A stretch of DNA of 64,000 nucleotides from Leptonemataceae bacterium. Its GTDB lineage: Bacteria; Spirochaetota; Leptospiria; Leptospirales; Leptonemataceae. Positions 1 to 64,000 of this stretch are shown piece by piece (the stretch's first letter is position 1; each line of letters begins with the position of its first letter). The notes beneath the pieces were generated by a model that was given only the letters and a program-made list of their open reading frames with translations, was not told the DNA's origin and searched no databases. Location: NCBI GenBank assembly GCA_965227295.1, contig OZ245742.1, positions 5,248,001 to 5,312,000 on the forward strand, in the 5' to 3' direction. The position numbers and the translations under genes are program-made.

Positions 1-181
1 CGCGGCGACCGGCGTCCGCGATCACGGGCGCGACGTTGCGCCACAAAAACGAGGACGTGGGCCAGCCGTGCAGCAACAGCACCGGACGCCCGCTGCCGTA
101 CTCGTGGTAATGGATGCGCAGGCCGTCGACGCTGACATACTTCGATTCGGCGGCGGTTAAGTTCGATAGGGTGTCGTTCAT
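1..181 (-). CDS. Alpha/beta fold hydrolase (haloalkane dehalogenase/epoxide hydrolase-like), 5' part only; runs off window edge
   Basis: Manual translation from ATG at 181: MNDTLSNLTAAESKYVSVDGLRIHYHEYGSGRPVLLLHGWPTSSFLWRNV; HGWP oxyanion motif; AGGAG RBS upstream. Confidence 0.85.
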   Translation of the reverse strand, partial: MNDTLSNLTAAESKYVSVDGLRIHYHEYGSGRPVLLLHGWPTSSFLWRNVAPVIADAGRR

Positions 182-340
182 GATTTCGCTCCTGCCCTGT
201 ATAATGGGGATGACAGTACCGGCCGGGCGTGAAAAGAGGGTCAAACGGAAAGCAGTCCACCACCCTGCCTTCGCGAAAAATATTTCCCGAATGACAAATC
301 CCTTGCTTTGGCGACAAATGATTTGTCATCTTGCATCATC

Positions 341-796
341 ATGAAAAACAATCAGACCAGCGCCCACCGGGATCGCCGCCGGCTCCTGGGCGAACTAACG
401 GGAGAAATCATCCGCACGTACCACGTGTTGCGGCGCATCGAGGAGCGCCTGCACGGCGACGGATCGGCTTCCGAGGCCGAACGAGGGGTGCTCTTCGCGT
501 TGCATGCCGGCCCGCAAACCATGCCGGCGCTGGCCCGGGAGCGATCGCTGACGCGCCAGCGCGTGCAACAAATCGCCGCCGGCCTGGAACGTGACGGCCG
601 CATCGAACGACGGGACAATCCCCTCAGCGAACGTTCGCCGCTCTACGTACTGAGCAAAGCCGGCAACGATTACGTACGATCGATGTTACGCAAAGAACAT
701 CGCCGGTTTCGGGACGTGCTGGGTGAGTCGAGCGTGCGGCGGTTACGAACAACGCTCTCGGTCCTGCGCGAATTGCGCGAGGAGCTGGAAGATTGA
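341..796 (+). CDS. MarR-family transcriptional regulator
   Basis: Winged-HTH pattern (TMPALARERSLTRQRVQQIAAGLERDGRIER); divergent from the hydrolase; ATG at 341 preferred over TTG at 308. Confidence 0.85.
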   Translation: MKNNQTSAHRDRRRLLGELTGEIIRTYHVLRRIEERLHGDGSASEAERGVLFALHAGPQTMPALARERSLTRQRVQQIAAGLERDGRIERRDNPLSERSPLYVLSKAGNDYVRSMLRKEHRRFRDVLGESSVRRLRTTLSVLRELREELED

Positions 797-855
797 AGTA
801 ACTTCTGAAAACCAGGCTTGACCCGGTTTTCCGGCGTGTTATAATACCGTTCGTA

Positions 856-1416
856 ATGTCGGCTCCGGATTTAAGGAATCAAACGCAAGCTCCGTCTCAT
901 GACGGTCGACCGGCCACGGTCACGGAATATTTAGAACTGCCGGACGACGGCCGACGCTACGAACTCATCCAGGGAGTGTTGCGTTTGAGCCCCAGTCCTT
1001 TTCGTCCCCACGGCACCGTCGCCGGACGATTCTTCCGCGTTCTGGATACATATCTGGACGAACATCCCGTCGGCACGGCGGGTATGGAATGTGACGTCAT
1101 ACTCGAAACGGGTGATGTCCTCCGGCCGGATGTTCATTTTGCTTCCGGCCCGCCCATTCGCGGTCACATTCGCCGCGTGCCGGAGTTGGTTGCGGAAGTC
1201 CTGTCCGCATCGACTGCCGAACGGGATCGTGAACTCAAAGGCCGCATCTATCTCCATGCCGGAGTCCGCGAGTTCTGGCTCATAGATCCCGACAAACATA
1301 CACTCGAAGTACGTTACCACGACGAGGGGACCTGGCAGGTGAACCGCGGTGACGAACTGGAATCCCGTGTCCTGCCCGGATTAGTGGTTACGGTCCGGCA
1401 ACTGTTCAAAGAGTGA
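856..1416 (+). CDS. Uma2-family (PD-(D/E)XK) endonuclease-like protein
   Basis: RYELIQG, PDV, ELVAEVLSAST..D...K...Y...GVREFWLIDP motifs. Confidence 0.9.
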   Translation: MSAPDLRNQTQAPSHDGRPATVTEYLELPDDGRRYELIQGVLRLSPSPFRPHGTVAGRFFRVLDTYLDEHPVGTAGMECDVILETGDVLRPDVHFASGPPIRGHIRRVPELVAEVLSASTAERDRELKGRIYLHAGVREFWLIDPDKHTLEVRYHDEGTWQVNRGDELESRVLPGLVVTVRQLFKE

Positions 1417-1459
1417 TACGCAAATCCCGGGTCTACGCCCGCGCATCCACTAACACGCG

Positions 1460-2704
1460 CTACTTCTTCGTCGCGTGGGGGATGTACGTCATCACGGCGG
1501 TGTCGCGGCCCTTCACCGTCAGCGGTTCGCGCTTTTCGAACTCGAAGCCGTCCACGTCTTTCGCGGCCTGGTAGGTGTTCTCGTCGACCAGGACCGTATC
1601 GGCGTGCACCATAAGGCGGGCGGCCAGGTTCACGTTCGTCCCGTGCATGGTGTACTCGCAGCGAACCTCGTTGCCCACCGTACCGCAGAATGCGCGCCCC
1701 GTGGCCACACCGACGGCGGCGTCGTGACCGGAAGCGGCCAGGGCCTGGCGCAGATCCAGCGCCGCGCGAATGCCGCGCACCGGATCATCCTCGTGGACCA
1801 ACGGCGGCAGACCGAAGGCGGCGAGCAGGATCGTGCCTTTCTCGTCCACGCCCAGGCGATTGATGCTGCCCTCGTAACGGTAAATGCATTCCTGCATCAC
1901 GAGCATAATGATCTGCACGACCTGAACCGGAAGGTCCGCGGTGAACTGAAGATTGCGAACTTTGCAAAAGAGCGCGGTGATGGGTCGAAGCTCCCCGCTG
2001 CTGTCCTCGAGGTCACCGACCAGCACGGCCCGCGGAATGTACACGTTGAAGGCCGTGCGCGCGGGTTCGGGAATTTCAATGCGTGACAGTGTCGGCCGAT
2101 CCTCCGGCGGGAGCGGTTGCATGCGGAACTTCTGCGCTGATTGTTTCTCGCCCAGACCGGCATTCTGCAACGAACGCCAGGCCTGCGGAGCGATCATCAC
2201 CTGACCCGGTTCCGCCAGCGTGCCGCCGTGACCGGCCTGGCCCATGGGACTGCCGGCGAAGACGTACTCCCAGCGATCCAGGTATCCGCCGAGATGCAGC
2301 TCATAGAGCGTGCCCGCGCCGACGCCGACGCGCAGCGCCAGGGTTACGTCTTCGTCGATGGGATAATTGTGCAGTTGCTTCTGGATCGTGAGGCCGCAGG
2401 TGGCGGCCATGCGTATCGCGTGGGACAGGCCGGCCGTCGCCGCCGCCGGCCAGATCGCAAACACGGCGTCCCCGGCAAACTTCACGATGTCCCCGCCGCA
2501 CTCGGTGATGATGTTCACGAGCCGGCCGATGTAGATGTCGAGGTAACCGGTGAGTTTTTTGACGCCCTGGCGGGGGTCTTCCCCGGTCAGGCGCTCCGCC
2601 AGGAGCGTGAAGTTCTGCATGTCCGCGAACAGCACGGCCGCGTGGAAGCTGTTGGAAATCGGCTCCTCGGGCGGCTCCGGGTTGCGATCAAGGTAATGCA
2701 GCAA
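1460..2704 (-). CDS. Adenylate/guanylate cyclase with two tandem class III catalytic domains; N-terminus possibly frameshifted
   Basis: VLFADMQNFT, IVKFAGDA, DEKG, GTNVNLAARLM, VKGR motifs; frame stays open upstream to a TGA near 2756-2758 without a good start. Confidence 0.85.
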   Translation of the reverse strand: MLHYLDRNPEPPEEPISNSFHAAVLFADMQNFTLLAERLTGEDPRQGVKKLTGYLDIYIGRLVNIITECGGDIVKFAGDAVFAIWPAAATAGLSHAIRMAATCGLTIQKQLHNYPIDEDVTLALRVGVGAGTLYELHLGGYLDRWEYVFAGSPMGQAGHGGTLAEPGQVMIAPQAWRSLQNAGLGEKQSAQKFRMQPLPPEDRPTLSRIEIPEPARTAFNVYIPRAVLVGDLEDSSGELRPITALFCKVRNLQFTADLPVQVVQIIMLVMQECIYRYEGSINRLGVDEKGTILLAAFGLPPLVHEDDPVRGIRAALDLRQALAASGHDAAVGVATGRAFCGTVGNEVRCEYTMHGTNVNLAARLMVHADTVLVDENTYQAAKDVDGFEFEKREPLTVKGRDTAVMTYIPHATKK

Positions 2705-2882
2705 TCGCTGGGAGACGTATTTGGTCAGATTCTCCAGGGTTCGGATCCGGTCGGGTCACGCCCGAAAGTGTCATTTCAAATGCCGTCGCCGCTGCCGCAA
2801 CGATTTCCAGTCGCGGGAACACGGTGACACTGTTGAGATTATCGGCGCGGGCATGCGCAGAATCGACACGAACTACGGCACT

Positions 2883-4958
2883 TTACCGGGACACCATCTC
2901 CAGATGTTTGCGAATGCGATCCCGGTAGAAACGGGCCGCGGTGTCCTCGGGGTTGTCGTCGAGAACCGCTTCGAACAACCGGCCGGCCTCTTCAAACTGT
3001 TCGGCGTGGGCCAGCTCTACCGCCTCGTGAAACCGCGCACGGTCTTTTATGAGGCGCTGCTTGACGTCGTCCGGGTAACCGTTCAGAACCGAATGAACCG
3101 GAAACGATTGCGTGCGGCCCTTTACGCGCACCCGTCCCAACGTACGATGCAGGATCGCCTCGGTGTTCGTCAGATTCTCCAGGACCGCGTCGCTGATGAT
3201 GATCGCCGAACCGTAGCGGCGGGTCAGGCGTTCCACGCGCGACGCCGTGTTCACCGTATCCGAAATGACCGTGCCCTCCATGCGATTCTCGTGACCGATC
3301 ATGCCGAGCATGATGTCGCCGGTATGAATGCCGACGCCGATGGAGATGGACTCGTAACCCATGGCCGCCCGGTGACGGTTGTAGCGGCGCACCTCTTCCT
3401 GCATCTCCACGGCCGCGCGCACGGCCTGGTCCGGCGGCCCCGGAAACAGCGCCATGATCGCGTCGCCGATGTACTTGTCCACGAAGCCGCCGTGGGAGTT
3501 AACGATGGGCGTCATGCGCTTAAGGTACGAATTGAGAAAGTTAAAGTTCTGCGCCGGGGACATCTGCTCGGACATCACCGTGAACGAACGAATGTCGGTG
3601 AACATCACCGTCATGCGGCGCTCCACCTGATCGCCCAACTGCACCTCGGTGATGTCGTGTTTGCCGAGGATGTCCAGAAACTCCGTGGGCACGAAGCGGG
3701 CCAGCGACCGGTTCGTATCGCGCAGGTTCGCGGAAAGCCGGCTCACGGACTCGTAGGCGTTCGCGAAGAGCCGGGCCAGCAGATACGACTGCGCCAGAAT
3801 GAAAATCAACAGGCCGAACTGAAACAGCGGGCCCACCGGAGAGATGAGGCGAAAGTAGAGTATGTCGTTGACCGCGGCCCCGCAGGCGACGAGTCCGCCG
3901 AGCAGCGAAGCAAGCGCCCCGCCCCGCCGGTGATACAAAGCCACGCTCCAGATGATGATGCTGCCGACCACGGAAAGCGCCGTGCTCAACTGAAACCAGG
4001 TCAATATGCTCGCGAACACCAACGGCGGCGTAACCAGAATGAACACGGAAGAAACGACGGCGATTGTCAGCAACGGAACGAGCACGAAGCGTACGCCTCG
4101 AAAGGGATACGTAACGCCCAGAAACAAAGCGAAGAGCGGCCCCGCGACAATGAACGAGATGTACTCGACGCGCGCCTGCCAGGCGTAGGTCAGTCCCGGT
4201 AGATAGTTCAGGACGAGCACCTCGTTCGTAAACAGGATGCGCAGTACGTAACTGAAACAAAACGCGGCGAAGACCAGGGCCGGCCGGTCCGCGGGACGGT
4301 TCAGAAAGAGGCCGAGGTGATACAACGCCATCGCCAGGATGACACCAAGGGCTACGATGTTTCCGAACAACGCCTCCTCGCGCGCGGCCTCCACGGCCCC
4401 GGCCGGACCGAAGAGCGGCGCCCGCCGCAGACCGCCCGTGGGATACGTATAGTTCGCCACCTGGATGGCCAGCACGAACTCCGGCACCTCCGCTTTTTCC
4501 GCCGCGGGGAACGTACCGAGGGACACGTAACGCGTGCGCACGTCGGGATAATACTCCACGGCATCGGCGGAGACCCGGCCGAGGCCGGCGACGTCCCGCC
4601 CGTTCACAAAGATACGATTGCTAGAACTTACGGCGGATAGAAAGACTCCCGCCTGCTCGCCGCGCCAGGACTCCGGCACCTGCACGCGAGCGACGTACGT
4701 GCCGTAACCGATCGCGGGAATTTCCGAATCGTCCCACAGGAGCGGAGCCGGAACGACGACTTCGCCCGTGCAATCGGCGCCCGTGCAGAGCTGCGACGGA
4801 TAGTAGGCCCAACCCTGCTTGAGCTGTACCGGCGCGGGGTTTTCGGGCAGATGAATCAACGCGCCGGTGCTTTCGGCGACGGCCGCCGGCGGACGACAGG
4901 CAGACAACGCCGGCAACACAAGCGCCATCAAGAGAGGAATGATCAGTCGGGGACGCAA
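2883..4958 (-). CDS. 7TM-DISM-type membrane sensor fused to class III adenylate/guanylate cyclase
   Basis: Signal peptide, sugar-binding-like extracellular domain, 7 hydrophobic helices, FTDIRSFT, DKYIGDAIMALF, DTVNTASRVE. Confidence 0.9.
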   Translation of the reverse strand: MRPRLIIPLLMALVLPALSACRPPAAVAESTGALIHLPENPAPVQLKQGWAYYPSQLCTGADCTGEVVVPAPLLWDDSEIPAIGYGTYVARVQVPESWRGEQAGVFLSAVSSSNRIFVNGRDVAGLGRVSADAVEYYPDVRTRYVSLGTFPAAEKAEVPEFVLAIQVANYTYPTGGLRRAPLFGPAGAVEAAREEALFGNIVALGVILAMALYHLGLFLNRPADRPALVFAAFCFSYVLRILFTNEVLVLNYLPGLTYAWQARVEYISFIVAGPLFALFLGVTYPFRGVRFVLVPLLTIAVVSSVFILVTPPLVFASILTWFQLSTALSVVGSIIIWSVALYHRRGGALASLLGGLVACGAAVNDILYFRLISPVGPLFQFGLLIFILAQSYLLARLFANAYESVSRLSANLRDTNRSLARFVPTEFLDILGKHDITEVQLGDQVERRMTVMFTDIRSFTVMSEQMSPAQNFNFLNSYLKRMTPIVNSHGGFVDKYIGDAIMALFPGPPDQAVRAAVEMQEEVRRYNRHRAAMGYESISIGVGIHTGDIMLGMIGHENRMEGTVISDTVNTASRVERLTRRYGSAIIISDAVLENLTNTEAILHRTLGRVRVKGRTQSFPVHSVLNGYPDDVKQRLIKDRARFHEAVELAHAEQFEEAGRLFEAVLDDNPEDTAARFYRDRIRKHLEMVSR

Positions 4959-5057
4959 GATTCGATGCTGTTCGGCGGTCAGGCGGGCGTCAAATCACTT
5001 TTGTCCGCCGGTTAAATGACTCTAACCGAAAACTAACAGTCTTCGACGCGCGTATGT

Positions 5058-5498
5058 TCACATGGACTGCATGAGCAACGTCTTCGCTTTTGCGTACTTC
5101 AACGAGATGCGATGCTGGTCTTCGGCCGGCAGATACTGCAATCGCCGCGGATCGGAGTTGTCCATGATGTCGGCCCACTTCACCGGAATGGCGATGGCGT
5201 TACCGGATTCGACGATGCGCTGAAGGTACTCGTCGTGGGGCTCGCCTTCGCGTTTCGTCAGCACCTCCACGGCACCGATGACCCGGGACGGACATCCGCG
5301 AGCGCGCAAATCTTCAATGGTAAGCTCCGTGTCTTCGATGGTGTCGTGAAGCACGGCGGCCATCTTCTGGTGAATGCCGGTTACGTTTTCCATGACCCGC
5401 AGCGGGTGAAAGATGTACGGGAAACCGGCCTTGTCCGTCTGGCCGCGGTGGGCCTCCGCCGCGATCTGTATGGCTGTTTCAATCGTGAAGTCTCTCAT
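5058..5498 (-). CDS. Stand-alone HD-domain protein, RelA/SpoT hydrolase-like (Mesh1/small alarmone hydrolase-like)
   Basis: AHRGQTDKAGFPYIFHP, LHDTIEDT, VKWADIMDN. Confidence 0.8.
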   Translation of the reverse strand: MRDFTIETAIQIAAEAHRGQTDKAGFPYIFHPLRVMENVTGIHQKMAAVLHDTIEDTELTIEDLRARGCPSRVIGAVEVLTKREGEPHDEYLQRIVESGNAIAIPVKWADIMDNSDPRRLQYLPAEDQHRISLKYAKAKTLLMQSM

Positions 5499-5531
5499 AT
5501 TGTTCTAAGAGTACGCGCCGCCGACGGATTT

Positions 5532-6311
5532 CTATGCCTTGCCGAGCAAACGATCCACCGGCTTGCTCATGAGTCCCAGCACGAAGCCCGGCGCCACGCG
5601 ACTCATGAAATGCAACTGGCCGGACTGGCCGGGACGAATCTCGAAGTTGTTTTTCTCGAAGCCTTTCATGGCAACGTCGACCATTTTGTCGAGGGGCATG
5701 ATCGCAGCGCCTTCCATGTCTTTGTCGTCGAAGGTGTCCAGAAGTTCCGTGGCCGTTGCCGGAGGCGCCAGTTCAAAGACCCGCACGCCGGTGTGTTTGA
5801 GCTGCACGCGCAACGACAATGTATACGAATGCAGGGCGGCCTTTGTGGCGCAGTAGACCGGAGAAATCGGCAGCGGTACGAAGGCCAGGCCGGAGGATAC
5901 GTTTACGATGGCGGCGTCGCCGTTCTTTTTGAGCAACGGCAGAAATCGATCCACCATCCAGATGGGCCCTTTAAGATTGATGTCGATCTCGCTCGTGAGC
6001 TGAACGGCCTTGCCCCCGCTCTTGTGCAGGTTGATGGAACGCATGACCCCGGCGTTGTTGATGAGCACGTTGAGCCGCGGAAACTTCTTCTCGACGGTCT
6101 TGTAGAGTTTATCGACGGCCTTCGGATCGGAAACGTCGCTCTGGATCGTTTGCAGTCCCGGTAGTTTCGCCGCGGCCTCTTTGAGTTTCTTCGCGTTACG
6201 CCCGGTTACGATAACCTGATTGTTGCCGGCCTCGATAAAGCGCTGCGCCAGTTCCAGGCCAATGCCCCCGGAACCGCCGGTAATTAAGACTGTGTTGCCC
6301 GTAAGTTTCAT
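5532..6311 (-). CDS. Short-chain dehydrogenase/reductase (DltE-like)
   Basis: TGGSGGIG, NNAG, YCATK motifs; start MKLTGNTVLIT at 6311. Confidence 0.9.
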   Translation of the reverse strand: MKLTGNTVLITGGSGGIGLELAQRFIEAGNNQVIVTGRNAKKLKEAAAKLPGLQTIQSDVSDPKAVDKLYKTVEKKFPRLNVLINNAGVMRSINLHKSGGKAVQLTSEIDINLKGPIWMVDRFLPLLKKNGDAAIVNVSSGLAFVPLPISPVYCATKAALHSYTLSLRVQLKHTGVRVFELAPPATATELLDTFDDKDMEGAAIMPLDKMVDVAMKGFEKNNFEIRPGQSGQLHFMSRVAPGFVLGLMSKPVDRLLGKA

Positions 6312-6450
6312 GCGGAGCCCCCGAGGTGTGTTGGATGCACCGATGCTGGTCGACACCGCCGGGCGCTGCAAGTGAAATTCACGGTTATTTTCCCTGCATC
6401 GAGCGAACAAAAAGAACTGACATTCGCCGAACGCCGTCCAACATCGTGTT

Positions 6451-7044
6451 ATGGAAATCATCTATCTCGTGCTCATGATCTTCTCCGAAGGCAATCTCCA
6501 GAGCATCAGCATCGACGCCTGGCATACTTACAAGGGCGCCCCGGCAGCCGTCGCCGACCGGAGTTGCGACGAGGCCATCCGCAATTCCGGTTTTCAGGCG
6601 CACGTCGCGGCCAAACTTCCGGAAGGCGCCGAGGCCCGCCTCGCCTGCCGCACGTTCTCCGAACTGAGCGATCTCGCGGCCACCGTGGAAACGGCGCAGA
6701 GTCTCCAGGTTTTTTCGAAGAACGATTTCGCCGACCGTCCGGAGACCCTGAGCGGCAAACTCATCCACAAACCCTACGATCCGCACCGTAAGTCCGGCGA
6801 GGCCTACCTGGGCCAGGAATTTTTTCTCGAAATCGAAGGGCGCGGCCGCGTGGCGTTGTATCCGACGGAATCCGTGGATAAGCAGGCGCTACTTAAGTTA
6901 AAAAACAAGAAAGTTAAGGTCCGCGGAAAATTCGTCGATCGCACGCCGAAAGTGGATCCGAACATGCCCGTGCAGTATCCCATCGGCGAAGACGGCGGCC
7001 CCCTGAAGCGCGTCGGTTACGAGGTGCTGGAGATTCTTCCGTAG
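6451..7044 (+). CDS. Hypothetical protein, possible OB-fold-like C-terminal half
   Basis: Host-like codon usage; stop overlaps the next start. Confidence 0.6.
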   Translation: MEIIYLVLMIFSEGNLQSISIDAWHTYKGAPAAVADRSCDEAIRNSGFQAHVAAKLPEGAEARLACRTFSELSDLAATVETAQSLQVFSKNDFADRPETLSGKLIHKPYDPHRKSGEAYLGQEFFLEIEGRGRVALYPTESVDKQALLKLKNKKVKVRGKFVDRTPKVDPNMPVQYPIGEDGGPLKRVGYEVLEILP

Positions 7045-8672
7045 TGTTTTCGTCGCGACGTTTTGCACTGACCGTCGGACTGGGCCTGCTCGCCGCCGCG
7101 CTCTGGGCCGAAAGCGACGGCGCCTCCAAATGGGAGGCCATCAAACGCACGAGCGATCTCATCGAACAAAAGCAGTTCGATGCCGCGCTCAATAACGCCC
7201 GGGAGGCAAACCGCAAGTTTCCCGACGACGCCGACGTGCAACAGAGCCTGGCCTTCGCGAACATCAAACGCGGCGAAGTCGAAGCCCAGGCGAAGCGTTA
7301 CGACGCCGCGTTGCCGTACTACAAGAGCGCCTACGATCTCAAGCCGGGCACCGACTGGATCCTCTTCAACTACGCCATCGCGCTCAGCAACGCGCAGCAG
7401 TACGAACAGGCCGTCACGATCTACGCAAAGGGTGTCGCCGAACACCCCGACCACGAATCCATGCGGCGCAACTACGTATGGACGTTATTCTATCGCGCAC
7501 AGGAAGTACGCGGGGAAGATCCTGAGCGTCACGCCGAACTGGCGGCCCGGGCCTACACCATCGATCCGCAGCATCGCGGCGCCTTACAGATCTACGGCGA
7601 AAGCCTGCTCGATCAGGGCGACGAAGCATCGTTGCGCAAGGCCCTTGAAGTCTTAGGTTCCGGCTATCGTAAGTTTCCGGAATCCCGGGCGTTCTGCCGG
7701 CCGCTGTCCCTGGCGTACCGGGACCTGGTGGAGCGTTTGCATCTCAAGGGCGATTCGATCGGCGCGCAAAAGATCGCCGCCGGCATTGCGAACGAAATCC
7801 GCGGCGAACCGCGCTGCGATCGTTCGCTGTTGATCGCCCTGGGCACAACGCACGCCATGATCGGCGCCTTCGAGACAGTCATTCCCGAACTGGAACGCCT
7901 GGCGGCGAAGCATCCGCAGCACTCCATCTACGCCGAAGAGGCGGGCTCGCACATGCATCGCTACGCCGTGCGCCTGCGCACCACCGGACAGGCGGAGCGC
8001 GCGAAACAAATGCGCGCGAAGGCGAATGTACACTTGCGCAAGGCCATGGACGTCTACGAACGCAATCATCCAGATCGCCCGGTGCTCAAGTCCGCGGTGC
8101 GTTTCCCGCTCGACGATCCCACGCTGGTGATCGCTTCGTTCGATACCGGCGGCACCCACAGCGGCTACGGCAAGTACTGTTACGACTTCGTGGGCGTGGA
8201 TGAGCGCGGCTCGCAGATTCGTCCGAACAGCGACGGCAAACGGAACGCACACTACTACGGCTTCGGCGCGGCGGTGCGGGCGGTGCGCGACGGCGTCGTC
8301 GACGTGAGCGACGACGGCGATCCGGACCCGGCCCCCGGCAGCGTTCAGTACGAAACGGACGGCAACTATGTTCGCGTGGACCACGGCGACGGCAGCTACG
8401 GCTGGTATGTCCACCTTAAGAACGGCAGCGTGAAAGTTAAGCAAGGCCAGCGCGTGCGGGCCGGAGACAAACTCGGCGAGTTGGGCAACTCCGGCATGAG
8501 CGTGAGCCCGCATTTACATTTCTGCATCGTAACAGACGACTACGTGTCGTTGCGCTTCGGTTTCGAGGAACTTCGCGTGCAGAAAGAGATCGGCGCGCCG
8601 GTGGAAACTTCGACGGAGCCGCCGGTGCAGGGCTGGATCATCGCACGCGAATCCGCACCGGGACCGCGGTAG
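7044..8672 (+). CDS. Exported TPR-repeat protein with C-terminal M23 peptidase domain
   Basis: Signal peptide, TPR helices, GNYVRVDHG..YVHLKNGS..V..G..LG..GNSG.S..PHLHF. Confidence 0.85.
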   Translation: MFSSRRFALTVGLGLLAAALWAESDGASKWEAIKRTSDLIEQKQFDAALNNAREANRKFPDDADVQQSLAFANIKRGEVEAQAKRYDAALPYYKSAYDLKPGTDWILFNYAIALSNAQQYEQAVTIYAKGVAEHPDHESMRRNYVWTLFYRAQEVRGEDPERHAELAARAYTIDPQHRGALQIYGESLLDQGDEASLRKALEVLGSGYRKFPESRAFCRPLSLAYRDLVERLHLKGDSIGAQKIAAGIANEIRGEPRCDRSLLIALGTTHAMIGAFETVIPELERLAAKHPQHSIYAEEAGSHMHRYAVRLRTTGQAERAKQMRAKANVHLRKAMDVYERNHPDRPVLKSAVRFPLDDPTLVIASFDTGGTHSGYGKYCYDFVGVDERGSQIRPNSDGKRNAHYYGFGAAVRAVRDGVVDVSDDGDPDPAPGSVQYETDGNYVRVDHGDGSYGWYVHLKNGSVKVKQGQRVRAGDKLGELGNSGMSVSPHLHFCIVTDDYVSLRFGFEELRVQKEIGAPVETSTEPPVQGWIIARESAPGPR

Positions 8673-8679
8673 CAATGCT

Positions 8680-9135
8680 TCAGTCCAGCGGCAGAGCCGT
8701 GCGAATGAGGCGTTCATAGCGCGCCGTGTTCCGGCCGAGACCTTTCAAATGATAAAAGTCCTGTAGAATCTGCCCCTGTTGTTCGTAGTGAAAATCGAGC
8801 AACTGCTCGTGTTCGTCCAGGCTGTACTCGTAGACCCGACCCCATCGGTACACGTGTTCGGCGCCGGCTTTGAGGAAGTGGTAGGCCTTCAGGTTCTGAA
8901 ACTGCCAGACGTGCATGATCTCGTGGACCAGCACGGCGGCGATTCTTACCGGGGCCGCCGCGAAGTCCTCACAGTACAGCCGCGGATTCCAGTAGACGGT
9001 GTCCTGTAACGTAACCGCGCCGGCGAGTGCGGCGATCAACGCGCTGCGCCTCATGCCGACGATTTCGTAGCGTACCTGATCCCCGTAGATGGGCCGCAGT
9101 AACTGTATTTCGCCGGTAGTTAGTGGTCGTTTCAT
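8680..9135 (-). CDS. Small HExxH zinc-metallopeptidase-like protein (DUF4157/Vgr-related-like)
   Basis: RPLTTGE N-terminus, VHEIMHVWQFQ, EQQG motif. Confidence 0.7.
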   Translation of the reverse strand: MKRPLTTGEIQLLRPIYGDQVRYEIVGMRRSALIAALAGAVTLQDTVYWNPRLYCEDFAAAPVRIAAVLVHEIMHVWQFQNLKAYHFLKAGAEHVYRWGRVYEYSLDEHEQLLDFHYEQQGQILQDFYHLKGLGRNTARYERLIRTALPLD

Positions 9136-9710
9136 TGCACTTCGCGCAGTGCCCAGAATTCCTGCGGTTCCCCGGAGTCCGCCAGCAAACCGGGCACGGT
9201 CCCGTCACGCCCCGTGCAGTATGCCATGGTATACGTCACGGTTTTATCGATGTCCTTCGGCAGGCTGCGCGTACCACTGCAGTCCGTTGTGGTACCGTCA
9301 TCCAGGGCCATGGCGGGTTCCAGGAGGGACTCCTCGCGTACGAACTCTCGCAGGTCGAGGCGGACCCGCAGGCCGTCCACGACGAAGCTGCCGCTCTCGG
9401 TCTCCGTAAACTCCACGGCGCAGAGCCCGTCATCACCGCCGCCGCCGTGATCGAGAGACGTGAAAATCCGCCGCACCTCAGCGTCCCCAAACGTCACCAC
9501 GTGCTCATACTCAGAGTAAGTGATTCCGGTGCAACCCGCTCCGACCGAAAAGAGTCGATTCGTAAGATGAAACGGTTCACGTGCCGGAATGATTTCACCG
9601 TCCAGGTCATGAGCGGAATCCGGCCGATCTTCGACATCACGATTGTGACCCTCAACGCAGGCCGAAAGAACGTGAGTGAGTGCGATGATTGCGAACAGAA
9701 TTCGATGCAT
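9132..9710 (-). CDS. Hypothetical lipoprotein
   Basis: Hydrophobic N-terminus with LSAC lipobox; ATGA overlap with the downstream gene. Confidence 0.65.
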   Translation of the reverse strand: MHRILFAIIALTHVLSACVEGHNRDVEDRPDSAHDLDGEIIPAREPFHLTNRLFSVGAGCTGITYSEYEHVVTFGDAEVRRIFTSLDHGGGGDDGLCAVEFTETESGSFVVDGLRVRLDLREFVREESLLEPAMALDDGTTTDCSGTRSLPKDIDKTVTYTMAYCTGRDGTVPGLLADSGEPQEFWALREVQ

Positions 9711-9836
9711 GCCGCAGCATACAGGTTACGCCGGACAATCGTCCAGCACTTCCACACAGCAGGATCATTCAAAATCGCACACGCTCATCATACAATTCCC
9801 CCTTGCCTCTCACCGCGCCCGCGCTGAAATCGACGC

Positions 9837-10865
9837 ATGCAGGCAGCCGTACTTCACCAGGGACAGGACCATCTTCGCATCGAAGAAACACCGACGCCGG
9901 AGCCGGGTCCCGGCGATGTTCGCGTGCGCGTGAAGTGCTGCGGCGTCTGCGGCAGCGACGTGCATGCGACCATCGGCCGCGGCCTGAAAGTGAGCGCGTA
10001 TCCGCGCATCATGGGCCACGAGTCCGCCGGCATCGTGGACGCGACCGGCCCGGGCGTGGATCGTTTCAAAGGCGGCGAGCGCGTGGTCATCGGCGCGGGA
10101 ACGTCCTGCGGCGAATGCGCGCACTGCCTGGCCGGCCGGGAAAACGCGTGTCCCCAGGTCGGCGTGCTCGGCTTTGATCGCGACGGCGCCTTCGCCGAGT
10201 ACGTCGTAGTGCCGGAACGGTACCTGCATACGTTGCCGGACGAGATTCCCTTCGAACAGGGGGCGATCCTGGCCGACGCGGTGTCCACACCTTATCAGGC
10301 CGTCAAGGTCGCGGGGAAGATGCAACCCGGCGAAAACGTCGCCGTCATCGGCTGCGGCGGCCTGGGCATTCACGGCGTCGCCATTGCCCGCGCCCTGGGG
10401 GCCGCTAAGGTCATCGCAGTAGATGTTGACGAAGGCGCCTTAAGCCACGCCGGCGAGTACGGCGCGGACGAACTGGTGAACGCGCGTAAGATCAAAAACG
10501 TCGGCAAGACTTTGAAAGAGTTCGGCGGCATGGACGTGGTCCTGGACTTCTCCGGTCACACGCGAAACATCAGCGACTCGGTGCGCGCCATGAATACCAT
10601 GGGCCGCCTCGTAATGGTGGGCATCGGCCGCGATAAGCTGGAGTTCGGCATCCCCGCGATCATGATCTTCAAACAACTCTGCGTCTGCGGTTCGTACGGC
10701 TGCGATCATCGCGCCGTGCCGGAACTCATTGAGCTCATGCAGAGCGGCAAACTGAACTTAGAGAAAAGCGTTACGTCCATGCACCCCCTCGGCGAGGTCA
10801 ACCAGTGTCTGGAAGATCTGCATCACCGTAGAGGCAACCCCATTCGTTTCGTAGTTCAGCCCTGA
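9837..10865 (+). CDS. Zinc-binding alcohol dehydrogenase (MDR family)
   Basis: CGVCGSD, GHE, CGECAHC..C structural Zn site, GCGGLG. Confidence 0.95.
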   Translation: MQAAVLHQGQDHLRIEETPTPEPGPGDVRVRVKCCGVCGSDVHATIGRGLKVSAYPRIMGHESAGIVDATGPGVDRFKGGERVVIGAGTSCGECAHCLAGRENACPQVGVLGFDRDGAFAEYVVVPERYLHTLPDEIPFEQGAILADAVSTPYQAVKVAGKMQPGENVAVIGCGGLGIHGVAIARALGAAKVIAVDVDEGALSHAGEYGADELVNARKIKNVGKTLKEFGGMDVVLDFSGHTRNISDSVRAMNTMGRLVMVGIGRDKLEFGIPAIMIFKQLCVCGSYGCDHRAVPELIELMQSGKLNLEKSVTSMHPLGEVNQCLEDLHHRRGNPIRFVVQP

Positions 10866-11500
10866 GCTCGCCGTAACGCGAAGAAGAACGGCTCGTCCAT
10901 GCCCTTGAAATCCATGAGGCCGAGCACGGTGTTCGCGTCCACTTTGCGAAAGACGTCGTGGATGGGCAGCGCGTCGTAACACATGGTGGCCGACGATTTA
11001 CCGCGGTGTTCGGTCATGCGCAGGCGCGCGGTGGTTTTCTTCGTGCTGAGAACAATCTTACCCAGACGAAAGAGATGTTTCATGAACGGCTTCTTGAGCC
11101 AGGGCTGACTGAGGGCCAGGCCCATGGGCATGAGCGCCGGATTCACGCGGAAGATGCGCCCGCCCCCGTCTTTGAAGAGCAGCGGATGCACGTGGTCCGA
11201 ATCAAGAAATGCCTTGCCGTACCAATCATAGGTTTCCAGCAATCCGTCCATGGCGTGATCCGTATGCACGCCGGAGCCCTGCCACTCACCGATCATGAAA
11301 TCCAGTTCCACGGCGGGCAGCGTGTCGAAGAGTTCCAGACATTCCGCCTGCGTACTGCGACCGGCTTCGATGGCGGCCAGGGCGCGTGTAGCGGCATTCG
11401 GACGCTTCGCGGCGGTTTTCTTTGGAGATGCGGCAGGCTTCGCGCTTTTGCGCACGGGCTTGCGAGATGATTTGACGACGGACTTTGCGGCGGTGCTCAT
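10856..11500 (-). CDS. GXWXG/DUF4334 domain protein with basic N-terminal extension
   Basis: GEWQGSG, WYGKAF, VHPL, YDALPIHDVFRKVD..TVLGLMD. Confidence 0.85.
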   Translation of the reverse strand: MSTAAKSVVKSSRKPVRKSAKPAASPKKTAAKRPNAATRALAAIEAGRSTQAECLELFDTLPAVELDFMIGEWQGSGVHTDHAMDGLLETYDWYGKAFLDSDHVHPLLFKDGGGRIFRVNPALMPMGLALSQPWLKKPFMKHLFRLGKIVLSTKKTTARLRMTEHRGKSSATMCYDALPIHDVFRKVDANTVLGLMDFKGMDEPFFFALRRAQG

Positions 11501-11598
11501 GAACAAAGCAGCGCCGCACAATGCAGCGACGCAAGCGGAATTTTTGCGGCAACGCGGGGTGCCGGTTCGTTGAAAACGCGCCGGCACTCCCGTCGTTT

Positions 11599-14550
11599 TC
11601 AGGGCCGCGGAAATACAAAGATGCGATTGCGCAGCGCTCCGGAAACGCCCGGCATCAAATTCTGGGTCGTCGATTCAAAGACAACGTAGCGCCCGTCCGC
11701 ACTTAAGGCAGGCCGTCCGAAGGCTCCGTTGTTCGCCTGACTGCCGTCGGGAGAGACGGAGACTCGCCGCGTCGAACCGCTCTGCCGATCATGCACGAAG
11801 ATTTCCCGAATGCCGTTCGTGTCCCCGCCAACGAGATTCGAAGCGTCGGAGAGAAACGTTACATAGCGGCCGTCGGCGCTGATGCGCGGTTGACTGGAAA
11901 AGCTGTTGCCCTGCGTACCGTCCGATGCCGTCGACACCCGCGTCGTCTGCCCGGTCTGTAGATCGTGCACAAAGGCGTCCGGACGAGAGTTGGTGTCCGA
12001 CGTAACCAGGTTGGACGCAAACGAGTTGAAGGTCACAAAGCGACCATCGTCGGAGATGTCCGGATCGAAGGAGCGATCGTTGCCCTGCGTGCCGTTGCTC
12101 GCCACGGACAACCGCGTCGTCGTTCCGGTCTGGCGATCGTGTACGAAAACGTCCTGTTCGCCGTTGGTGTCGCCGGCCGCCAGATTCCAGGCAGCCGAAA
12201 AAAATACAACGTAGCGCCCGTCCGCGGAAATGCGTGGTTGAAACGATACGTGGTTCGCCTGCGAACCGTCGCTCGCTACGGAGACGCGGTCTGTCTGTCC
12301 GCTCTGGCGGTCGTGTACAAACACATCCTGCCGATTGTTTGAATCGCCCGGTACCAGGTTCGTTGCCAGTGAATCGAAAGCGACGTAGCGTCCGTTCGCA
12401 CTGATGGCGGGCCGGTACGAATGCCCGTTCGCCTGGCTGCCGTCCGACGCCAGAGAGACCCGCACCGTCGTCGCCGAATTCCGATCGTGTACGAAGACGT
12501 CGTGCCGGCCATTCGTATCGTCTCCGACAAGGTTATCGGCGTTCGCATAGAAGGTTACGAATCTTCCGTCAGCGCTTATGTCCGGACGATTCGACCAGGA
12601 GTTCGCTTCGCTGCCGTCGAACGCCCGTGACACCCGGCTGGTGTCGCCACTCTGACGATCATGGACGAAGATATCGAACGTGGCGTTGGTATCACCGACA
12701 ACGAGATTCGGAGCGGAAGAATCGAATACCACATACCGACCGTCAGCACTCAATGCCGGCCAGCCGCCGTACCCGTCGGCGCTGCCGTTCGCCGCCACCG
12801 AGGCATACGTGTAGATACCGTCCGGATACCCCACGGACGCGCACGCCGGATCGCCGTCAATCGAAGGATGATTGTATGCCGTCAGAACAAACGTCCCCGT
12901 GGCCGCTAACGGCACCGTCACGGTTTCCGCCGATTCATCCACGACGCTACCCGGCACTTGCGCGTAACTGTTACTCGTCGCATCATAAGCAAACACCGTA
13001 AAGTCTTCCGAGAAACCGGCGTCGCTTAACTTATCGCCGTCATACGCAATGCGCAACGAACCCGGCGCTGCAAACACGGGCGTGCCGCTCAGGGCTTCCA
13101 CCGAATGCAATGCGCCGACCGGAATGTAGCACGATTCGATGCGTACGGGAACCGGCCGCATCGACGTTTCCACTATGAAGTCCGCGGGATCGTGAGGCGC
13201 GGGCGGCAGGAATTCGGGTGTCCCGGAATAATGCGTCTGTACGTTTTCGAAAACAAGATTGAGATCCGGAAAGTTGTACCAGTTTTCGTGCAACTCGCCG
13301 CCGGAACTGTACCAGTCCGTAAAAAATTCGTAGGCCGCGAAGATATCCCGACGTTCGTACATCCAGCGCCAGTCCACGGGAACGAGCAACGCCCAGGGAA
13401 AACCGTCGTCGTCGCGATAGAGATCGTGGCCGTCGTCGTCAAAAAACTTGCCGGCGAAGTGGACCGCGCGACCGGTATTTGCCACGTAGAGATGCAGATC
13501 GTACGGGGCCGGGCCGAGCTCGCTCTGCGACACCGGCGTATCGGGTACGATTTCGAGTTCGAAGAGATCCCCGGCCGCGAACGCCTGCCCGGGCTGAGCG
13601 TTGGCCTGCGGAATCGTGCGATCGCTACGCTCCGTAATTACGACATTCTCGAACGGTGCTGCCCGGCCCGGACTCGTCGAATGCAGCGACCCGTCCGGGC
13701 GAAAACGCCGCACCTCGTAGTCGGCCGCGGCCAGGGACAGGGTGATGCGCAGGAAATGATTGTATCCGGCAGCTTTTGCGACATGCCGATACGAACCGAC
13801 GATGCGGGCGACCTCTCCGGCCGCGTTCAGATGTTCTTCCTGACGGGCCTGGATCACATAATCGTTAAAGTCCGCGTCGCCCGGCGCGGGATACAAATCT
13901 TCGAACGCCACAGTGTAACGCCCGCGAGTGGGAAAGTGCACGCGCGTGGCGTAAGCGGCGTCACCAGGAAAGTCGTCGATTTCGTCGGCGATGCCGTCGC
14001 CGTCCGTGTCGGCCGGAGCCGTGATTGCCGACCCGTTGCGACTTGCGGTTTCGTCGAGATGAATGCTGCGATCCAGCATCAGGAGGTCTTCGAGCGGCAC
14101 ACGCTCCGCATAGACCCGTCCGCCGGTGGCAAATTCCAACTGCGCCGCGTTGGTGGTCGCCACCGTCACCAGATTACCACGTACGGTTCCGGCATCGTCC
14201 GTGAGCGCGCGAAACAAAACGCGCCCCGGACGGCCGTCGCGGAGTTCTCGCAGTTGCACCACACGGTCAACCGCAGGCCGATCGGCCACCCGCAACTGCA
14301 ATTTGAGATGTACCGCGCGCACGGTATCAAAGGCGAACGGCACATCGCCGCGCTGATCGTTGTTCGTGATGGTATAGTCCGCGGGACTCCCCGCGGGCAG
14401 CGGCAAGAATGGCTCCGTCGTGGCCGGACCGTTCGTAAGGTCCAGCAAATCGCGCAGACTCATGCGCATCGGCTCCGGGTACGCGGCGGAGTCACAGCCG
14501 ATCGCCGTTGCAAAGATACATACACTGATGAATAAGAATCGTTTTTTCAT
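11599..14550 (-). CDS. LruC-domain lipoprotein fused to a C-terminal TolB-like (PD40) beta-propeller
   Basis: AIGC lipobox; FEDLYP..GDADFNDYV and PWAL..P..W...YE..DI..AY..F..W motifs; about 7 repeats of SADGRYVVF.S.A.NLV.GDTN...DVFVHDR. Confidence 0.8.
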   Translation of the reverse strand: MKKRFLFISVCIFATAIGCDSAAYPEPMRMSLRDLLDLTNGPATTEPFLPLPAGSPADYTITNNDQRGDVPFAFDTVRAVHLKLQLRVADRPAVDRVVQLRELRDGRPGRVLFRALTDDAGTVRGNLVTVATTNAAQLEFATGGRVYAERVPLEDLLMLDRSIHLDETASRNGSAITAPADTDGDGIADEIDDFPGDAAYATRVHFPTRGRYTVAFEDLYPAPGDADFNDYVIQARQEEHLNAAGEVARIVGSYRHVAKAAGYNHFLRITLSLAAADYEVRRFRPDGSLHSTSPGRAAPFENVVITERSDRTIPQANAQPGQAFAAGDLFELEIVPDTPVSQSELGPAPYDLHLYVANTGRAVHFAGKFFDDDGHDLYRDDDGFPWALLVPVDWRWMYERRDIFAAYEFFTDWYSSGGELHENWYNFPDLNLVFENVQTHYSGTPEFLPPAPHDPADFIVETSMRPVPVRIESCYIPVGALHSVEALSGTPVFAAPGSLRIAYDGDKLSDAGFSEDFTVFAYDATSNSYAQVPGSVVDESAETVTVPLAATGTFVLTAYNHPSIDGDPACASVGYPDGIYTYASVAANGSADGYGGWPALSADGRYVVFDSSAPNLVVGDTNATFDIFVHDRQSGDTSRVSRAFDGSEANSWSNRPDISADGRFVTFYANADNLVGDDTNGRHDVFVHDRNSATTVRVSLASDGSQANGHSYRPAISANGRYVAFDSLATNLVPGDSNNRQDVFVHDRQSGQTDRVSVASDGSQANHVSFQPRISADGRYVVFFSAAWNLAAGDTNGEQDVFVHDRQTGTTTRLSVASNGTQGNDRSFDPDISDDGRFVTFNSFASNLVTSDTNSRPDAFVHDLQTGQTTRVSTASDGTQGNSFSSQPRISADGRYVTFLSDASNLVGGDTNGIREIFVHDRQSGSTRRVSVSPDGSQANNGAFGRPALSADGRYVVFESTTQNLMPGVSGALRNRIFVFPRP

Positions 14551-14718
14551 GACACCCTCCGGTTATCGTTCGCGCGGCGCACGACACCGCGCACCGTCCA
14601 CACCAGGAGGCGATTGTCAAAATTTTTTTTCGGGCGAGCCTGCAAACCTCACATTTAAAGATGAGTTGCAGATAATTAGTGAGAAATTCTTAGCAGGTCG
14701 AAGCGGGGGAACGCCGCT

Positions 14719-15915
14719 TTACGGCAACGGCACGTTCAGAACGCCGCCCGGCGCAATCGGCAGCGTGGGGCCCGCGCTGATGGTGTTTGTGCCCGGATCG
14801 TAGAGCGACGTACTGTTCGTGGAGGCGCCGTGAATGATCCAGAGCTTGCCCGCGTTGGTTCCCGAAGTGATCGAAAACGTTTGCGCACCGCTGCCGGCCA
14901 GGGCGCTGAGGCTCGGACCGCCGCCGTAGGTACCGCCGGTTTGATCGTAGATGCGGGTCAAAGTCGAAGAGCCGCCGCAGACGGTCAGAAAGTCTCCGTC
15001 GTTTACGCCGCCGGATATCTTCGTACTGTGACAGCCGTTGCTGCAGTTGCAGCCGAGAGCGGGCCCGGCCCCGAAGGTGTTGCTGGCCGGATCGTAGAGG
15101 CGCGTGGTGGCCGTTGCGCCGCCGTCGGGAATGAGATACGAGCCGCTATCCAGCTTCATAGAATGCGAACCGGCAGCGATGGTACCGCCGATGGCCGGCC
15201 CCGCGGCAAAGGAATCGCCGGCGGGATCGTAGAGCTCACCGTTGGTATTGCCGCCGATGAAGATCATGCGTTTGCCGGCCTGGACTCCGCCCTCGATGAT
15301 GAAGCTGTGACTGCCCGCTGTACCCGAGCCGCCGTTGCTCGCCAGGGGAGAGGCCTCGTTGAGATCCGTGCTCGGATTGTAACGATCCGTACCGGCCCAG
15401 CCCTGTCCGAAGCGTAGATAGATCTTGTTCGTGTGGGTTCCGGAAGAGACGACCCAGGCGTTCGCGTTGTTCCCGTAGCCGACATCCAGGCCCGGACCGT
15501 TTGCGAAAGTTTGCGTCGAAGGATCAAAGAAATAACTGCTCGTACCGGAACCGGTCAACCAGTAGCTACCGTTGCGCGCACCTCCGCTGATCAGACTGGC
15601 GCTGCAGTTCGTGTTGAACGATCCCGTGGCCGTGGGGCCGGAGCTGATCGTCGTAAGGTCGGTGAGATCGACGAGGGCCGTGGCCGTACTGCCGCCGGCC
15701 TGGAAGATGACGTATCGTTGCGGCGTCGTGCTTGTCGTGGTGCCGTCCGAATCGCTGGATGTGAGAGTGACGGCCGCGGGAGCCAGCAGGAGCGCGAGCA
15801 ATACCTGGTTCTCTTCGCGTGTGTAGTCGGAGAACGTTCGATCCGCCTGAATACAGGCCATCCCGGGGCACACCAACACAATGCAGAACAGGCCCTGTAG
15901 CAAGCGAATTCGCAT
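14719..15915 (-). CDS. Lipoprotein with kelch-like beta-propeller repeats
   Basis: GMAC lipobox; repeated GG....T.LYDP....F..GP.L blades. Confidence 0.75.
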   Translation of the reverse strand: MRIRLLQGLFCIVLVCPGMACIQADRTFSDYTREENQVLLALLLAPAAVTLTSSDSDGTTTSTTPQRYVIFQAGGSTATALVDLTDLTTISSGPTATGSFNTNCSASLISGGARNGSYWLTGSGTSSYFFDPSTQTFANGPGLDVGYGNNANAWVVSSGTHTNKIYLRFGQGWAGTDRYNPSTDLNEASPLASNGGSGTAGSHSFIIEGGVQAGKRMIFIGGNTNGELYDPAGDSFAAGPAIGGTIAAGSHSMKLDSGSYLIPDGGATATTRLYDPASNTFGAGPALGCNCSNGCHSTKISGGVNDGDFLTVCGGSSTLTRIYDQTGGTYGGGPSLSALAGSGAQTFSITSGTNAGKLWIIHGASTNSTSLYDPGTNTISAGPTLPIAPGGVLNVPLP

Positions 15916-16032
15916 ATTGCAGAGTATCGGCAGATTTACGGAACGTCAACGTAAATCGCATGCCGCTGCCCGTGCGAATTTATACGAGGAGTCTACTAAT
16001 TTCGCATGAACCACGGAAGCTGAGTCACAAAT

Positions 16033-17327
16033 CAGCGTCCGGGTCGAACGCAGCATTCTTAACAAAACGAAAATCCACAACTCCTGCGAGCCGTAGCCAA
16101 AAAGGCCCTTCACCATTGCATAACTTACCTTCTGTGTCTCACGGCAAACGCCGCGAGCTACAGCTCTTGAACTACCGGAAACTTTTCAAACGTTCGAACA
16201 CGCCCCCGAATCGTCGTGTAAGTAGCGGCCAATGTAAATTAAGCCTTTTATGGTCACGGCTGGTTCCAGCAGATGAACGGAGGTTATGCCGGGGAATGTG
16301 GTAAGGCGCACCGGAACGGCGTCTTCTTCGTAAGAAACGCTGCGATATCCGAACCGCACAACCAGCGTCCGGGTCGAGGCGGACAATCTTAACAAAACGA
16401 ATCACCACAACTCCCGCTCAGCTGTAGCCAAATCAAACCCTTAACCATTGCGCAACTTACTTTCTGTGTCTCACGGCAAACGCCGCGAGCTACAGCTCTT
16501 GAACTACCGGAAACTTTTCAAACGTTCGAACACGCCCCCGAATCGTGGTGTAAGTAGCGGCCAATGTAAATTAAGCCTTTTATGGTCACGGCTGGTTCCA
16601 GCAGATGAACGGAGGTTATGCCGGGGAATGTGGTAAGGCGCACCGGAACGGCGTCTTCTTCGTAAGAAACGCTGCGATATCCGAACCGCACAACCGACGT
16701 CCGGGTCGAGGCGGACAATCTTAACAAAACGAATCACCACAACTCCCGCTCAGCTGCAGCCAAATCAAACCCTTAACCATTGCGCAACTTACTTTCTGTG
16801 TCTTACGGCAAACGCCGCGAACCAAAGCTCCTGGACTACCGGGAGCTTTTTAGCATTCGAACACGCCCCGAATCGTGGTGTAAGTGGCGGCCAACGTAAA
16901 TTAAGCCTTTCATGGGCACGGCTGGTTCCAGCTGACGCGCGGAGTTTATGCCGGGGAATGTGGTAAGGCGCACCGGAACGGCGTCTTCTTCGTAAGAAAC
17001 GCTGCGATATCCGAACCGCACAACCGACGTCCGGGTCGAGGCGGACAATCTTAACAAAACGAATCACCACAACTCCCGCTCAGCTGTAGCCAAAAAATCC
17101 CCTTCACTATACTGCAACTTACTCCATGTTTCTCACGACGGCGGTAGCGAACTACAGCTCTTGAACTACCAGAAATGTATCGGTTGTTCGCGGACGCCCC
17201 GGATCGTGGAGTAAGTGGCGGCGAGTGTACATTAGCCTTCTTTGGGCACGGCTGGTTCCAGCTGACGAACGGAGGTCATGCCGGGGAATGTGGTACGGCG
17301 CACCGGAACGGCGTCTTCGCCGTAAAG
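16033..17327. repeat. Tandem array of four ~330-bp non-coding repeat units
   Basis: Units start at 16033, 16363, 16695 and 17025; lengths 330, 332, 330 and ~303; shared blocks such as CGTCCGGGTCGA, GGCTGGTTCCAGC and GGCGCACCGGAACGGCGTCTTC. Confidence 0.95.
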
Positions 17328-17362
17328 ATCCATTCAGCGAATCCGCGCCACGGAGCCCCGCT

Positions 17363-18589
17363 CTATTCGCGCGGCGGAATGGTGGCGTGTTCGCGACCGC
17401 GATCGCGCAGAAAATACGTAATCATCTCCCCCTTGCCCTTCACGGCGATCGGTTCCCGGGCCACGCTCGCGAACTCGTGTTGCACCAGGTCGCGCGTCCG
17501 CTGACTGACGGCAATCTCACCGGGCACGCCGTGGGATTCCATGCGACTCGCCGTGTTCACCGCGTCGCCCCAGAGATCGTAGCTGAACTTGCGCCGGCCG
17601 ATCACCCCGGCCACCACCGGCCCCGAATGCAAACCAATGCGAATGCGCAGATCATGCCTGCCCGCGGCGCGCCCGTGCTCCAGGAGACACTGCATTGCAA
17701 ATGCCATCTGAACGGCAGTTAGTGCGTGATTCTCTCGCGGCTCCGGCAGTCCGGCCACGGCCATGTAACAATCGCCGATGGTCTTGATCTTTTCCAGGCC
17801 GAAACGATCGGCCAGTTCGTCGAAGCCGGTGAAGATGTCGTTCAACATTTCGACGAGCTGCGCCGGAGCCGTTCGCCCGGCGAGAGCGGTGAAGCCGACG
17901 ATGTCGGCAAAGAGGACGGTGACCTCGTCGAGATGATCGGCGATGGGTTGTTCGCCCTGCTTCAGGCGCCCGGCGATGGACGCGGGCAATACGTTCAGCA
18001 ACAACTCCTCGGATCGCCGATGTTCGCGTTCGAGTCCGTCCTCGGCCTGGAAGTGGACGTTGCGCATGTAGCGCATGAGCAGGATCGCCCCCACCGACGC
18101 CAGGACTAAGTTCACCAGAACGCGTGTTTGTGTCACCGCCGGAGTCGCCGTCCATGGCAGCAGCGGCTTCAGTGCGAACACTTCAAAGGCTGCATAGGTA
18201 CCGATCAACAGTGCCGCCGCCGCCAGAGCCGCCGGCAGAATCAGGGACTTTTGCCGGCGCGAGAAGATGGCGAACGGCACGATCATTAAGAGCAGATAAT
18301 GGACCCAGGCGCCGGGAACCAGGCCGAAGGCGATTACGATCATGGTGAGCTGTACGTGTGCGGCTCCGAGAAACGCGATGCGTGCCGCCAGCGTCCGCCC
18401 GTGCTGGTGCAGTAAGTACAGACCGAGATACGCCAGGGCTCCGCAGTAGTTCATGATCACGGCGGCCCAGGCACCGCGCAGGATGCCCATGCTTCCGGCA
18501 ACGACCGAAATGATCAGAGCCGTCAGGATGGCGATACGCGTGAGGGCCCGGGCTTTTTGTTCGTCCCGGGGAAGTGATTCAGCGATCAT
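17363..18589 (-). CDS. Membrane-bound class III adenylate/guanylate cyclase
   Basis: 6 TM helices, LLLNVLP, FADIVGFT, KIKTIGDCYM, YDLWGDAVNTASRMES; ATGA overlap with the upstream gene. Confidence 0.93.
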   Translation of the reverse strand: MIAESLPRDEQKARALTRIAILTALIISVVAGSMGILRGAWAAVIMNYCGALAYLGLYLLHQHGRTLAARIAFLGAAHVQLTMIVIAFGLVPGAWVHYLLLMIVPFAIFSRRQKSLILPAALAAAALLIGTYAAFEVFALKPLLPWTATPAVTQTRVLVNLVLASVGAILLMRYMRNVHFQAEDGLEREHRRSEELLLNVLPASIAGRLKQGEQPIADHLDEVTVLFADIVGFTALAGRTAPAQLVEMLNDIFTGFDELADRFGLEKIKTIGDCYMAVAGLPEPRENHALTAVQMAFAMQCLLEHGRAAGRHDLRIRIGLHSGPVVAGVIGRRKFSYDLWGDAVNTASRMESHGVPGEIAVSQRTRDLVQHEFASVAREPIAVKGKGEMITYFLRDRGREHATIPPRE

Positions 18590-19692
18590 CGTTGCCACTC
18601 CGATCTTGCCAGCCAACCGAGGCCGCGCGCGTGCAGACTGTGGACGAAGAGACCGTCCGCCGTTTCGGTGGCGCCGGTGGTATCGGGATACTCGGGCTCC
18701 GCGTCCTGGTACCGCGCGAGCACGTTGCCGTCCACGTCGATGGCGACGATGTGACCGAACGGCGGCGGGACCGGAAACAAACTGCGCGGCAGTCGCATTA
18801 TCATTTTGCGCGCGAACGGGTTGCCGGCGAGCTTCTCCAAAATTTTACTGCGCGGTTTCGTAAAGCCGATCCAGTAGCGGCCGTCACGCCCGCGATTGAG
18901 ATTGTCCGGGAAACCGGCCATGCCCTCGACGATCGCTTCGACGCTGCCGCGCCGTTCCCCGCGCAGATGATAACGCAGCACCCGCGAATCGCCGGTCTCC
19001 ACGATCAACACGTAACGACCGTCCGGACTCAACGCCACCCCGTTCGCGAACTGGATGCCGTCGACGAGCACGCGCGTTTGTTTCGAAACGGGATCGTATG
19101 CCAGCAATCGACCGGTCTTACGATGTTCGAAGATGTCGTAGAGGCTCGCTTCGAAGGTGTCGCCGTACGCGGGCGGGCAGTGACGCGCCGAGGAATCAGT
19201 GAAGTAGATGGTGCCGTCCGCGGCGACATCGACGTTGTTCGCGTAACATAAAAAATCTTTCGGTTTAGCAGTGGACGGCGGACTTGCGGGCACCAGGACT
19301 TCCATGGAAGCATCGGCATTCACACGCAGCAGGCCGCGAAAGGGGTCCGCGACGATGAGCCGTCCGGTGTTATCGAAGGCGAGGCCCAGCGGCCGGCCTC
19401 CGGTATTCACGAACGTTTCGACGGAGCTGCCGTCCGGCGCCAGGCGCAGAATGTCTCCGCTCAGCACGGCCGCAAAGATCTCCCCGGTGGAACTTACGAT
19501 GACGTCCTCAGGACCGGTGCGACCGTCGAGATCCAGGACTTCAAGTTTCTTTAAGGTGTCGTCGGTTTTCAGGGCGGGAGCCGGCGGCGGCGGTTCGAAA
19601 ACGACGGGATCAATGGGCGCGGGACCGGCGAGCAGATAGAGGATGAGTACGGCGAAGGTCAGCAGAACGGCGAGGAGGATTTTCTTGATCAT
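18586..19692 (-). CDS. SMP-30/gluconolactonase/strictosidine-synthase-like (APMAP-like) protein
   Basis: GPED, GGRPLGLAFD, YFTDSS, FANGVALS, GFPDN motifs; N-terminal TM anchor. Confidence 0.9.
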   Translation of the reverse strand: MIKKILLAVLLTFAVLILYLLAGPAPIDPVVFEPPPPAPALKTDDTLKKLEVLDLDGRTGPEDVIVSSTGEIFAAVLSGDILRLAPDGSSVETFVNTGGRPLGLAFDNTGRLIVADPFRGLLRVNADASMEVLVPASPPSTAKPKDFLCYANNVDVAADGTIYFTDSSARHCPPAYGDTFEASLYDIFEHRKTGRLLAYDPVSKQTRVLVDGIQFANGVALSPDGRYVLIVETGDSRVLRYHLRGERRGSVEAIVEGMAGFPDNLNRGRDGRYWIGFTKPRSKILEKLAGNPFARKMIMRLPRSLFPVPPPFGHIVAIDVDGNVLARYQDAEPEYPDTTGATETADGLFVHSLHARGLGWLARSEWQR

Positions 19693-19758
19693 GGGTGGCC
19701 TCGATTGGAAGCCGCACACTGAGTGATTTGCCCCGGATATCAAGCGGGAAATTCCGGA

Positions 19759-19923
19759 CTATTTATAGTGATCCAGGCTCTCCACCGGCACCGGACTCCA
19801 GTTGCGCAGGACCGCGTCGATGTCCGGCAACCGATACAAAACATTCAAGGCCTCATCAACGAATTCGTGCGCCAGAAAAAGCGGCCCCGGAGTCAGAACG
19901 ATGCCGATCGGGATACCAACCAT
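19759..19923 (-). pseudogene. Short ORF or gene remnant (54 aa) next to the inverted repeat copy
   Basis: MVGIPIGIVLTPGPLFLAHEFVDEALNVLYRLPDIDAVLRNWSPVPVESLDHYK; reading frame continues upstream towards the repeat. Confidence 0.3.
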
Positions 19924-19981
19924 GAAGGCCGCATAGGGATAACGAAAACAAAAGATAACCCGCGTTCGGAAACGGTTCTCT

Positions 19982-20292
19982 CGACGAAGACGCCGTTCCG
20001 GTGCGCCTTACCACGATCCCGTCATGACCTCCGTCCATCTGCTGGAACCAGCCGTACCCAAATTCTTCTTAACATACACTCACCGTCACTTACTTCACCA
20101 TGCGGGTGCGCACATGAACGAACTGAGCGTTTCCGGGATGCAAGCGTCGCGGTTCGTCAGGTTTGCCGGAAAAAACACGGGATGCGTCGTGCGACTGTGG
20201 CGGTTTTTTTGCTACGGCTCTTCGGAGTTGTGGTTTTTCGTTTTGCCAAGAGAGTCCGCATCGACCCGGACGCGGGTATGGACTGAATCAGC
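19982..20292 (-). repeat. Fifth, more diverged, inverted copy of the ~330-bp repeat unit
   Basis: Contains reverse complements GAAGACGCCGTTCCGGTGCGCCTTACCAC, GCTGGAACCAGCCGT and TCGACCCGGACGC in mirrored order. Confidence 0.9.
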
Positions 20293-20331
20293 GAGCGGTG
20301 TTCTCGCTCTGCGAGACAGGAGATCGGCAGA

Positions 20332-20472
20332 AGAAAGCCTTCGGCTTTCTCTATAGTATGAGCACTTTCACGCCTGGCGTGAAAGTGCTCCCCCGGTAGG
20401 ACTCGAACCCACAATTGTCGCTTCGGCGGCAATTGTGAACCGCCGCCATCGCGACCCATAGGGAGCGATGGC
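20332..20472. other. Cluster of strong hairpins downstream of tRNA-Asn
   Basis: AGAAAGC-CTTCG-GCTTTCT; GAGCACTTTCACGCC-T-GGCGTGAAAGTGCTC (20360-20390); CACAATTGTCGC-TTCG-GCGGCAATTGTG; GCCATCGC..GCGATGGC. Confidence 0.7.
20386..20409 (-). repeat. 24-bp direct repeat of the tRNA-Asn 3' end (att-like)
   Basis: TGCTCCCCCGGTAGGACTCGAACC is identical at 20386-20409 and 20525-20548. Confidence 0.9.
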
Positions 20473-20526
20473 CCTATGTGAGAGTCCTGCCGTCCCACAG
20501 GGAGGAATAGAATATGACGAACACTG

Positions 20527-20599
<73 letters not shown>

Positions 20600-20775
20600 G
20601 TGTCGGAAGTCCTCGTGCCTGGCCGGCCGGAGCGGGTCAGACGCGAAACCGCCGGAAGGCCGAAGCCGAACCGGCGGATGCGACAAGATTTTCCGGCCAG
20701 GCCGCCGTGTCAATCAAGACGGGGAATCGGGGCGTCCCCAACCAGGACTCTTCGCGTCAGCGATACGGAGGGTGG

Positions 20776-20888
20776 CGCGCAGCGCCAGTCCGGAGCGCGA
20801 AGCGCGGAGGACCGAAGCGATAGCGGAGCCCGGAGTAGCGCGGTCCCGGCCGCCGCATCCGCAACGCGGCGGCCGGGAGACGCCCAAA
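20776..20888 (+). repeat. REP-like structured intergenic element, copy 1
   Basis: Shares CGCGAAGCG..GACCGAAGC..GCGGAGCCC..GCGCGGTC..CGCCCAAA with the reverse complement of 36491-36640; internal hairpin CCCGGCCGCCGC..GCGGCGGCCGGG. Confidence 0.65.
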
Positions 20889-20990
20889 GAAGATCCAATG
20901 CATCGTAACGATCTTCACCATTTCCCCCGCCCCGTTTCTCCTTGAAACCCCGCCCTGTCTCTGGAATCTTAACCGCCGCAGCCCGCGAGT

Positions 20991-22310
20991 GTGACCGTGA
21001 TCCCGCTCATTCATCCACAGAACCAGCTCTACCGCGCCTTTCATTTCATCATCAACCTGCTGATCGTCTACAGTGCGATCGAGGTGCCGCTGCGCCTGGT
21101 GCTGCCCTACGAGGTTCCGATGTGGCTGCACATCCTGGACCTGGTCGTCATCGGTTTTTTCGCGACGGACATCGTCCTGCAATTCCATGTGCAGACGTAC
21201 CACCGCGGCAAGCTGTGCAACGATCGTAAGATCCTGGCGAGCAAGTATCTGCGCGGCTGGTTTCCCGTGGACCTGCTCGCGACGTTGCCGTTCGAACTCC
21301 TGGCCACCGGCGCCTTCTCCGAGGGGCACCGGGCCCTGCGCATGGTCCGCCTCATGCGGCTCTCACGTCTGCTCAAGCTGGCCCGGCTGCATCGCCTGTC
21401 CCGGGACTGGCATACCAACCGCGTGTTGAACCAGTCGCTCGTGCGGCTCATCTTCTTCGGTTTCTGGATCGTGCTGATCTCACACTGGCTCGCCTGCGGT
21501 TGGATTTTCCTGGAAGGCGTTCCGAAAGATGAGCCCTTCCCCGCCCAGTACCTGGACGCGATCTACTGGACGGTGACCACGCTCACCACAGTGGGCTACG
21601 GCGACATCACGCCGATCAGCGCGACGCAGAAAATCTATACCATGTTCGTCATGTTCTTCGGCGTCGCGGTCTACGGTTACGTCATTGGTAACATCTCAAC
21701 GTTACTCGCGTCCACCGACCTCGCGAAGACGAACTACGTGAACAAGATCGAAGAGCTGAACACGTTCTTCGAGGACAAGACGATCCCGTTCGAACTCCAG
21801 GAAAAAATCCGCGACTACTACAATCACATCTGGCAATCACGCCTGGGCCGGGACGAGGCCATCATTCTAAACGATCTGCCCGAGTCGTTGCGCACGGAAG
21901 TCACGCTCTACCTCAACCGCGAAATCATTCACAAGGTTCCCATGTTTCACGACGCCGGCGAAGAGTTCATTCGTGAACTCGCGGCGAAACTCGAACCCGC
22001 CGTCTTTCTCCCCGGCGACCTCATTATTCACAAGGGCGAGATCGGGGATCGCATGTACTTCGTATCCCGCGGCCACGCCGAACTCCTGGGCGAAGACGGC
22101 CAGGCCATCGCCACCTTCGCGGCCGGCTCTTACTTCGGTGAGATGGCCCTGGTGTTGGACCAGCCCCGGGCCGCGAGCATTCGTGCCATCGACTACTGCG
22201 ACGTGTACATCTTGCGAAAACAAAGCTTCGTCCGTTTGCTCGAGAAGTACAACAACTTCCACGAACACTTGCGCGATGTCATCGCCCGACGCAAGGCCGA
22301 GTTGGGATAA
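20991..22310 (+). CDS. Cyclic-nucleotide-gated potassium channel (6TM + C-linker + CNBD; SthK/LliK-like)
   Basis: Arg-rich S4 (RALRMVRLMRLSRLLKLARL), TTVGYGD filter, FGEMAL..PRAASIRA. Confidence 0.95.
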   Translation: MTVIPLIHPQNQLYRAFHFIINLLIVYSAIEVPLRLVLPYEVPMWLHILDLVVIGFFATDIVLQFHVQTYHRGKLCNDRKILASKYLRGWFPVDLLATLPFELLATGAFSEGHRALRMVRLMRLSRLLKLARLHRLSRDWHTNRVLNQSLVRLIFFGFWIVLISHWLACGWIFLEGVPKDEPFPAQYLDAIYWTVTTLTTVGYGDITPISATQKIYTMFVMFFGVAVYGYVIGNISTLLASTDLAKTNYVNKIEELNTFFEDKTIPFELQEKIRDYYNHIWQSRLGRDEAIILNDLPESLRTEVTLYLNREIIHKVPMFHDAGEEFIRELAAKLEPAVFLPGDLIIHKGEIGDRMYFVSRGHAELLGEDGQAIATFAAGSYFGEMALVLDQPRAASIRAIDYCDVYILRKQSFVRLLEKYNNFHEHLRDVIARRKAELG

Positions 22311-22343
22311 CCGCCTCCCGCTCTCCCGTACCTCGAGTATTCC

Positions 22344-23396
22344 ATGCGCACACCATCCGAAGACACATACGTACGCCGCGTGCTGATCACACTCAGCCTG
22401 GGTTCCCTGGCCGTGGCGGTCCTCGCTTTTGTCTTTTATACGCTGCATCTGTTACTGGTCCTCTTCGCGGGCATCATCGCCGCGCTACCGGTTCATTCCG
22501 CCACCGCCTGGTTACACCGACGCACGAGGCTGCCGTTCTCCCTGGCTCTCGCCATCGTGGCGCTCTCGGGTCTGGCCCTGGTGGTCCTGCTCTTCGGACC
22601 GGCACTGCCTTTGCTGGCCGACCAGGCGGTGGAACTGGTCAGCAGTCTGCCGCAGGTTCTCGAACGACTACGCGGGCTTTCGGATCAATACACCTGGGCG
22701 AAGCCGCTGACCGACGCTCTCGCCAATCCCCTGGCCACGCTCATGAACCAGGACCTGGGCGCCCTGGCCGGTCGGGCCGGCGGCGTGTTCTCGAATACCC
22801 TCGCCCTCCTGGGCTCCGGGGCGTTGGTCTTTTTGATCGCACTTTATCTCGCCGCGGACGCCCGGATGTACGTCAACGGCATGCTCACCCTGTTTCCGCC
22901 CGACCGGCGCGAGCGCATCCGTGAGGTCCTCGACGAGGTCGGCTACACCCTGCGCTGGTGGCTCCTGGGCCAATCCCTTTCCATGAGTCTGCTCGGAATC
23001 ACCACCACGCTCGTGCTCTGGCTCCTCGGTGTTCCCTTAGCTTTATTTCTCGGAATCTTAACAGCTTTGATGACGTTCATCCCGAACCTGGGGCCTTTGA
23101 TCGCGGGCATCCCCACGGTCCTGCTGGCGCTGACCCAGGGGCCGCTGACCGCCGTGGCGGTGATCGTGTTTTACATTATTCTACAGAATGTCGAGGGCCT
23201 GCTCATCACACCGAACATTCACCGACGCATCATCGCGTTACCGCCGGTCTTGATCATCGCCGCTCAGATCCTGCTCTCCGCCATCGTGGGCATTGTCGGC
23301 GTCATCCTGGCCATGCCCATCGTTGCGTGCGGGATGGTAATCATCCGCCGGCTGTACATCGAAGACGTGCTCGGAGATCGCGCTGATCAAATCTGA
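22344..23396 (+). CDS. AI-2E family transporter
   Basis: Polytopic membrane protein; FIPNLGP and Q.VEG.LITP motifs. Confidence 0.9.
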   Translation: MRTPSEDTYVRRVLITLSLGSLAVAVLAFVFYTLHLLLVLFAGIIAALPVHSATAWLHRRTRLPFSLALAIVALSGLALVVLLFGPALPLLADQAVELVSSLPQVLERLRGLSDQYTWAKPLTDALANPLATLMNQDLGALAGRAGGVFSNTLALLGSGALVFLIALYLAADARMYVNGMLTLFPPDRRERIREVLDEVGYTLRWWLLGQSLSMSLLGITTTLVLWLLGVPLALFLGILTALMTFIPNLGPLIAGIPTVLLALTQGPLTAVAVIVFYIILQNVEGLLITPNIHRRIIALPPVLIIAAQILLSAIVGIVGVILAMPIVACGMVIIRRLYIEDVLGDRADQI

Positions 23397-23476
23397 TCGT
23401 ATTCCCGCGCCTGGTTGAGGAAGCGCCGGCTCTTTTACGATAGACAGTGCAATTTGGCAGAGACACATTTAGCCGG

Positions 23477-26400
23477 ATGTTCCCGCGCCTGAGCCTGCTG
23501 CTGCTCCTGACTCTACCGGCCGTCCTGGCCTGTCGGGAATCCCCGTCGGCGAAGGACAATGCTTCGTCTCCGTGCAGGAACGGCACCCTGGAAGCCGCGC
23601 CCGGTCCGGTGCATCTGTCTGCGGGCGAATGCCTCTTTCTGTTCGCGGACCCTGAAGGACGCCTGGACTTCGAAACGATCCGGGAAAGCGCGACTTTCAC
23701 GCCCACCACGGATCCCAACCCGAACTTCGGCTACAGCACGGCCGTACACTGGGCACGTATAACCGTACACAACGCGGGCGAGGCGCGGGACCTGCTGCTG
23801 GAATTCGGTTACCCGGTCGTGGATCATATCGATCTGTTCGTCGAGGAAGATCCGGGGAACTACGAACTCCGGCGCGCCGGAGATGCACTGCCCTTCGATG
23901 CGCGGGAAATCGCACATCGCCATGTCGTCTTCCGTATTCCGTTCGATGCCGCCGAAAACAAGACTCTGTACTTGCGCGTGCAGTCGAGCACGTCGGTACA
24001 GATCCCCCTCGATCTCCGGGACCGGGAAACCTTCGCCGCCCAGGATCACAATGAACAGGCCTTGCTCGGCATGTACTACGGCATGCTGCTCATCATGTGC
24101 CTGTACAATTTCTGGCTGTACTTCGGCCTGCGGGACGTTTCATATCTGTACTATCTCGGCCACGTGCTCGGCGTGTGCTGGCTCATGCTCATGCAACACG
24201 GTCTCGCCTATGAGTACCTCTGGCCCGAATCCGTCTGGTGGAACAATCGCGCGCATGCGTATTCGGCGTACGGGGCCGGCATCTTTGCTCTCTTATTCTG
24301 CCGCAGCTTTTTGAATTTGCGGCAAGTGGCGCCCGTCCTGGATCGCATCGTCCTCGGCTGCGCCTTGCTATGCGCATTCACCGCGATCCTGGGAACGTGG
24401 CTTCCCATGCATTTGCACGCCCTGGGCACCGCGCCGGTGGGACTCGTCGGAATCACCGTGGCCCTGATCGCCGGCGGCACGGCCCTTTCACGCGGCTATC
24501 GCCCGGCCCGCTTTTATCTCCTGGCCTGGGCCATGCTCATGGTGGGCATGTTGATGCTCCTCCTGCGCAATGTCGGCGGCCTGCCGCGAACGCCGCTCAC
24601 CAATTCCGGCTTAATGCTCGGTTCCATACTGGACGTCGCCCTGCTCTCGCTTGCCCTGGCCGATCGTTTACAGCATATGAAAGCCGAGACCGATCGGCTC
24701 AACGCCGGATTGGGCAAACTCGTAGACGAACGTACACGCGAACTGCGCACGGCCTACGGCGAGCTCCAGGCCCAGGACGAAGCGCGCACGACATTCTTTA
24801 CGAACATCTCTCACGAAATCCGCACGCCGTTGACGCTCCTGCTCTCGCCCATCGAAACCATGTCGAGCGAGCACATCGATGCGGCGGAACGCGGGCGTTT
24901 GCTGGCCATCATGCGCAAGAACGGACGCAATCTCCTGAAACTGGTGAACGATTTACTCGATGTTTCGCGCCTGGACGCCGGCCGCTCTTCGTTTGAACCG
25001 CGCGAGTTGAATCTTACGGCGCTCAGCCGTGAGGTCGTTTCTAATTTCGAAGAAGCCGCGCAGCGCGCCGGCCTGCAACTGGAGTTTCAGAACACCGCCG
25101 GGGGCGACGTCATAGCAAAGCTCGACGCCGAAAAAATCGAGAAGGTTTTGTTTAACTTAATCGGCAACGCTCTGAAGTTTACACACCACGGCTCTGTCCT
25201 CGTGTCGGTTGCTTCGAACGATGAGGGTGTCGCGCTGAGCGTCGCGGACACGGGCATCGGGATTCCCCGCGATCAACACGCTTCGATTTTCGAACGCTTT
25301 CGTCAGGTGGACGGGAGCGACACGCGAAAATTCGAAGGTACAGGCATCGGCCTGTACATCGTCCGGCGCTTTACCGAATTGCACGGCGGCAGCGTGCGTC
25401 TGGTATCGGAGCCTGGAACCGGCTCCACATTTACTATCGTGCTTCCGCAACAACCGAACACCGCGGCCGGCGCGGCGAAACCCGTGGAACGCGAACGCAG
25501 CACTGTCGCGGACCTGCGCATGGATGACGGCGTCTTCGAGGATCACGCCGAAAGATCGGCGGACGCGGCGACGCACGTCGGCGACGAGACTGTGCTGATC
25601 GTCGAAGACAACGCGGATCTCTTAAGTTATCTCAGCAGCATGTTTCGATCGCAGTACCGGATCCTCACGGCCCGAGACGGAAACGAAGGGCTGCAACTTG
25701 CACGCACCCACCGCCCGGATCTGATCGTCTCCGACATTAAGATGCCGAACAGCGACGGCCTGGAACTGCTCACGCAAATCCGTGCCGACGCAAACCTTGC
25801 CGAAACACCGCTTATCTTACTCAGCGCGAAGGCGGCCGTCGAGGATCGCTTGCGGGGGCTCAGCCGGACGGCCGACGACTACGTCAGCAAACCTTTTCAC
25901 GTACGTGAGTTGCTCTTGCGCGTGCGCAACCTGCTCTACCGCAAACGACTCCGTGAACTCGCCGTGGCCCGGGAAAACGAACGCATCTATACCGATTTCC
26001 ACGACTATCTCGGGGCGCGCCTCACCGATATTTCCCTGCTCGCCGCCCGCCTGGAAAAACGTGAGGAAAGCCTGCCGGAAACCTGCGCCAGGCTGCGCGA
26101 AGAGCTGGCGGGTTTGATCCACTCTTTTCGCGATTGTCTTTCGGCTCGCGATGATCTGGACCTGCTATCGGAGAGCTTCGCCGACGGCCTGCACATCATC
26201 CTGTTGCGACGCTATGTGAATGCGAACCGCCAGTTGCAATTTAGCGCGGATGCGGCGGCACGCGAATTTCTGGACGAACTGACGGATGAAAGGACGCGCT
26301 CGACGCTGCACGCCGCCTGCACCGAACTCGCAACGAACGATCTGCGCTACGGCCGGGGCCTTTCGGTATGGCAGGCACAGATGCAATCCGGCGAACTCGT

Positions 26401-26569
26401 GCTTACGATGCGGGCGGAGAGCGAGTACGACTCCGCGCGTGATCCCGGCCACGGCGTGGCCAATCTGCGGTCACGCCTGGAAGGCGTGGACGGCGCGTTC
26501 GAGGATGCGCTGGAAGAAGGGAAGTACGTCGCGACACTGCGTTTAGGAATTCGCGCGGCGGTGGAGTAG
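23477..26569 (+). CDS. 7TM-DISM hybrid histidine kinase: HisKA-HATPase-REC plus a degenerate second kinase module
   Basis: NFGYS..W, AGDALPF, SHEIRTPL, NLIGNALKFT, DTGIGI, GTGIGL, VEDN..SDIKMP..KPF, then DFHDYLG..ELATNDLRYG. Confidence 0.9.
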   Translation: MFPRLSLLLLLTLPAVLACRESPSAKDNASSPCRNGTLEAAPGPVHLSAGECLFLFADPEGRLDFETIRESATFTPTTDPNPNFGYSTAVHWARITVHNAGEARDLLLEFGYPVVDHIDLFVEEDPGNYELRRAGDALPFDAREIAHRHVVFRIPFDAAENKTLYLRVQSSTSVQIPLDLRDRETFAAQDHNEQALLGMYYGMLLIMCLYNFWLYFGLRDVSYLYYLGHVLGVCWLMLMQHGLAYEYLWPESVWWNNRAHAYSAYGAGIFALLFCRSFLNLRQVAPVLDRIVLGCALLCAFTAILGTWLPMHLHALGTAPVGLVGITVALIAGGTALSRGYRPARFYLLAWAMLMVGMLMLLLRNVGGLPRTPLTNSGLMLGSILDVALLSLALADRLQHMKAETDRLNAGLGKLVDERTRELRTAYGELQAQDEARTTFFTNISHEIRTPLTLLLSPIETMSSEHIDAAERGRLLAIMRKNGRNLLKLVNDLLDVSRLDAGRSSFEPRELNLTALSREVVSNFEEAAQRAGLQLEFQNTAGGDVIAKLDAEKIEKVLFNLIGNALKFTHHGSVLVSVASNDEGVALSVADTGIGIPRDQHASIFERFRQVDGSDTRKFEGTGIGLYIVRRFTELHGGSVRLVSEPGTGSTFTIVLPQQPNTAAGAAKPVERERSTVADLRMDDGVFEDHAERSADAATHVGDETVLIVEDNADLLSYLSSMFRSQYRILTARDGNEGLQLARTHRPDLIVSDIKMPNSDGLELLTQIRADANLAETPLILLSAKAAVEDRLRGLSRTADDYVSKPFHVRELLLRVRNLLYRKRLRELAVARENERIYTDFHDYLGARLTDISLLAARLEKREESLPETCARLREELAGLIHSFRDCLSARDDLDLLSESFADGLHIILLRRYVNANRQLQFSADAAAREFLDELTDERTRSTLHAACTELATNDLRYGRGLSVWQAQMQSGELVLTMRAESEYDSARDPGHGVANLRSRLEGVDGAFEDALEEGKYVATLRLGIRAAVE

Positions 26570-26685
26570 CCGACCGGTTAAAGAAGCTGATCATTCGCAT
26601 GGTGAGTGCCGTTCCCGATTCGCTTGCGCATTTTTGCAGCGTCCATTTCTCTAGATCAAAACCATGAATCTAAAGGAGAACACGC

Positions 26686-27123
26686 ATGATTAAGTATCTT
26701 TCCCTTTCGGTTATCGCCGGCCTGGCCGCGATTGCGCTCATCGCGCTCGGCTCGCCGTCCACGGCGCAGACCAGGATCGAAAAACAACAGCCGCCGTCCA
26801 TCGGCGAAAACGCCATTTGCCCGCAGATCTGGATCGAAGTCAAATGCGCCGATTGCAATACAAGCAAGAAGTATCCGAATACGCGGATCATGACCCTCAG
26901 CTCATCCGGCGGCAAGGGCGGCTGCACCTACGCCGGCGATGTGAATTTTGGCGCGAAGCGGATCGACAATCGCACCAACGACTGCGTTTCGGCCAAGAAC
27001 ATCAATGCGAAAATCACGAAGCCCAATGGCCGCAGCGCACAGATTTCCGTCACCTACACCGGCGGTCCCTCGGCGGGAATTCCCAGTTCTTGCAGCTACA
27101 ACGTGAGCGCAAAGTTGAACTAA
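26686..27123 (+). CDS. Small secreted Cys-containing protein
   Basis: AAGGAG RBS; signal peptide; 6 Cys in the mature part. Confidence 0.8.
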   Translation: MIKYLSLSVIAGLAAIALIALGSPSTAQTRIEKQQPPSIGENAICPQIWIEVKCADCNTSKKYPNTRIMTLSSSGGKGGCTYAGDVNFGAKRIDNRTNDCVSAKNINAKITKPNGRSAQISVTYTGGPSAGIPSSCSYNVSAKLN

Positions 27124-27179
27124 GCACAGGATGATTTCTCGCCATTCTGCATTCCCCGCGTCGGCAATACAAACATAGT

Positions 27180-30100
27180 ATGCAGAATCAAAACTTTCCG
27201 GTAATGGTGACGATCGTTCTGGTCGCTCTTCTGATGTTTTCGCATGGGAGCGTGTACGGCGGCCCCGGCAGCGAAACAACGACCGACAAATATGTACCGA
27301 CCGTAAGCTACGTCCTCGATCCGGAAGGTCGCCATACCGTCTCGGATATGGCCGGGCTCGCCGACACGTTTCGTCCGTGGGATCGGCCGGTGTTCTACCA
27401 CGGCTATTCCCGCGATACGGTCTGGCTGCGCATCCATCCGTTGCCGGCGGCAAAGCCCGGCGAGCAAACGTATCTGCTGATGGTGGAAAATCCGCGCCTG
27501 GACGATGTGCGGCTGTTCATCGAAACGGCGAACGAAATTCGCGCAGAGCCGGCGGGCGACCGTCTGCCGTTTTCGGCGCGGTCCGTGGAGCACCAGAACT
27601 TTGTGTTTCAACTACCGGCCGACCTCGCCGCGGTTCGCGCGACGTACCTGCGCGTGCAGACCACGGGCCCGATCCTCGTGCCCCTCGTCGTGCTGACCGA
27701 AGGCGCGCTCAGCCGAATGGATTCGGTGCACAACCTCTTTCACGGGGCGTACTACGCCGCGATGATCGTCCTGTTTTCGTACAACCTGATCCTCTTCTTT
27801 TCGTTACGGGATATCAGTTTTCTGTACTACGTCCTGTTCCAGGTGGTCATCAGCCTGCTATTGGCCACGCTGACCGGATTCGCCGAACGTTTCCTGTGGC
27901 CGGACTCCGTATGGCTCAACCAGCATGCCACCATCATCCTGGTGGGATTGGCGGCCGTCCTCGGTTCTCGCGTCGCCGCCTCCTTCCTGAACCTTCAGGC
28001 CCGGGACCGCTGGATCCGGTACGCTCTGACGGCCCTGTTGCTGACCGGTCTGCTCGGCACCCTCCTGGCGCTCAGCCCGTATCTGGAATTCGCACACATA
28101 TTCTCACAGTACGCCACGATCTTCAGCCTGCTGATATTCATCGTTCCCCCGCTCGTGCTCAGCTTCCGGCCGGACAGCCGGGCCACGCGGTACTTTCTCT
28201 TCGCCTGGATGTTTTTCGTGGCCGGCGCTTTTTTGTTCATCGGCCGCAACCTGGGGCTCCTCCCGGACACACTGCTCACGCGACACGGGATGCACCTGGG
28301 ATCCGTGCTCGAAGGCATCATGCTCTCCGTCGCCCTGGGCAATCGCTACAACGCCATGCATTACGCGGCGCTGTTGAGTCGCCTGGAACTGAACCGCCTG
28401 CAGGAGATGGACGAACTGCGTTCGCGCTTTTACGCCGACGTATCGCACGAGTTTCGCACACCGCTCACGTTGATCCTTTCGCCGGTGGAACGCCTGCTGC
28501 GTGAGACACCGGCTGGAGAGCGGCAGCGCATGCTCACAACGATTCAGCGCAACGCCCTGGTTCTGTTGCGTTTGTTTCAGAATCTCCTGGATCTCAACCG
28601 CATGGATTCCGGCACCATGCAACCGGAATGGCGTCGTTTCGATCTCGCCGCTTTTATTCGCAACGCCGTCGAAGACTTTCGCATCGCCGCGCAAGAACGC
28701 GGGCTGAACCTGGAGTTCAGCAGCAGCCCTGAGCCCGTACACATCATCGCGGATCCTTACTTATTGGAACGCGTGCTGCACAATCTGCTCAGTAACGCAC
28801 TGCGGTTTACCACGCAGGGACACATTCGGCTGCGCGTCAGCAGCGGCACGGACCACGCCGACATCGAGATCGAGGACACCGGCCGCGGCATCGATCCGGA
28901 TAATCTGCCGCGCATCTTCGATCGCTTTTTCGGTACCTCGGGAATCGGACCCGGCAGCGGTCTCGGCCTGTCCCTCGCCCGGGACATCATTCAATTGCAC
29001 GGCGGATCGATCCAGGCCGAATCGCAAACGGGCGTCGGATCATGCTTCACGATCCGACTGCCCGCTCGCAGACAGGAACCGGCACCGGAGTTTCAGGATT
29101 TCACGGGTGACTTCGACGAACTCCGGCGCCGACGCGAATCCATGCTCGTTGCGGGTCCAGGCGACGCAGCGTACCATGCGGAACAATCTCATCCGCCGGA
29201 TTCTCGCTCCGACGAAAGCTTTCTCGAATACACCATCCTGCTTCTTGAGGACAATGCGGAGCTTCGTACATATTTGTGCGAGACGCTTGCCGAACACTTT
29301 CAGGTAACGGCCTCGGCCGACGGAAGCGAGGCCCTCGACCGCGCGCGCAGCGAACGACCGGACCTGATCGTGGCGGACATCATGACGCCCGGCCTGGATG
29401 GTTATGAACTTCTGGCGCGGTGCCGACAGGACCCGGCGCTCTCGTCGACGCCCTTCGTATTTTTGACCGCGCGCGGGGCGGTGGAAGATCGCGTCCGCGG
29501 ACTACAGTACGGGGCGGACGAATATCTCGTGAAACCGTTCCAGAACGATGAGTTGATCGCCCGGGTGAAAGCGGTGCTGCGCCGTCGACGAACGACGGAG
29601 AGTGAAGTCCGCGGTCGCGTGTACGCCGCGTTTCACGATCACCTGGGCGGACGACTGACGGACATGTACCTGCTCTTCCACCGGCCGGAGACGGAGGTCG
29701 AAGCGCAAGCAACCCTGGATAAACTTCGCGAGGAAGTCCGGGCCGTGCTTACCGAATTTCGCGACTTCCTCTCGGACGAGGACGACCGGGCGAATTTTGC
29801 CGGGGACTTCGCCGACGCCCTGCACGTGATTCTACTGCGGCGCTACGCCCGGGTCGGACGCGTGCTCAACTTTCATGGCGACGAATCCGTATCCGCCCGA
29901 CTGCGTGGTTCACGTTCGACGGCCCTGCGTGCGGGATTGCACGCCGTCGCCATTGAACTGGCCACGAACGATTTAAAGTACGGCACCGGTCCTTCCGAAT
30001 GGAAGCTGGGTTTCCTCCAGGCCGACCGGCTTGTGTTGCGCATGCAGTCGGCTTCGCAGTACGAAGCCGGGAACGAACGCGGACACGGTCGCCGCAATCT

Positions 30101-30200
30101 CCACCACACGGTGGCGGTTCTGCACGGGAATGTGGAAGAGTCGACGAAAGACGGCATCTACCGCTTCACGATGAGCGTGCCGATCCTTTCGCAAACATGA
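27180..30200 (+). CDS. 7TM-DISM hybrid histidine kinase, paralog of 23477-26569
   Basis: SHEFRTPL, NLLSNALRFT, DTGRGI, LEDN..ADIMTP..KPF, AFHDHLG..ELATNDLKYG. Confidence 0.9.
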   Translation: MQNQNFPVMVTIVLVALLMFSHGSVYGGPGSETTTDKYVPTVSYVLDPEGRHTVSDMAGLADTFRPWDRPVFYHGYSRDTVWLRIHPLPAAKPGEQTYLLMVENPRLDDVRLFIETANEIRAEPAGDRLPFSARSVEHQNFVFQLPADLAAVRATYLRVQTTGPILVPLVVLTEGALSRMDSVHNLFHGAYYAAMIVLFSYNLILFFSLRDISFLYYVLFQVVISLLLATLTGFAERFLWPDSVWLNQHATIILVGLAAVLGSRVAASFLNLQARDRWIRYALTALLLTGLLGTLLALSPYLEFAHIFSQYATIFSLLIFIVPPLVLSFRPDSRATRYFLFAWMFFVAGAFLFIGRNLGLLPDTLLTRHGMHLGSVLEGIMLSVALGNRYNAMHYAALLSRLELNRLQEMDELRSRFYADVSHEFRTPLTLILSPVERLLRETPAGERQRMLTTIQRNALVLLRLFQNLLDLNRMDSGTMQPEWRRFDLAAFIRNAVEDFRIAAQERGLNLEFSSSPEPVHIIADPYLLERVLHNLLSNALRFTTQGHIRLRVSSGTDHADIEIEDTGRGIDPDNLPRIFDRFFGTSGIGPGSGLGLSLARDIIQLHGGSIQAESQTGVGSCFTIRLPARRQEPAPEFQDFTGDFDELRRRRESMLVAGPGDAAYHAEQSHPPDSRSDESFLEYTILLLEDNAELRTYLCETLAEHFQVTASADGSEALDRARSERPDLIVADIMTPGLDGYELLARCRQDPALSSTPFVFLTARGAVEDRVRGLQYGADEYLVKPFQNDELIARVKAVLRRRRTTESEVRGRVYAAFHDHLGGRLTDMYLLFHRPETEVEAQATLDKLREEVRAVLTEFRDFLSDEDDRANFAGDFADALHVILLRRYARVGRVLNFHGDESVSARLRGSRSTALRAGLHAVAIELATNDLKYGTGPSEWKLGFLQADRLVLRMQSASQYEAGNERGHGRRNLHHTVAVLHGNVEESTKDGIYRFTMSVPILSQT

Positions 30201-30258
30201 ACTCAAGCCCACTTAAGAGACGCGGGCACTCGGTTGCGGCAACTCGAACACCGCCCGC

Positions 30259-30888
30259 TCAACCATCTTCGCGAAGCAATCGAAGATCATCCAGCATCCC
30301 CGTTACTTTCCGTCGCGTGTTCAGGTACATGAACCGCAGGTTCATATCGGCATCCACGAGGTAGATCGCGTCGGTATGTTCGATGTCTTCGTCCGCGCCG
30401 GCAAGCGCCGATCCGCGCTCCGCGTTCGCATCCGGAATATAAAACGACGCGTGAAAGGCCCGGGCCGCTTCGATGAGCTGCGCACGATTGCCGTAAGCGA
30501 AGATCATCCGATCACCGAAGCTCTGCTGATACCCCCGCAGGGTGTCCGAATCGTGTTCGGCGGGATTCAGATTTACGTACAGGATCGGAACGTCTTGCGC
30601 GGCCGGCGCCGCGATGAGTCCGCGGAGGGTGCGCAGGCTCAGCGGGCACACGGTGCGGCAACGCAGATAACCGAAGTACACGTAGAACGGTTCGCCGCGC
30701 AGTTCCGAAATTCGAAAGCTTTGATGGCGCGCATCGCGGAGCGCAACATCGGGCAACGGGCGATCCAACGCGAGCCCGTAATAGTCACCGGCCTGGAACA
30801 GGCTCGCCAGGCGCGGAGCCAGGGCCAGGGCCGCCAGAGCGCAGATGAGCAACAGCGCGTAAGATATGGAACGACTCAGGGCAACCAT
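30259..30888 (-). CDS. SCO-family copper-binding protein
   Basis: FGYLRCRTVCP (CxxxCP) and the conserved His in IEHTDAIYLVD. Confidence 0.9.
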   Translation of the reverse strand: MVALSRSISYALLLICALAALALAPRLASLFQAGDYYGLALDRPLPDVALRDARHQSFRISELRGEPFYVYFGYLRCRTVCPLSLRTLRGLIAAPAAQDVPILYVNLNPAEHDSDTLRGYQQSFGDRMIFAYGNRAQLIEAARAFHASFYIPDANAERGSALAGADEDIEHTDAIYLVDADMNLRFMYLNTRRKVTGMLDDLRLLREDG

Positions 30889-30907
30889 AACAATACGAAG
30901 CAGCGGT

Positions 30908-32500
30908 TCAGGACCCCGCGGTCGGCGCGTTCCCGGATTGTTTTGCGATCGCGTTCAATCGGCTCGCCTGGAGTTCGATGTCCTGAAGCACCTGGCTGTT
31001 CTCCTCAAGTCGCTTGGAAAGATTGTTTACGCCGGCCAAAAGTTCTTCCGCGGCCGACGCGGTCTGCTGACTGGCGCCGGCGATATTGTCCATACGTCCC
31101 GTCACCGTACCCACGTTCTCACCGAGTTTATTCATCAGGTCCATGGTGCCGTGGGCGAATTCCGTGAGATCCTTGTTCGTGGTGTTGATGAAATCGAACT
31201 GCTGCGCGCTCTGATCGGAAATCGAGCGCAGGCTTTCCACGGTGGAAGTGTTCTGCCGCAGAATGGACATGATGGCGTTCGTCTCCGCCCGGCCGGCCTG
31301 GATGATGGAGCCGATGGACTTCACCGCTTCGCTCGACTGCTCCGCGAGTCGATTGATCTCCTCGGCGACGATCGTAAAACCGCGTCCCTGTTCGCCGGCC
31401 CGCGCGGCTTCAATGGAAGCGTTCAACGACAACAGATTCGTGTGCTCGGATATTTTCGAAATGGCTTCCAGGATTTCCGCGATCTGCGTTTGCTGATCGC
31501 TCAGGTTGCGCGCGGCGTTCTGGAAGCTTTCACTGAGTTCGGATAACTTCACCAACCGTTCCTGTAGCGATTCAATGGACGCGAGACCGGAGGTAACCGC
31601 TTCGTTCAACTTCAGTACCTGCTCCACGGTGCTGCCGACCTGTCGGCCGAACTGCTCCACCTCGGTACCGATTTCTTTCATCGAAGAGTTCACGCCGTTC
31701 ACCTGGTTCGATTGGGCTTCCGAGGAGCGACTGATCTCGTGAAACGTCGACACCATTTCTTCGAAGGCGGCCGAAGAATCCCGGGTGGATTCGGTCAACG
31801 ATTGTAGCGACGAGTTAATGGAATCCGATGCGCTGCGCGTGGCGTCGTTCACGTCGAGGAGGGCCGCGTGCTGATCCTGGAGCGCGGCGCTTGAGTCGTC
31901 CAGACGATTGATTTGATTCCTGGACCAGGTGACCTGTACCGCCAGGGGGATGGCCACGATGACCACCGCCAGGCCGTGGATCAAAAACGTTTGCCAGGGG
32001 CCGAAGAGGCTACCCTGCCATTGCACCGCGTGGCGGAAAATCAACTCGGGTTCGAAGTATACGAACAGGAGGTGGTGGACCGCGTACAATACACTGATGA
32101 ATACCACGGGGCGCCAATCGCTGTAAAGGCCGACCACCGTCATGGTGAACGCGAAGTGGAAGTGCATGGACTCCTGGCCGTACGAACCGTAGACGAACAA
32201 CGAAAAGTAAAACACGAGAATGGCCGTGTTCGAAAACTTACTGAGCGCCGAGGGCCCGAAGACGAAATGCAGCGCGGTGGATGCGGCCGTAAGCAACAAT
32301 GCCACGAACACCAGCGGGCCCACCGGGAGCACTGCCAGCCAGAGCCAGAAGGCGACGGCCAGCACCAGGTTCGCCCACAGCCCGATCAGCACCCTGCGTT
32401 CAATGCGGATTAAGTCGAGCCGGCGATCGTCCAGAGACTGCCGGTGCGGAGGGCGAACGGCGGCGGAGTCGTTTAACGGGGTACTGGTCGTTGAGTTCAT
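30908..32500 (-). CDS. Methyl-accepting chemotaxis protein with a His-rich multi-TM sensor domain
   Basis: [35 protein letters not shown] region with HFH, YSDW, HH and H motifs. Confidence 0.92.
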
Positions 32501-32646
32501 GGCGGGCTGCATTTTACGTCAACATTCACGCTGTTGTAAAGAAATATTAGTATATCTGCATCATTCATGGGGACCTGCGATTTGTTGAAAGTAAAAGGTC
32601 CGACAACCGGAGGCAGGAGGCCTGCGCCGCTGCACAATACATTAAG

Positions 32647-33876
32647 TCAAAAAATCTCTTCCAGCACGTAGAACATGTTCTTGTCCGTACCGAATAACAT
32701 GCGCTTACCGGCAATTACGGGCGCGCTGAGCACGGCGCCTTCCAGTTCCATTTCCCACAGTACATTGCCGGAGGATGCGGACAGGCACACGAGCTTCGGC
32801 ACGTCACGCACATAACGCTCTCCCCGCTCGTCACCCAGGATGCCGATGTAAATGCGATCTCCCGCGATGGTCGGAGCGGAGGATGTCGGATAATCGAACT
32901 CTTTTACCCAGGCGATCTCTCCGCTCTTCGCATTGAAGGCGCGCACTTTCGTATCGCCGGACGTAAAGATCACCAGGTCTCCGTAGAGCGCCGGCGCCAT
33001 GTAATCGAGCAGGTGGACGTGACGATAGAAGACGGTCTCCTGAGTGCGCGGCACGTAGTTCGACCACTCGAACTCCGTGTCGTACTCCCAGACCGTCTGC
33101 CCGGTCTTACGATCCAGGGCGTAGTAGGTTAAGATGGCTCCCCGAGAAGTTAAGAAGTTCGAGGCGTAGTAGACGTTTTGATCGTCGATGGCCGGGAACG
33201 AGTACCACACGTGATACTGCACGTTGACTTTTACGTCCCACAGGAAGCGTCGCTGCTCAATGTCGTAGGCGCCGAAACCCCGCGCCTTCGGCGCCCAGTA
33301 AACCACGCCGTCGTACACCTGAAAGGTATGATGCGACCACACCGGATTCGGCAGGCGATGTTTGAGATCACCCTCCGGACTCAAGAAATACGTCGAGCCG
33401 GTATCCGAGGTAAAAATGACCGTATCGTCGGTGCGCAGGATCAACGATTGCACGGTGTTGGAGGTCTGGAACTTCCATTTTTCTTTCCCGGTGGCAATGT
33501 CCACGGCGTACACGGCGCCGTCGTTGGAGCCGAAGTAGACCGTATCGTCGTCGGCGAAAGGGACCGAGTTCACGGCGTTCTTCGTGGGGAAAATCCACTT
33601 CATGTAACCGGACTCCGCGTCCAGGGCGTAGAAGTTACCGTCGTTCGAGCCGAAGAAAATCGTCTGATCCTTAATGATCGGCGGGTTAAAGCTTACGGTC
33701 TCGTCGCCCTGAAATTGCAGGCGCAGCTTCCACCGTAAACCCAGGGGCGGGTACAGGGCGTTCGTCGTATAGCCGGATCCGCCCTCGCCGCGGTACTCCA
33801 ACCAGTCCCGCTGCGCCTCGCAGCCGGCGAGGAACAAACACGCCCCGAGAATAAATACAATACCTGATCTAATCAT
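32647..33876 (-). CDS. PQQ-like beta-propeller lipoprotein (BamB-like)
   Basis: LAGC lipobox; repeated FGSNDG..YA.D..G..KW.F blades. Confidence 0.88.
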   Translation of the reverse strand: MIRSGIVFILGACLFLAGCEAQRDWLEYRGEGGSGYTTNALYPPLGLRWKLRLQFQGDETVSFNPPIIKDQTIFFGSNDGNFYALDAESGYMKWIFPTKNAVNSVPFADDDTVYFGSNDGAVYAVDIATGKEKWKFQTSNTVQSLILRTDDTVIFTSDTGSTYFLSPEGDLKHRLPNPVWSHHTFQVYDGVVYWAPKARGFGAYDIEQRRFLWDVKVNVQYHVWYSFPAIDDQNVYYASNFLTSRGAILTYYALDRKTGQTVWEYDTEFEWSNYVPRTQETVFYRHVHLLDYMAPALYGDLVIFTSGDTKVRAFNAKSGEIAWVKEFDYPTSSAPTIAGDRIYIGILGDERGERYVRDVPKLVCLSASSGNVLWEMELEGAVLSAPVIAGKRMLFGTDKNMFYVLEEIF

Positions 33877-33884
33877 AGATGCTG

Positions 33885-36437
33885 TTAGTAGTACAAACTC
33901 CGCAGACTGAAGCCGCGCCGCAGGAGCGACCAGAGTCCCGGCTTGCGCATCTCCACCACCGCCGTGCGGTACTGCCGCATCAGCCGCTCGCGGACGGCCT
34001 CGTACTCACCGGGGCCGTATTTCTCACGAAACAGCAACTCGGTGTACGTTTGAGCGAAGGCCCGCAAACCCACGTGGCGTTCGGCGTATTCCAGCGAGGT
34101 TTCGTAAGGACGCTTCACATCGTAGCCTTCCCGCGCCAGGCGCATCAGCAAATACTGAAACAGCGCCCGCAACGCCTTGCGAGATTTGCCGCGGGATGCG
34201 AAGTAAAAATACCACTCGCGCAGGAAACGGAAGCCGTAGAGTACGGCGATGATCAACACCAGGGCACCCGCGGCCACACGCAGCGCGAAGTACCACGGAA
34301 ACTCAAAGGCCCGCTGAGGCAGTACGTTCTTCTCCTCTTCGATCTCGGGGATGATCACGTCCTGGTTGTTCGGATTGAACTGCGGCTTCGGCGGAATCGC
34401 GAAGGCCGTGCTCTCGTAGTCGATCCAGCCGAAACCCGGCATCCAGAATTGCACCCAGGCGTGATGATGCGAGGTCGTCACGAGATAGAGTTCTTGCGCG
34501 CGATAACGTTGCAACGGTTTGATCTTCTTCTGGAGTTTTCGCACACCGGCCTGGTGCGCGGGCGTCTGCAAATCCCGGGACGCCAGGAAACCCACCACCA
34601 CCCGCGAGGGCACGCCGGCCATACGCCCGAGGATCGCCGCGGTGTGAGCGAACTCCGTGCAATCGCCGGACTTCGTTTCCCCCAGGAACTTATGCAACTT
34701 GCCGACACTCGTGTCCTCATCGAAGCCGACCTCGTACTGGTGCTCACGAAAACCGCGCAGCAAGGCCTCGATGCGCGCGAAGTAACGCAGGCCGTCTTGC
34801 TGCGGATCTCCGCGCCAGTTCGGAACGCTCACCTCTTCGTCGGCGCCGGAACTCCCGGCGCGCTCCTTCTGCTCCAGTTCGACCATATCTTTCTTAAACA
34901 GAGAGTATGATTTTTTGAGATGGCGTTCGAAGTCCTGCCGCGTCTTCGCATCCAGCTCCACGTCCAGGTACTCCGCGTAACGTTCCTGTTCCAGCGCGGA
35001 AAGATCACGCACGAGGAACCAGTCTTCCGGCGTCGACATGCTGAAGCGCGAGACGGCGTGGTAGGAAAGATCGAAGGGATGATACGTGCGGTCCTCGACG
35101 GTGGGCTGGATGCGAAACGGACGATAGGCCACGGCACGTTGTTTCAGCGACGAGAGATAAAAGACCTCGTGCGGTTTGCGTTTATCGTCGCGCGAGGTGA
35201 TCTGATCCTGCCAGGTTTCAGCAAGATGCAAACGAGCCAGTTCGTTCAACGGCTCCTGATCGTCCGGCGTCAGCTGAAAACCTTCGGTTTTATCGAAGTC
35301 GCCGTGGTACTCGTAGGCCGCGTAGACCGGGTCCACCGGACTGGCAATGACCATCAGCGCGGCCTGCGAGCCGCCTTCCCCGGAGGAGTTCTCCAGGAAG
35401 TTCTGCCACTGATCCGACGGAACACTGCCCAGGCGTTGGCCGCTCTGCCCCTGGCCGCCGCCCTGACCTTCCTGCTGCTGTCCCTCGCCGCCGCCTTCGC
35501 CCTGTTGCGGCTGACCGCTACCGCCGCCGCCGTTGCCGCCGCGAGGCAGTTCACTTTCCGAACCGCCCTGACCGCCGCCGCCGCGGTTTTCGTCCGGCCG
35601 GGTTTCCCGTTCGCCGGGATCGTCCAGTTCCCGGCCGCCGCCCTGGCGTTCACTGGGATACGGTTCGTCGCCTTCGCCCAACGGCAGGCCGTTGCCGGAT
35701 TCGTTGCCCTGACTTCCCTGCGCATCGGCCAGTTGGCCGTCTTCGCCGGTTTGGCCGTCACCATCCCCGGAAAAATCCGGCGTCGGCGGCGGCGGTTCGT
35801 TGAATTCGTTGAACGGAATATCGTTCTGCACGTAGGTCATCGGCACGAAGAGTGCGACGACGAGCACAATCGGTAATGTAATCCCGCTGAACATTAAGAG
35901 TTCCCGGCGGCGGCGCTGCCGCGAGCGATCCGGGAAGGCGGCCAGGTACAGGACGAGGCCGTGCACCAGAAAGGAAATCACCGCGAGAATCAAGAGCGCC
36001 TTCGCCACCGGCAACGTGGCCCGGGCCACGTCTTCCGACGAACGCGTGAAGCTGAGCATCTTGAAGTAGACCAGGCCGAAGAAGAACATCTCCAGGGCTG
36101 CCAGGCCGAGGCCGCGCCCGCTGCCGAAGATCATCCGCGTCCACACGAACGAAAGCAAGCCCGCTCCGAAAATGAGGACCACGGCGTACCAACGAAACTC
36201 GGACACCCACAGAATGGACAATAACAACAACGACGCCGCGGTGGCCGGGCCGGACCACCACGGCATCCGCGGCGGGCGCAGAAAGAACGCGGCGAACATC
36301 ATCCCCGGCACCAGGAAGAACCAGGTATACAGACCGATCCAATCGTACGGCACCGGCACCGCTTCGCCCGGCAGGTACGGGACGGTGATGAGCAGGACAT
36401 ACAGCGCCAATCTTGTGAAAAACAAAAACGTCTTCAT
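33885..36437 (-). CDS. Membrane protein with a transglutaminase-like domain
   Basis: N-terminal TMs; GDCTEFA..G.P.RVV.GF, HAWVQ..PG.GWIDYE catalytic motifs; Gly/Gln/Glu-rich linker. Confidence 0.88.
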   Translation of the reverse strand: MKTFLFFTRLALYVLLITVPYLPGEAVPVPYDWIGLYTWFFLVPGMMFAAFFLRPPRMPWWSGPATAASLLLLSILWVSEFRWYAVVLIFGAGLLSFVWTRMIFGSGRGLGLAALEMFFFGLVYFKMLSFTRSSEDVARATLPVAKALLILAVISFLVHGLVLYLAAFPDRSRQRRRRELLMFSGITLPIVLVVALFVPMTYVQNDIPFNEFNEPPPPTPDFSGDGDGQTGEDGQLADAQGSQGNESGNGLPLGEGDEPYPSERQGGGRELDDPGERETRPDENRGGGGQGGSESELPRGGNGGGGSGQPQQGEGGGEGQQQEGQGGGQGQSGQRLGSVPSDQWQNFLENSSGEGGSQAALMVIASPVDPVYAAYEYHGDFDKTEGFQLTPDDQEPLNELARLHLAETWQDQITSRDDKRKPHEVFYLSSLKQRAVAYRPFRIQPTVEDRTYHPFDLSYHAVSRFSMSTPEDWFLVRDLSALEQERYAEYLDVELDAKTRQDFERHLKKSYSLFKKDMVELEQKERAGSSGADEEVSVPNWRGDPQQDGLRYFARIEALLRGFREHQYEVGFDEDTSVGKLHKFLGETKSGDCTEFAHTAAILGRMAGVPSRVVVGFLASRDLQTPAHQAGVRKLQKKIKPLQRYRAQELYLVTTSHHHAWVQFWMPGFGWIDYESTAFAIPPKPQFNPNNQDVIIPEIEEEKNVLPQRAFEFPWYFALRVAAGALVLIIAVLYGFRFLREWYFYFASRGKSRKALRALFQYLLMRLAREGYDVKRPYETSLEYAERHVGLRAFAQTYTELLFREKYGPGEYEAVRERLMRQYRTAVVEMRKPGLWSLLRRGFSLRSLYY

Positions 36438-36490
36438 GGTAAATATCTCACACGCCCGGAATTAATATGAAGTAAAACAATGTTAAAGCA

Positions 36491-36640
36491 TTTGGGCGCG
36501 TCTGCCGGCAAGCTCCCGCCTGTCGGGAGCGCGGCAGTCGGTTCCCCTCCGGCGACCGCGCTTTCCAGGGCTCCGCCTTCGGCTTCGGTCTTTGCTGCGC
36601 AAAGACTCGCTTCGCGACCCTTCCAATCGCTCGCGCGAAG
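36491..36640 (-). repeat. REP-like structured intergenic element, copy 2
   Basis: Several hairpins (GCTCCCG..CGGGAGC, GTCTTTGC..GCAAAGAC); shares motifs with 20776-20888. Confidence 0.65.
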
Positions 36641-36674
36641 AATTGAACCATCATAACAAAACACCAACCAACTC

Positions 36675-38024
36675 TTAAACCAACGACACCTTCAGCTTCT
36701 CCTCCATGAATCGCCCGCCGCCCTGTACCGACGGCGCCGGTCTTGCCGACTCGCGGCGGAAAATCCACGGCCCGGGAATCGGCAGGTGTTCCTGCTCCAT
36801 GGGCAGCAACCGCACGCGCCGGGCTTCGGAACTGCTCGGGAAGTTCGTGCGGAAGATGTTAAATATGACGCCGGGCACGATGGAATCGTTCAGTCCGGTG
36901 TCGAACGGCGTCGAAAACACGAACCGTTCGCCGCTGCCCGCCACCGGCACCACGTGTTTTCCGCGCACGAACGGAATCGCCGCCAGGGTTTCGCCGAAAC
37001 GCTCGATGTCGTCCTCGGATTCGACCAGGTAGACCTCGTCCGCCGTGACCACTCGAAAGCGGAACTCCGGAAACTCGCGCTTTACCTGAAATAAAAACGC
37101 AAGCAGCCAGGATTTCAAGAAGTTCAAATGCATGAGCGCCGCGGGGGTGTCGACCGCCCCCGGATGGAAGTGCCGGAATTCCAGGTGCAACAGCTTCGAT
37201 TCCTCCGGCGATTTCGGCGAAATGCGCGTGATCATCTCGCCGAACCGAAACGACGCCTTCCAGTTGAGATCCTTGAGGCGATCCCCGGGCTGATACTCGC
37301 GCATGTAGTACTTCTCCTCGTCGGAGTTCCGGAAACGCTGCGAACTCTCGAACGAGGCGGCATTGCGAAACTGCGGCAGCGGTTTGTCGGCGAGCAGCGG
37401 CGGCTGCACCACGAAGCGCCGGGGCTGCGCCCGGCCGATGCGCGTCCGCGTAAAACCGAAAACGTCGCGCAGCAACAGGCGACCCGTAACATCCACCGGA
37501 CCGCACAACGGGAAGTAGACCGGGATGTCGATCTCACCGCCGCGGGAAGACGAACCTTCTTCTCGAATCAAGAACGTCGCGTTGCGACCGGCCTTGAGCG
37601 TACCGCGAATGACGAAATGAAAACGATAAAAGTAATGCGGCCGCGCTTCGCCCAGGTGCAACGACTGCTTCGCTTCTGGTTGCCGTGCGATCAAACCGCC
37701 CCGGGCTTCCCATACCACGTCCATCGTCTGCAACCGCATGGCCTGGAGCCGGCCGTCGAAGGCGAGGACGAACAACAGCAAGAACGACAGCGCCGAAAAC
37801 AAAAAGGCATAGATGTTCGAAGTACCAAAGGCCAGGCCGGCCAGGTACAACGCGCTCAGAAAGAGGATCGAGCCGGTAATGGTGAAGGGATAATAAAACT
37901 CCAGCCAGCGACCGAGGCGAAACAGAAACGCGTTCTCACCGTCTGCGACGTTGCCGGTCGACGCGGTCACCGCCCCTGCCGCAACAGCGGCCGGCGCGGC
38001 CTTGCTGTCTTCTTGCGTGCTCAT
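36675..38024 (-). CDS. DUF58 domain membrane protein
   Basis: MREYQPGDRLKDLNWKAS motif; immediately downstream of MoxR. Confidence 0.88.
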   Translation of the reverse strand: MSTQEDSKAAPAAVAAGAVTASTGNVADGENAFLFRLGRWLEFYYPFTITGSILFLSALYLAGLAFGTSNIYAFLFSALSFLLLFVLAFDGRLQAMRLQTMDVVWEARGGLIARQPEAKQSLHLGEARPHYFYRFHFVIRGTLKAGRNATFLIREEGSSSRGGEIDIPVYFPLCGPVDVTGRLLLRDVFGFTRTRIGRAQPRRFVVQPPLLADKPLPQFRNAASFESSQRFRNSDEEKYYMREYQPGDRLKDLNWKASFRFGEMITRISPKSPEESKLLHLEFRHFHPGAVDTPAALMHLNFLKSWLLAFLFQVKREFPEFRFRVVTADEVYLVESEDDIERFGETLAAIPFVRGKHVVPVAGSGERFVFSTPFDTGLNDSIVPGVIFNIFRTNFPSSSEARRVRLLPMEQEHLPIPGPWIFRRESARPAPSVQGGGRFMEEKLKVSLV

Positions 38025-38027
38025 GGT

Positions 38028-39017
38028 TCATCGAACCTGCACTTCTTTTTCGATGCGGGCCAGAAGATCGGCCGGACTCTGCCCGGGGTCTTCCAGTTCC
38101 AGGCGATGCGCAAGCGCCGGTACAAGCAGTTCTTTTACGAGATCGATCGTGACGTAGCTGTCGCCGCGCACCAGGGCCAGGGCCCGCGCCAGCCGCGACA
38201 GTTTAATGCCCGCCCGCGGCGAACATCCGGTGAGGATTCCGGGAAAGCCCCGCGTGCGTCGCGTGAAGCGCACGATGTACGCAACAACGTCTTCGTGAAT
38301 CGAAACCGAGTCCACGAGCTTCTGCCAGGCGAGTAACTCGCTCACTTCCGCGACGGGACCGAAGCCGGCCCAGGAATTTTCTTTGCCGTGCTTGTGGACG
38401 ATGGCGATCTCGTCCGCCTCGTTGGGATAGCCCATCGACAGTTGCACCATGAAACGGTCGAGCTGCGGCGCCGGGAGCGGGAAGAGATGCTGGCCGCGCA
38501 GGTTCATGGTGGAGATGATAAAAAACGGATCCGGGAGTTCGTAGGTCCGGCCTTCGATGCTGACCATCTGTTCTTCCATGGCCTGGAAAAACGAGCCCTG
38601 GGTCTTCGGGGTGAGCAGGTTGATTTCATCGCACAAGACGAAGTGCGCGAAGATGGGACCGCGGTTGAAGATGTAGTTGTTCGTATTCATGTCGAAGCGG
38701 TTGAAGCCCAGGATATCCTGGGGCAACAGGTCCACCGTACATTGAATACGAGTGAAGTAGCTGACCTTCACGCCCTCGGCGGTGGTCTCGTCCTCCGCCC
38801 AGCGAATGGAGCCGGCCAGGGCCCGCGCGAGACTCGTTTTACCGACGCCGTGGCTGTCCGCGAGCATCACGTGACCGCCGGCAATCTTCGAAGCGATGAT
38901 GTGCTCGAGCTTCTGCCGGTCGATGGTGATGACGGACTGGATGTTCTTAACCACGCGATGGATACCGTCGCGGGCATGAGTGAAGAATGCGGGATCGATC
39001 TCTTGTGTCGTAGTCAT
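38028..39017 (-). CDS. MoxR-family AAA+ ATPase
   Basis: HGVGKTSLARALA, RIQCT.DLLP.DI.G, DEIN, LP.PQLDRF, SPRA. Confidence 0.93.
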   Translation of the reverse strand: MTTTQEIDPAFFTHARDGIHRVVKNIQSVITIDRQKLEHIIASKIAGGHVMLADSHGVGKTSLARALAGSIRWAEDETTAEGVKVSYFTRIQCTVDLLPQDILGFNRFDMNTNNYIFNRGPIFAHFVLCDEINLLTPKTQGSFFQAMEEQMVSIEGRTYELPDPFFIISTMNLRGQHLFPLPAPQLDRFMVQLSMGYPNEADEIAIVHKHGKENSWAGFGPVAEVSELLAWQKLVDSVSIHEDVVAYIVRFTRRTRGFPGILTGCSPRAGIKLSRLARALALVRGDSYVTIDLVKELLVPALAHRLELEDPGQSPADLLARIEKEVQVR

Positions 39018-39037
39018 AAGTACGTTACTGAAGGTGT

Positions 39038-39886
39038 CTATTCGGCGCCGGAGGGTGTAAACCGCGTTTTTTCCTGCTGCCGCTCACGGCGTAACGCCCG
39101 CCCGCGCTCCCGGAGGACATAGGCGTGCATCTTGCGACGAAACTCCAGCAACGCCTCCTCGAATTGAAGGAGGCCGCGATTCCGCGAATTGGGATTCAGC
39201 TCCGGCCGGCTCCCCGGTGAACCGATGCGCTCCAGTTCCTCAACGAGCATGAGCTTCAGCCGCGCACTCAGGCGGTTGCGCAGAAAGACTTCCAGGTCCG
39301 GCGTGGCGTGGATGAGCACGTGTCCCAGGGTATTCAGGTCGTTCTGCGCGATCATCTGATCCGCGTCGAAGGGCTGCCAGGTGAGGAGTTCCGACAATGC
39401 CGGCAAGACATCCAGGTCAGTGCCGCCGCTCCCCGGGGCGCCGTTTGCCGGGGACGATTTGTAGGAACTCTTACGCAGCTCCGCAAAGAGGCCGCGGCTC
39501 CGCTCGCCCGGCGGCTCGGCGTGTTCGAGAAAACTGCCGAGCTCGGCCTTCGGACCGGCTTCGGCCAGGGCCCGACAGAGCGAGACCTCCGACATCCGCA
39601 GCAGCCCCTGAATCTTCCCGTCCTTTTTTAAGAGAAAGGGCTCCGTGTGTACAAGAACGGAGACGCCCTCGGCTTCGAGGCGGAACAGGTTGTCGTTGGT
39701 CTTACTCAGCCGAAAGTGCGGCGTTTCTTTGAGCACGCCCGGTTCGGCCTGGCGTGTGATCAGGAACGCGCGCAGTTTTTCCCGCAGGCGACGCAACAGA
39801 TCGCCGAGTCGAGTATCCACATCGGGCCCGCCGGCCGCCGGAGCCGCCGGTTTGCGCCCGCCGAAAAGACGCCGCAAGAAGGACAT
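39038..39886 (-). CDS. Hypothetical protein
   Basis: Host-like codon usage; co-oriented 20 bp upstream of MoxR. Confidence 0.7.
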   Translation of the reverse strand: MSFLRRLFGGRKPAAPAAGGPDVDTRLGDLLRRLREKLRAFLITRQAEPGVLKETPHFRLSKTNDNLFRLEAEGVSVLVHTEPFLLKKDGKIQGLLRMSEVSLCRALAEAGPKAELGSFLEHAEPPGERSRGLFAELRKSSYKSSPANGAPGSGGTDLDVLPALSELLTWQPFDADQMIAQNDLNTLGHVLIHATPDLEVFLRNRLSARLKLMLVEELERIGSPGSRPELNPNSRNRGLLQFEEALLEFRRKMHAYVLRERGRALRRERQQEKTRFTPSGAE

Positions 39887-40053
39887 AATCCAGCATCGGC
39901 CGGTCGCGCGGATCTCGCAATGAAATCACGACGGCCTTTCCGTAAGTATGTGCAGATATCCGGGATTTTTTTCGGGGCCGCCGAGCCTTTACCGGCCCCG
40001 GGCTTGCCCACGTTTGCGGGCCGGTTCCAGATTTCCCCATGTCCCCGCCAATC

Positions 40054-40620
40054 ATGCGCAGCATCACGATCGCCCTGCTCCTCTGCGTCACCGCGCTCCC
40101 CCACTGCACGCGTCGACTCGATTCGCATCGACCGGGTACGGGTTTGCTGATTGCTCAGGTGCAGGTACGAATCCTTTCCAGTACCATTGACGCGGAGTTG
40201 GACCTGGAATACCTGCTGATCGAAAAGGACAGCGGCGAGACCAGCACGGGTTATGATGACTATGACGACGGGGTCTACGTATTCAACGATGTCACCCCGG
40301 GCCGTTATCGCCTGTACCGGGGTTTCGTCCGGACGAACAACCTGCCCGGGGAAAACGTCGGCGGCGTTCGCCTGCACTTTCATTCACGGCCCGAGAACGA
40401 CTACGTGGAAGCCCTGCCCGGGACGATCATCTCTCTGGGTTCGTACGATATCACTATCGAGTACTCTATGCCCATATTTACCGTGGTCCCGAGTCACATA
40501 ACCTTCGAGGGGGGGCCTGGGCCGGAAGCCCAACGCGAGGGCCTGGATCTGTTCATCGAACGCTGGCCGGAAGGCTACTGGCCCGATCTGGCCCGCATGC
40601 AACGACGGGCAGCCTACTGA
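40054..40620 (+). CDS. Hypothetical exported protein or lipoprotein
   Basis: Signal-like N-terminus ending in Cys; beta-rich body. Confidence 0.6.
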   Translation: MRSITIALLLCVTALPHCTRRLDSHRPGTGLLIAQVQVRILSSTIDAELDLEYLLIEKDSGETSTGYDDYDDGVYVFNDVTPGRYRLYRGFVRTNNLPGENVGGVRLHFHSRPENDYVEALPGTIISLGSYDITIEYSMPIFTVVPSHITFEGGPGPEAQREGLDLFIERWPEGYWPDLARMQRRAAY

Positions 40621-41412
40621 TCAATTCAACGAGATCAAATACCGCGCGCCCTCGGTAAATTCAGAGAGACGCGGTTCGAGCCGGTTCTGGAAAAAACCGA
40701 AGCTGTCGATGCGGGCCACGCGCGGTGCGTCCGCCTTTCCTCGCAAAACGCCGTAAAGATAACCGCAGAATTGCAGATGCCGCAGACAATAAAGCGTACC
40801 GTCCTTAAGTTCTCCATACTGAAAGTTACCAGCGTAGATAAAATAATCCTGCTCGGCGATCTCCACCACGTGACCGTCCACTTCAATGAGGCGATACTGC
40901 CAGAACAAAGCGCCGCGACCGTGAAAATCCCCGGCCCGAAATGCGCCGACGTACACCGATTCCAGGAATTGATCCGCCAGGACACCCCGACCTCCGGAGC
41001 AGTCCCCCTGCAAACAGATCACCAGCGCGAACGAACGCTTGTGTCGTTCGGCACCGCCGGTACGAAATTCCCAGGCCCCCCCGTATTCGTTCCCGTCGGG
41101 GAAACCGAAACTGCCCGGCCCGGGTCGCAGGAAGCCCCGCTCAAAAAGACCGCTGATTCGGTACCCGGGGGGCAGCTCCATGGTGCCGCGCCCGTGGGCC
41201 ATGGCATTCTCCATCCCGCCGCGATAGACGATCCCGGTTTCGTGAGCCAGCTCCACCCGCTCGCTATCGTAGAAGCCGAGGCGATAGGACAAACCCTCGG
41301 AGAAACTACAGCTCCGGCATTGCCAGGCTTCGGCGCAGTGACCCAGGAACGGGGCGGCAACGAGCAACAACAATCCAGGCCACAGGGCTGGCAATCGGAA
41401 GCGGGAGGGCAT
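40621..41412 (-). CDS. Exported MORN-repeat-like protein
   Basis: Y.G.(F/M)..G..HGRG repeats; CLQGDC..G.G motif. Confidence 0.65.
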   Translation of the reverse strand: MPSRFRLPALWPGLLLLVAAPFLGHCAEAWQCRSCSFSEGLSYRLGFYDSERVELAHETGIVYRGGMENAMAHGRGTMELPPGYRISGLFERGFLRPGPGSFGFPDGNEYGGAWEFRTGGAERHKRSFALVICLQGDCSGGRGVLADQFLESVYVGAFRAGDFHGRGALFWQYRLIEVDGHVVEIAEQDYFIYAGNFQYGELKDGTLYCLRHLQFCGYLYGVLRGKADAPRVARIDSFGFFQNRLEPRLSEFTEGARYLISLN

Positions 41413-41607
41413 GCTTCAGCGCGGGATGTACGAAACGGCCGGTCAAGACGCTAAGCCTTCGGCCGGACGACTGCGACGCCTTTTCAGAAAGATTGTGTAG
41501 ATAGTGCAGGAAGATCGGGAGAGCCGGTAAGATGGGTGCGCCGCGCGGGCCCGCGGAGGGCCAGGACGCGGCTCCGGCCGCGCGAGGCGACCGGAAGATG
41601 GAACGCG

Positions 41608-41627
41608 CCGCCCGGAAGTCCGGGCGG
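41608..41627 (-). terminator. GC-rich hairpin just after the rpmE stop
   Basis: CCGCCCGGA-AG-TCCGGGCGG; weak U-tract. Confidence 0.45.
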
Positions 41628-41632
41628 AGGCC

Positions 41633-41833
41633 TTACTTCATTTTGTACTTTTTCTTGAAGCGATCCACGCGACCGGCGGAGTCGATGACGCGCTGCTGGC
41701 CGGTGTAGAACGGGTGGCAGGCCGAGCAGATTTCGACGTTCAGGTCCGTGCGGGTGGAACGGGTCTTGTGCTCGGCGCCGCACGCGCACTTGATGACCAC
41801 TTCGGTGTATTCGGGGTGGATGCCTGCTTTCAT
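41633..41833 (-). CDS. rpmE: 50S ribosomal protein L31 (Zn-binding type)
   Basis: [41 protein letters not shown]. Confidence 0.98.
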
Positions 41834-41961
41834 GGGATATTACCTCTGCTGGTGAGACGCGGCGACGGTCAAGGGGTTTCTTCTATATATACACGCGGCC
41901 GGGATTTCATCGTGTTCAAAACTATTGACAGCGAAGAATCACGACCCACATTCCGGTCCCC

Positions 41962-43755
41962 TTGTCCGACTCCTCCACAGGCCTCGCATCGTATCACACA
42001 CCTCCCCTGGAGGCTGGAGGGTATCGAATCGAAGTCCGGCAGAGCGTAAGTCATGGTGAAGATCAACTAGAAGAATCTTTGCTGGATGCGGAGTTTCGCG
42101 TGGCCGGCCCGCAGGACTCTCTGGCGCCGCAGGACATTCAGGCCGTATATCCACCGCGCGCGGCCCGGGGGCGATACGACTCCGTCTTTCCGCATGTGAT
42201 CTTTAGACGTTCCACCCTTCCCTGGGAACGCAGCGCCGCGCAAAACCCCGACCCGAATCGGCCTGTGCCCTGGCTCGGACTCCTGTTGTTCACCGATCAG
42301 GAAATCGAGGATCACGGTCTGTTGCCGCAAACATCTTCCCGATCGGAGTCCACCGGGCAAGACGGTGACGCCGCAACCGGGCCGGTCGCGATTCTCGATC
42401 TTCCCGCGGAATTCGCACGCATCATGCTGCCGTCGGGAGACGATCTCCCCTTTCTCGCACACGTTCGCATCCCGCCGGACGGCGGAAACCGGAGCGCGGT
42501 CGTGACCGGGAATCGTCTACCGCAGCCCGGCGCAAGGAATCGTGTCTACCTTGTGGCCTGGGAAGGACGTTATCGCTACGAGTCCGGGAATCGACTCGCG
42601 GTTTCCATCGAAGCCGGAGCGGACAGCGTGCGCCTGGTCAGTCTGAAGTACTGGGACTTCTTCTGCTCCGCGACAGCTCCCGGCGTCCACGACACCGGCG
42701 GACTCGATCACCTGCTGCGGCAGTTGAACTGCGACCCGGCGGTCCTCCAACTGCCGCCGACGGACAACGAAGAAGCGAACGCCCGAATCCGTGCGAGCTA
42801 CGTTCCGCTCAAGCATCGATTGCGCAACGGTCAGCAAACCGTTTCCTGGTATCACGGCCCTTTCGTTTGCGGCAGGAACACGGCGCCGGACGCTCTCCCT
42901 TTTCCGGCGAGCACCGCCGACGCGCTCTACTACTATCAGCCGGGCGAAGGCATGTTCGACGTCTCGTATGCGGCGGCCTGGGAGCTCGGGCGTTTGCTCG
43001 CGTTGCAGAGCAAAGACTTTGCGATCGCCCTCTACATGTTTCGCCGCGAAGCGATACAGCGCCGGCATCAGGAATCCGAACGCCGGACGCAACGGTATCC
43101 CCTGGAACTCGAAACGTCCGGCGATGCCGAACCCTCAATCCCGTCGAAAATCACGACGTGGCTCGACGATGCCGGCTTGCTCCGGAACGTCCCGTTTGCG
43201 TATCTCGTGGCAGACGAACGAATGCTTCCCGCGGAATCCATACGGTTCTTCTACATCGATTCGCAGTGGACGGCGGCATTGCAGGACGGCGCGCTCAGCG
43301 TCGGGCGCGTCAGCCGGATCGACCGGGACTTCGACCGGGACATGTACCCGGCCGACAGACCGGAGCGCGTTGTCAGCGGCGTGTTGCTGCGATCGGAGGC
43401 AGTGGCCGGCTGGCCGCATCTCCAGGTCGACGGCTTCGACTCCGCCTCGAACGCGCTGCATGTTCTCCGCCGGGAACACCTGTCCGATCATGTACTGCTT
43501 TCGCTTTTCGAAGGCGATCTCGCACGGCTCGAGGTGTATCTGAAGCCGGAGGCTCTACACTTCAGCGCTCCGGACTCCGTTCCGTTTCGCAACACCGGCG
43601 AGGCGGCCGGGGTCGTCGACGTACACGCGCTGGCCCTGCGCATGCAGGACGCATCGGGACAGGCTGGCTTCAGCGCCGCGGACTTCGCCGCGCAGTTGCT
43701 GACGAGCGGTACGAAGATATGCTTCACGCGCTTCGGAGGACAGGTCGACCAATGA
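41962..43755 (+). CDS. Uncharacterised protein A of the DUF6603-like operon (597 aa)
   Basis: Long ORF with conserved-looking motifs PPL.AG.Y, FPHV....TLPWER, VPWLGLL, YHGPF, DVSYAAAWELGRLLAL, LPAESIRFF, GVLLRS..V.GWP; TTG start uncertain. Confidence 0.8.
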   Translation: MSDSSTGLASYHTPPLEAGGYRIEVRQSVSHGEDQLEESLLDAEFRVAGPQDSLAPQDIQAVYPPRAARGRYDSVFPHVIFRRSTLPWERSAAQNPDPNRPVPWLGLLLFTDQEIEDHGLLPQTSSRSESTGQDGDAATGPVAILDLPAEFARIMLPSGDDLPFLAHVRIPPDGGNRSAVVTGNRLPQPGARNRVYLVAWEGRYRYESGNRLAVSIEAGADSVRLVSLKYWDFFCSATAPGVHDTGGLDHLLRQLNCDPAVLQLPPTDNEEANARIRASYVPLKHRLRNGQQTVSWYHGPFVCGRNTAPDALPFPASTADALYYYQPGEGMFDVSYAAAWELGRLLALQSKDFAIALYMFRREAIQRRHQESERRTQRYPLELETSGDAEPSIPSKITTWLDDAGLLRNVPFAYLVADERMLPAESIRFFYIDSQWTAALQDGALSVGRVSRIDRDFDRDMYPADRPERVVSGVLLRSEAVAGWPHLQVDGFDSASNALHVLRREHLSDHVLLSLFEGDLARLEVYLKPEALHFSAPDSVPFRNTGEAAGVVDVHALALRMQDASGQAGFSAADFAAQLLTSGTKICFTRFGGQVDQ

Positions 43756-46700
43756 GCGTGCCCACGATTTTCGTACCGATCCAACTGGACGCGCTGGTGC
43801 TCCAGCGGACGACGAGCGTGGTCGAAGCCATGGCGGACTTCAGCCGGCTTCCGTACACGGACGGCACCCGGGACTACCGGAGCGGCGTTGCGCCCATCAG
43901 CGAAGAGATTCTCTCGCAGCCCTTAGAAAGCAAGAATCTGAACTTAAAGCCCGGTATACATCTGCACTGGTCCCTGCCGGCGGCCCTGACCCGGAGCGAC
44001 GAGCACGGCGTCTTTCCGCCGGTACCGAATCGCTGGCTCATAACGCGGAAGCGTCGATCGTCCAGCGGTAGCCCGGAGACGGAACGGCAGTGGGTCGTGG
44101 AAAGCGACTTCCTGCATCCGGACGGCAAAGGCGACGACGCGGGCGGCATACCGATCCCCTTTCCGCCCGCGCCCGAACAGGGGCGGCACCGGCCCTTTCG
44201 TTATCTGGGACGCACCCTGCCTCTCGATCGCTGGAATACCCTGCAGACCCAACCGAATCGCGACGACGAGTACCTCGCCGACCGGACCCTGGAACCGGGA
44301 CCGCTGACGGCGGTCGGCTACGGCGAGCCGGCCTTCGCGGCGTTGTACTCCAATTGCCACGGCGTCCTGGGGTCGTACGATCCCGATCAGAGCGACCCCG
44401 ATCCGGCGCTGCAGTACGACGTGGTCGGCTGGTACAGCAATGCGACGCTGGATCCGGTCTACGCCTTCTTTCAAGAGCACACCGCCGTCACCGACGCGAG
44501 CGAATGGAAGACTCTCTTCGAAGAACAGTTCAACTGGACTTTCGCCGATGTGCCGCCGCGCCGGCTCGTATGCTACGCACGCCTTAACTTTACAACAACT
44601 CAAATTACGAAGAACCCCGCTCTTGACGAAGCACTGGCCGTAGCCGTGGGACACACCCGCGGCGAAGCCGTGATCGCCTACCAGGCCTCCGTCGCGGAAC
44701 GGGACGCGAAACGCCGGCAACAACTGCACGCTCGTCTTCGCGCGGCCGTCGTGGCGGATCGCGTGGAACACCGCCGCCTGGACCGGGGTGCGAAGTTCGA
44801 AGAGGCGTGTCATGCGGACGGCTTCAGCGCTACGACGGAAGGAAGCCTCTGGATGGTGAATCGGCGGCCCACCGCCGGTGTCGCGGACACGGAAACGCAA
44901 GAACCGACGCACCAGTCGACGTTGCCCGACGCCCTCGCGGATCTATTAAACGAAGCAAACGAAACACAGGAGGCTTACGATCGGGCATGGCTGGAGATCC
45001 GCGGCGCCCGGCGGCAGTTGTTTTCGGATTGGTACAAGTACATGATCACGCTGTATCCGAGCGACTACAGCCTGCGCGAAGTCGTCGATCCCAACCTCGC
45101 GCGAGAGTACATCCGGACCCGGCGCCTCGTTCCGCTCCAGCAACGCATTGCGAACACGGGAACGCTCTACGTTCAGCAGGACGACCAGGGTCTCATCACC
45201 GGCGCGCGGGCCGGCCAGCCCGGCGATGCCGGCACTTCCCTCGCCGCCGACCTGGCCGCACGTCTGAACGCCCTGATCCAGGCCGTCACGGAATTCAATC
45301 AAACGCTGGCGGCGAACAAGGCGCCGTTCCAAATCGGCTCCACGGCACGACCGCGCTACTGGAGTCCCAACGAACCCGTGGTCCTGCTGGTGGGACCGGC
45401 GACCGGCGTTCGAGAACGACCGGACGTCGCGAATACACCGTTGGCCTGCACGGTCACACCGCTATCGAATGACGCACCGGCTGGTGCGAACGACGTGAAC
45501 GCCCTCGGCGAATGCGTGGAACAAATCCACGCGGTAGATCCGGACGGCCCTGCCTTTCAGCGCTGGCAATTTCAACCGTGGCGACCGTTCTTACTTGAGT
45601 GGGAAGTCGAGGTCTTTCCTGTACGCGAGAAGAGCAACGCCGGCACGGCGGACCGCAACTATCAGTCCGACTTCATCCGCGAAAACTACACTCTCGCCGA
45701 AGACGCCGTGGACCTACGACTCAAGGAAGGCAAAGGCGCGCTCGTACGCGGCGCGAATCTCTATCGCGGCGCGAACATTCTTTCGCCGGGGGCGCACGTC
45801 GAGCTCCGGCAGAAACTCGGCGCCTATCTCTCCCGCGCGACGGCGAAGCAGAACGAGGCCGTGCGCAGCATCACCGAAGCGTACGAGAACCTGGCGAACA
45901 CGAACGGGCTCGCGCAATCTCTCGGCGGATTCAACGCAGCCCTGCTCATGCACAAACAAACGTTGCAACTTGCCGTGCAGGATCCGCTGAACTTTGCCGA
46001 ACAGAAGAAACTCGCCGACAACGTCGCATCCGCCATCGGCAGCGAGATCGACGCCGCGCCGCAACCGTTAAACGACTTTAATCCCATTCGCAGCGGCGCC
46101 TTTCAACTCCAGCGCCTGCGCCTGGTGGACGCCTTCGGGCAAACGCAAGACATCGATCTCGATCGGATCATAATCCCTCCCGAGCTGCAGTTAGCGGACG
46201 ACCCGAAGCTCATGGCATTGCCGCCGCGCCTGATGCAGGACGCGCGCCTGAATCTGCGCTGGCGCAGCGCCCGCGCGGACGCCGGCGAAATGAACGCGCA
46301 CCCCGCAACGTCACCGGTCTGCGGCTGGATGATCGGCAACCATCTCGACGAAAGCCTTTTGTTCTACGACGCGGAGGGCCTGCCCGTGGGACTGATCGAT
46401 CGCTGGAACCAGTGGCGCAACACTCCGGGCGACAGCATGGGCCAGGCTCCCGCGGCCCTGGAGAATGAACACCTCAGTCGCGTCGTGCAGTACTTACTGC
46501 GCCAGGCGCAGACGAACGAAGACTTTCTGCCTGCGTTCCGCCGGACCGTCGACGATGCCCTGGAGGCCATCGAACCGGAGGACCTTGCCGGGCATCCGGT
46601 GCCGGCGGCATTCATGGGCCGGCCTCTGGCAATCGTGCGAGCATCCGTGGAACTACAGGTCTCCGGACGACCCATGATCGATCAAAGCTGGCCGGCTTTC

Positions 46701-47546
46701 CAGGCGGACCTGACGGCGAACGACGACGGCGCGGCGCAGACCCACGGCTGGACCGGCGTGGAGTTTCCTGTCCGCCTCGGCGAGGACCGTCAGTTGGGCG
46801 ACGGCCTGGTGGGCTACTGGATCGAAGCGGATGACGGCCGGCTCGCCGACGTCTTCTACGCTCCTCAGAGCGCGGCCTCGGCCGGCACCGCCACGCAAGA
46901 ACTCATACGAACGCATACGGACGGCGAGCCGCTGAACCTGCACCTCAGCGTGAACGATCCCCGGCGCACCGTGACGATGCTCTTCGACCCGCGCGGCCGG
47001 CTGCACGCGATTCCCGGCGTGCTCCCCGCCAAATCCATCGACATTCCGCCGGACCAGTACGTGCACGCCCTGCAGCAACTCGAGGTAACGTTCTTTTCCA
47101 GCCCGATTCTCAGCGATCGGACGCAGCTCAAGATTCCGCTGGCCGACGAGCCCGGCTTTCAATGGTCCTGGGTCGAGAACCAGCGCGACGGCTGGACGGA
47201 AGTTTCCAGGACCGGCGTAATCGCAAAAAAAGATTTCTTGAAACAATTTCAGCGAGGTGCGGAAATCTGGCGCGGCCTGCTGGGAACCTGGCTCCAGGCC
47301 ATCGATGACGCCACCGCACGCATCATAGCGCGGGAACAGCGGGAGTCCGAACCGGACTTCGGCGAAGAACCAGCGGAAGTCGCAACGGCCTTCTCCGGTC
47401 AGCGGGAAGACATCGAGCGCCTGTTCGAGCAATCTTGCATCGGCCTGCCTTCCCTGGAAGCCCACTTCGCCGATGCCCGGGAACTTCGCGAAGGCTGGTT
47501 AAAACTACGCAGGAATACACAGACTACGCAGACGGAAACGCAATGA
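43752..47546 (+). CDS. Uncharacterised protein B of the DUF6603-like operon (1264 aa)
   Basis: Start MSVPTIFVPIQLDAL with ATGA overlap; motifs GIHLHWSLP, VPNRWLI, WVVESD, WRPFLLEWEV, LVDAFGQ, LPPRL, PVCGW, FPVRLG, DGLVGY; central coiled coil. Confidence 0.85.
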   Translation: MSVPTIFVPIQLDALVLQRTTSVVEAMADFSRLPYTDGTRDYRSGVAPISEEILSQPLESKNLNLKPGIHLHWSLPAALTRSDEHGVFPPVPNRWLITRKRRSSSGSPETERQWVVESDFLHPDGKGDDAGGIPIPFPPAPEQGRHRPFRYLGRTLPLDRWNTLQTQPNRDDEYLADRTLEPGPLTAVGYGEPAFAALYSNCHGVLGSYDPDQSDPDPALQYDVVGWYSNATLDPVYAFFQEHTAVTDASEWKTLFEEQFNWTFADVPPRRLVCYARLNFTTTQITKNPALDEALAVAVGHTRGEAVIAYQASVAERDAKRRQQLHARLRAAVVADRVEHRRLDRGAKFEEACHADGFSATTEGSLWMVNRRPTAGVADTETQEPTHQSTLPDALADLLNEANETQEAYDRAWLEIRGARRQLFSDWYKYMITLYPSDYSLREVVDPNLAREYIRTRRLVPLQQRIANTGTLYVQQDDQGLITGARAGQPGDAGTSLAADLAARLNALIQAVTEFNQTLAANKAPFQIGSTARPRYWSPNEPVVLLVGPATGVRERPDVANTPLACTVTPLSNDAPAGANDVNALGECVEQIHAVDPDGPAFQRWQFQPWRPFLLEWEVEVFPVREKSNAGTADRNYQSDFIRENYTLAEDAVDLRLKEGKGALVRGANLYRGANILSPGAHVELRQKLGAYLSRATAKQNEAVRSITEAYENLANTNGLAQSLGGFNAALLMHKQTLQLAVQDPLNFAEQKKLADNVASAIGSEIDAAPQPLNDFNPIRSGAFQLQRLRLVDAFGQTQDIDLDRIIIPPELQLADDPKLMALPPRLMQDARLNLRWRSARADAGEMNAHPATSPVCGWMIGNHLDESLLFYDAEGLPVGLIDRWNQWRNTPGDSMGQAPAALENEHLSRVVQYLLRQAQTNEDFLPAFRRTVDDALEAIEPEDLAGHPVPAAFMGRPLAIVRASVELQVSGRPMIDQSWPAFQADLTANDDGAAQTHGWTGVEFPVRLGEDRQLGDGLVGYWIEADDGRLADVFYAPQSAASAGTATQELIRTHTDGEPLNLHLSVNDPRRTVTMLFDPRGRLHAIPGVLPAKSIDIPPDQYVHALQQLEVTFFSSPILSDRTQLKIPLADEPGFQWSWVENQRDGWTEVSRTGVIAKKDFLKQFQRGAEIWRGLLGTWLQAIDDATARIIAREQRESEPDFGEEPAEVATAFSGQREDIERLFEQSCIGLPSLEAHFADARELREGWLKLRRNTQTTQTETQ

Positions 47547-47752
47547 ACCAAAACGTTAACCCCCACGAAAATGAAGCTAACTCGCAGAAGATTAAACTGG
47601 AACTCGAGTTAGCCGAACTCAATCAGGTCCTGGACGCCCTCGGCCGGCAGCCCTACGCCTCCGTATACATGCTGATCGAAAAGCTGCATGCCCAGGCGAA
47701 GCCGCAGGTCGTACCGCCGGCCGGTGATTCCGAAGTATCGAGGCTGTCATGA
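47543..47752 (+). CDS. Small helical protein (69 aa) resembling phage tail-fibre-adjacent proteins
   Basis: LELELAELNQVLDALGRQPYASVYMLIEKLHAQA; ATGA overlaps at both ends. Confidence 0.75.
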   Translation: MNQNVNPHENEANSQKIKLELELAELNQVLDALGRQPYASVYMLIEKLHAQAKPQVVPPAGDSEVSRLS

Positions 47753-49728
47753 GCGGCACGACCACGACGAACGATAGCGGCGTCACTCCGTATGAGCGGG
47801 TGCAACCGCTATCTTTTCAGCTCTCCGCCGACGACGGGCGTAACCTGCTGCCCCTGGACGGGCAGGCGCATCTTCTGCATCTTACCATCGAAAATCGAAG
47901 CGACGAGGAACTGACGTTTACACCGCCCGCAACCGCCGGCGCACCTGCTGCCGATCGGTATCACCTGGCGCTGCGCTTTCGACCGGGCACGTTGCATCTG
48001 ACGGACGAAACGCCGGTCGTCTTGCTCGCGGATGCCGCGGAAAACGCGAGCTGGAGCATGAGTGCTCCGGCGCGCATCTCCGACGGCACGATTACGTTTT
48101 ACTTTTTGAGCACGGTCGAGCGCAGTCTCAGCGGCCGGGATCGTCTGCGCATCAGCATGGACGGAGTGCAGGGTGAAGGCCTGGGTGGTTCTCGCGAAAC
48201 CCTCGTCGAGTTGCGCTACGAGGCGAGCCGCGGCACCGAAACGCCGGCACCGTTGAGCGGCTATCGCATCGGGCACCTCGTCCTGGCGAACCTGGCCGCC
48301 GCCCGCGCGCCGTTTCGCATAAACTTCAGCGGACCGAACTGGGTTCTCTCCGACGGCTCGACGAAACAAACGCTGAAGCTGACTTTAACGAATGTGTCCG
48401 GGCGCACGCTGAGCCTTCCGGGCAGCCGGAGTGACGCACCCGCCGCATTGGTGCTCACGTGCGGCACCGGCAACGATGCCACGGACCTGACGAAGAACGA
48501 TAAGATCGATTCCGTCACGGCGACAGGTTTTTCATCGAACAAGCTGACTCAGGGAGCCGTGCTGGAATTTCAACTGGTTCCCGCGAACGACCTCACGCTG
48601 CAACCGGGCGACGAAATCGAACTGACGATCAAGAACCTGGTCGCCAACACGAAGGCCGGACCGGCGGACCTCTTCCTTAAGTACGAAAACATTCCGGGCT
48701 TCATGGACGATACACTGGTCGCTTCCGTAATGAAAAGCCGGCTCGTCCTGCACGATAGCAACGTCAACGTCCACAGTACCCTCGACACCGGAACGCTGGC
48801 CGCGCGCAGTAATATTAGCTTTGACGGAGGGAAACTTACCAGCAAGACCTCCATCTCGCTGCAACCCGATACGAATCACAGCGGCGACGGAACCATTCGC
48901 TTTTTAAAGAACGACGGCAGTGAAGCCGTGCGCATGGCGGCGAACGGCAGGATCGGCATCGGCCAGTCGAACCCCGCCGAAACGCTACACGTGAAGGGCA
49001 ATATCCTGATTGAAGGCGGCGCTTTACGAAGCAAAGGCCGGCTCACGCTGCATCCCGACATCGATCACAAAGGAAACGACGGTGAGATTCGGTTCCTGAA
49101 AGGAAACGGCGACGAGGCCATGTGCATCGACAACAAAGGTGACGTACGCATCGGCGTCTCGGAATCGGTGGGAGCCCGGGTGAGCCTCGCCCGGGACGAC
49201 AAGAACGTCCGGCTGCTTCTCGATCCGGACCAGATCAAGTTTTTTCATAACGGCGTTAAACACTTTTCGATCTTCGCCAACCGGCTTCCCGTGCAGGACG
49301 GCGCCGGCTTTCTTACGATCGAAGACACGAGCAAAGTCGGGGGCATTACTTACAGAGAGGGCACCGTGCTTATGCAAATATCAAGCAAGGGCCCGGTGCA
49401 TATTCCCGGCGGGCTGCAGCCGGACTTCGCCTCCGACTGGATTGCGATCCAAACCAAAGATCTGAAAACGATCACTCATCCTCTCGATACGACTTCGTTG
49501 CGCACGTTCATGCTGTTCAAAACGGGCGATGACATCTACGACGCCGCCTCCTGCGTGCATTATGCCCACAAAGACCAGAATTACAGCGGCTTTAGTTTGA
49601 AAATCGCGACGAATCAGTTTCAACTGCAAGTCGCGAAACATCACGTCTTTGCGTATTATGATTCGAATGGCAATCCGAAGACTCTGAACGCCGGCTCTGT
49701 TCGTATTTTTGCGTGGAAGATCGGATGA
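47749..49728 (+). CDS. Tail-fibre/adhesin-like protein (659 aa)
   Basis: Two Ig-like N-terminal segments; shaft motif NGRIGIGQSNPAETLHVKGNI; two 63-aa repeats; distinct C-terminal tip domain. Confidence 0.7.
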   Translation: MSGTTTTNDSGVTPYERVQPLSFQLSADDGRNLLPLDGQAHLLHLTIENRSDEELTFTPPATAGAPAADRYHLALRFRPGTLHLTDETPVVLLADAAENASWSMSAPARISDGTITFYFLSTVERSLSGRDRLRISMDGVQGEGLGGSRETLVELRYEASRGTETPAPLSGYRIGHLVLANLAAARAPFRINFSGPNWVLSDGSTKQTLKLTLTNVSGRTLSLPGSRSDAPAALVLTCGTGNDATDLTKNDKIDSVTATGFSSNKLTQGAVLEFQLVPANDLTLQPGDEIELTIKNLVANTKAGPADLFLKYENIPGFMDDTLVASVMKSRLVLHDSNVNVHSTLDTGTLAARSNISFDGGKLTSKTSISLQPDTNHSGDGTIRFLKNDGSEAVRMAANGRIGIGQSNPAETLHVKGNILIEGGALRSKGRLTLHPDIDHKGNDGEIRFLKGNGDEAMCIDNKGDVRIGVSESVGARVSLARDDKNVRLLLDPDQIKFFHNGVKHFSIFANRLPVQDGAGFLTIEDTSKVGGITYREGTVLMQISSKGPVHIPGGLQPDFASDWIAIQTKDLKTITHPLDTTSLRTFMLFKTGDDIYDAASCVHYAHKDQNYSGFSLKIATNQFQLQVAKHHVFAYYDSNGNPKTLNAGSVRIFAWKIG

Positions 49729-49771
49729 GGGATGTGCGGGATAAGATCGGAGCGCGGGAGGTATAGCGTTT

Positions 49772-51337
49772 ATGTCGGCTGAAGGAAACGATCCTGATCA
49801 ATCACAAGCATCTTCCAGTGGCGCTGCCGCAGTAGCCGCGACGGACGACGGAGGCTGGCGTCCTGGAGAGTTCGGTCTGACGTTTCTGTATATGGGACAG
49901 GGGGATTGCACTCTGATCAAGTGCCCTGACGGACGAAACATTATGATCGATTGCGGCAGCTCACGGCATGACGGAGACCTGGAAGAAATCAAAGACTTGC
50001 TCCGGCAAAAGGATGCAATCGAAGCGGGACAAGACCTGGATGCCCTGATCATTACACACCCGGACAAGGATCATGTGAATCAGTTGGGGCTCTTAAATCC
50101 ATTCAAACGCCCGGGCGATGGTGGGAGGTCAGAAGAAATCCACGGTATACACGTAAAAAATATCTTCATCAGCAGCGCGAAAGCTCTGGAAGGAAACTGG
50201 TTGCCAGGCGAATACTCAAAGTATTGCAAACGATTCGCCAACAGGGCGGAGGAAGAAGAGGCAAGGGTATTTCGAGTCGTTCTCACGGAGGACGAGTGTC
50301 TTCTTCAGGAATGTGCTCCCGATACAGTCAGCGACGACGATGATGATGTTAACGATGCAGTCCCCAGGTTGGTAGACCGACGCTGCATTATCATGCATAA
50401 GAACGATGGTGACAGTGACAGTGACGACTGGTGCGTTTCCATTATCGCAGGGTCCCACGCTCCTGTAGGCGTAGACAACAATCCACTCAGTCTCGTAGCC
50501 CTGCTGGAAATCGGGGACGAAAAAATCATGATCATGGGAGATGCGACCGTAGAGGTTGGAAACTACATCATGAGCCATTTCGGAGAGGGCAGCAAAACCG
50601 ACTTGCGAAAGCTCTCATTGCTACAGGCACCGCATCATGGGAGTGAAGCATCTGCCTCAACGGAAGAATTCGTCAAATGGCTGCAACCCCAACGAGTCGC
50701 AATCAGTGCCGCCCGTTACGAGTACACGTATCACCTTCCGCGTTGGACGGTACTGAACCGGTACATTCAGTACGTCGGAGATAGAGACGACGGCCCCTGG
50801 CCCCTGGCCGCCTGGCAGGATTCGAACCAGGCTACACTTGAGACATGGCAGTCCTGGATCAAGAACGACTTGAGATTTGAAAAAATCCTCAACACTCAGC
50901 GGCAGGTGAAAGGAGTACTTTTCAATCCAACGAAATCCCCCTTCGAATTCGAAGGTGAACGAATTCAACATCAAGGCCAAATAGCAACCTATGCCCTCAG
51001 CCAGATACAATCCGGAAAAGACATTAAAATCACCGGGCTGGCGGGTACCGGATTTCCAGACTCCGAGGGAAACACGTCCTACCGGGGTGGCAATTTACAC
51101 TATTACTTCAACGGAATAAGTACCAGGCTAACACGCAGCCTCAGCAATCTTCCGGAGAATCCAACCCTCGATGACACGACCGACGGCGGGGGCGCGGCGA
51201 GTAGTAGCAGTAGCGGTGACGGCGCAGCAAGCAGCAGTAGCAGCAGCAGCAGCAGCACAACACCGGTCAGCGACGATGACGACGACGGCCCCGACAGTAG
51301 TAGCAGCAGCGGGATGCCTGACGACGGCGACGATTAA
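49772..51337 (+). CDS. ComEC/Rec2-type metallo-beta-lactamase-fold hydrolase with low-complexity acidic/Ser-rich ends
   Basis: MGQGDCTLI, MIDCG, THPDKDH, MGDA, APHHGS, AISA; no TM competence domain; lower GC than neighbours. Confidence 0.85.
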   Translation: MSAEGNDPDQSQASSSGAAAVAATDDGGWRPGEFGLTFLYMGQGDCTLIKCPDGRNIMIDCGSSRHDGDLEEIKDLLRQKDAIEAGQDLDALIITHPDKDHVNQLGLLNPFKRPGDGGRSEEIHGIHVKNIFISSAKALEGNWLPGEYSKYCKRFANRAEEEEARVFRVVLTEDECLLQECAPDTVSDDDDDVNDAVPRLVDRRCIIMHKNDGDSDSDDWCVSIIAGSHAPVGVDNNPLSLVALLEIGDEKIMIMGDATVEVGNYIMSHFGEGSKTDLRKLSLLQAPHHGSEASASTEEFVKWLQPQRVAISAARYEYTYHLPRWTVLNRYIQYVGDRDDGPWPLAAWQDSNQATLETWQSWIKNDLRFEKILNTQRQVKGVLFNPTKSPFEFEGERIQHQGQIATYALSQIQSGKDIKITGLAGTGFPDSEGNTSYRGGNLHYYFNGISTRLTRSLSNLPENPTLDDTTDGGGAASSSSSGDGAASSSSSSSSSTTPVSDDDDDGPDSSSSSGMPDDGDD

Positions 51338-51345
51338 CAATCCTC

Positions 51346-54300
51346 ATGCAACTACATGATCTAAAACGCATCGTCGAACACGCCATAAACAGCGGAGAAC
51401 TTTCCCTGGCCACGAGCGCCCTCGATTCCGACGACGTTACGACGGTCTCCGCCGGCTATCTCCCCGACGACACGCTGCACCTGACGAACGCCACACATAC
51501 ACACGATGATCGTACTCATACCGTAACGGTCCATGGAACGGGCGTCGACTATCCCTTCAACGGCCTCCAAACGACGATCGTCTTTTCTTTCATAGATGAC
51601 CAGGTGGCTTTTGTGATGACGGGAACGCAGGACGCCGCCTGGAAGTTTTCCGAAGCCCTGCCCCTGTTTCGAAAGACGTTTCTCGCAAACCTGACGTTCC
51701 GGAGCGTCGCCGTCGTCCTCCGCACGAACGACGACGATGGAGAGCCCGCAGAAGATCCCCTGAGCTTTCGAGGCGATCTGGACCTCGCTTCGCTCTCGAC
51801 CTGGACGGCCCTCTTTCCCGACGTGCTCACGCTGAACTTTTCCGGCCCCATCGGCCTGCAGGACAACGGCAGTAACTTAAACTCCCTGCAACTTAGCGCC
51901 GATCCACTCACGGACATCCACCTGGGACTCGTCAGCGCCGATCTGCACCTGGAAATCGGCGTCTGGATACGCCACAATCCGTCCTGGCAAACGTATTCGG
52001 CGGTGCCCTACATCGAACTCGAAACCGACATGATGTACACCGACCACGAGGAACGCACGCACCACCTGCCGGTTTCGGCGCGCACCTGGGGACCGGCGAC
52101 GGAAATCCGCTTCGCCGCCGACCTGGCCGATCCCATCTCCACCACCGTGGACGCGCTCCGCAATCTGATCGGCGACGACTTCGATCCCGGCAGCATCGCG
52201 CTTCCGGACGGCTTCGAACTCCCGCCGGTCCTGGAACTCGGCAACTTCTACTTCGACTTTAACGTACAGAGCCGAAAGGTTACGACCATCGGCGTGGATC
52301 TGAAGAGCGGCCTCACCTGGGAGGTCTTTGAGATCGGACGATCCGGACAGAATCTTACTCTCGAAGAAATTACGCTCTCCTTTCGATTTCGCAATCCCTT
52401 CGACAATCTAAAAACCTGGCTCGGCATCAGCGGCGACATCGGCATCGGCGACGCCGGCACCATGAGCGTCGCCCTTTACTATCCCGACTGGTCGCTACAG
52501 GGAGCGCTGAAAGATGGAACGACGCTGAAGCTCGATGAACTACTGGCGACGATCCTCGGACCGGGGTCAGCGGTACCGCCGTTGAACGTCGGCGTACTGG
52601 GCTTTGAACTGAGTTCCGGCAACTACCTGCTGGACGTGCAAGTCGACGGCGCGTGGCCGCTGGTCCCGGACAGCATCCTGAGTATGCGCGAAGTCCGTTT
52701 TTATCTGCGACAGCAGAGCGCCGCAACCGAAGTCCGCATGCACGGAGTCTTCGATGTTACCGGCGCCGACGTCTACATGACCGCCAACTATCCTTCCGGC
52801 GACGTCGGCTGGACCTTCACCGGCAGCACGGGACCGGGCCAGGCGATTTCGGTCAACGACCTCGCCGGCGATCTGCCGTACATGTATCCCGGCAGCGATG
52901 CGAGTTTGCCGGACATCGTAAGCACGCTCACGATCAAAGACCTGGCGATCGCATTCAATACACGCACGCAAGACTTTCGCTTCACCGGCGCGACAGGCTT
53001 TCGACTAAACGCGAACCATGCAGACGAGACGAGCGCAGCGGACGCGCAGGAAGTCGACTTCGCACTGAGCATCCTCCTGCAACACGGCGCCGACGGTCTA
53101 TATCGCAAAGAAATCGGCGGCGAACTATTGTTTCGCCTGAGCGATACGCAGAGCCTCGGCTTTCACGTACGCTTTGCGCAGGTCTCGCAGGACTCGCAGG
53201 AATCTTCCGGCGCAAGCGACAACCGCTTCGTCGCCGGCTATCACGACGACAACGCCGAAGTCGTTTCGATACAAAGCCTGGTCGGATTGATCGCAGGCAG
53301 CCCGCCGCCCGCTCTTGCAGGCGTGAACGTATTCCTCAAAGAAGCGTTGCTGGCCTACGACCGCCCGGCAACCGGCAACGCCGTCGCCGTCTTTCGCGCG
53401 GCCCTGGGCAGTCGACTGAATCTTTCGCAACTCCCGCTCTTCGGCGCGGTGTTGCCGCCGGACGTCAGCCTGGAACTGGACTTAGAACTAACATACGCTC
53501 AAGACAATCTAACAAACGCAGAGGCCGCCGCCTTCAACGCGCTGCTTCCCGGCAGCGTTGCGCCCCTGCCGCTGTCCACGGCGGACGGCTCCCTGGCCAT
53601 TCCAGCCGGCGCCGGCATCCACAGCCAGTTGCGCATGGGCGACGTCTTCGAGCCGGTGGACTTTGCAATACAGTTAGCCGATACCGGCGGCAGTGCGGAG
53701 AAGATCACCGCGGAACCGCTGATTCGCACAACCCGCAGCGAAGACGGCACGAACAACGACGGCGTCCACTGGAAGACGCTCCAGAAAACCTTCGGCCCCC
53801 TGTATCTGAACAAGATCGGCATGCAGTACGCGAACCGGCGCATCGCCGTGTACCTGGACGCGACGATTGCAGCGGGAGGATTGCGGCTCGGCCTGGAAGG
53901 ACTCGGCGTCGGCGTATCGGTGGCGGGACTGACTTCCGGCGCAGACATCGAGCCGCGGTTTTATCTCCAGGGCGTGGAGCTGGCCTACGAAAAAGGACCG
54001 CTGCGCATCGACGGCTATCTGCTGCACCGGCGCCTCGCAGACGCCGACGAGTACGCGGGCGCGGCGGTCATCGTTACGGAGAGCCTGGGCCTTGCGGCGC
54101 TGGCGTCGTACTACACGCCGGACTCCGGCGCGCCGTCGCTCTTCGTGTACGGCGTCCTGGAATATCCCCTGGGCGGGCCGCCGTTCTTTTTTATCGAAGG
54201 ATTGTCCGCGGGCTTCGGATACAATCGCGCGCTGCGCATGCCGGGCATCGACGACGTCGCGTCCTTTCCCCTGGTCGCCGAGGTGATCGACGGCACGGCC

Positions 54301-55896
54301 GCCGCGCCGTCGAATCGCTCCGATCTCGCCGCGAAACTCGACCAGCTCGAAGCCTACGTCCCCCGCCATACGGGACAGTATTTCTTCACGGCCGGCGTAA
54401 AGTTTAATTCGTTTAAGATCATCGACGCCTTCGCCCTGCTCGCCGTCAGCTTCGGGCAGCGCTACGAGATCGACGTCCTGGGCCTGGCCACGGCCGTAGC
54501 ACCGCCGCCCTCCCCCGATGGAGGCGACGCCCATCTTCCGCGCCTGGCAGAAGTACAGATGGCGCTGCGAGCGCGCTACGCTCCGGACGAAGGCGTGCTG
54601 GAGTTTCGCGCGCAGCTAACTACAGCTTCGTATATATTAAGCCGCGACTGTCATCTCACCGGCGGCTTCGCGTTCTACGCCTGGACCGCCGACCAGGCGA
54701 ACGGCGCCCGGGCCGGCGACTTCGTGCAGACCCTGGGCGGCTATCATCCGGCATTCGAAAAACCGGCGCACTATCCCGCCGTGCCGCGTCTCGGATTCCT
54801 CTGGCGCCTGAACGATGCACTGACACTCAAGGGAGATCTCTACTTCGCATTCTGCGCCCACGCATTGATGGCCGGCGGAAACCTGGAAGCGGTCTGGAAG
54901 AGCGGCCACCTCAAGGCGTGGTTCCTGGCCGGCGTCGATCTATTACTGAACTGGAAACCCTACTACTACAGCGGCGGAGCTCATGTCAGCATCGGCGCCA
55001 CATATCAATTCAAGGTCTTCGGCAGTCGCAAGAAGGTCACGTTCACGACCGGCGCGCACCTGGAACTGTGGGGACCGGACTTTGCCGGCAGGCTCCATGT
55101 CGATTACTACGTCGTATCGTTTACGATTCGCTTCGGCGCGCCGAAGCGCCGGCCGCCGGCCGTCGACTGGCACGAGTTCCGCGCATCTTTTCTACCAGGG
55201 CAGTATCTCAGCGTGGCAGCCCGGGCCGGTCTGATCGGGCAGGATGCCGCATCAACCGGGGACGCCGTGCAACTCGGAACGCTCAATCCCACGGAATGCA
55301 CCCTGGTCATCGATTCGGCGATTCCGACGAAAAAAGTATTCTTCAACCAGCAACCCCAGGACCTCGAACCGCCGGACGATTTCGCCGTTCGTCCGGTCCG
55401 CATTCCAGCCGATCAACTGAACGTAAGCCAGCACATCAGCGTTACGCGTTCCGGACAAACGATCGGCATGTTCGAATGCACGCCGATCCGGAAGGACATG
55501 CCCGCCGCGCTGTGGGGGGAACCGCTGCGAGATAATTCCCCGGACGTAAACGACGGACGCTTCGTCAGCAATCTCGTAACGGGGCTCATCATTCAGCCGC
55601 GCTCCACGGCGCCCGGCGGCGGCCTGGCCGGCTATGAAACGACCCTCCCGCGCCAAGAAGGCGGCGTCTTTGCGTATGCGCCGTTCCGGAGCCCGCACGC
55701 CGACGACATGATCGAATCTCCATGCAACACCATCGCCGAGGACATCATGCAGGGGGACGCGGCGACCGCCGGCACGACCGTCCACCGGCGTAACGAAGTC
55801 CTGAGCGCCCTGGGTCTATCAGCAAACGACATCGATCTGGATGCAAGCGTCGCGGAAATGTTCTTTGTCCCGCCGCGGATCGTAGCGTCGCCGTAG
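51346..55896 (+). CDS. Large beta-rich protein with a C-terminal DUF6603-like domain (1516 aa)
   Basis: KTFGPL, PLGGPPFFFIEGLSAGFGYNR, LSRDCHLTGGFAF, GDFVQTLGGYHPAF..P.HYP.VPRLG.W, GDLYFA, ELWGP, VSFTI.FG, PAALWG; family recalled from motifs, not searched. Confidence 0.75.
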   Translation: MQLHDLKRIVEHAINSGELSLATSALDSDDVTTVSAGYLPDDTLHLTNATHTHDDRTHTVTVHGTGVDYPFNGLQTTIVFSFIDDQVAFVMTGTQDAAWKFSEALPLFRKTFLANLTFRSVAVVLRTNDDDGEPAEDPLSFRGDLDLASLSTWTALFPDVLTLNFSGPIGLQDNGSNLNSLQLSADPLTDIHLGLVSADLHLEIGVWIRHNPSWQTYSAVPYIELETDMMYTDHEERTHHLPVSARTWGPATEIRFAADLADPISTTVDALRNLIGDDFDPGSIALPDGFELPPVLELGNFYFDFNVQSRKVTTIGVDLKSGLTWEVFEIGRSGQNLTLEEITLSFRFRNPFDNLKTWLGISGDIGIGDAGTMSVALYYPDWSLQGALKDGTTLKLDELLATILGPGSAVPPLNVGVLGFELSSGNYLLDVQVDGAWPLVPDSILSMREVRFYLRQQSAATEVRMHGVFDVTGADVYMTANYPSGDVGWTFTGSTGPGQAISVNDLAGDLPYMYPGSDASLPDIVSTLTIKDLAIAFNTRTQDFRFTGATGFRLNANHADETSAADAQEVDFALSILLQHGADGLYRKEIGGELLFRLSDTQSLGFHVRFAQVSQDSQESSGASDNRFVAGYHDDNAEVVSIQSLVGLIAGSPPPALAGVNVFLKEALLAYDRPATGNAVAVFRAALGSRLNLSQLPLFGAVLPPDVSLELDLELTYAQDNLTNAEAAAFNALLPGSVAPLPLSTADGSLAIPAGAGIHSQLRMGDVFEPVDFAIQLADTGGSAEKITAEPLIRTTRSEDGTNNDGVHWKTLQKTFGPLYLNKIGMQYANRRIAVYLDATIAAGGLRLGLEGLGVGVSVAGLTSGADIEPRFYLQGVELAYEKGPLRIDGYLLHRRLADADEYAGAAVIVTESLGLAALASYYTPDSGAPSLFVYGVLEYPLGGPPFFFIEGLSAGFGYNRALRMPGIDDVASFPLVAEVIDGTAAAPSNRSDLAAKLDQLEAYVPRHTGQYFFTAGVKFNSFKIIDAFALLAVSFGQRYEIDVLGLATAVAPPPSPDGGDAHLPRLAEVQMALRARYAPDEGVLEFRAQLTTASYILSRDCHLTGGFAFYAWTADQANGARAGDFVQTLGGYHPAFEKPAHYPAVPRLGFLWRLNDALTLKGDLYFAFCAHALMAGGNLEAVWKSGHLKAWFLAGVDLLLNWKPYYYSGGAHVSIGATYQFKVFGSRKKVTFTTGAHLELWGPDFAGRLHVDYYVVSFTIRFGAPKRRPPAVDWHEFRASFLPGQYLSVAARAGLIGQDAASTGDAVQLGTLNPTECTLVIDSAIPTKKVFFNQQPQDLEPPDDFAVRPVRIPADQLNVSQHISVTRSGQTIGMFECTPIRKDMPAALWGEPLRDNSPDVNDGRFVSNLVTGLIIQPRSTAPGGGLAGYETTLPRQEGGVFAYAPFRSPHADDMIESPCNTIAEDIMQGDAATAGTTVHRRNEVLSALGLSANDIDLDASVAEMFFVPPRIVASP

Positions 55897-56065
55897 CGCT
55901 CCTCCTTCTCAGCGCCGCAACAACCACCGCGCCGCGTCCTCGAACCCCCGGACCTCCGGCCGCGCAGTTGCGCACGGTCGGCATCGATGCCGCTCAGACG
56001 ATGCACGAGACCGTCGACGCCGCCGCACTTCATGCAATTCGCACGGCCCCAGAAAGTACAGGCGC

Positions 56066-56091
56066 TGAAGCAACCGACTTCGCTTCAGTCG
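56066..56091 (-). terminator. Possible hairpin just after the rho stop
   Basis: CTGAAGC..GCTTCAG inverted repeat. Confidence 0.3.
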
Positions 56092-56092
56092 C

Positions 56093-57553
56093 TTACGACG
56101 ACGGCACGTTCATGGACGCCAGAAAATCCACGTTCGTCTTGGTGTTCTTCATGCGATCGAGCAACAACTCCATGGCTTCTGTCGTAGACATGGGCGAGAG
56201 CGCCTTGCGAAGTACGAAGACCTTGGGCAGCACGTCGTCTTCGAGCAGCAGCTCTTCTTTCCGCGTGCCGCTTTTGTTGAGATCGATGGCCGGATAGATG
56301 CGCTTGTCCGCGAGGCGACGATCCAGGTGGATCTCCATGTTACCGGTGCCCTTGAACTCTTCGAAGATGACCTCGTCCATGCGCGAGCCCGTGTCGATGA
56401 GCGCCGTCGCCATGATCGTAAGCGAACCGCCGTGTTCAATGTTCCGCGCCGCGCCGAAGAAACGCTTCGGTTTGTGCAACGCGTTCGAGTCCACACCACC
56501 GGAGAGGATCTTGCCCGACGTCGGAATGACCTGGTTGTAAGCGCGCGCGAGACGCGTGATCGAGTCGAGCAGGATGACCACGTCCCGGCCGTGCTCCACC
56601 TGGCGCTTGGCCTTTTCGATGACCATCTCGGCGACCTGGACGTGACGCGAGGCCGGCTCATCGAACGTGGACGAGATGACCTCGCCCTTCACGTGCCGCG
56701 CCATGTCGGTGACCTCCTCCGGACGTTCGTCGATGAGCAGGACCATCAACTGTACTTCCGGATGGTTCGCCGTAATGGCGTTCGCAATGCTCTGCATGAG
56801 GATCGTTTTACCGGTCCGCGGCGGAGCGACGATGAGGCCGCGCTGGCCTTTGCCGATGGGCGTCAACAGATCGATGATGCGCGTATCCATCTGGCCGGGA
56901 TTCCACTCCATGACCAGGCGTTCGTTCGGATACAGCGGCGTGAGGTTGTCGAAGAGAATGCGGCGCTGGGCGTCGTCCGGTGACTCACCGTTGACCGTAT
57001 CCACGCGCAACATGGCGAAGAAGCGCTCGCTTTCTTTCGGCGGGCGGATTTGTCCGGTGATGGTATCGCCGGTGCGCAGGCCGAAGAGACGAATCTGCGA
57101 CGGGGAAACGTAGATATCGTCCGGGCCCGGCAGGTAGTTATAGTCCGCGCTGCGCAGAAAGCCGTAACCTTCCGAAAGTTTCTCCATGGTACCGGCGGCG
57201 TGCACGATGCCGTTCCGCTCGGCCTGTTTCTGGAGAATGGTGAAGATGAGGTTCTGCTTCTTCTGGCCGGCGACATTCTCGCCGCTCATTTCCTCGGCGA
57301 TCTTCGACAGCTCGGCAATGGGCATGGCCTTCAGCAACGTGAGGTCGATGGGATCCGGAGTCTCGCCGGTATACGGCGGCGGCGTCGGCTCCTTGTTGCT
57401 TTCGCCTTTGTCCCGGGAACCCCGGCGTCCGCGACGACCGCGACCATTACTATTGCTGTTACCGCCGCCGCTTTCCGGCTCGGCCTCCGCAGCGACGTTG
57501 CCGTCCGCTTCTTCCGCGTTGGCGTTTTTGTTTCGGGTCCTCCGAACTGCCAT
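56093..57553 (-). CDS. rho: Transcription termination factor Rho
   Basis: [66 protein letters not shown]. Confidence 0.99.
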
Positions 57554-57809
57554 ATAAACTCCTTAAGGTACTCTTACTCGTGAGTGTTAGATTTTCAGGT
57601 GGGTTGGGGGCTTTCGTCTACACGCAGCAGCGTGTAGCATCCGCGGGGACGCCGTAGCCGGGGTGCCGACGTTCGTTGATTCAACGGATGTGAAAGATCA
57701 GGGGATATTAGCTACAAGGATAGGATTCCGAAAGCTTCCGTAGAGCAAAGCCGACAGATTCAAATCCGTCAACAAAAAAATCCAGAGATTGAATTACGTT
57801 CCCATCAAC

Positions 57810-58895
57810 TTAGAAGCGGATGTACCGCCGCGGGTTGATGGGCCGGTTGTTTTTGATCAGTTCGAAGTGCAGATGCGCGCCGGTGGAGCGACCGGTATTG
57901 CCGGAGACACCCACGTTTTGCCCTGCTTTCACAAACTGACCGGGCCGCACCTTCGTGCGACTGAGATGAGCATACAATGACTTAAAGCCGCCCTCGTGGC
58001 GGATCATCACAACCTTGCCGTAGCTTCCAAGGTAGCCGGCATACATGACCTGGCCGTCGCGCACGGCGCGAACGGACCGGTATGCCACGCCGACGTCGAT
58101 GCCGGTGTGTTTGTGACGATGGCCGAGGATGGGATGCCGGCGCCAGCCGAAGCGTGACGTGACACGACCGCCGATGACCGGACGCAACCAGCGTACGGGC
58201 GGCGTCGGGATCTTCGCGTTCGGTAGAAAGACGGTTTCGCCCGGTTCCACCAGATCGAGTTCGGCGAGGTCCGGGTTGTCGAGGACAATGTCCTCAATCT
58301 TTACAGAGTAGTGCTGGGCCACTGCAGCCAGGGTGTCGCCCTTCTTCACTTTGTACATGAGCCCCGGGCGATCGGGGATGACCAGTTCCTGGCCGGGGCG
58401 CAGGACCGAGTGCACTTTGATTTTCGATGAGGCCGCGATGAGCGTTGCGGGCACGCGATGGCGAATGGCGATCTGGGACAGAGTGTCACCGGACTGCACT
58501 TTGTAGCGGATCATTTTCACCTGGCCGTCGTGGCGAGCTTCGGACTCTTCGGCCTCGGCCAGGCGTTCTTTCAATTCGTCGGAACGCTGCTCCAGTTCTA
58601 TGTAGCGACCCTCTTCTTCCAGGCGCTTGAGTTCGTTGATTTGCGTCACCGGATCGGCGGTGCCGGAACCGGACGAGATGCTGAGCACCAGGAACACGAA
58701 TCCGCCCGCGGCGAGAGCGCCCAGGCTGCGATTGCGATAGGCCGGGCGCCAGAGTTCGATTTTGCCGACGATGGGATAGTTGCGACCGGGAAAGCTGTAG
58801 AGAAAGGTGCCGCCCCCGAGGTGCATCAGAGAGAAGCGACCCTTCAGGGAAAAGATGCGCCGACCGGACTTGTTCTTAAAGCGGCGTTGGTACAT
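57810..58895 (-). CDS. LysM-containing M23 peptidoglycan endopeptidase
   Basis: Two LysM repeats (YKVQSGDTL, YKVKKGDTL); HTGIDV, YAHLS, GNTGRSTGAHLHFE. Confidence 0.93.
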   Translation of the reverse strand: MYQRRFKNKSGRRIFSLKGRFSLMHLGGGTFLYSFPGRNYPIVGKIELWRPAYRNRSLGALAAGGFVFLVLSISSGSGTADPVTQINELKRLEEEGRYIELEQRSDELKERLAEAEESEARHDGQVKMIRYKVQSGDTLSQIAIRHRVPATLIAASSKIKVHSVLRPGQELVIPDRPGLMYKVKKGDTLAAVAQHYSVKIEDIVLDNPDLAELDLVEPGETVFLPNAKIPTPPVRWLRPVIGGRVTSRFGWRRHPILGHRHKHTGIDVGVAYRSVRAVRDGQVMYAGYLGSYGKVVMIRHEGGFKSLYAHLSRTKVRPGQFVKAGQNVGVSGNTGRSTGAHLHFELIKNNRPINPRRYIRF

Positions 58896-59128
58896 CTCAG
58901 TGTGATTTTCCCGGTAAGATAGACATAATTGCGAAATGCAGAGAGTTTGCTAACGTTATTCTAACAGGTGTGCGGGGCAAGATTGTCCATTGTGCACCGC
59001 CCTGCAAAGAACTTTTTTCCACAATGACAGGAAAGGTGCGACACTCTCCCGATCTGGGCCCTTGAAAGTACATTCGGCGGAAACGCAACCGCACGGCAGT
59101 AAATTTTCCGGCGCCCTCGCACCCGGCT

Positions 59129-59530
59129 TTATGATTTGTCGGCGAGACGCATGCCGCCGTAGGACTCTTCTACGACCTTTTTCACGTCCTTCTTCTGCCC
59201 GCCGCTGATGTTGATGCTGCCCTGGGCCACGACGCCCGGGGCAATGTGCAGGATCGGCGCCTGGATATCGCCCAGCAGTTTGCCGGTTTTCTCCAGACGC
59301 ACTTCGTTTTCGGCGGCGATGTTGCCGATCATGGTGCCGGCGACCACGACCTCTTTGGCGCTGATGTTCGTTTTGATTTTACCGGTCTCGCCCACCATCA
59401 GGGCATCCTCGGTTTTGATCTCGCCCTCGAACTTACCGTCAATCCGGAGACTGCCGGAAATGTAAAATTTGCCTTCGAAGATCGATCCGGGACCGATCAC
59501 GCTGTTCAGAGAGTCGTTCTTCATCGCCAT
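59129..59530 (-). CDS. Bactofilin (polymer-forming cytoskeletal protein)
   Basis: IGPGSIFEG..LRIDG.FEG.I..VG..G.I..NI.A..V.V.G beta-helix pattern. Confidence 0.92.
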   Translation of the reverse strand: MAMKNDSLNSVIGPGSIFEGKFYISGSLRIDGKFEGEIKTEDALMVGETGKIKTNISAKEVVVAGTMIGNIAAENEVRLEKTGKLLGDIQAPILHIAPGVVAQGSINISGGQKKDVKKVVEESYGGMRLADKS

Positions 59531-59613
59531 AACGCAATCCGCCGGGCGGTCGGGTATTCTCGCAAGACATTTTCAATCACGGACGATCCGAATTCCCGGG
59601 TGGCGTCTCCGAA

Positions 59614-61479
59614 CTACCGCTCAAACCGCGGGTCCACCACCGGTTGGCGCACACGGCCGTCGCTCATGGTCAGGTTAATGCGATCGATATTCTGCCGCGC
59701 GCGATTGACCTCGGCGCCGTCGCCGCGCTGGATCAACTCACGATAGATCGACAACGCGTCCGCAAAGCGTCGTTGTTGATGCGCGAGAAAGGCCTGGCGT
59801 TCCAGGATCGCCGGGTAGTCGAGAGACAACAGACGCGAACGCAGAAACGCCGCATCGGCCTCGATGGCCGGCAAATCGATGCGCTGCAACTCGTAGTACT
59901 GCCGCTGCAACGCCTCGTCCTCACGATTCAGCAACGATCGTTTCACGTCCTGGATTTCTTTGCGCAGGGCACGTTCGCGCTCCAGCACGGCCTGGTACTC
60001 CGTATCGATGTCGAGGTACGCTTCCCGCGCAGCACTCAAGGCCGTGGCCTCATCCACGCTGCGTTGCTGCCGACGATGGATCGCTGCCAGGCGACTGTAA
60101 ATGCGAAAGCGCTCCGCTCGCCACAGCGTCCGCTCCTGCACGGACAGCGCGGCGATGTCCGGTACCGGTGCCGCCAGGTACGCTGCGTACAGGTCGCGCG
60201 CGCGATCGAGGCGGCCGGTCTTCGCAAAGTGCAAATCAGCGATACCTAACGAGATGCGTCGACGTTCGTCGGACTCCGGCGCGCGCTCGAGATACTCCTC
60301 GTAGGCCTCGGCGGCACGAATGGCGTTCTTCTGCGCGGAGTACATTTGCGCCAGGCGCAGATAGTGCGGGGCCAGCTCCGCCGGATCCGCGGGATCGGGG
60401 ACGACTTCGAGGTAGCGCTCCTGAAAGGCGATGGCCTCACGCCAGCGAAAACGACGCCGGTAGATTTCCACCAGTTCGTCGATGTAAAGCGGCGTCACCG
60501 GATCCAACTGATGCGCCAGTTGCAGCAGGGTACTCCGCGAACCGAATTGATCGGCGATCTCGGCCATGCGATAGGCCGTGTCGCCTTCGTTGGATTGTTT
60601 CTCGCGCAGATACACCCGATACGGGCCGAAGCGGATCTCTTCCATTTGCGTGAGTACGATGTTCCGCCGGTTGCGCAATTCGTCCAGGGTGCGCCGTGCT
60701 TCTTCGGCGCTCACCGGCGGAGTCACTCCGCGCAGGCGCATGGACTGCACCACGTCGACGGTTTTCCCGGCTTCTGCGAGCTCGGGCTTCAGCCGCGCGT
60801 ACTCTTCCATTAAGCCGCGAAAGTTCTGCGCCGCCGTGGCAATGGCCGCGTTCGGTTCCTGGGCAATGCGATCCGGATCGGCGAACGTACGCAGCATCAG
60901 CATATAACGTTGCTCCCGGGCGGCGGCGTCGGCCGCGGCCGGATCTTCGTCGGCCATGCCCACGGGCACCGGCAGATCCGCCGGCATTGCTAAGTCACGG
61001 CCGGTGTACCTTAAGGCCATGGAAAATTCCGCCAGGGCCCGGTCGGTTTCCTGGGAGCCGATGCTGCTGTAGGCCCGGCCCAGGATCCGGTGCAGGCGAA
61101 AGAGATACGGCGACTCGCCCTGAAAATAAGAACGCCCGTAGAGGCGCTCGCGCTCCCGGAGAACGCGGCGCAGCGCGTTCGCGGACAGGCCGGCGTAACT
61201 GAGCGGTTCATTGCGACGTTCGTCCTCGGTGAGCTTGTCCTCCACGAACTGCGAATAGTAGCGGTCCAGTTGTTCCCGGGCCCGGGCGATGATGACGTCG
61301 TAGGAAGGGACCGGGGCCTCGAGCTCTGCTTCCAACTGCGTGATTACCGCCGGGTCGATGAGGGCCTGAGGTTTTTCGTAGAGCGCGGCACGGCTGTCGG
61401 GATCCAGGGCGGATTGGGCCCGCAGGCCCGCAAAAAACGGCAGAACGGCAAACAGCAAGATGATCGGCAACCGGGACAT
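59614..61479 (-). CDS. Exported TPR/coiled-coil protein
   Basis: Signal peptide; all-helical TPR-like repeats. Confidence 0.7.
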   Translation of the reverse strand: MSRLPIILLFAVLPFFAGLRAQSALDPDSRAALYEKPQALIDPAVITQLEAELEAPVPSYDVIIARAREQLDRYYSQFVEDKLTEDERRNEPLSYAGLSANALRRVLRERERLYGRSYFQGESPYLFRLHRILGRAYSSIGSQETDRALAEFSMALRYTGRDLAMPADLPVPVGMADEDPAAADAAAREQRYMLMLRTFADPDRIAQEPNAAIATAAQNFRGLMEEYARLKPELAEAGKTVDVVQSMRLRGVTPPVSAEEARRTLDELRNRRNIVLTQMEEIRFGPYRVYLREKQSNEGDTAYRMAEIADQFGSRSTLLQLAHQLDPVTPLYIDELVEIYRRRFRWREAIAFQERYLEVVPDPADPAELAPHYLRLAQMYSAQKNAIRAAEAYEEYLERAPESDERRRISLGIADLHFAKTGRLDRARDLYAAYLAAPVPDIAALSVQERTLWRAERFRIYSRLAAIHRRQQRSVDEATALSAAREAYLDIDTEYQAVLERERALRKEIQDVKRSLLNREDEALQRQYYELQRIDLPAIEADAAFLRSRLLSLDYPAILERQAFLAHQQRRFADALSIYRELIQRGDGAEVNRARQNIDRINLTMSDGRVRQPVVDPRFER

Positions 61480-61546
61480 GGCTATCCAGAGTATCGGTGA
61501 AAATCGCCGGCTCCGTAACGGCGGAGATCACCGGTCCGGCGGTCCT

Positions 61547-61897
61547 TCAGGACGGCGAGCAGGTTCGGGCGGCGGCCTCCGCCGATGCGACGTCTTCGTG
61601 GAGCGGAAAGAAATCCTGCAGGCGACTCAACTTCACGACCATGGCCACGGCGCGGGGTGCATTACAATAGAAGAGACCGCCACCGACCGTGCGAAACTTC
61701 TTCTGCGCGGCAATCAGGGCGCCGAATCCGGCGGAGTCGATGAACGAAACGCCGGTGAGATCGATGACGACCCGGATGCGATGTTCCTCTATGAGATGCT
61801 GGAAGGCCTCGGTCAGGTTCTCGTCGTTGTGCAGGTCGACCTGGCCTTCCAGGGCAAGGATCTGTACGCCGTCTTTCTCTTCGATATCGAAGTCCAT
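61547..61897 (-). CDS. STAS-domain anti-sigma-factor antagonist
   Basis: LEGQVDL..VVIDLTGVSFIDSAGFGAL. Confidence 0.92.
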   Translation of the reverse strand: MDFDIEEKDGVQILALEGQVDLHNDENLTEAFQHLIEEHRIRVVIDLTGVSFIDSAGFGALIAAQKKFRTVGGGLFYCNAPRAVAMVVKLSRLQDFFPLHEDVASAEAAARTCSPS

Positions 61898-61949
61898 AGG
61901 GCCTCGGACCATCGAAGAATCCGCGGACCGACAACACAAACTATTAATA

Positions 61950-62648
61950 TTACTGATTGCCCGTCGACGGGGCGAGGCCGGCGAGATCGCGTTCCAGTTG
62001 ATCCACGCGCTGTTGGGAAAACGAGGACAGATGCGGCCATACCAGGTCATCCTCCCGGAGCTCGCGCAGGACCTGTCGGGCCTCTCGGGCCCGGGCCTGG
62101 CGGGCGTAACACTCGGCGCCGTCGATGCGGAAGACGGCGAGATCGTCGTAAGATTGCAAACGCCAGTCCCGGGTGGAATTCCAGACTTCCCGGGTGTAGA
62201 CGTAGCCGTGTTCCTCGGCCAGGCCGAAGGCCGTGGTCAGGCCGATGCGGCTCACGCATTCTGTGGACGCAAGGCCGTCGGACTCCGCCGCAATTTCCAT
62301 GGCGATGATGGGACTGCACACCAGGGTACCGAACGCAATGCCCCCGCCGACGTAGACGACGGTCTCACCGACGGCAGTGGCGCCGCTCGCGGTCGCGGAC
62401 ACCACCGTGCCCGCCCCGCTTTGCGCCTGACCGGCCATGGTCGCCACGGAACGCCGACGATCGTACTCCCGCACCAGGGCGGCGCAGGTTTCCGGGGCGC
62501 CGTGAGGCGCGGAGTCGGTCGCGGAAGATGAGTCGGTTGTGGAAGATGAGGGCGAAGATCGATCCTGCGCCGGGGCTCGGTGTGCGGTCCCGGCGCAGGT
62601 CGGTAGCAGCCATAAACAGAGGGCCGACAGAAGGATGAGGGAAATCAT
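61950..62648 (-). CDS. Hypothetical lipoprotein
   Basis: Hydrophobic N-terminus with Cys; Ser/Thr linker. Confidence 0.6.
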   Translation of the reverse strand: MISLILLSALCLWLLPTCAGTAHRAPAQDRSSPSSSTTDSSSATDSAPHGAPETCAALVREYDRRRSVATMAGQAQSGAGTVVSATASGATAVGETVVYVGGGIAFGTLVCSPIIAMEIAAESDGLASTECVSRIGLTTAFGLAEEHGYVYTREVWNSTRDWRLQSYDDLAVFRIDGAECYARQARAREARQVLRELREDDLVWPHLSSFSQQRVDQLERDLAGLAPSTGNQ

Positions 62649-62781
62649 CGTTCTCGCCGCCACTGCGGAGGAGGAACCGGGGTGAGCGATTCTGTTCACG
62701 GCTCCCATTGGACGACACCGACCCGCCGGGGTTCAAGAATTTTCCGGTTGCGGGACTATCTTACGTACAAATCGTGCGAGC

Positions 62782-63606
62782 GTGAGCACTTTGCAAGAAC
62801 AGAAGCCGGATCGCGTCGTGGGTCTGATCCTGGACTGGGCCGGAACTGCCGTGGACCACGGCTGCATCGGTCCGGTGGCGGTCTTCCTCGAAGCCTTCGA
62901 ACGCCAGGGCGTGGAGGTAAACATCGAGGAGGCCCGGGGTCCCATGGGCATGATGAAACGCGACCACATCGTGGAGATGTGTAAGATGCCCTCGGTCCGC
63001 GAACGCTGGCGACAGGTGCACGGCCGCGATCCCGAAGAACGCGACATCGATGCCATGTACGCCTTCACCGAACCGCGCATGATCGAAGCCGTGGCGGAAC
63101 ACAGCGAACCCATCGCCGGCGTGCCTGAGTTCGCGGCGGAGATGCGCCGCCGGGGCATCAAGATCGGCAGCACCACCGGCTACACACGGTCGATCATGGA
63201 CGTGGTCACGGCGCGGGCCGGAGAACGCGGCTACGCGCCGGATGCGGTGGTGACTTCGGACGAGGTGCCCATGGGACGCCCGGCCCCGTACATGTGCTAC
63301 GCCGCCTGCATTCGGATGCAGATCTTCCCCTTCGCCGCCATGGTCAAGATCGGCGATACCGTGAGCGACATGCTGGAAGGCCGGAACGCCGGCATGTGGA
63401 CCGTGGGCGTGAGTCGCACGGGCAACGAACTCGGCCTCAGCGCGCAAGAGGTCGAGGCGGCCGCCGGAGACCTTCGCGAACGATTAAGTGCCATTGAAGC
63501 AAAGCTAAGAGACGCCGGCGCACACTACGTCATTGAATCCGCGGCGGACTGCCTGCCGATCATCGAAGCGATCGACGAACGACTGAAGAACGGGGAGCGC
63601 CCGTAA
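62782..63606 (+). CDS. phnX: Phosphonoacetaldehyde hydrolase (phosphonatase)
   Basis: [48 protein letters not shown]. Confidence 0.96.
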
Positions 63607-63617
63607 CCATACTCAAC

Positions 63618-64000
63618 ATGAACCTGGATCACATCCCCGATAACCCCTATCTCCTGCTCACCCCCGGCCCGCTCTCCACGTCAAAGGGCGTACGCGCCGC
63701 CTTGCTGCGCGACTGGTGCACCTGGGACGCGGAGTACAACGCCGTCGTCCAGGGCGTACGCTCGAATCTTGTGGAACTGGCCTGCGTGCGCGAACAGGAC
63801 CAGGCCGACTACACCTGCGCGCTCATGCAGGGCAGCGGGACCTTCAGCGTGGAGGCGGTCATCGGCAGCGCCCTCGCGGACGACGGTCGCCTGCTGGTGA
63901 TTGCGAACGGCGCCTACGGGCAGCGCATCGCGAAGATCGCGCAGGCCCTGCGCATCGATCACATCGTCCACGACTCCGGCGAAAGCGCCCCGCCGGATCT
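63618..64000 (+). CDS. phnW: 2-aminoethylphosphonate-pyruvate transaminase, 5' part; runs off window edge
   Basis: Manual translation: [45 protein letters not shown]. Confidence 0.95.

Follow-up and report, generated by a model that had tools for sequence, protein, structure and literature searches.

The question raised by this locus is whether six tightly packed genes lying between rpmE and rho in a Leptonemataceae bacterium (GCA_965227295.1, contig OZ245742.1) form a single system and, if so, of what kind. The stretch of DNA analysed, hereafter the window, spans positions 5,248,001 to 5,312,000 of the forward strand (64,000 nt), and all coordinates given below are those of the window. The six genes and their two neighbours are the following.

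41633..41833, minus strand: rpmE (ribosomal protein L31), recognised from its translation; left boundary of the inserted cassette
41962..43755, plus strand: A, 597 aa, TTG start; core subunit, of a family without a Pfam model
43752..47546, plus strand: B, 1264 aa from ATG; core subunit, of no known family
47543..47752, plus strand: s69, 69 aa; small helical accessory protein between B and F
47749..49728, plus strand: F, 659 aa; fibre-like, putative receptor-binding protein
49772..51337, plus strand: E, 521 aa; exchangeable enzyme slot, here a ComEC-type metallo-beta-lactamase (MBL)-fold hydrolase
51346..55896, plus strand: D, 1516 aa; DUF6603 protein
56093..57553, minus strand: rho (transcription termination factor; Pfam Rho_RNA_bind, Rho_N and ATP-synt_ab); right boundary of the inserted cassette

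The layout described in the original prediction, with six open reading frames of these sizes on one strand, ATGA stop/start overlaps at 43752, 47543 and 47749, and gaps of 43 bp before E and 8 bp before D, was read again directly from the sequence and stands in every detail. The open frame of B extends upstream of its ATG, and its homologues start at the same ATG. No signal peptide or transmembrane helix was found in the six proteins by a crude hydropathy test (highest Kyte-Doolittle mean over 19 residues, 1.43) combined with inspection of the N-termini, in agreement with what had been proposed. Likewise as proposed, searches of the six proteins against Pfam, NCBIfam, PHROGs and PADLOC detected no sheath, tube, baseplate, VgrG, capsid, Rhs or Tc family.

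Relatives of B are encoded at 535 genomic stretches in the species genome set. Eighty related loci were fetched, all of which encode B by construction, and 57 of these have at least 9 kb after B; of the latter, 54 contain D and 55 contain F. A was found in 36 of 57 loci with D, the other 21 being cut off, and was never missing where it could be assessed. Viewed from the side of D, B and A lie no farther than about 12 kb from eight of nine D genes in five genomes. At least nine phyla keep the cyclic order B-(s)-F-E-D-A; the window has the usual B-F-E-D-A cyclically permuted, with A first. The recurrence of this gene set in 54–55 of the 57 assessable loci, which come from many phyla, puts the arrangement far beyond chance. 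No further recurrent gene family was found across the 80 loci, and the conserved set lacks any ATPase, sheath or tube gene as well as genes for secretion, lysis or immunity. The check that had been put forward, joint occurrence across phyla of A, B and the DUF6603 gene alongside fibre and enzyme genes that vary, comes out clearly positive. The number of recurrent components needs correcting to five, with an optional small one, the fibre being as constant as A, B and D. By a DUF6603 cassette we mean genes of the A, B and D families that share their orientation with a fibre gene and a variable enzyme gene inside a span of about 15 kb. The window contains all of these in that arrangement, with s69 in addition, and its genes make up a complete and intact copy of a widespread bacterial cassette that moves horizontally and has never been studied. 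Many hosts of B relatives are filamentous, gliding or predatory organisms, among them Herpetosiphon, Lewinella, cyanobacteria and actinomycetes.

The position of the cassette between rpmE and rho was judged against two genomes of the same genus. In both, about 2.6 kb separate rpmE from rho, an interval that holds two unrelated genes and no cassette, and their rho orthologues are 84% identical over the full length and 88.5% identical over residues 69–486. B was found in none of 30 relatives, these two included. A second, rearranged copy, with a DUF6603 match of 385.8 bits and no s69, is present elsewhere in the genome; other genomes also carry several copies, and the overall distribution is patchy. 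Judged from these genome comparisons, the cassette in the window is horizontally acquired.

B is the most conserved protein of the cassette, with about 35–42% identity across phyla. Among 8000 scored candidates, 223 relatives were found at E≤1e-3, all annotated as hypothetical; scanning 15 members against Pfam gave nothing even at E≤1, and the B profile had no match among PDB sequences. Members of the A family range from about 570 to 890 aa, and the predicted model of A features Ig-like beta-sandwiches and a long helical hairpin, for which the best Foldseek rows, including T5 tail-tip and phage neck chains, were non-significant (E about 0.02). Extracellular-type domains are inserted into core subunits of some relatives: PG_binding_1 in B of two, LamG in A of one, and fn3 on D of one. 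The small protein s69 has the conserved core I.l.LtleE.N.iLeaLG..PY..V..LI.K, and its family HMM found it in 23 of the 80 related loci in addition to the window, always directly after B.

D had been labelled DUF6603-like, and Pfam makes it a full member of that family (PF20248, residues 812–1307, 459.1 bits against a gathering cut-off of 27, E 2.3e-137). Its N-terminal ~460 residues are variable, residues 460–1516 form a conserved core, and the C-terminus is helical. In a single AF2 model, on which the barrel reading is based, the DUF6603 part (about residues 808–1263) is predicted to fold into about 27 long antiparallel strands arranged as a porin-like barrel or meander. The conserved core is predicted to be a giant amphipathic sheet resembling a beta-barrel. 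Its alignments to real barrels have an rmsd of about 9–18 Å in nearly every row, the exception being a short TamA row (125 residues, 5.3 Å), so the sheet may not close into a barrel. Foldseek also returned teneurin, Rhs and TcdB1-TccC2 shells at E 1.7e-4 to 2.5e-3 but with TM-scores of at most 0.08, and the best 50 rows of each VIA structure list were all barrels, with no shells. The D profile gave no relevant match among PDB sequences.

The N-terminal ~340 residues of F form a region that is conserved in the alignment of F proteins and can be read as an anchor, and the C-terminal half is variable and carries fibre repeats of the type GIG..P...LHV. The two halves differ in GC content (0.614 in the N-terminal and 0.549 in the C-terminal half). 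Among 44 F proteins scanned, domain matches comprised Laminin_G_3 (26), Collar (10), Peptidase_S74 (4), Gp10_C (3) and B_lectin (1); 12 gave no domain match, including F of the window, which matches PHROG tail-fibre families weakly (E 8e-6 and 4e-5). These weak matches, together with the clear phage-fibre domains of its relatives, uphold the assignment of F as a fibre, and the alignment and domain matches establish it as modular, with a conserved putative N-terminal anchor and swapped lectin- or phage-type candidate binding tips.

The assignment of an MBL fold to E was confirmed by the Pfam Lactamase_B model (41.8 bits against a cut-off of 22.7, E 1.5e-10). Its metal motifs, HPDKDH (of the HxHxDH type) and a distal PHHGS, are intact in alignment with the ComEC MBL chain 9ic4, and the nearest chains among solved structures are ComEC MBL domains, 9ic4 (1.4e-8) and 30bt (1.9e-7). 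In NCBIfam, E matches ComEC/Rec2 (TIGR00361, 6.9e-19), 6A-MBL (4.7e-15) and Avs1a (3.6e-12), each below its curated equivalog cut-off (67.4 against 190.05, 55.6 against 220 and 45.7 against 420, respectively). The best-scoring MBL models in PADLOC come from anti-phage systems (LmuA 2.3e-19, RTasMBL 4.7e-18, PDC-M48B 8.1e-18), and the PHROG tail protein family phrog_7043 is matched through the MBL domain (E 4.1e-18). The N-terminus of E is disordered and its C-terminal tail is acidic and Ser-rich. By homology, E is a ComEC-type MBL hydrolase, probably a nuclease or phosphodiesterase.

Elsewhere the enzyme slot is filled differently. The 63 slot proteins scanned comprise Lactamase_B (17), an Anthrax_toxA-type cyclase (5), Lipase_3 (2), LCAT/PGAP1 (1), Exo_endo_phos (2), subtilase (1), mobile-type or fibre fragments (7) and proteins of no family (28), and BLAST groups 56 slot proteins into 19 clusters; at least 19 unrelated families occupy the slot. 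Different enzymes are found even between loci with B proteins as similar as 90%, 88%, 84% and 80% identity, and the enzyme cluster is shared in only 15 of 61 locus pairs with B at least 55% identical. In the window, the tip of F and E are foreign in composition (GC 0.55 and 0.53 against 0.62–0.64); E has a GC content of 0.533 and a GC3 of 0.577, against a GC3 of 0.73–0.76 in A, B and D. These comparisons establish E as a freely exchanged enzyme, by family assignment an MBL hydrolase here and lipases, EEP nuclease/phosphatases, a subtilase or EF/CyaA-type cyclase domains elsewhere. EF/CyaA/ExoY-type cyclase domains that have been characterised are toxins, switched on by eukaryotic cofactors.

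The reading that we favour, tentatively and at somewhat less than an even chance, is that the cassette encodes a new kind of fibre-targeted polymorphic toxin-delivery complex whose leaderless proteins act together. A, B and D would assemble in the cytoplasm as a non-contractile scaffold, on which trimers of F would dock through their conserved N-terminal region; the docked fibre would attach to another cell through a glycan or protein on its surface, and the barrel of D would serve as a container or membrane conduit that takes E to the target. In the window the cargo would be a ComEC-like metal-dependent nuclease or phosphodiesterase. The complex would be released or exposed, for instance via lysis or vesicles. 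The single physical complex, its exit from the cell and the delivery or display of the enzyme are inferences. The proposal draws on the tight co-occurrence of the genes, the exchange of the enzyme, the absence of B and D from phage records and signs of an extracellular role: LamG, Collar, Gp10_C, S74-chaperone and B_lectin on F, the PG_binding_1, LamG and fn3 insertions in core subunits, and the toxin-type cyclase domains in the enzyme slot of other loci. Counted against delivery are the absence of any signal peptide and of genes for secretion, lysis or a holin within the cassette or next to it, the absence of an immunity gene after E, which is unusual for anti-bacterial toxins, and the preference of E in the window for anti-phage MBL models. 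A bolder form of the proposal, which we regard as rather doubtful, is a previously unknown class of non-contractile, ATPase-free delivery machine spread over many phyla, in which the fibre picks the target and the swappable enzyme passes through the DUF6603 barrel acting as a membrane translocon or opening container. If true, bacteria of many phyla, monoderm and diderm alike, would use a single-chain giant beta-barrel as a self-contained translocon, and eukaryotic grazers would be the target of some cargo enzymes, EF/CyaA-type cyclases for example.

The main rival is anti-phage defence by abortive infection, in which A, B, D and F would form a cytoplasmic sensor of a phage component, for example with the fibre-like F mimicking or binding phage structural proteins, and would unleash the effector E on the host itself. 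Defence systems typically swap their effectors and have no immunity gene, as is the case in the cassette; the leaderless state of every cassette protein in the hydropathy test, the patchy distribution pointing to horizontal transfer, with several copies in some genomes, and the similarity of E in the window to MBL effectors of Lamassu, DRT, PDC-M48 and Avs1 are also in keeping with it, as are PADLOC matches at E≤1e-10, BrxB and a PDC-M02 pair among them, for 12 of 150 flanking ORFs drawn at random, a raw count without a baseline. Nevertheless, A, B, s69, F and D match no PADLOC model, the cassette encodes no NTPase, nucleic-acid-sensing or signalling domain, and in the window it lies between rpmE and rho, outside any defence island. 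The lectin, collar and S74-chaperone domains of F and the insertions in the core proteins are typical of extracellular proteins, and we know of no defence role for an EF/CyaA-type cyclase cargo. On balance we consider defence unlikely.

A second rival is a cell-surface adhesion or envelope-processing apparatus of the producer, in which the fibre is displayed and the enzyme acts locally on surface polymers instead of being injected. Filamentous or predatory bacteria would use it to recognise prey or substrates, to glide or to make contact between cells. The host lifestyles noted above (Herpetosiphon, Lewinella, cyanobacteria, actinomycetes), the PG_binding_1 insertions in some B proteins and the MBL domain that E shares with phrog_7043 fit such a role, but close relatives with the same lifestyle lack the cassette, and cyclase-toxin, lipase and nuclease cargo is better suited to killing. 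The closest analogues of F are the MAT surface fibres of Bdellovibrio (PMC10769870), the match of F to the MAT structure 8ol4 being weak (E 0.15); all 21 MATs described there have a signal peptide, whereas no cassette subunit has a signal peptide, anchor or sortase/lipobox signal, and we hold this explanation to be quite improbable. Least probable by far is a degenerate or domesticated phage tail-tip or baseplate module, a prophage remnant in which A, B and D have diverged extremely and E is a tail-associated depolymerase. The phage fibre domains on F, the tail protein family sharing the MBL domain and the non-significant Foldseek rows for A point that way. Against it, tblastn of B and D gave no match in 50,697 phage records, A, B and D lack PHROG matches, the flanks hold no conserved gene for a capsid, portal, terminase, tube, tape-measure or integrase, and comparison of the D model with BFVD gave no TM-score above 0.13.

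The delivery complex that we favour can be set beside several known systems. The earlier conclusion that the locus fits none of eCIS, T6SS, tailocins and Tc toxins holds at the sequence level and in gene content, with no further conserved gene across the 80 loci. Outer-membrane beta-barrels (Occ/OprD porins, maltoporin, MtrB, LptD, ushers, TonB-dependent receptors, Tom40/VDAC) differ from D, which lacks a signal peptide, shows no sequence similarity to them and is a soluble protein of 1500 aa of which the DUF6603 barrel is only part. Nonomuraea, Micromonospora, Paenibacillus and Herpetosiphon have a monoderm envelope, and the cassette occurs in these lineages too; its presence in Actinomycetota, Bacillota and Chloroflexota and the absence of a Sec signal peptide led us to reject D as an ordinary outer-membrane barrel. 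The closest solved relative of E is the C-terminal MBL nuclease domain of ComEC, with which its HPDxDH and HHGS motifs align, but E is stand-alone and soluble and lacks the membrane channel and OB domain of ComEC. Lamassu (LmuA), Avs1 (Avs1a), DRT (RT-MBL) and PDC-M48 resemble the cassette in having MBL effectors like E and in exchanging effectors without an immunity gene, whereas the cassette has no SMC, STAND, RT or other NTPase partner; as only E matches PADLOC-DB 2.0, through its effector domain and with no signature protein, the cassette was not assigned to a known defence system.

Bdellovibrio MAT fibres and phage receptor-binding proteins share with F a conserved N-terminal domain, a repeat stalk and mosaic tips of S74-chaperone, collar or lectin type (PMC10769870). 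The genes for MATs show no linkage to A, B or D, and the sequence similarity of MATs to F is marginal; membership of the MAT superfamily, defined by a signal peptide and a conserved beta-rich N-domain of ~130 aa, was rejected for F on the signal peptide, which its N-terminus does not resemble. With eCIS, tailocins and T6SS the cassette has in common phage-type fibres with swappable tips, leaderless structural proteins, variable effector genes alongside and enrichment in large genomes of filamentous or complex bacteria. It differs from them in having only five or six genes and no sheath, tube, spike, baseplate wedge, tape-measure or AAA ATPase, either within it or conserved beside it, and these systems were set aside at the sequence level, after Pfam, NCBIfam and PHROG searches found no sheath, inner tube, spike/VgrG or baseplate (gp25/gp6-like) family in the six proteins. 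Tc (ABC) toxins, built from TcA and a TcB-TcC cocoon, were rejected at the sequence level, on the lack of any RHS/YD or Tc match in Pfam and NCBIfam; by sequence the cassette has neither Rhs/YD repeats nor a TcA-like protein, it has a phage-type fibre, and its payload is a separate gene rather than a C-terminal hypervariable region. It nonetheless resembles Tc toxins in its leaderless giant proteins, which would likewise form a multi-subunit assembly, in its exchangeable enzymatic payload, in a very large all-beta container or conduit, predicted here for D, and in its patchy spread by horizontal transfer.

All six co-oriented open reading frames that had been predicted were recovered in the window. 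They encode two core subunits without a family (A and B), a 69-aa accessory protein (s69), a fibre-like protein (F), an exchangeable enzyme (E) and a DUF6603 protein (D):

41962–43755, + strand, A (597 aa, TTG start)
43752–47546, + strand, B (1264 aa)
47543–47752, + strand, s69 (69 aa)
47749–49728, + strand, F (659 aa)
49772–51337, + strand, E (521 aa)
51346–55896, + strand, D (1516 aa)

Reading the sequence directly confirmed three stop/start overlaps of ATGA, as well as gaps of 43 and 8 bp. The expectation that no product has a signal peptide or transmembrane segment held in a crude test, in which the 19-residue Kyte-Doolittle (KD) mean never exceeded 1.43 and no signal-peptide-like N-terminus was found. 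All six proteins are acidic. A scan of the operon for promoters and terminators gave counts not above those of shuffled sequences (3 vs 3.0 and 12 vs 14.1).

Curated-family matches were obtained for only two of the six proteins. D matches Pfam DUF6603 as a full family member (E 2.3e-137, 459 bits), and E has a metallo-beta-lactamase (MBL) fold (Lactamase_B, E 1.5e-10). The nearest relatives of E, the ComEC nuclease domain and MBL effector modules from defence systems, all score far under their curated cut-offs. ComEC MBL domains are also the solved chains closest to E, and its HPDKDH and PHHGS motifs align with theirs. F gave only weak tail-fibre matches in the phage protein families of PHROGs (8e-6 and 4e-5) and a single marginal match among PDB sequences (8ol4, E 0.15), while A, B and s69 had no match in Pfam, NCBIfam, PHROGs or the anti-phage defence models of PADLOC. 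Profile or sequence searches of PDB sequences returned nothing for A or B, and for D a single chance match to a de novo designed protein (E 0.5). In the ESM Atlas, B and a metagenomic homologue of it returned only clusters named 'hypothetical protein'. Kinship between A and B was rejected (hhalign probability 0.4%). Complex prediction of s69 with residues 1–340 of F and 900–1264 of B, run with no controls, returned 'no answer' (score 0.01, mark 0.32) and is no evidence either way. The cassette genes are labelled 'hypothetical' in RefSeq, and no paper came up when the full text of the literature was searched for 'DUF6603' and 'PF20248'.

The cassette is a five-component gene set with an optional small sixth member, tightly co-inherited and horizontally moving. 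Relatives of B, all unnamed, numbered 223 at E≤1e-3 among 8000 scored candidates. In a one-genome-per-species collection 535 stretches encode such a relative, and the best 80 of these formed our sample of loci (designated L). By record title the 80 loci come from Cyanobacteria, Acidobacteriota, Chloroflexota, Actinomycetota, Bacteroidota, Verrucomicrobiota, Planctomycetota, Proteobacteria, Desulfobacterota and KSB1; hosts of the cassette include bloom-forming cyanobacteria such as Microcystis, and also Paenibacillus. A first count with our own ORF calls and phmmer gave B in 77 of the 80 loci, F in 64, D in 57 and A in 34, the missing B genes being due to antisense-ORF artefacts. In a tblastn recount, where B is present in 80/80 loci by construction, D was found in 54 and F in 55 of the 57 loci in which B is followed by 9 kb or more of sequence, the exceptions being L051, L060 and L083; the L051 cassette is stretched by inserts and extends past the end of its locus. 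Among the 57 loci with D, A was present in 36 and the other 21 are cut by contig or flank ends; A was missing from none of the D-bearing loci with 2.5 kb of free sequence. These counts bear out the central claim of the original prediction, that A, B and the DUF6603 gene co-occur across phyla with variable fibre and enzyme genes. Approached from the D side, B and A lay within about 12 kb of 8/9 D genes in five genomes, a count that includes one genome (G083) found through D alone; the ninth, from Nonomuraea, stands alone with the profiles used. D is rare per species (2/121 sampled cyanobacterial genomes, one being the centre genome itself), yet the DUF6603 family is large, comprising 3696 representative clusters at 50% identity (E≤1e-3). 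In L083, from a Candidatus Electrothrix record, B is an orphan, none of F, D and A lying within 10 kb of it, and a PDC-M02A/PDC-M02B candidate-defence pair lies within 100 bp downstream (PADLOC E 8.5e-58 and 3.1e-111).

The commonest gene order is B-F-E-D-A, and the A-B-F-E-D order of the window and L028 is cyclically the same. Other loci have D-A-B-F (L015, L069, L080) or A-B-D-F (L070, L073). The s69 family directly follows B in 23/80 loci and in the window. Across the 80 loci the gene set included no ATPase, secretion, lysis or immunity gene, and no specific extra family recurred beside it, the recurring neighbours being generic paralogous families (histidine kinases, WD40 proteins, ECF-type sigma factors, RTX and ABC proteins). 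Long ECF-type sigma-factor-like genes (462–532 aa) recur upstream of the cassettes in L013, L017, L025, L054 and L057, from cyanobacteria, Acidobacteriota and Chloroflexota, with Sigma70_r2/r4 in the two that were scanned; these may be cassette regulators.

Alignment of the F proteins revealed an N-terminal region in common, and their domains occur in mosaic combinations; this is one constant fibre with swapped binding tips. Of 44 F proteins scanned, 26 carry Laminin_G_3, 10 Collar, 4 the Peptidase_S74 chaperone, 3 Gp10_C and 1 B_lectin; 12, including that of the window, have no Pfam domain. The core subunits occasionally carry extracellular-type inserts as well, namely PG_binding_1 within B in two proteins, LamG within one A, and fn3 with DUF4135 on one D.

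The position between F and D is a single slot for unrelated enzymes, as seen when 63 proteins from it were compared with Pfam.

Pfam assignment of the 63 proteins encoded between F and D
Lactamase_B, 17/63
Anthrax_toxA (EF/CyaA-type cyclase domain), 5/63
Lipase_3, 2/63
LCAT/PGAP1, 1/63
Exo_endo_phos, 2/63
Peptidase_S8, 1/63
Small mobile-type genes (Uma2, HSDR_N, RRXRR-HNH), 6/63
Fibre fragment, 1/63
No family, 28/63

Fifty-six of the slot proteins fell into 19 BLAST clusters with no adaptor segment in common. A docking or packaging motif shared across enzyme families was also sought and rejected: the only two cross-label BLAST matches were both to unlabelled members of the same cluster, and inspection of the termini by eye showed none. 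The enzyme is swapped over a short evolutionary scale, and an enzyme cluster was common to only 15/61 pairs of loci with B identity of at least 55%.

Closely related loci with different enzymes
L014 and L017, B identity 90%, MBL vs class-3 lipase
L013 and L056, B identity 88%, unknown family vs class-3 lipase
L074 and L077, B identity 84%, MBL vs LCAT-cluster hydrolase
L021 and L064, B identity 80%, LCAT-type hydrolase vs MBL

Small Uma2 and HSDR_N restriction-endonuclease-like genes lie between F and D in L006, L022, L031 and L068 (Microcystis and other cyanobacteria), an RRXRR-HNH gene occupies the same interval in L076, and a 519-aa ORF splits the B gene of L016; mobile genes seem to be drawn to the variable region. 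KKRK-type basic clusters resembling eukaryotic nuclear localization signals (NLS) were observed at the E N-termini of L011, L038, L057, L071 and L075 and at the C-termini of the x768 family. Enrichment of such clusters was rejected on a crude count (9/52 enzymes vs 38/211 control ORFs, Fisher p = 1.0), and some of the N-terminal extensions with KKRK may be artefacts because the longest possible ORF starts were used.

In the window the cassette is flanked by ordinary chromosomal genes:

Left flank, − strand, MoxR-type AAA/transglutaminase operon and rpmE (41633–41833)
Right flank, rho, M23/LysM peptidase and bactofilin

B was not detected in any of 30 relatives, among them two same-genus genomes (~93% completeness) in which no cassette protein had a tblastn match. 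These two keep the order M23-rho-(2.6 kb)-rpmE-...-MoxR-transglutaminase-BamB, with two unrelated genes (an M48-like peptidase and a multi-pass membrane protein) in the rho-rpmE interval of about 2.6 kb. Because synteny is conserved there without the cassette, we conclude that the 13.9-kb cassette has either been inserted between rpmE and rho or replaced what lay there. Direct adjacency of rpmE and rho in the relatives was ruled out, no rpmE lying within 1.5 kb of rho. Two − strand ORFs between rpmE and the MoxR operon (207 and 263 aa, 39760–41412) lack Pfam matches, and tblastn found nothing corresponding to them in the syntenic region of either same-genus genome. Elsewhere in the window, adjacent paralogous genes encode 7TMR-DISM hybrid histidine kinases with receiver domains (23447–26569 and 27180–30200; 1040 and 1006 aa). 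Genes A, B and D have a GC content of 0.62–0.64 (GC3 0.73–0.76), whereas s69, the C-terminal half of F and E (47543–51337) have 0.53–0.55 (GC3 of E 0.58). This lower GC suggests that the fibre-tip and enzyme module, which looks compositionally foreign to its own cassette, has a history differing from that of the core.

A second DUF6603 gene lies about 3 Mb from D in the same genome (G000), within a rearranged cassette of order B-F-F-x-D-A:

C1:~2,200,000–2,220,200, second cassette (loci L003 and L005)

Its genes encode, in order, B2 (1214 aa), two fibres (705 and 1359 aa) that both carry Phage Tail Collar domains, a 768-aa protein without a known family, D2 (1690 aa), A2 (665 aa) and a 300-aa protein of unknown family, with an Lcl_C-domain protein next; neither s69 nor an MBL gene is present. 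Identity to the window's proteins is 31–41% in two segments for B2, 31% for D2 and 27% for A2 (E 3e-51). A Herpetosiphon aurantiacus record (G032, L041; C1:2418238–2460892) has two complete cassettes, each with B, D and A, in tandem ~29 kb apart, and of the three D genes in a Nonomuraea genome (G033), one has no detectable B or A. Distant B relatives (24–29% identity) are found on 10 large plasmids of Streptomyces, Embleya, Kitasatospora and Paenibacillus. On the P. polymyxa plasmid p-YT9A (L095) the order is D-A-B-x-x, annotated as 'DUF6603 domain-containing protein' followed by 'hypothetical protein' entries. A gene of ~1030 aa for 'phage baseplate assembly protein V' lies 9–14 kb upstream of that DUF6603 gene, and the same stretch holds one gene with pentapeptide repeats, one with ankyrin repeats and a fragment of a GH-E nuclease; the group may be an unrelated toxin locus.

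The conserved core of D (residues 460–1516) was modelled well from a 66-sequence alignment (pLDDT 83.8, pTM 0.69). The predicted structure features ~27 long strands spanning the DUF6603 region, an insert and the C-terminus are helical, and the strands alternate between a hydrophobic face (mean KD 1.75) and a polar face (mean −0.87). Foldseek matched 10 PDB chains at E≤1e-3, comprising LptD, Deinococcus SlpA, ApoB100, and teneurin and Rhs shells, with the TcB-TcC cocoon next in the list (E 1.4e-3); TM-scores are ≤0.16 for all of these. The rmsd values are large, so the likeness is one of topology and general shape, not detail. Against viral models (BFVD), five rows at E≤1e-3 were returned, every TM-score being ≤0.12.

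We tentatively favour a fibre-targeted, non-contractile toxin-delivery complex because of the extracellular-type domains, the toxin-like enzymes and the barrel-like core predicted for D. Action outside the cytoplasm is suggested by the lectin, collar and chaperone domains of the fibre, together with the peptidoglycan-binding, LamG and fn3 inserts. The range of enzymes resembles a toxin arsenal, above all the EF/CyaA-type cyclase domain, characterised members of which are toxins dependent on eukaryotic cofactors, and also the lipases and nucleases. For a container or a membrane conduit, the barrel-like D core is the obvious candidate.

The main rival, an abortive-infection defence system, is rather unlikely. 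It would account for leaderless proteins, for effectors swapped without immunity genes and for the defence-like MBL profile matches of E; PADLOC matches also occurred in 12/150 random flanking ORFs (E≤1e-10), a count that has no genomic baseline and is not interpretable alone. The cassette contains no NTPase or sensor domain, however, and its extracellular-type domains also argue against defence. We think a surface adhesion or processing apparatus more doubtful still. That the cassette is a domesticated phage module is very improbable; neither its B nor its D core had a tblastn match in 50,697 phage records.

If the toxin-delivery complex is the correct reading, the cassette would represent a new mechanism of inter-organism antagonism and a natural plug-in design in which targeting fibres and enzymes can both be exchanged; a defence system would imply a sensor without precedent. 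A soluble protein with a predicted porin-like barrel would be a structural oddity in itself, and under either reading the five genes form a well-defined target that cryo-EM and genetics could address in harmless hosts that can be cultured. Its function is what we infer here, and the system itself lies outside every characterised class that could be tested.
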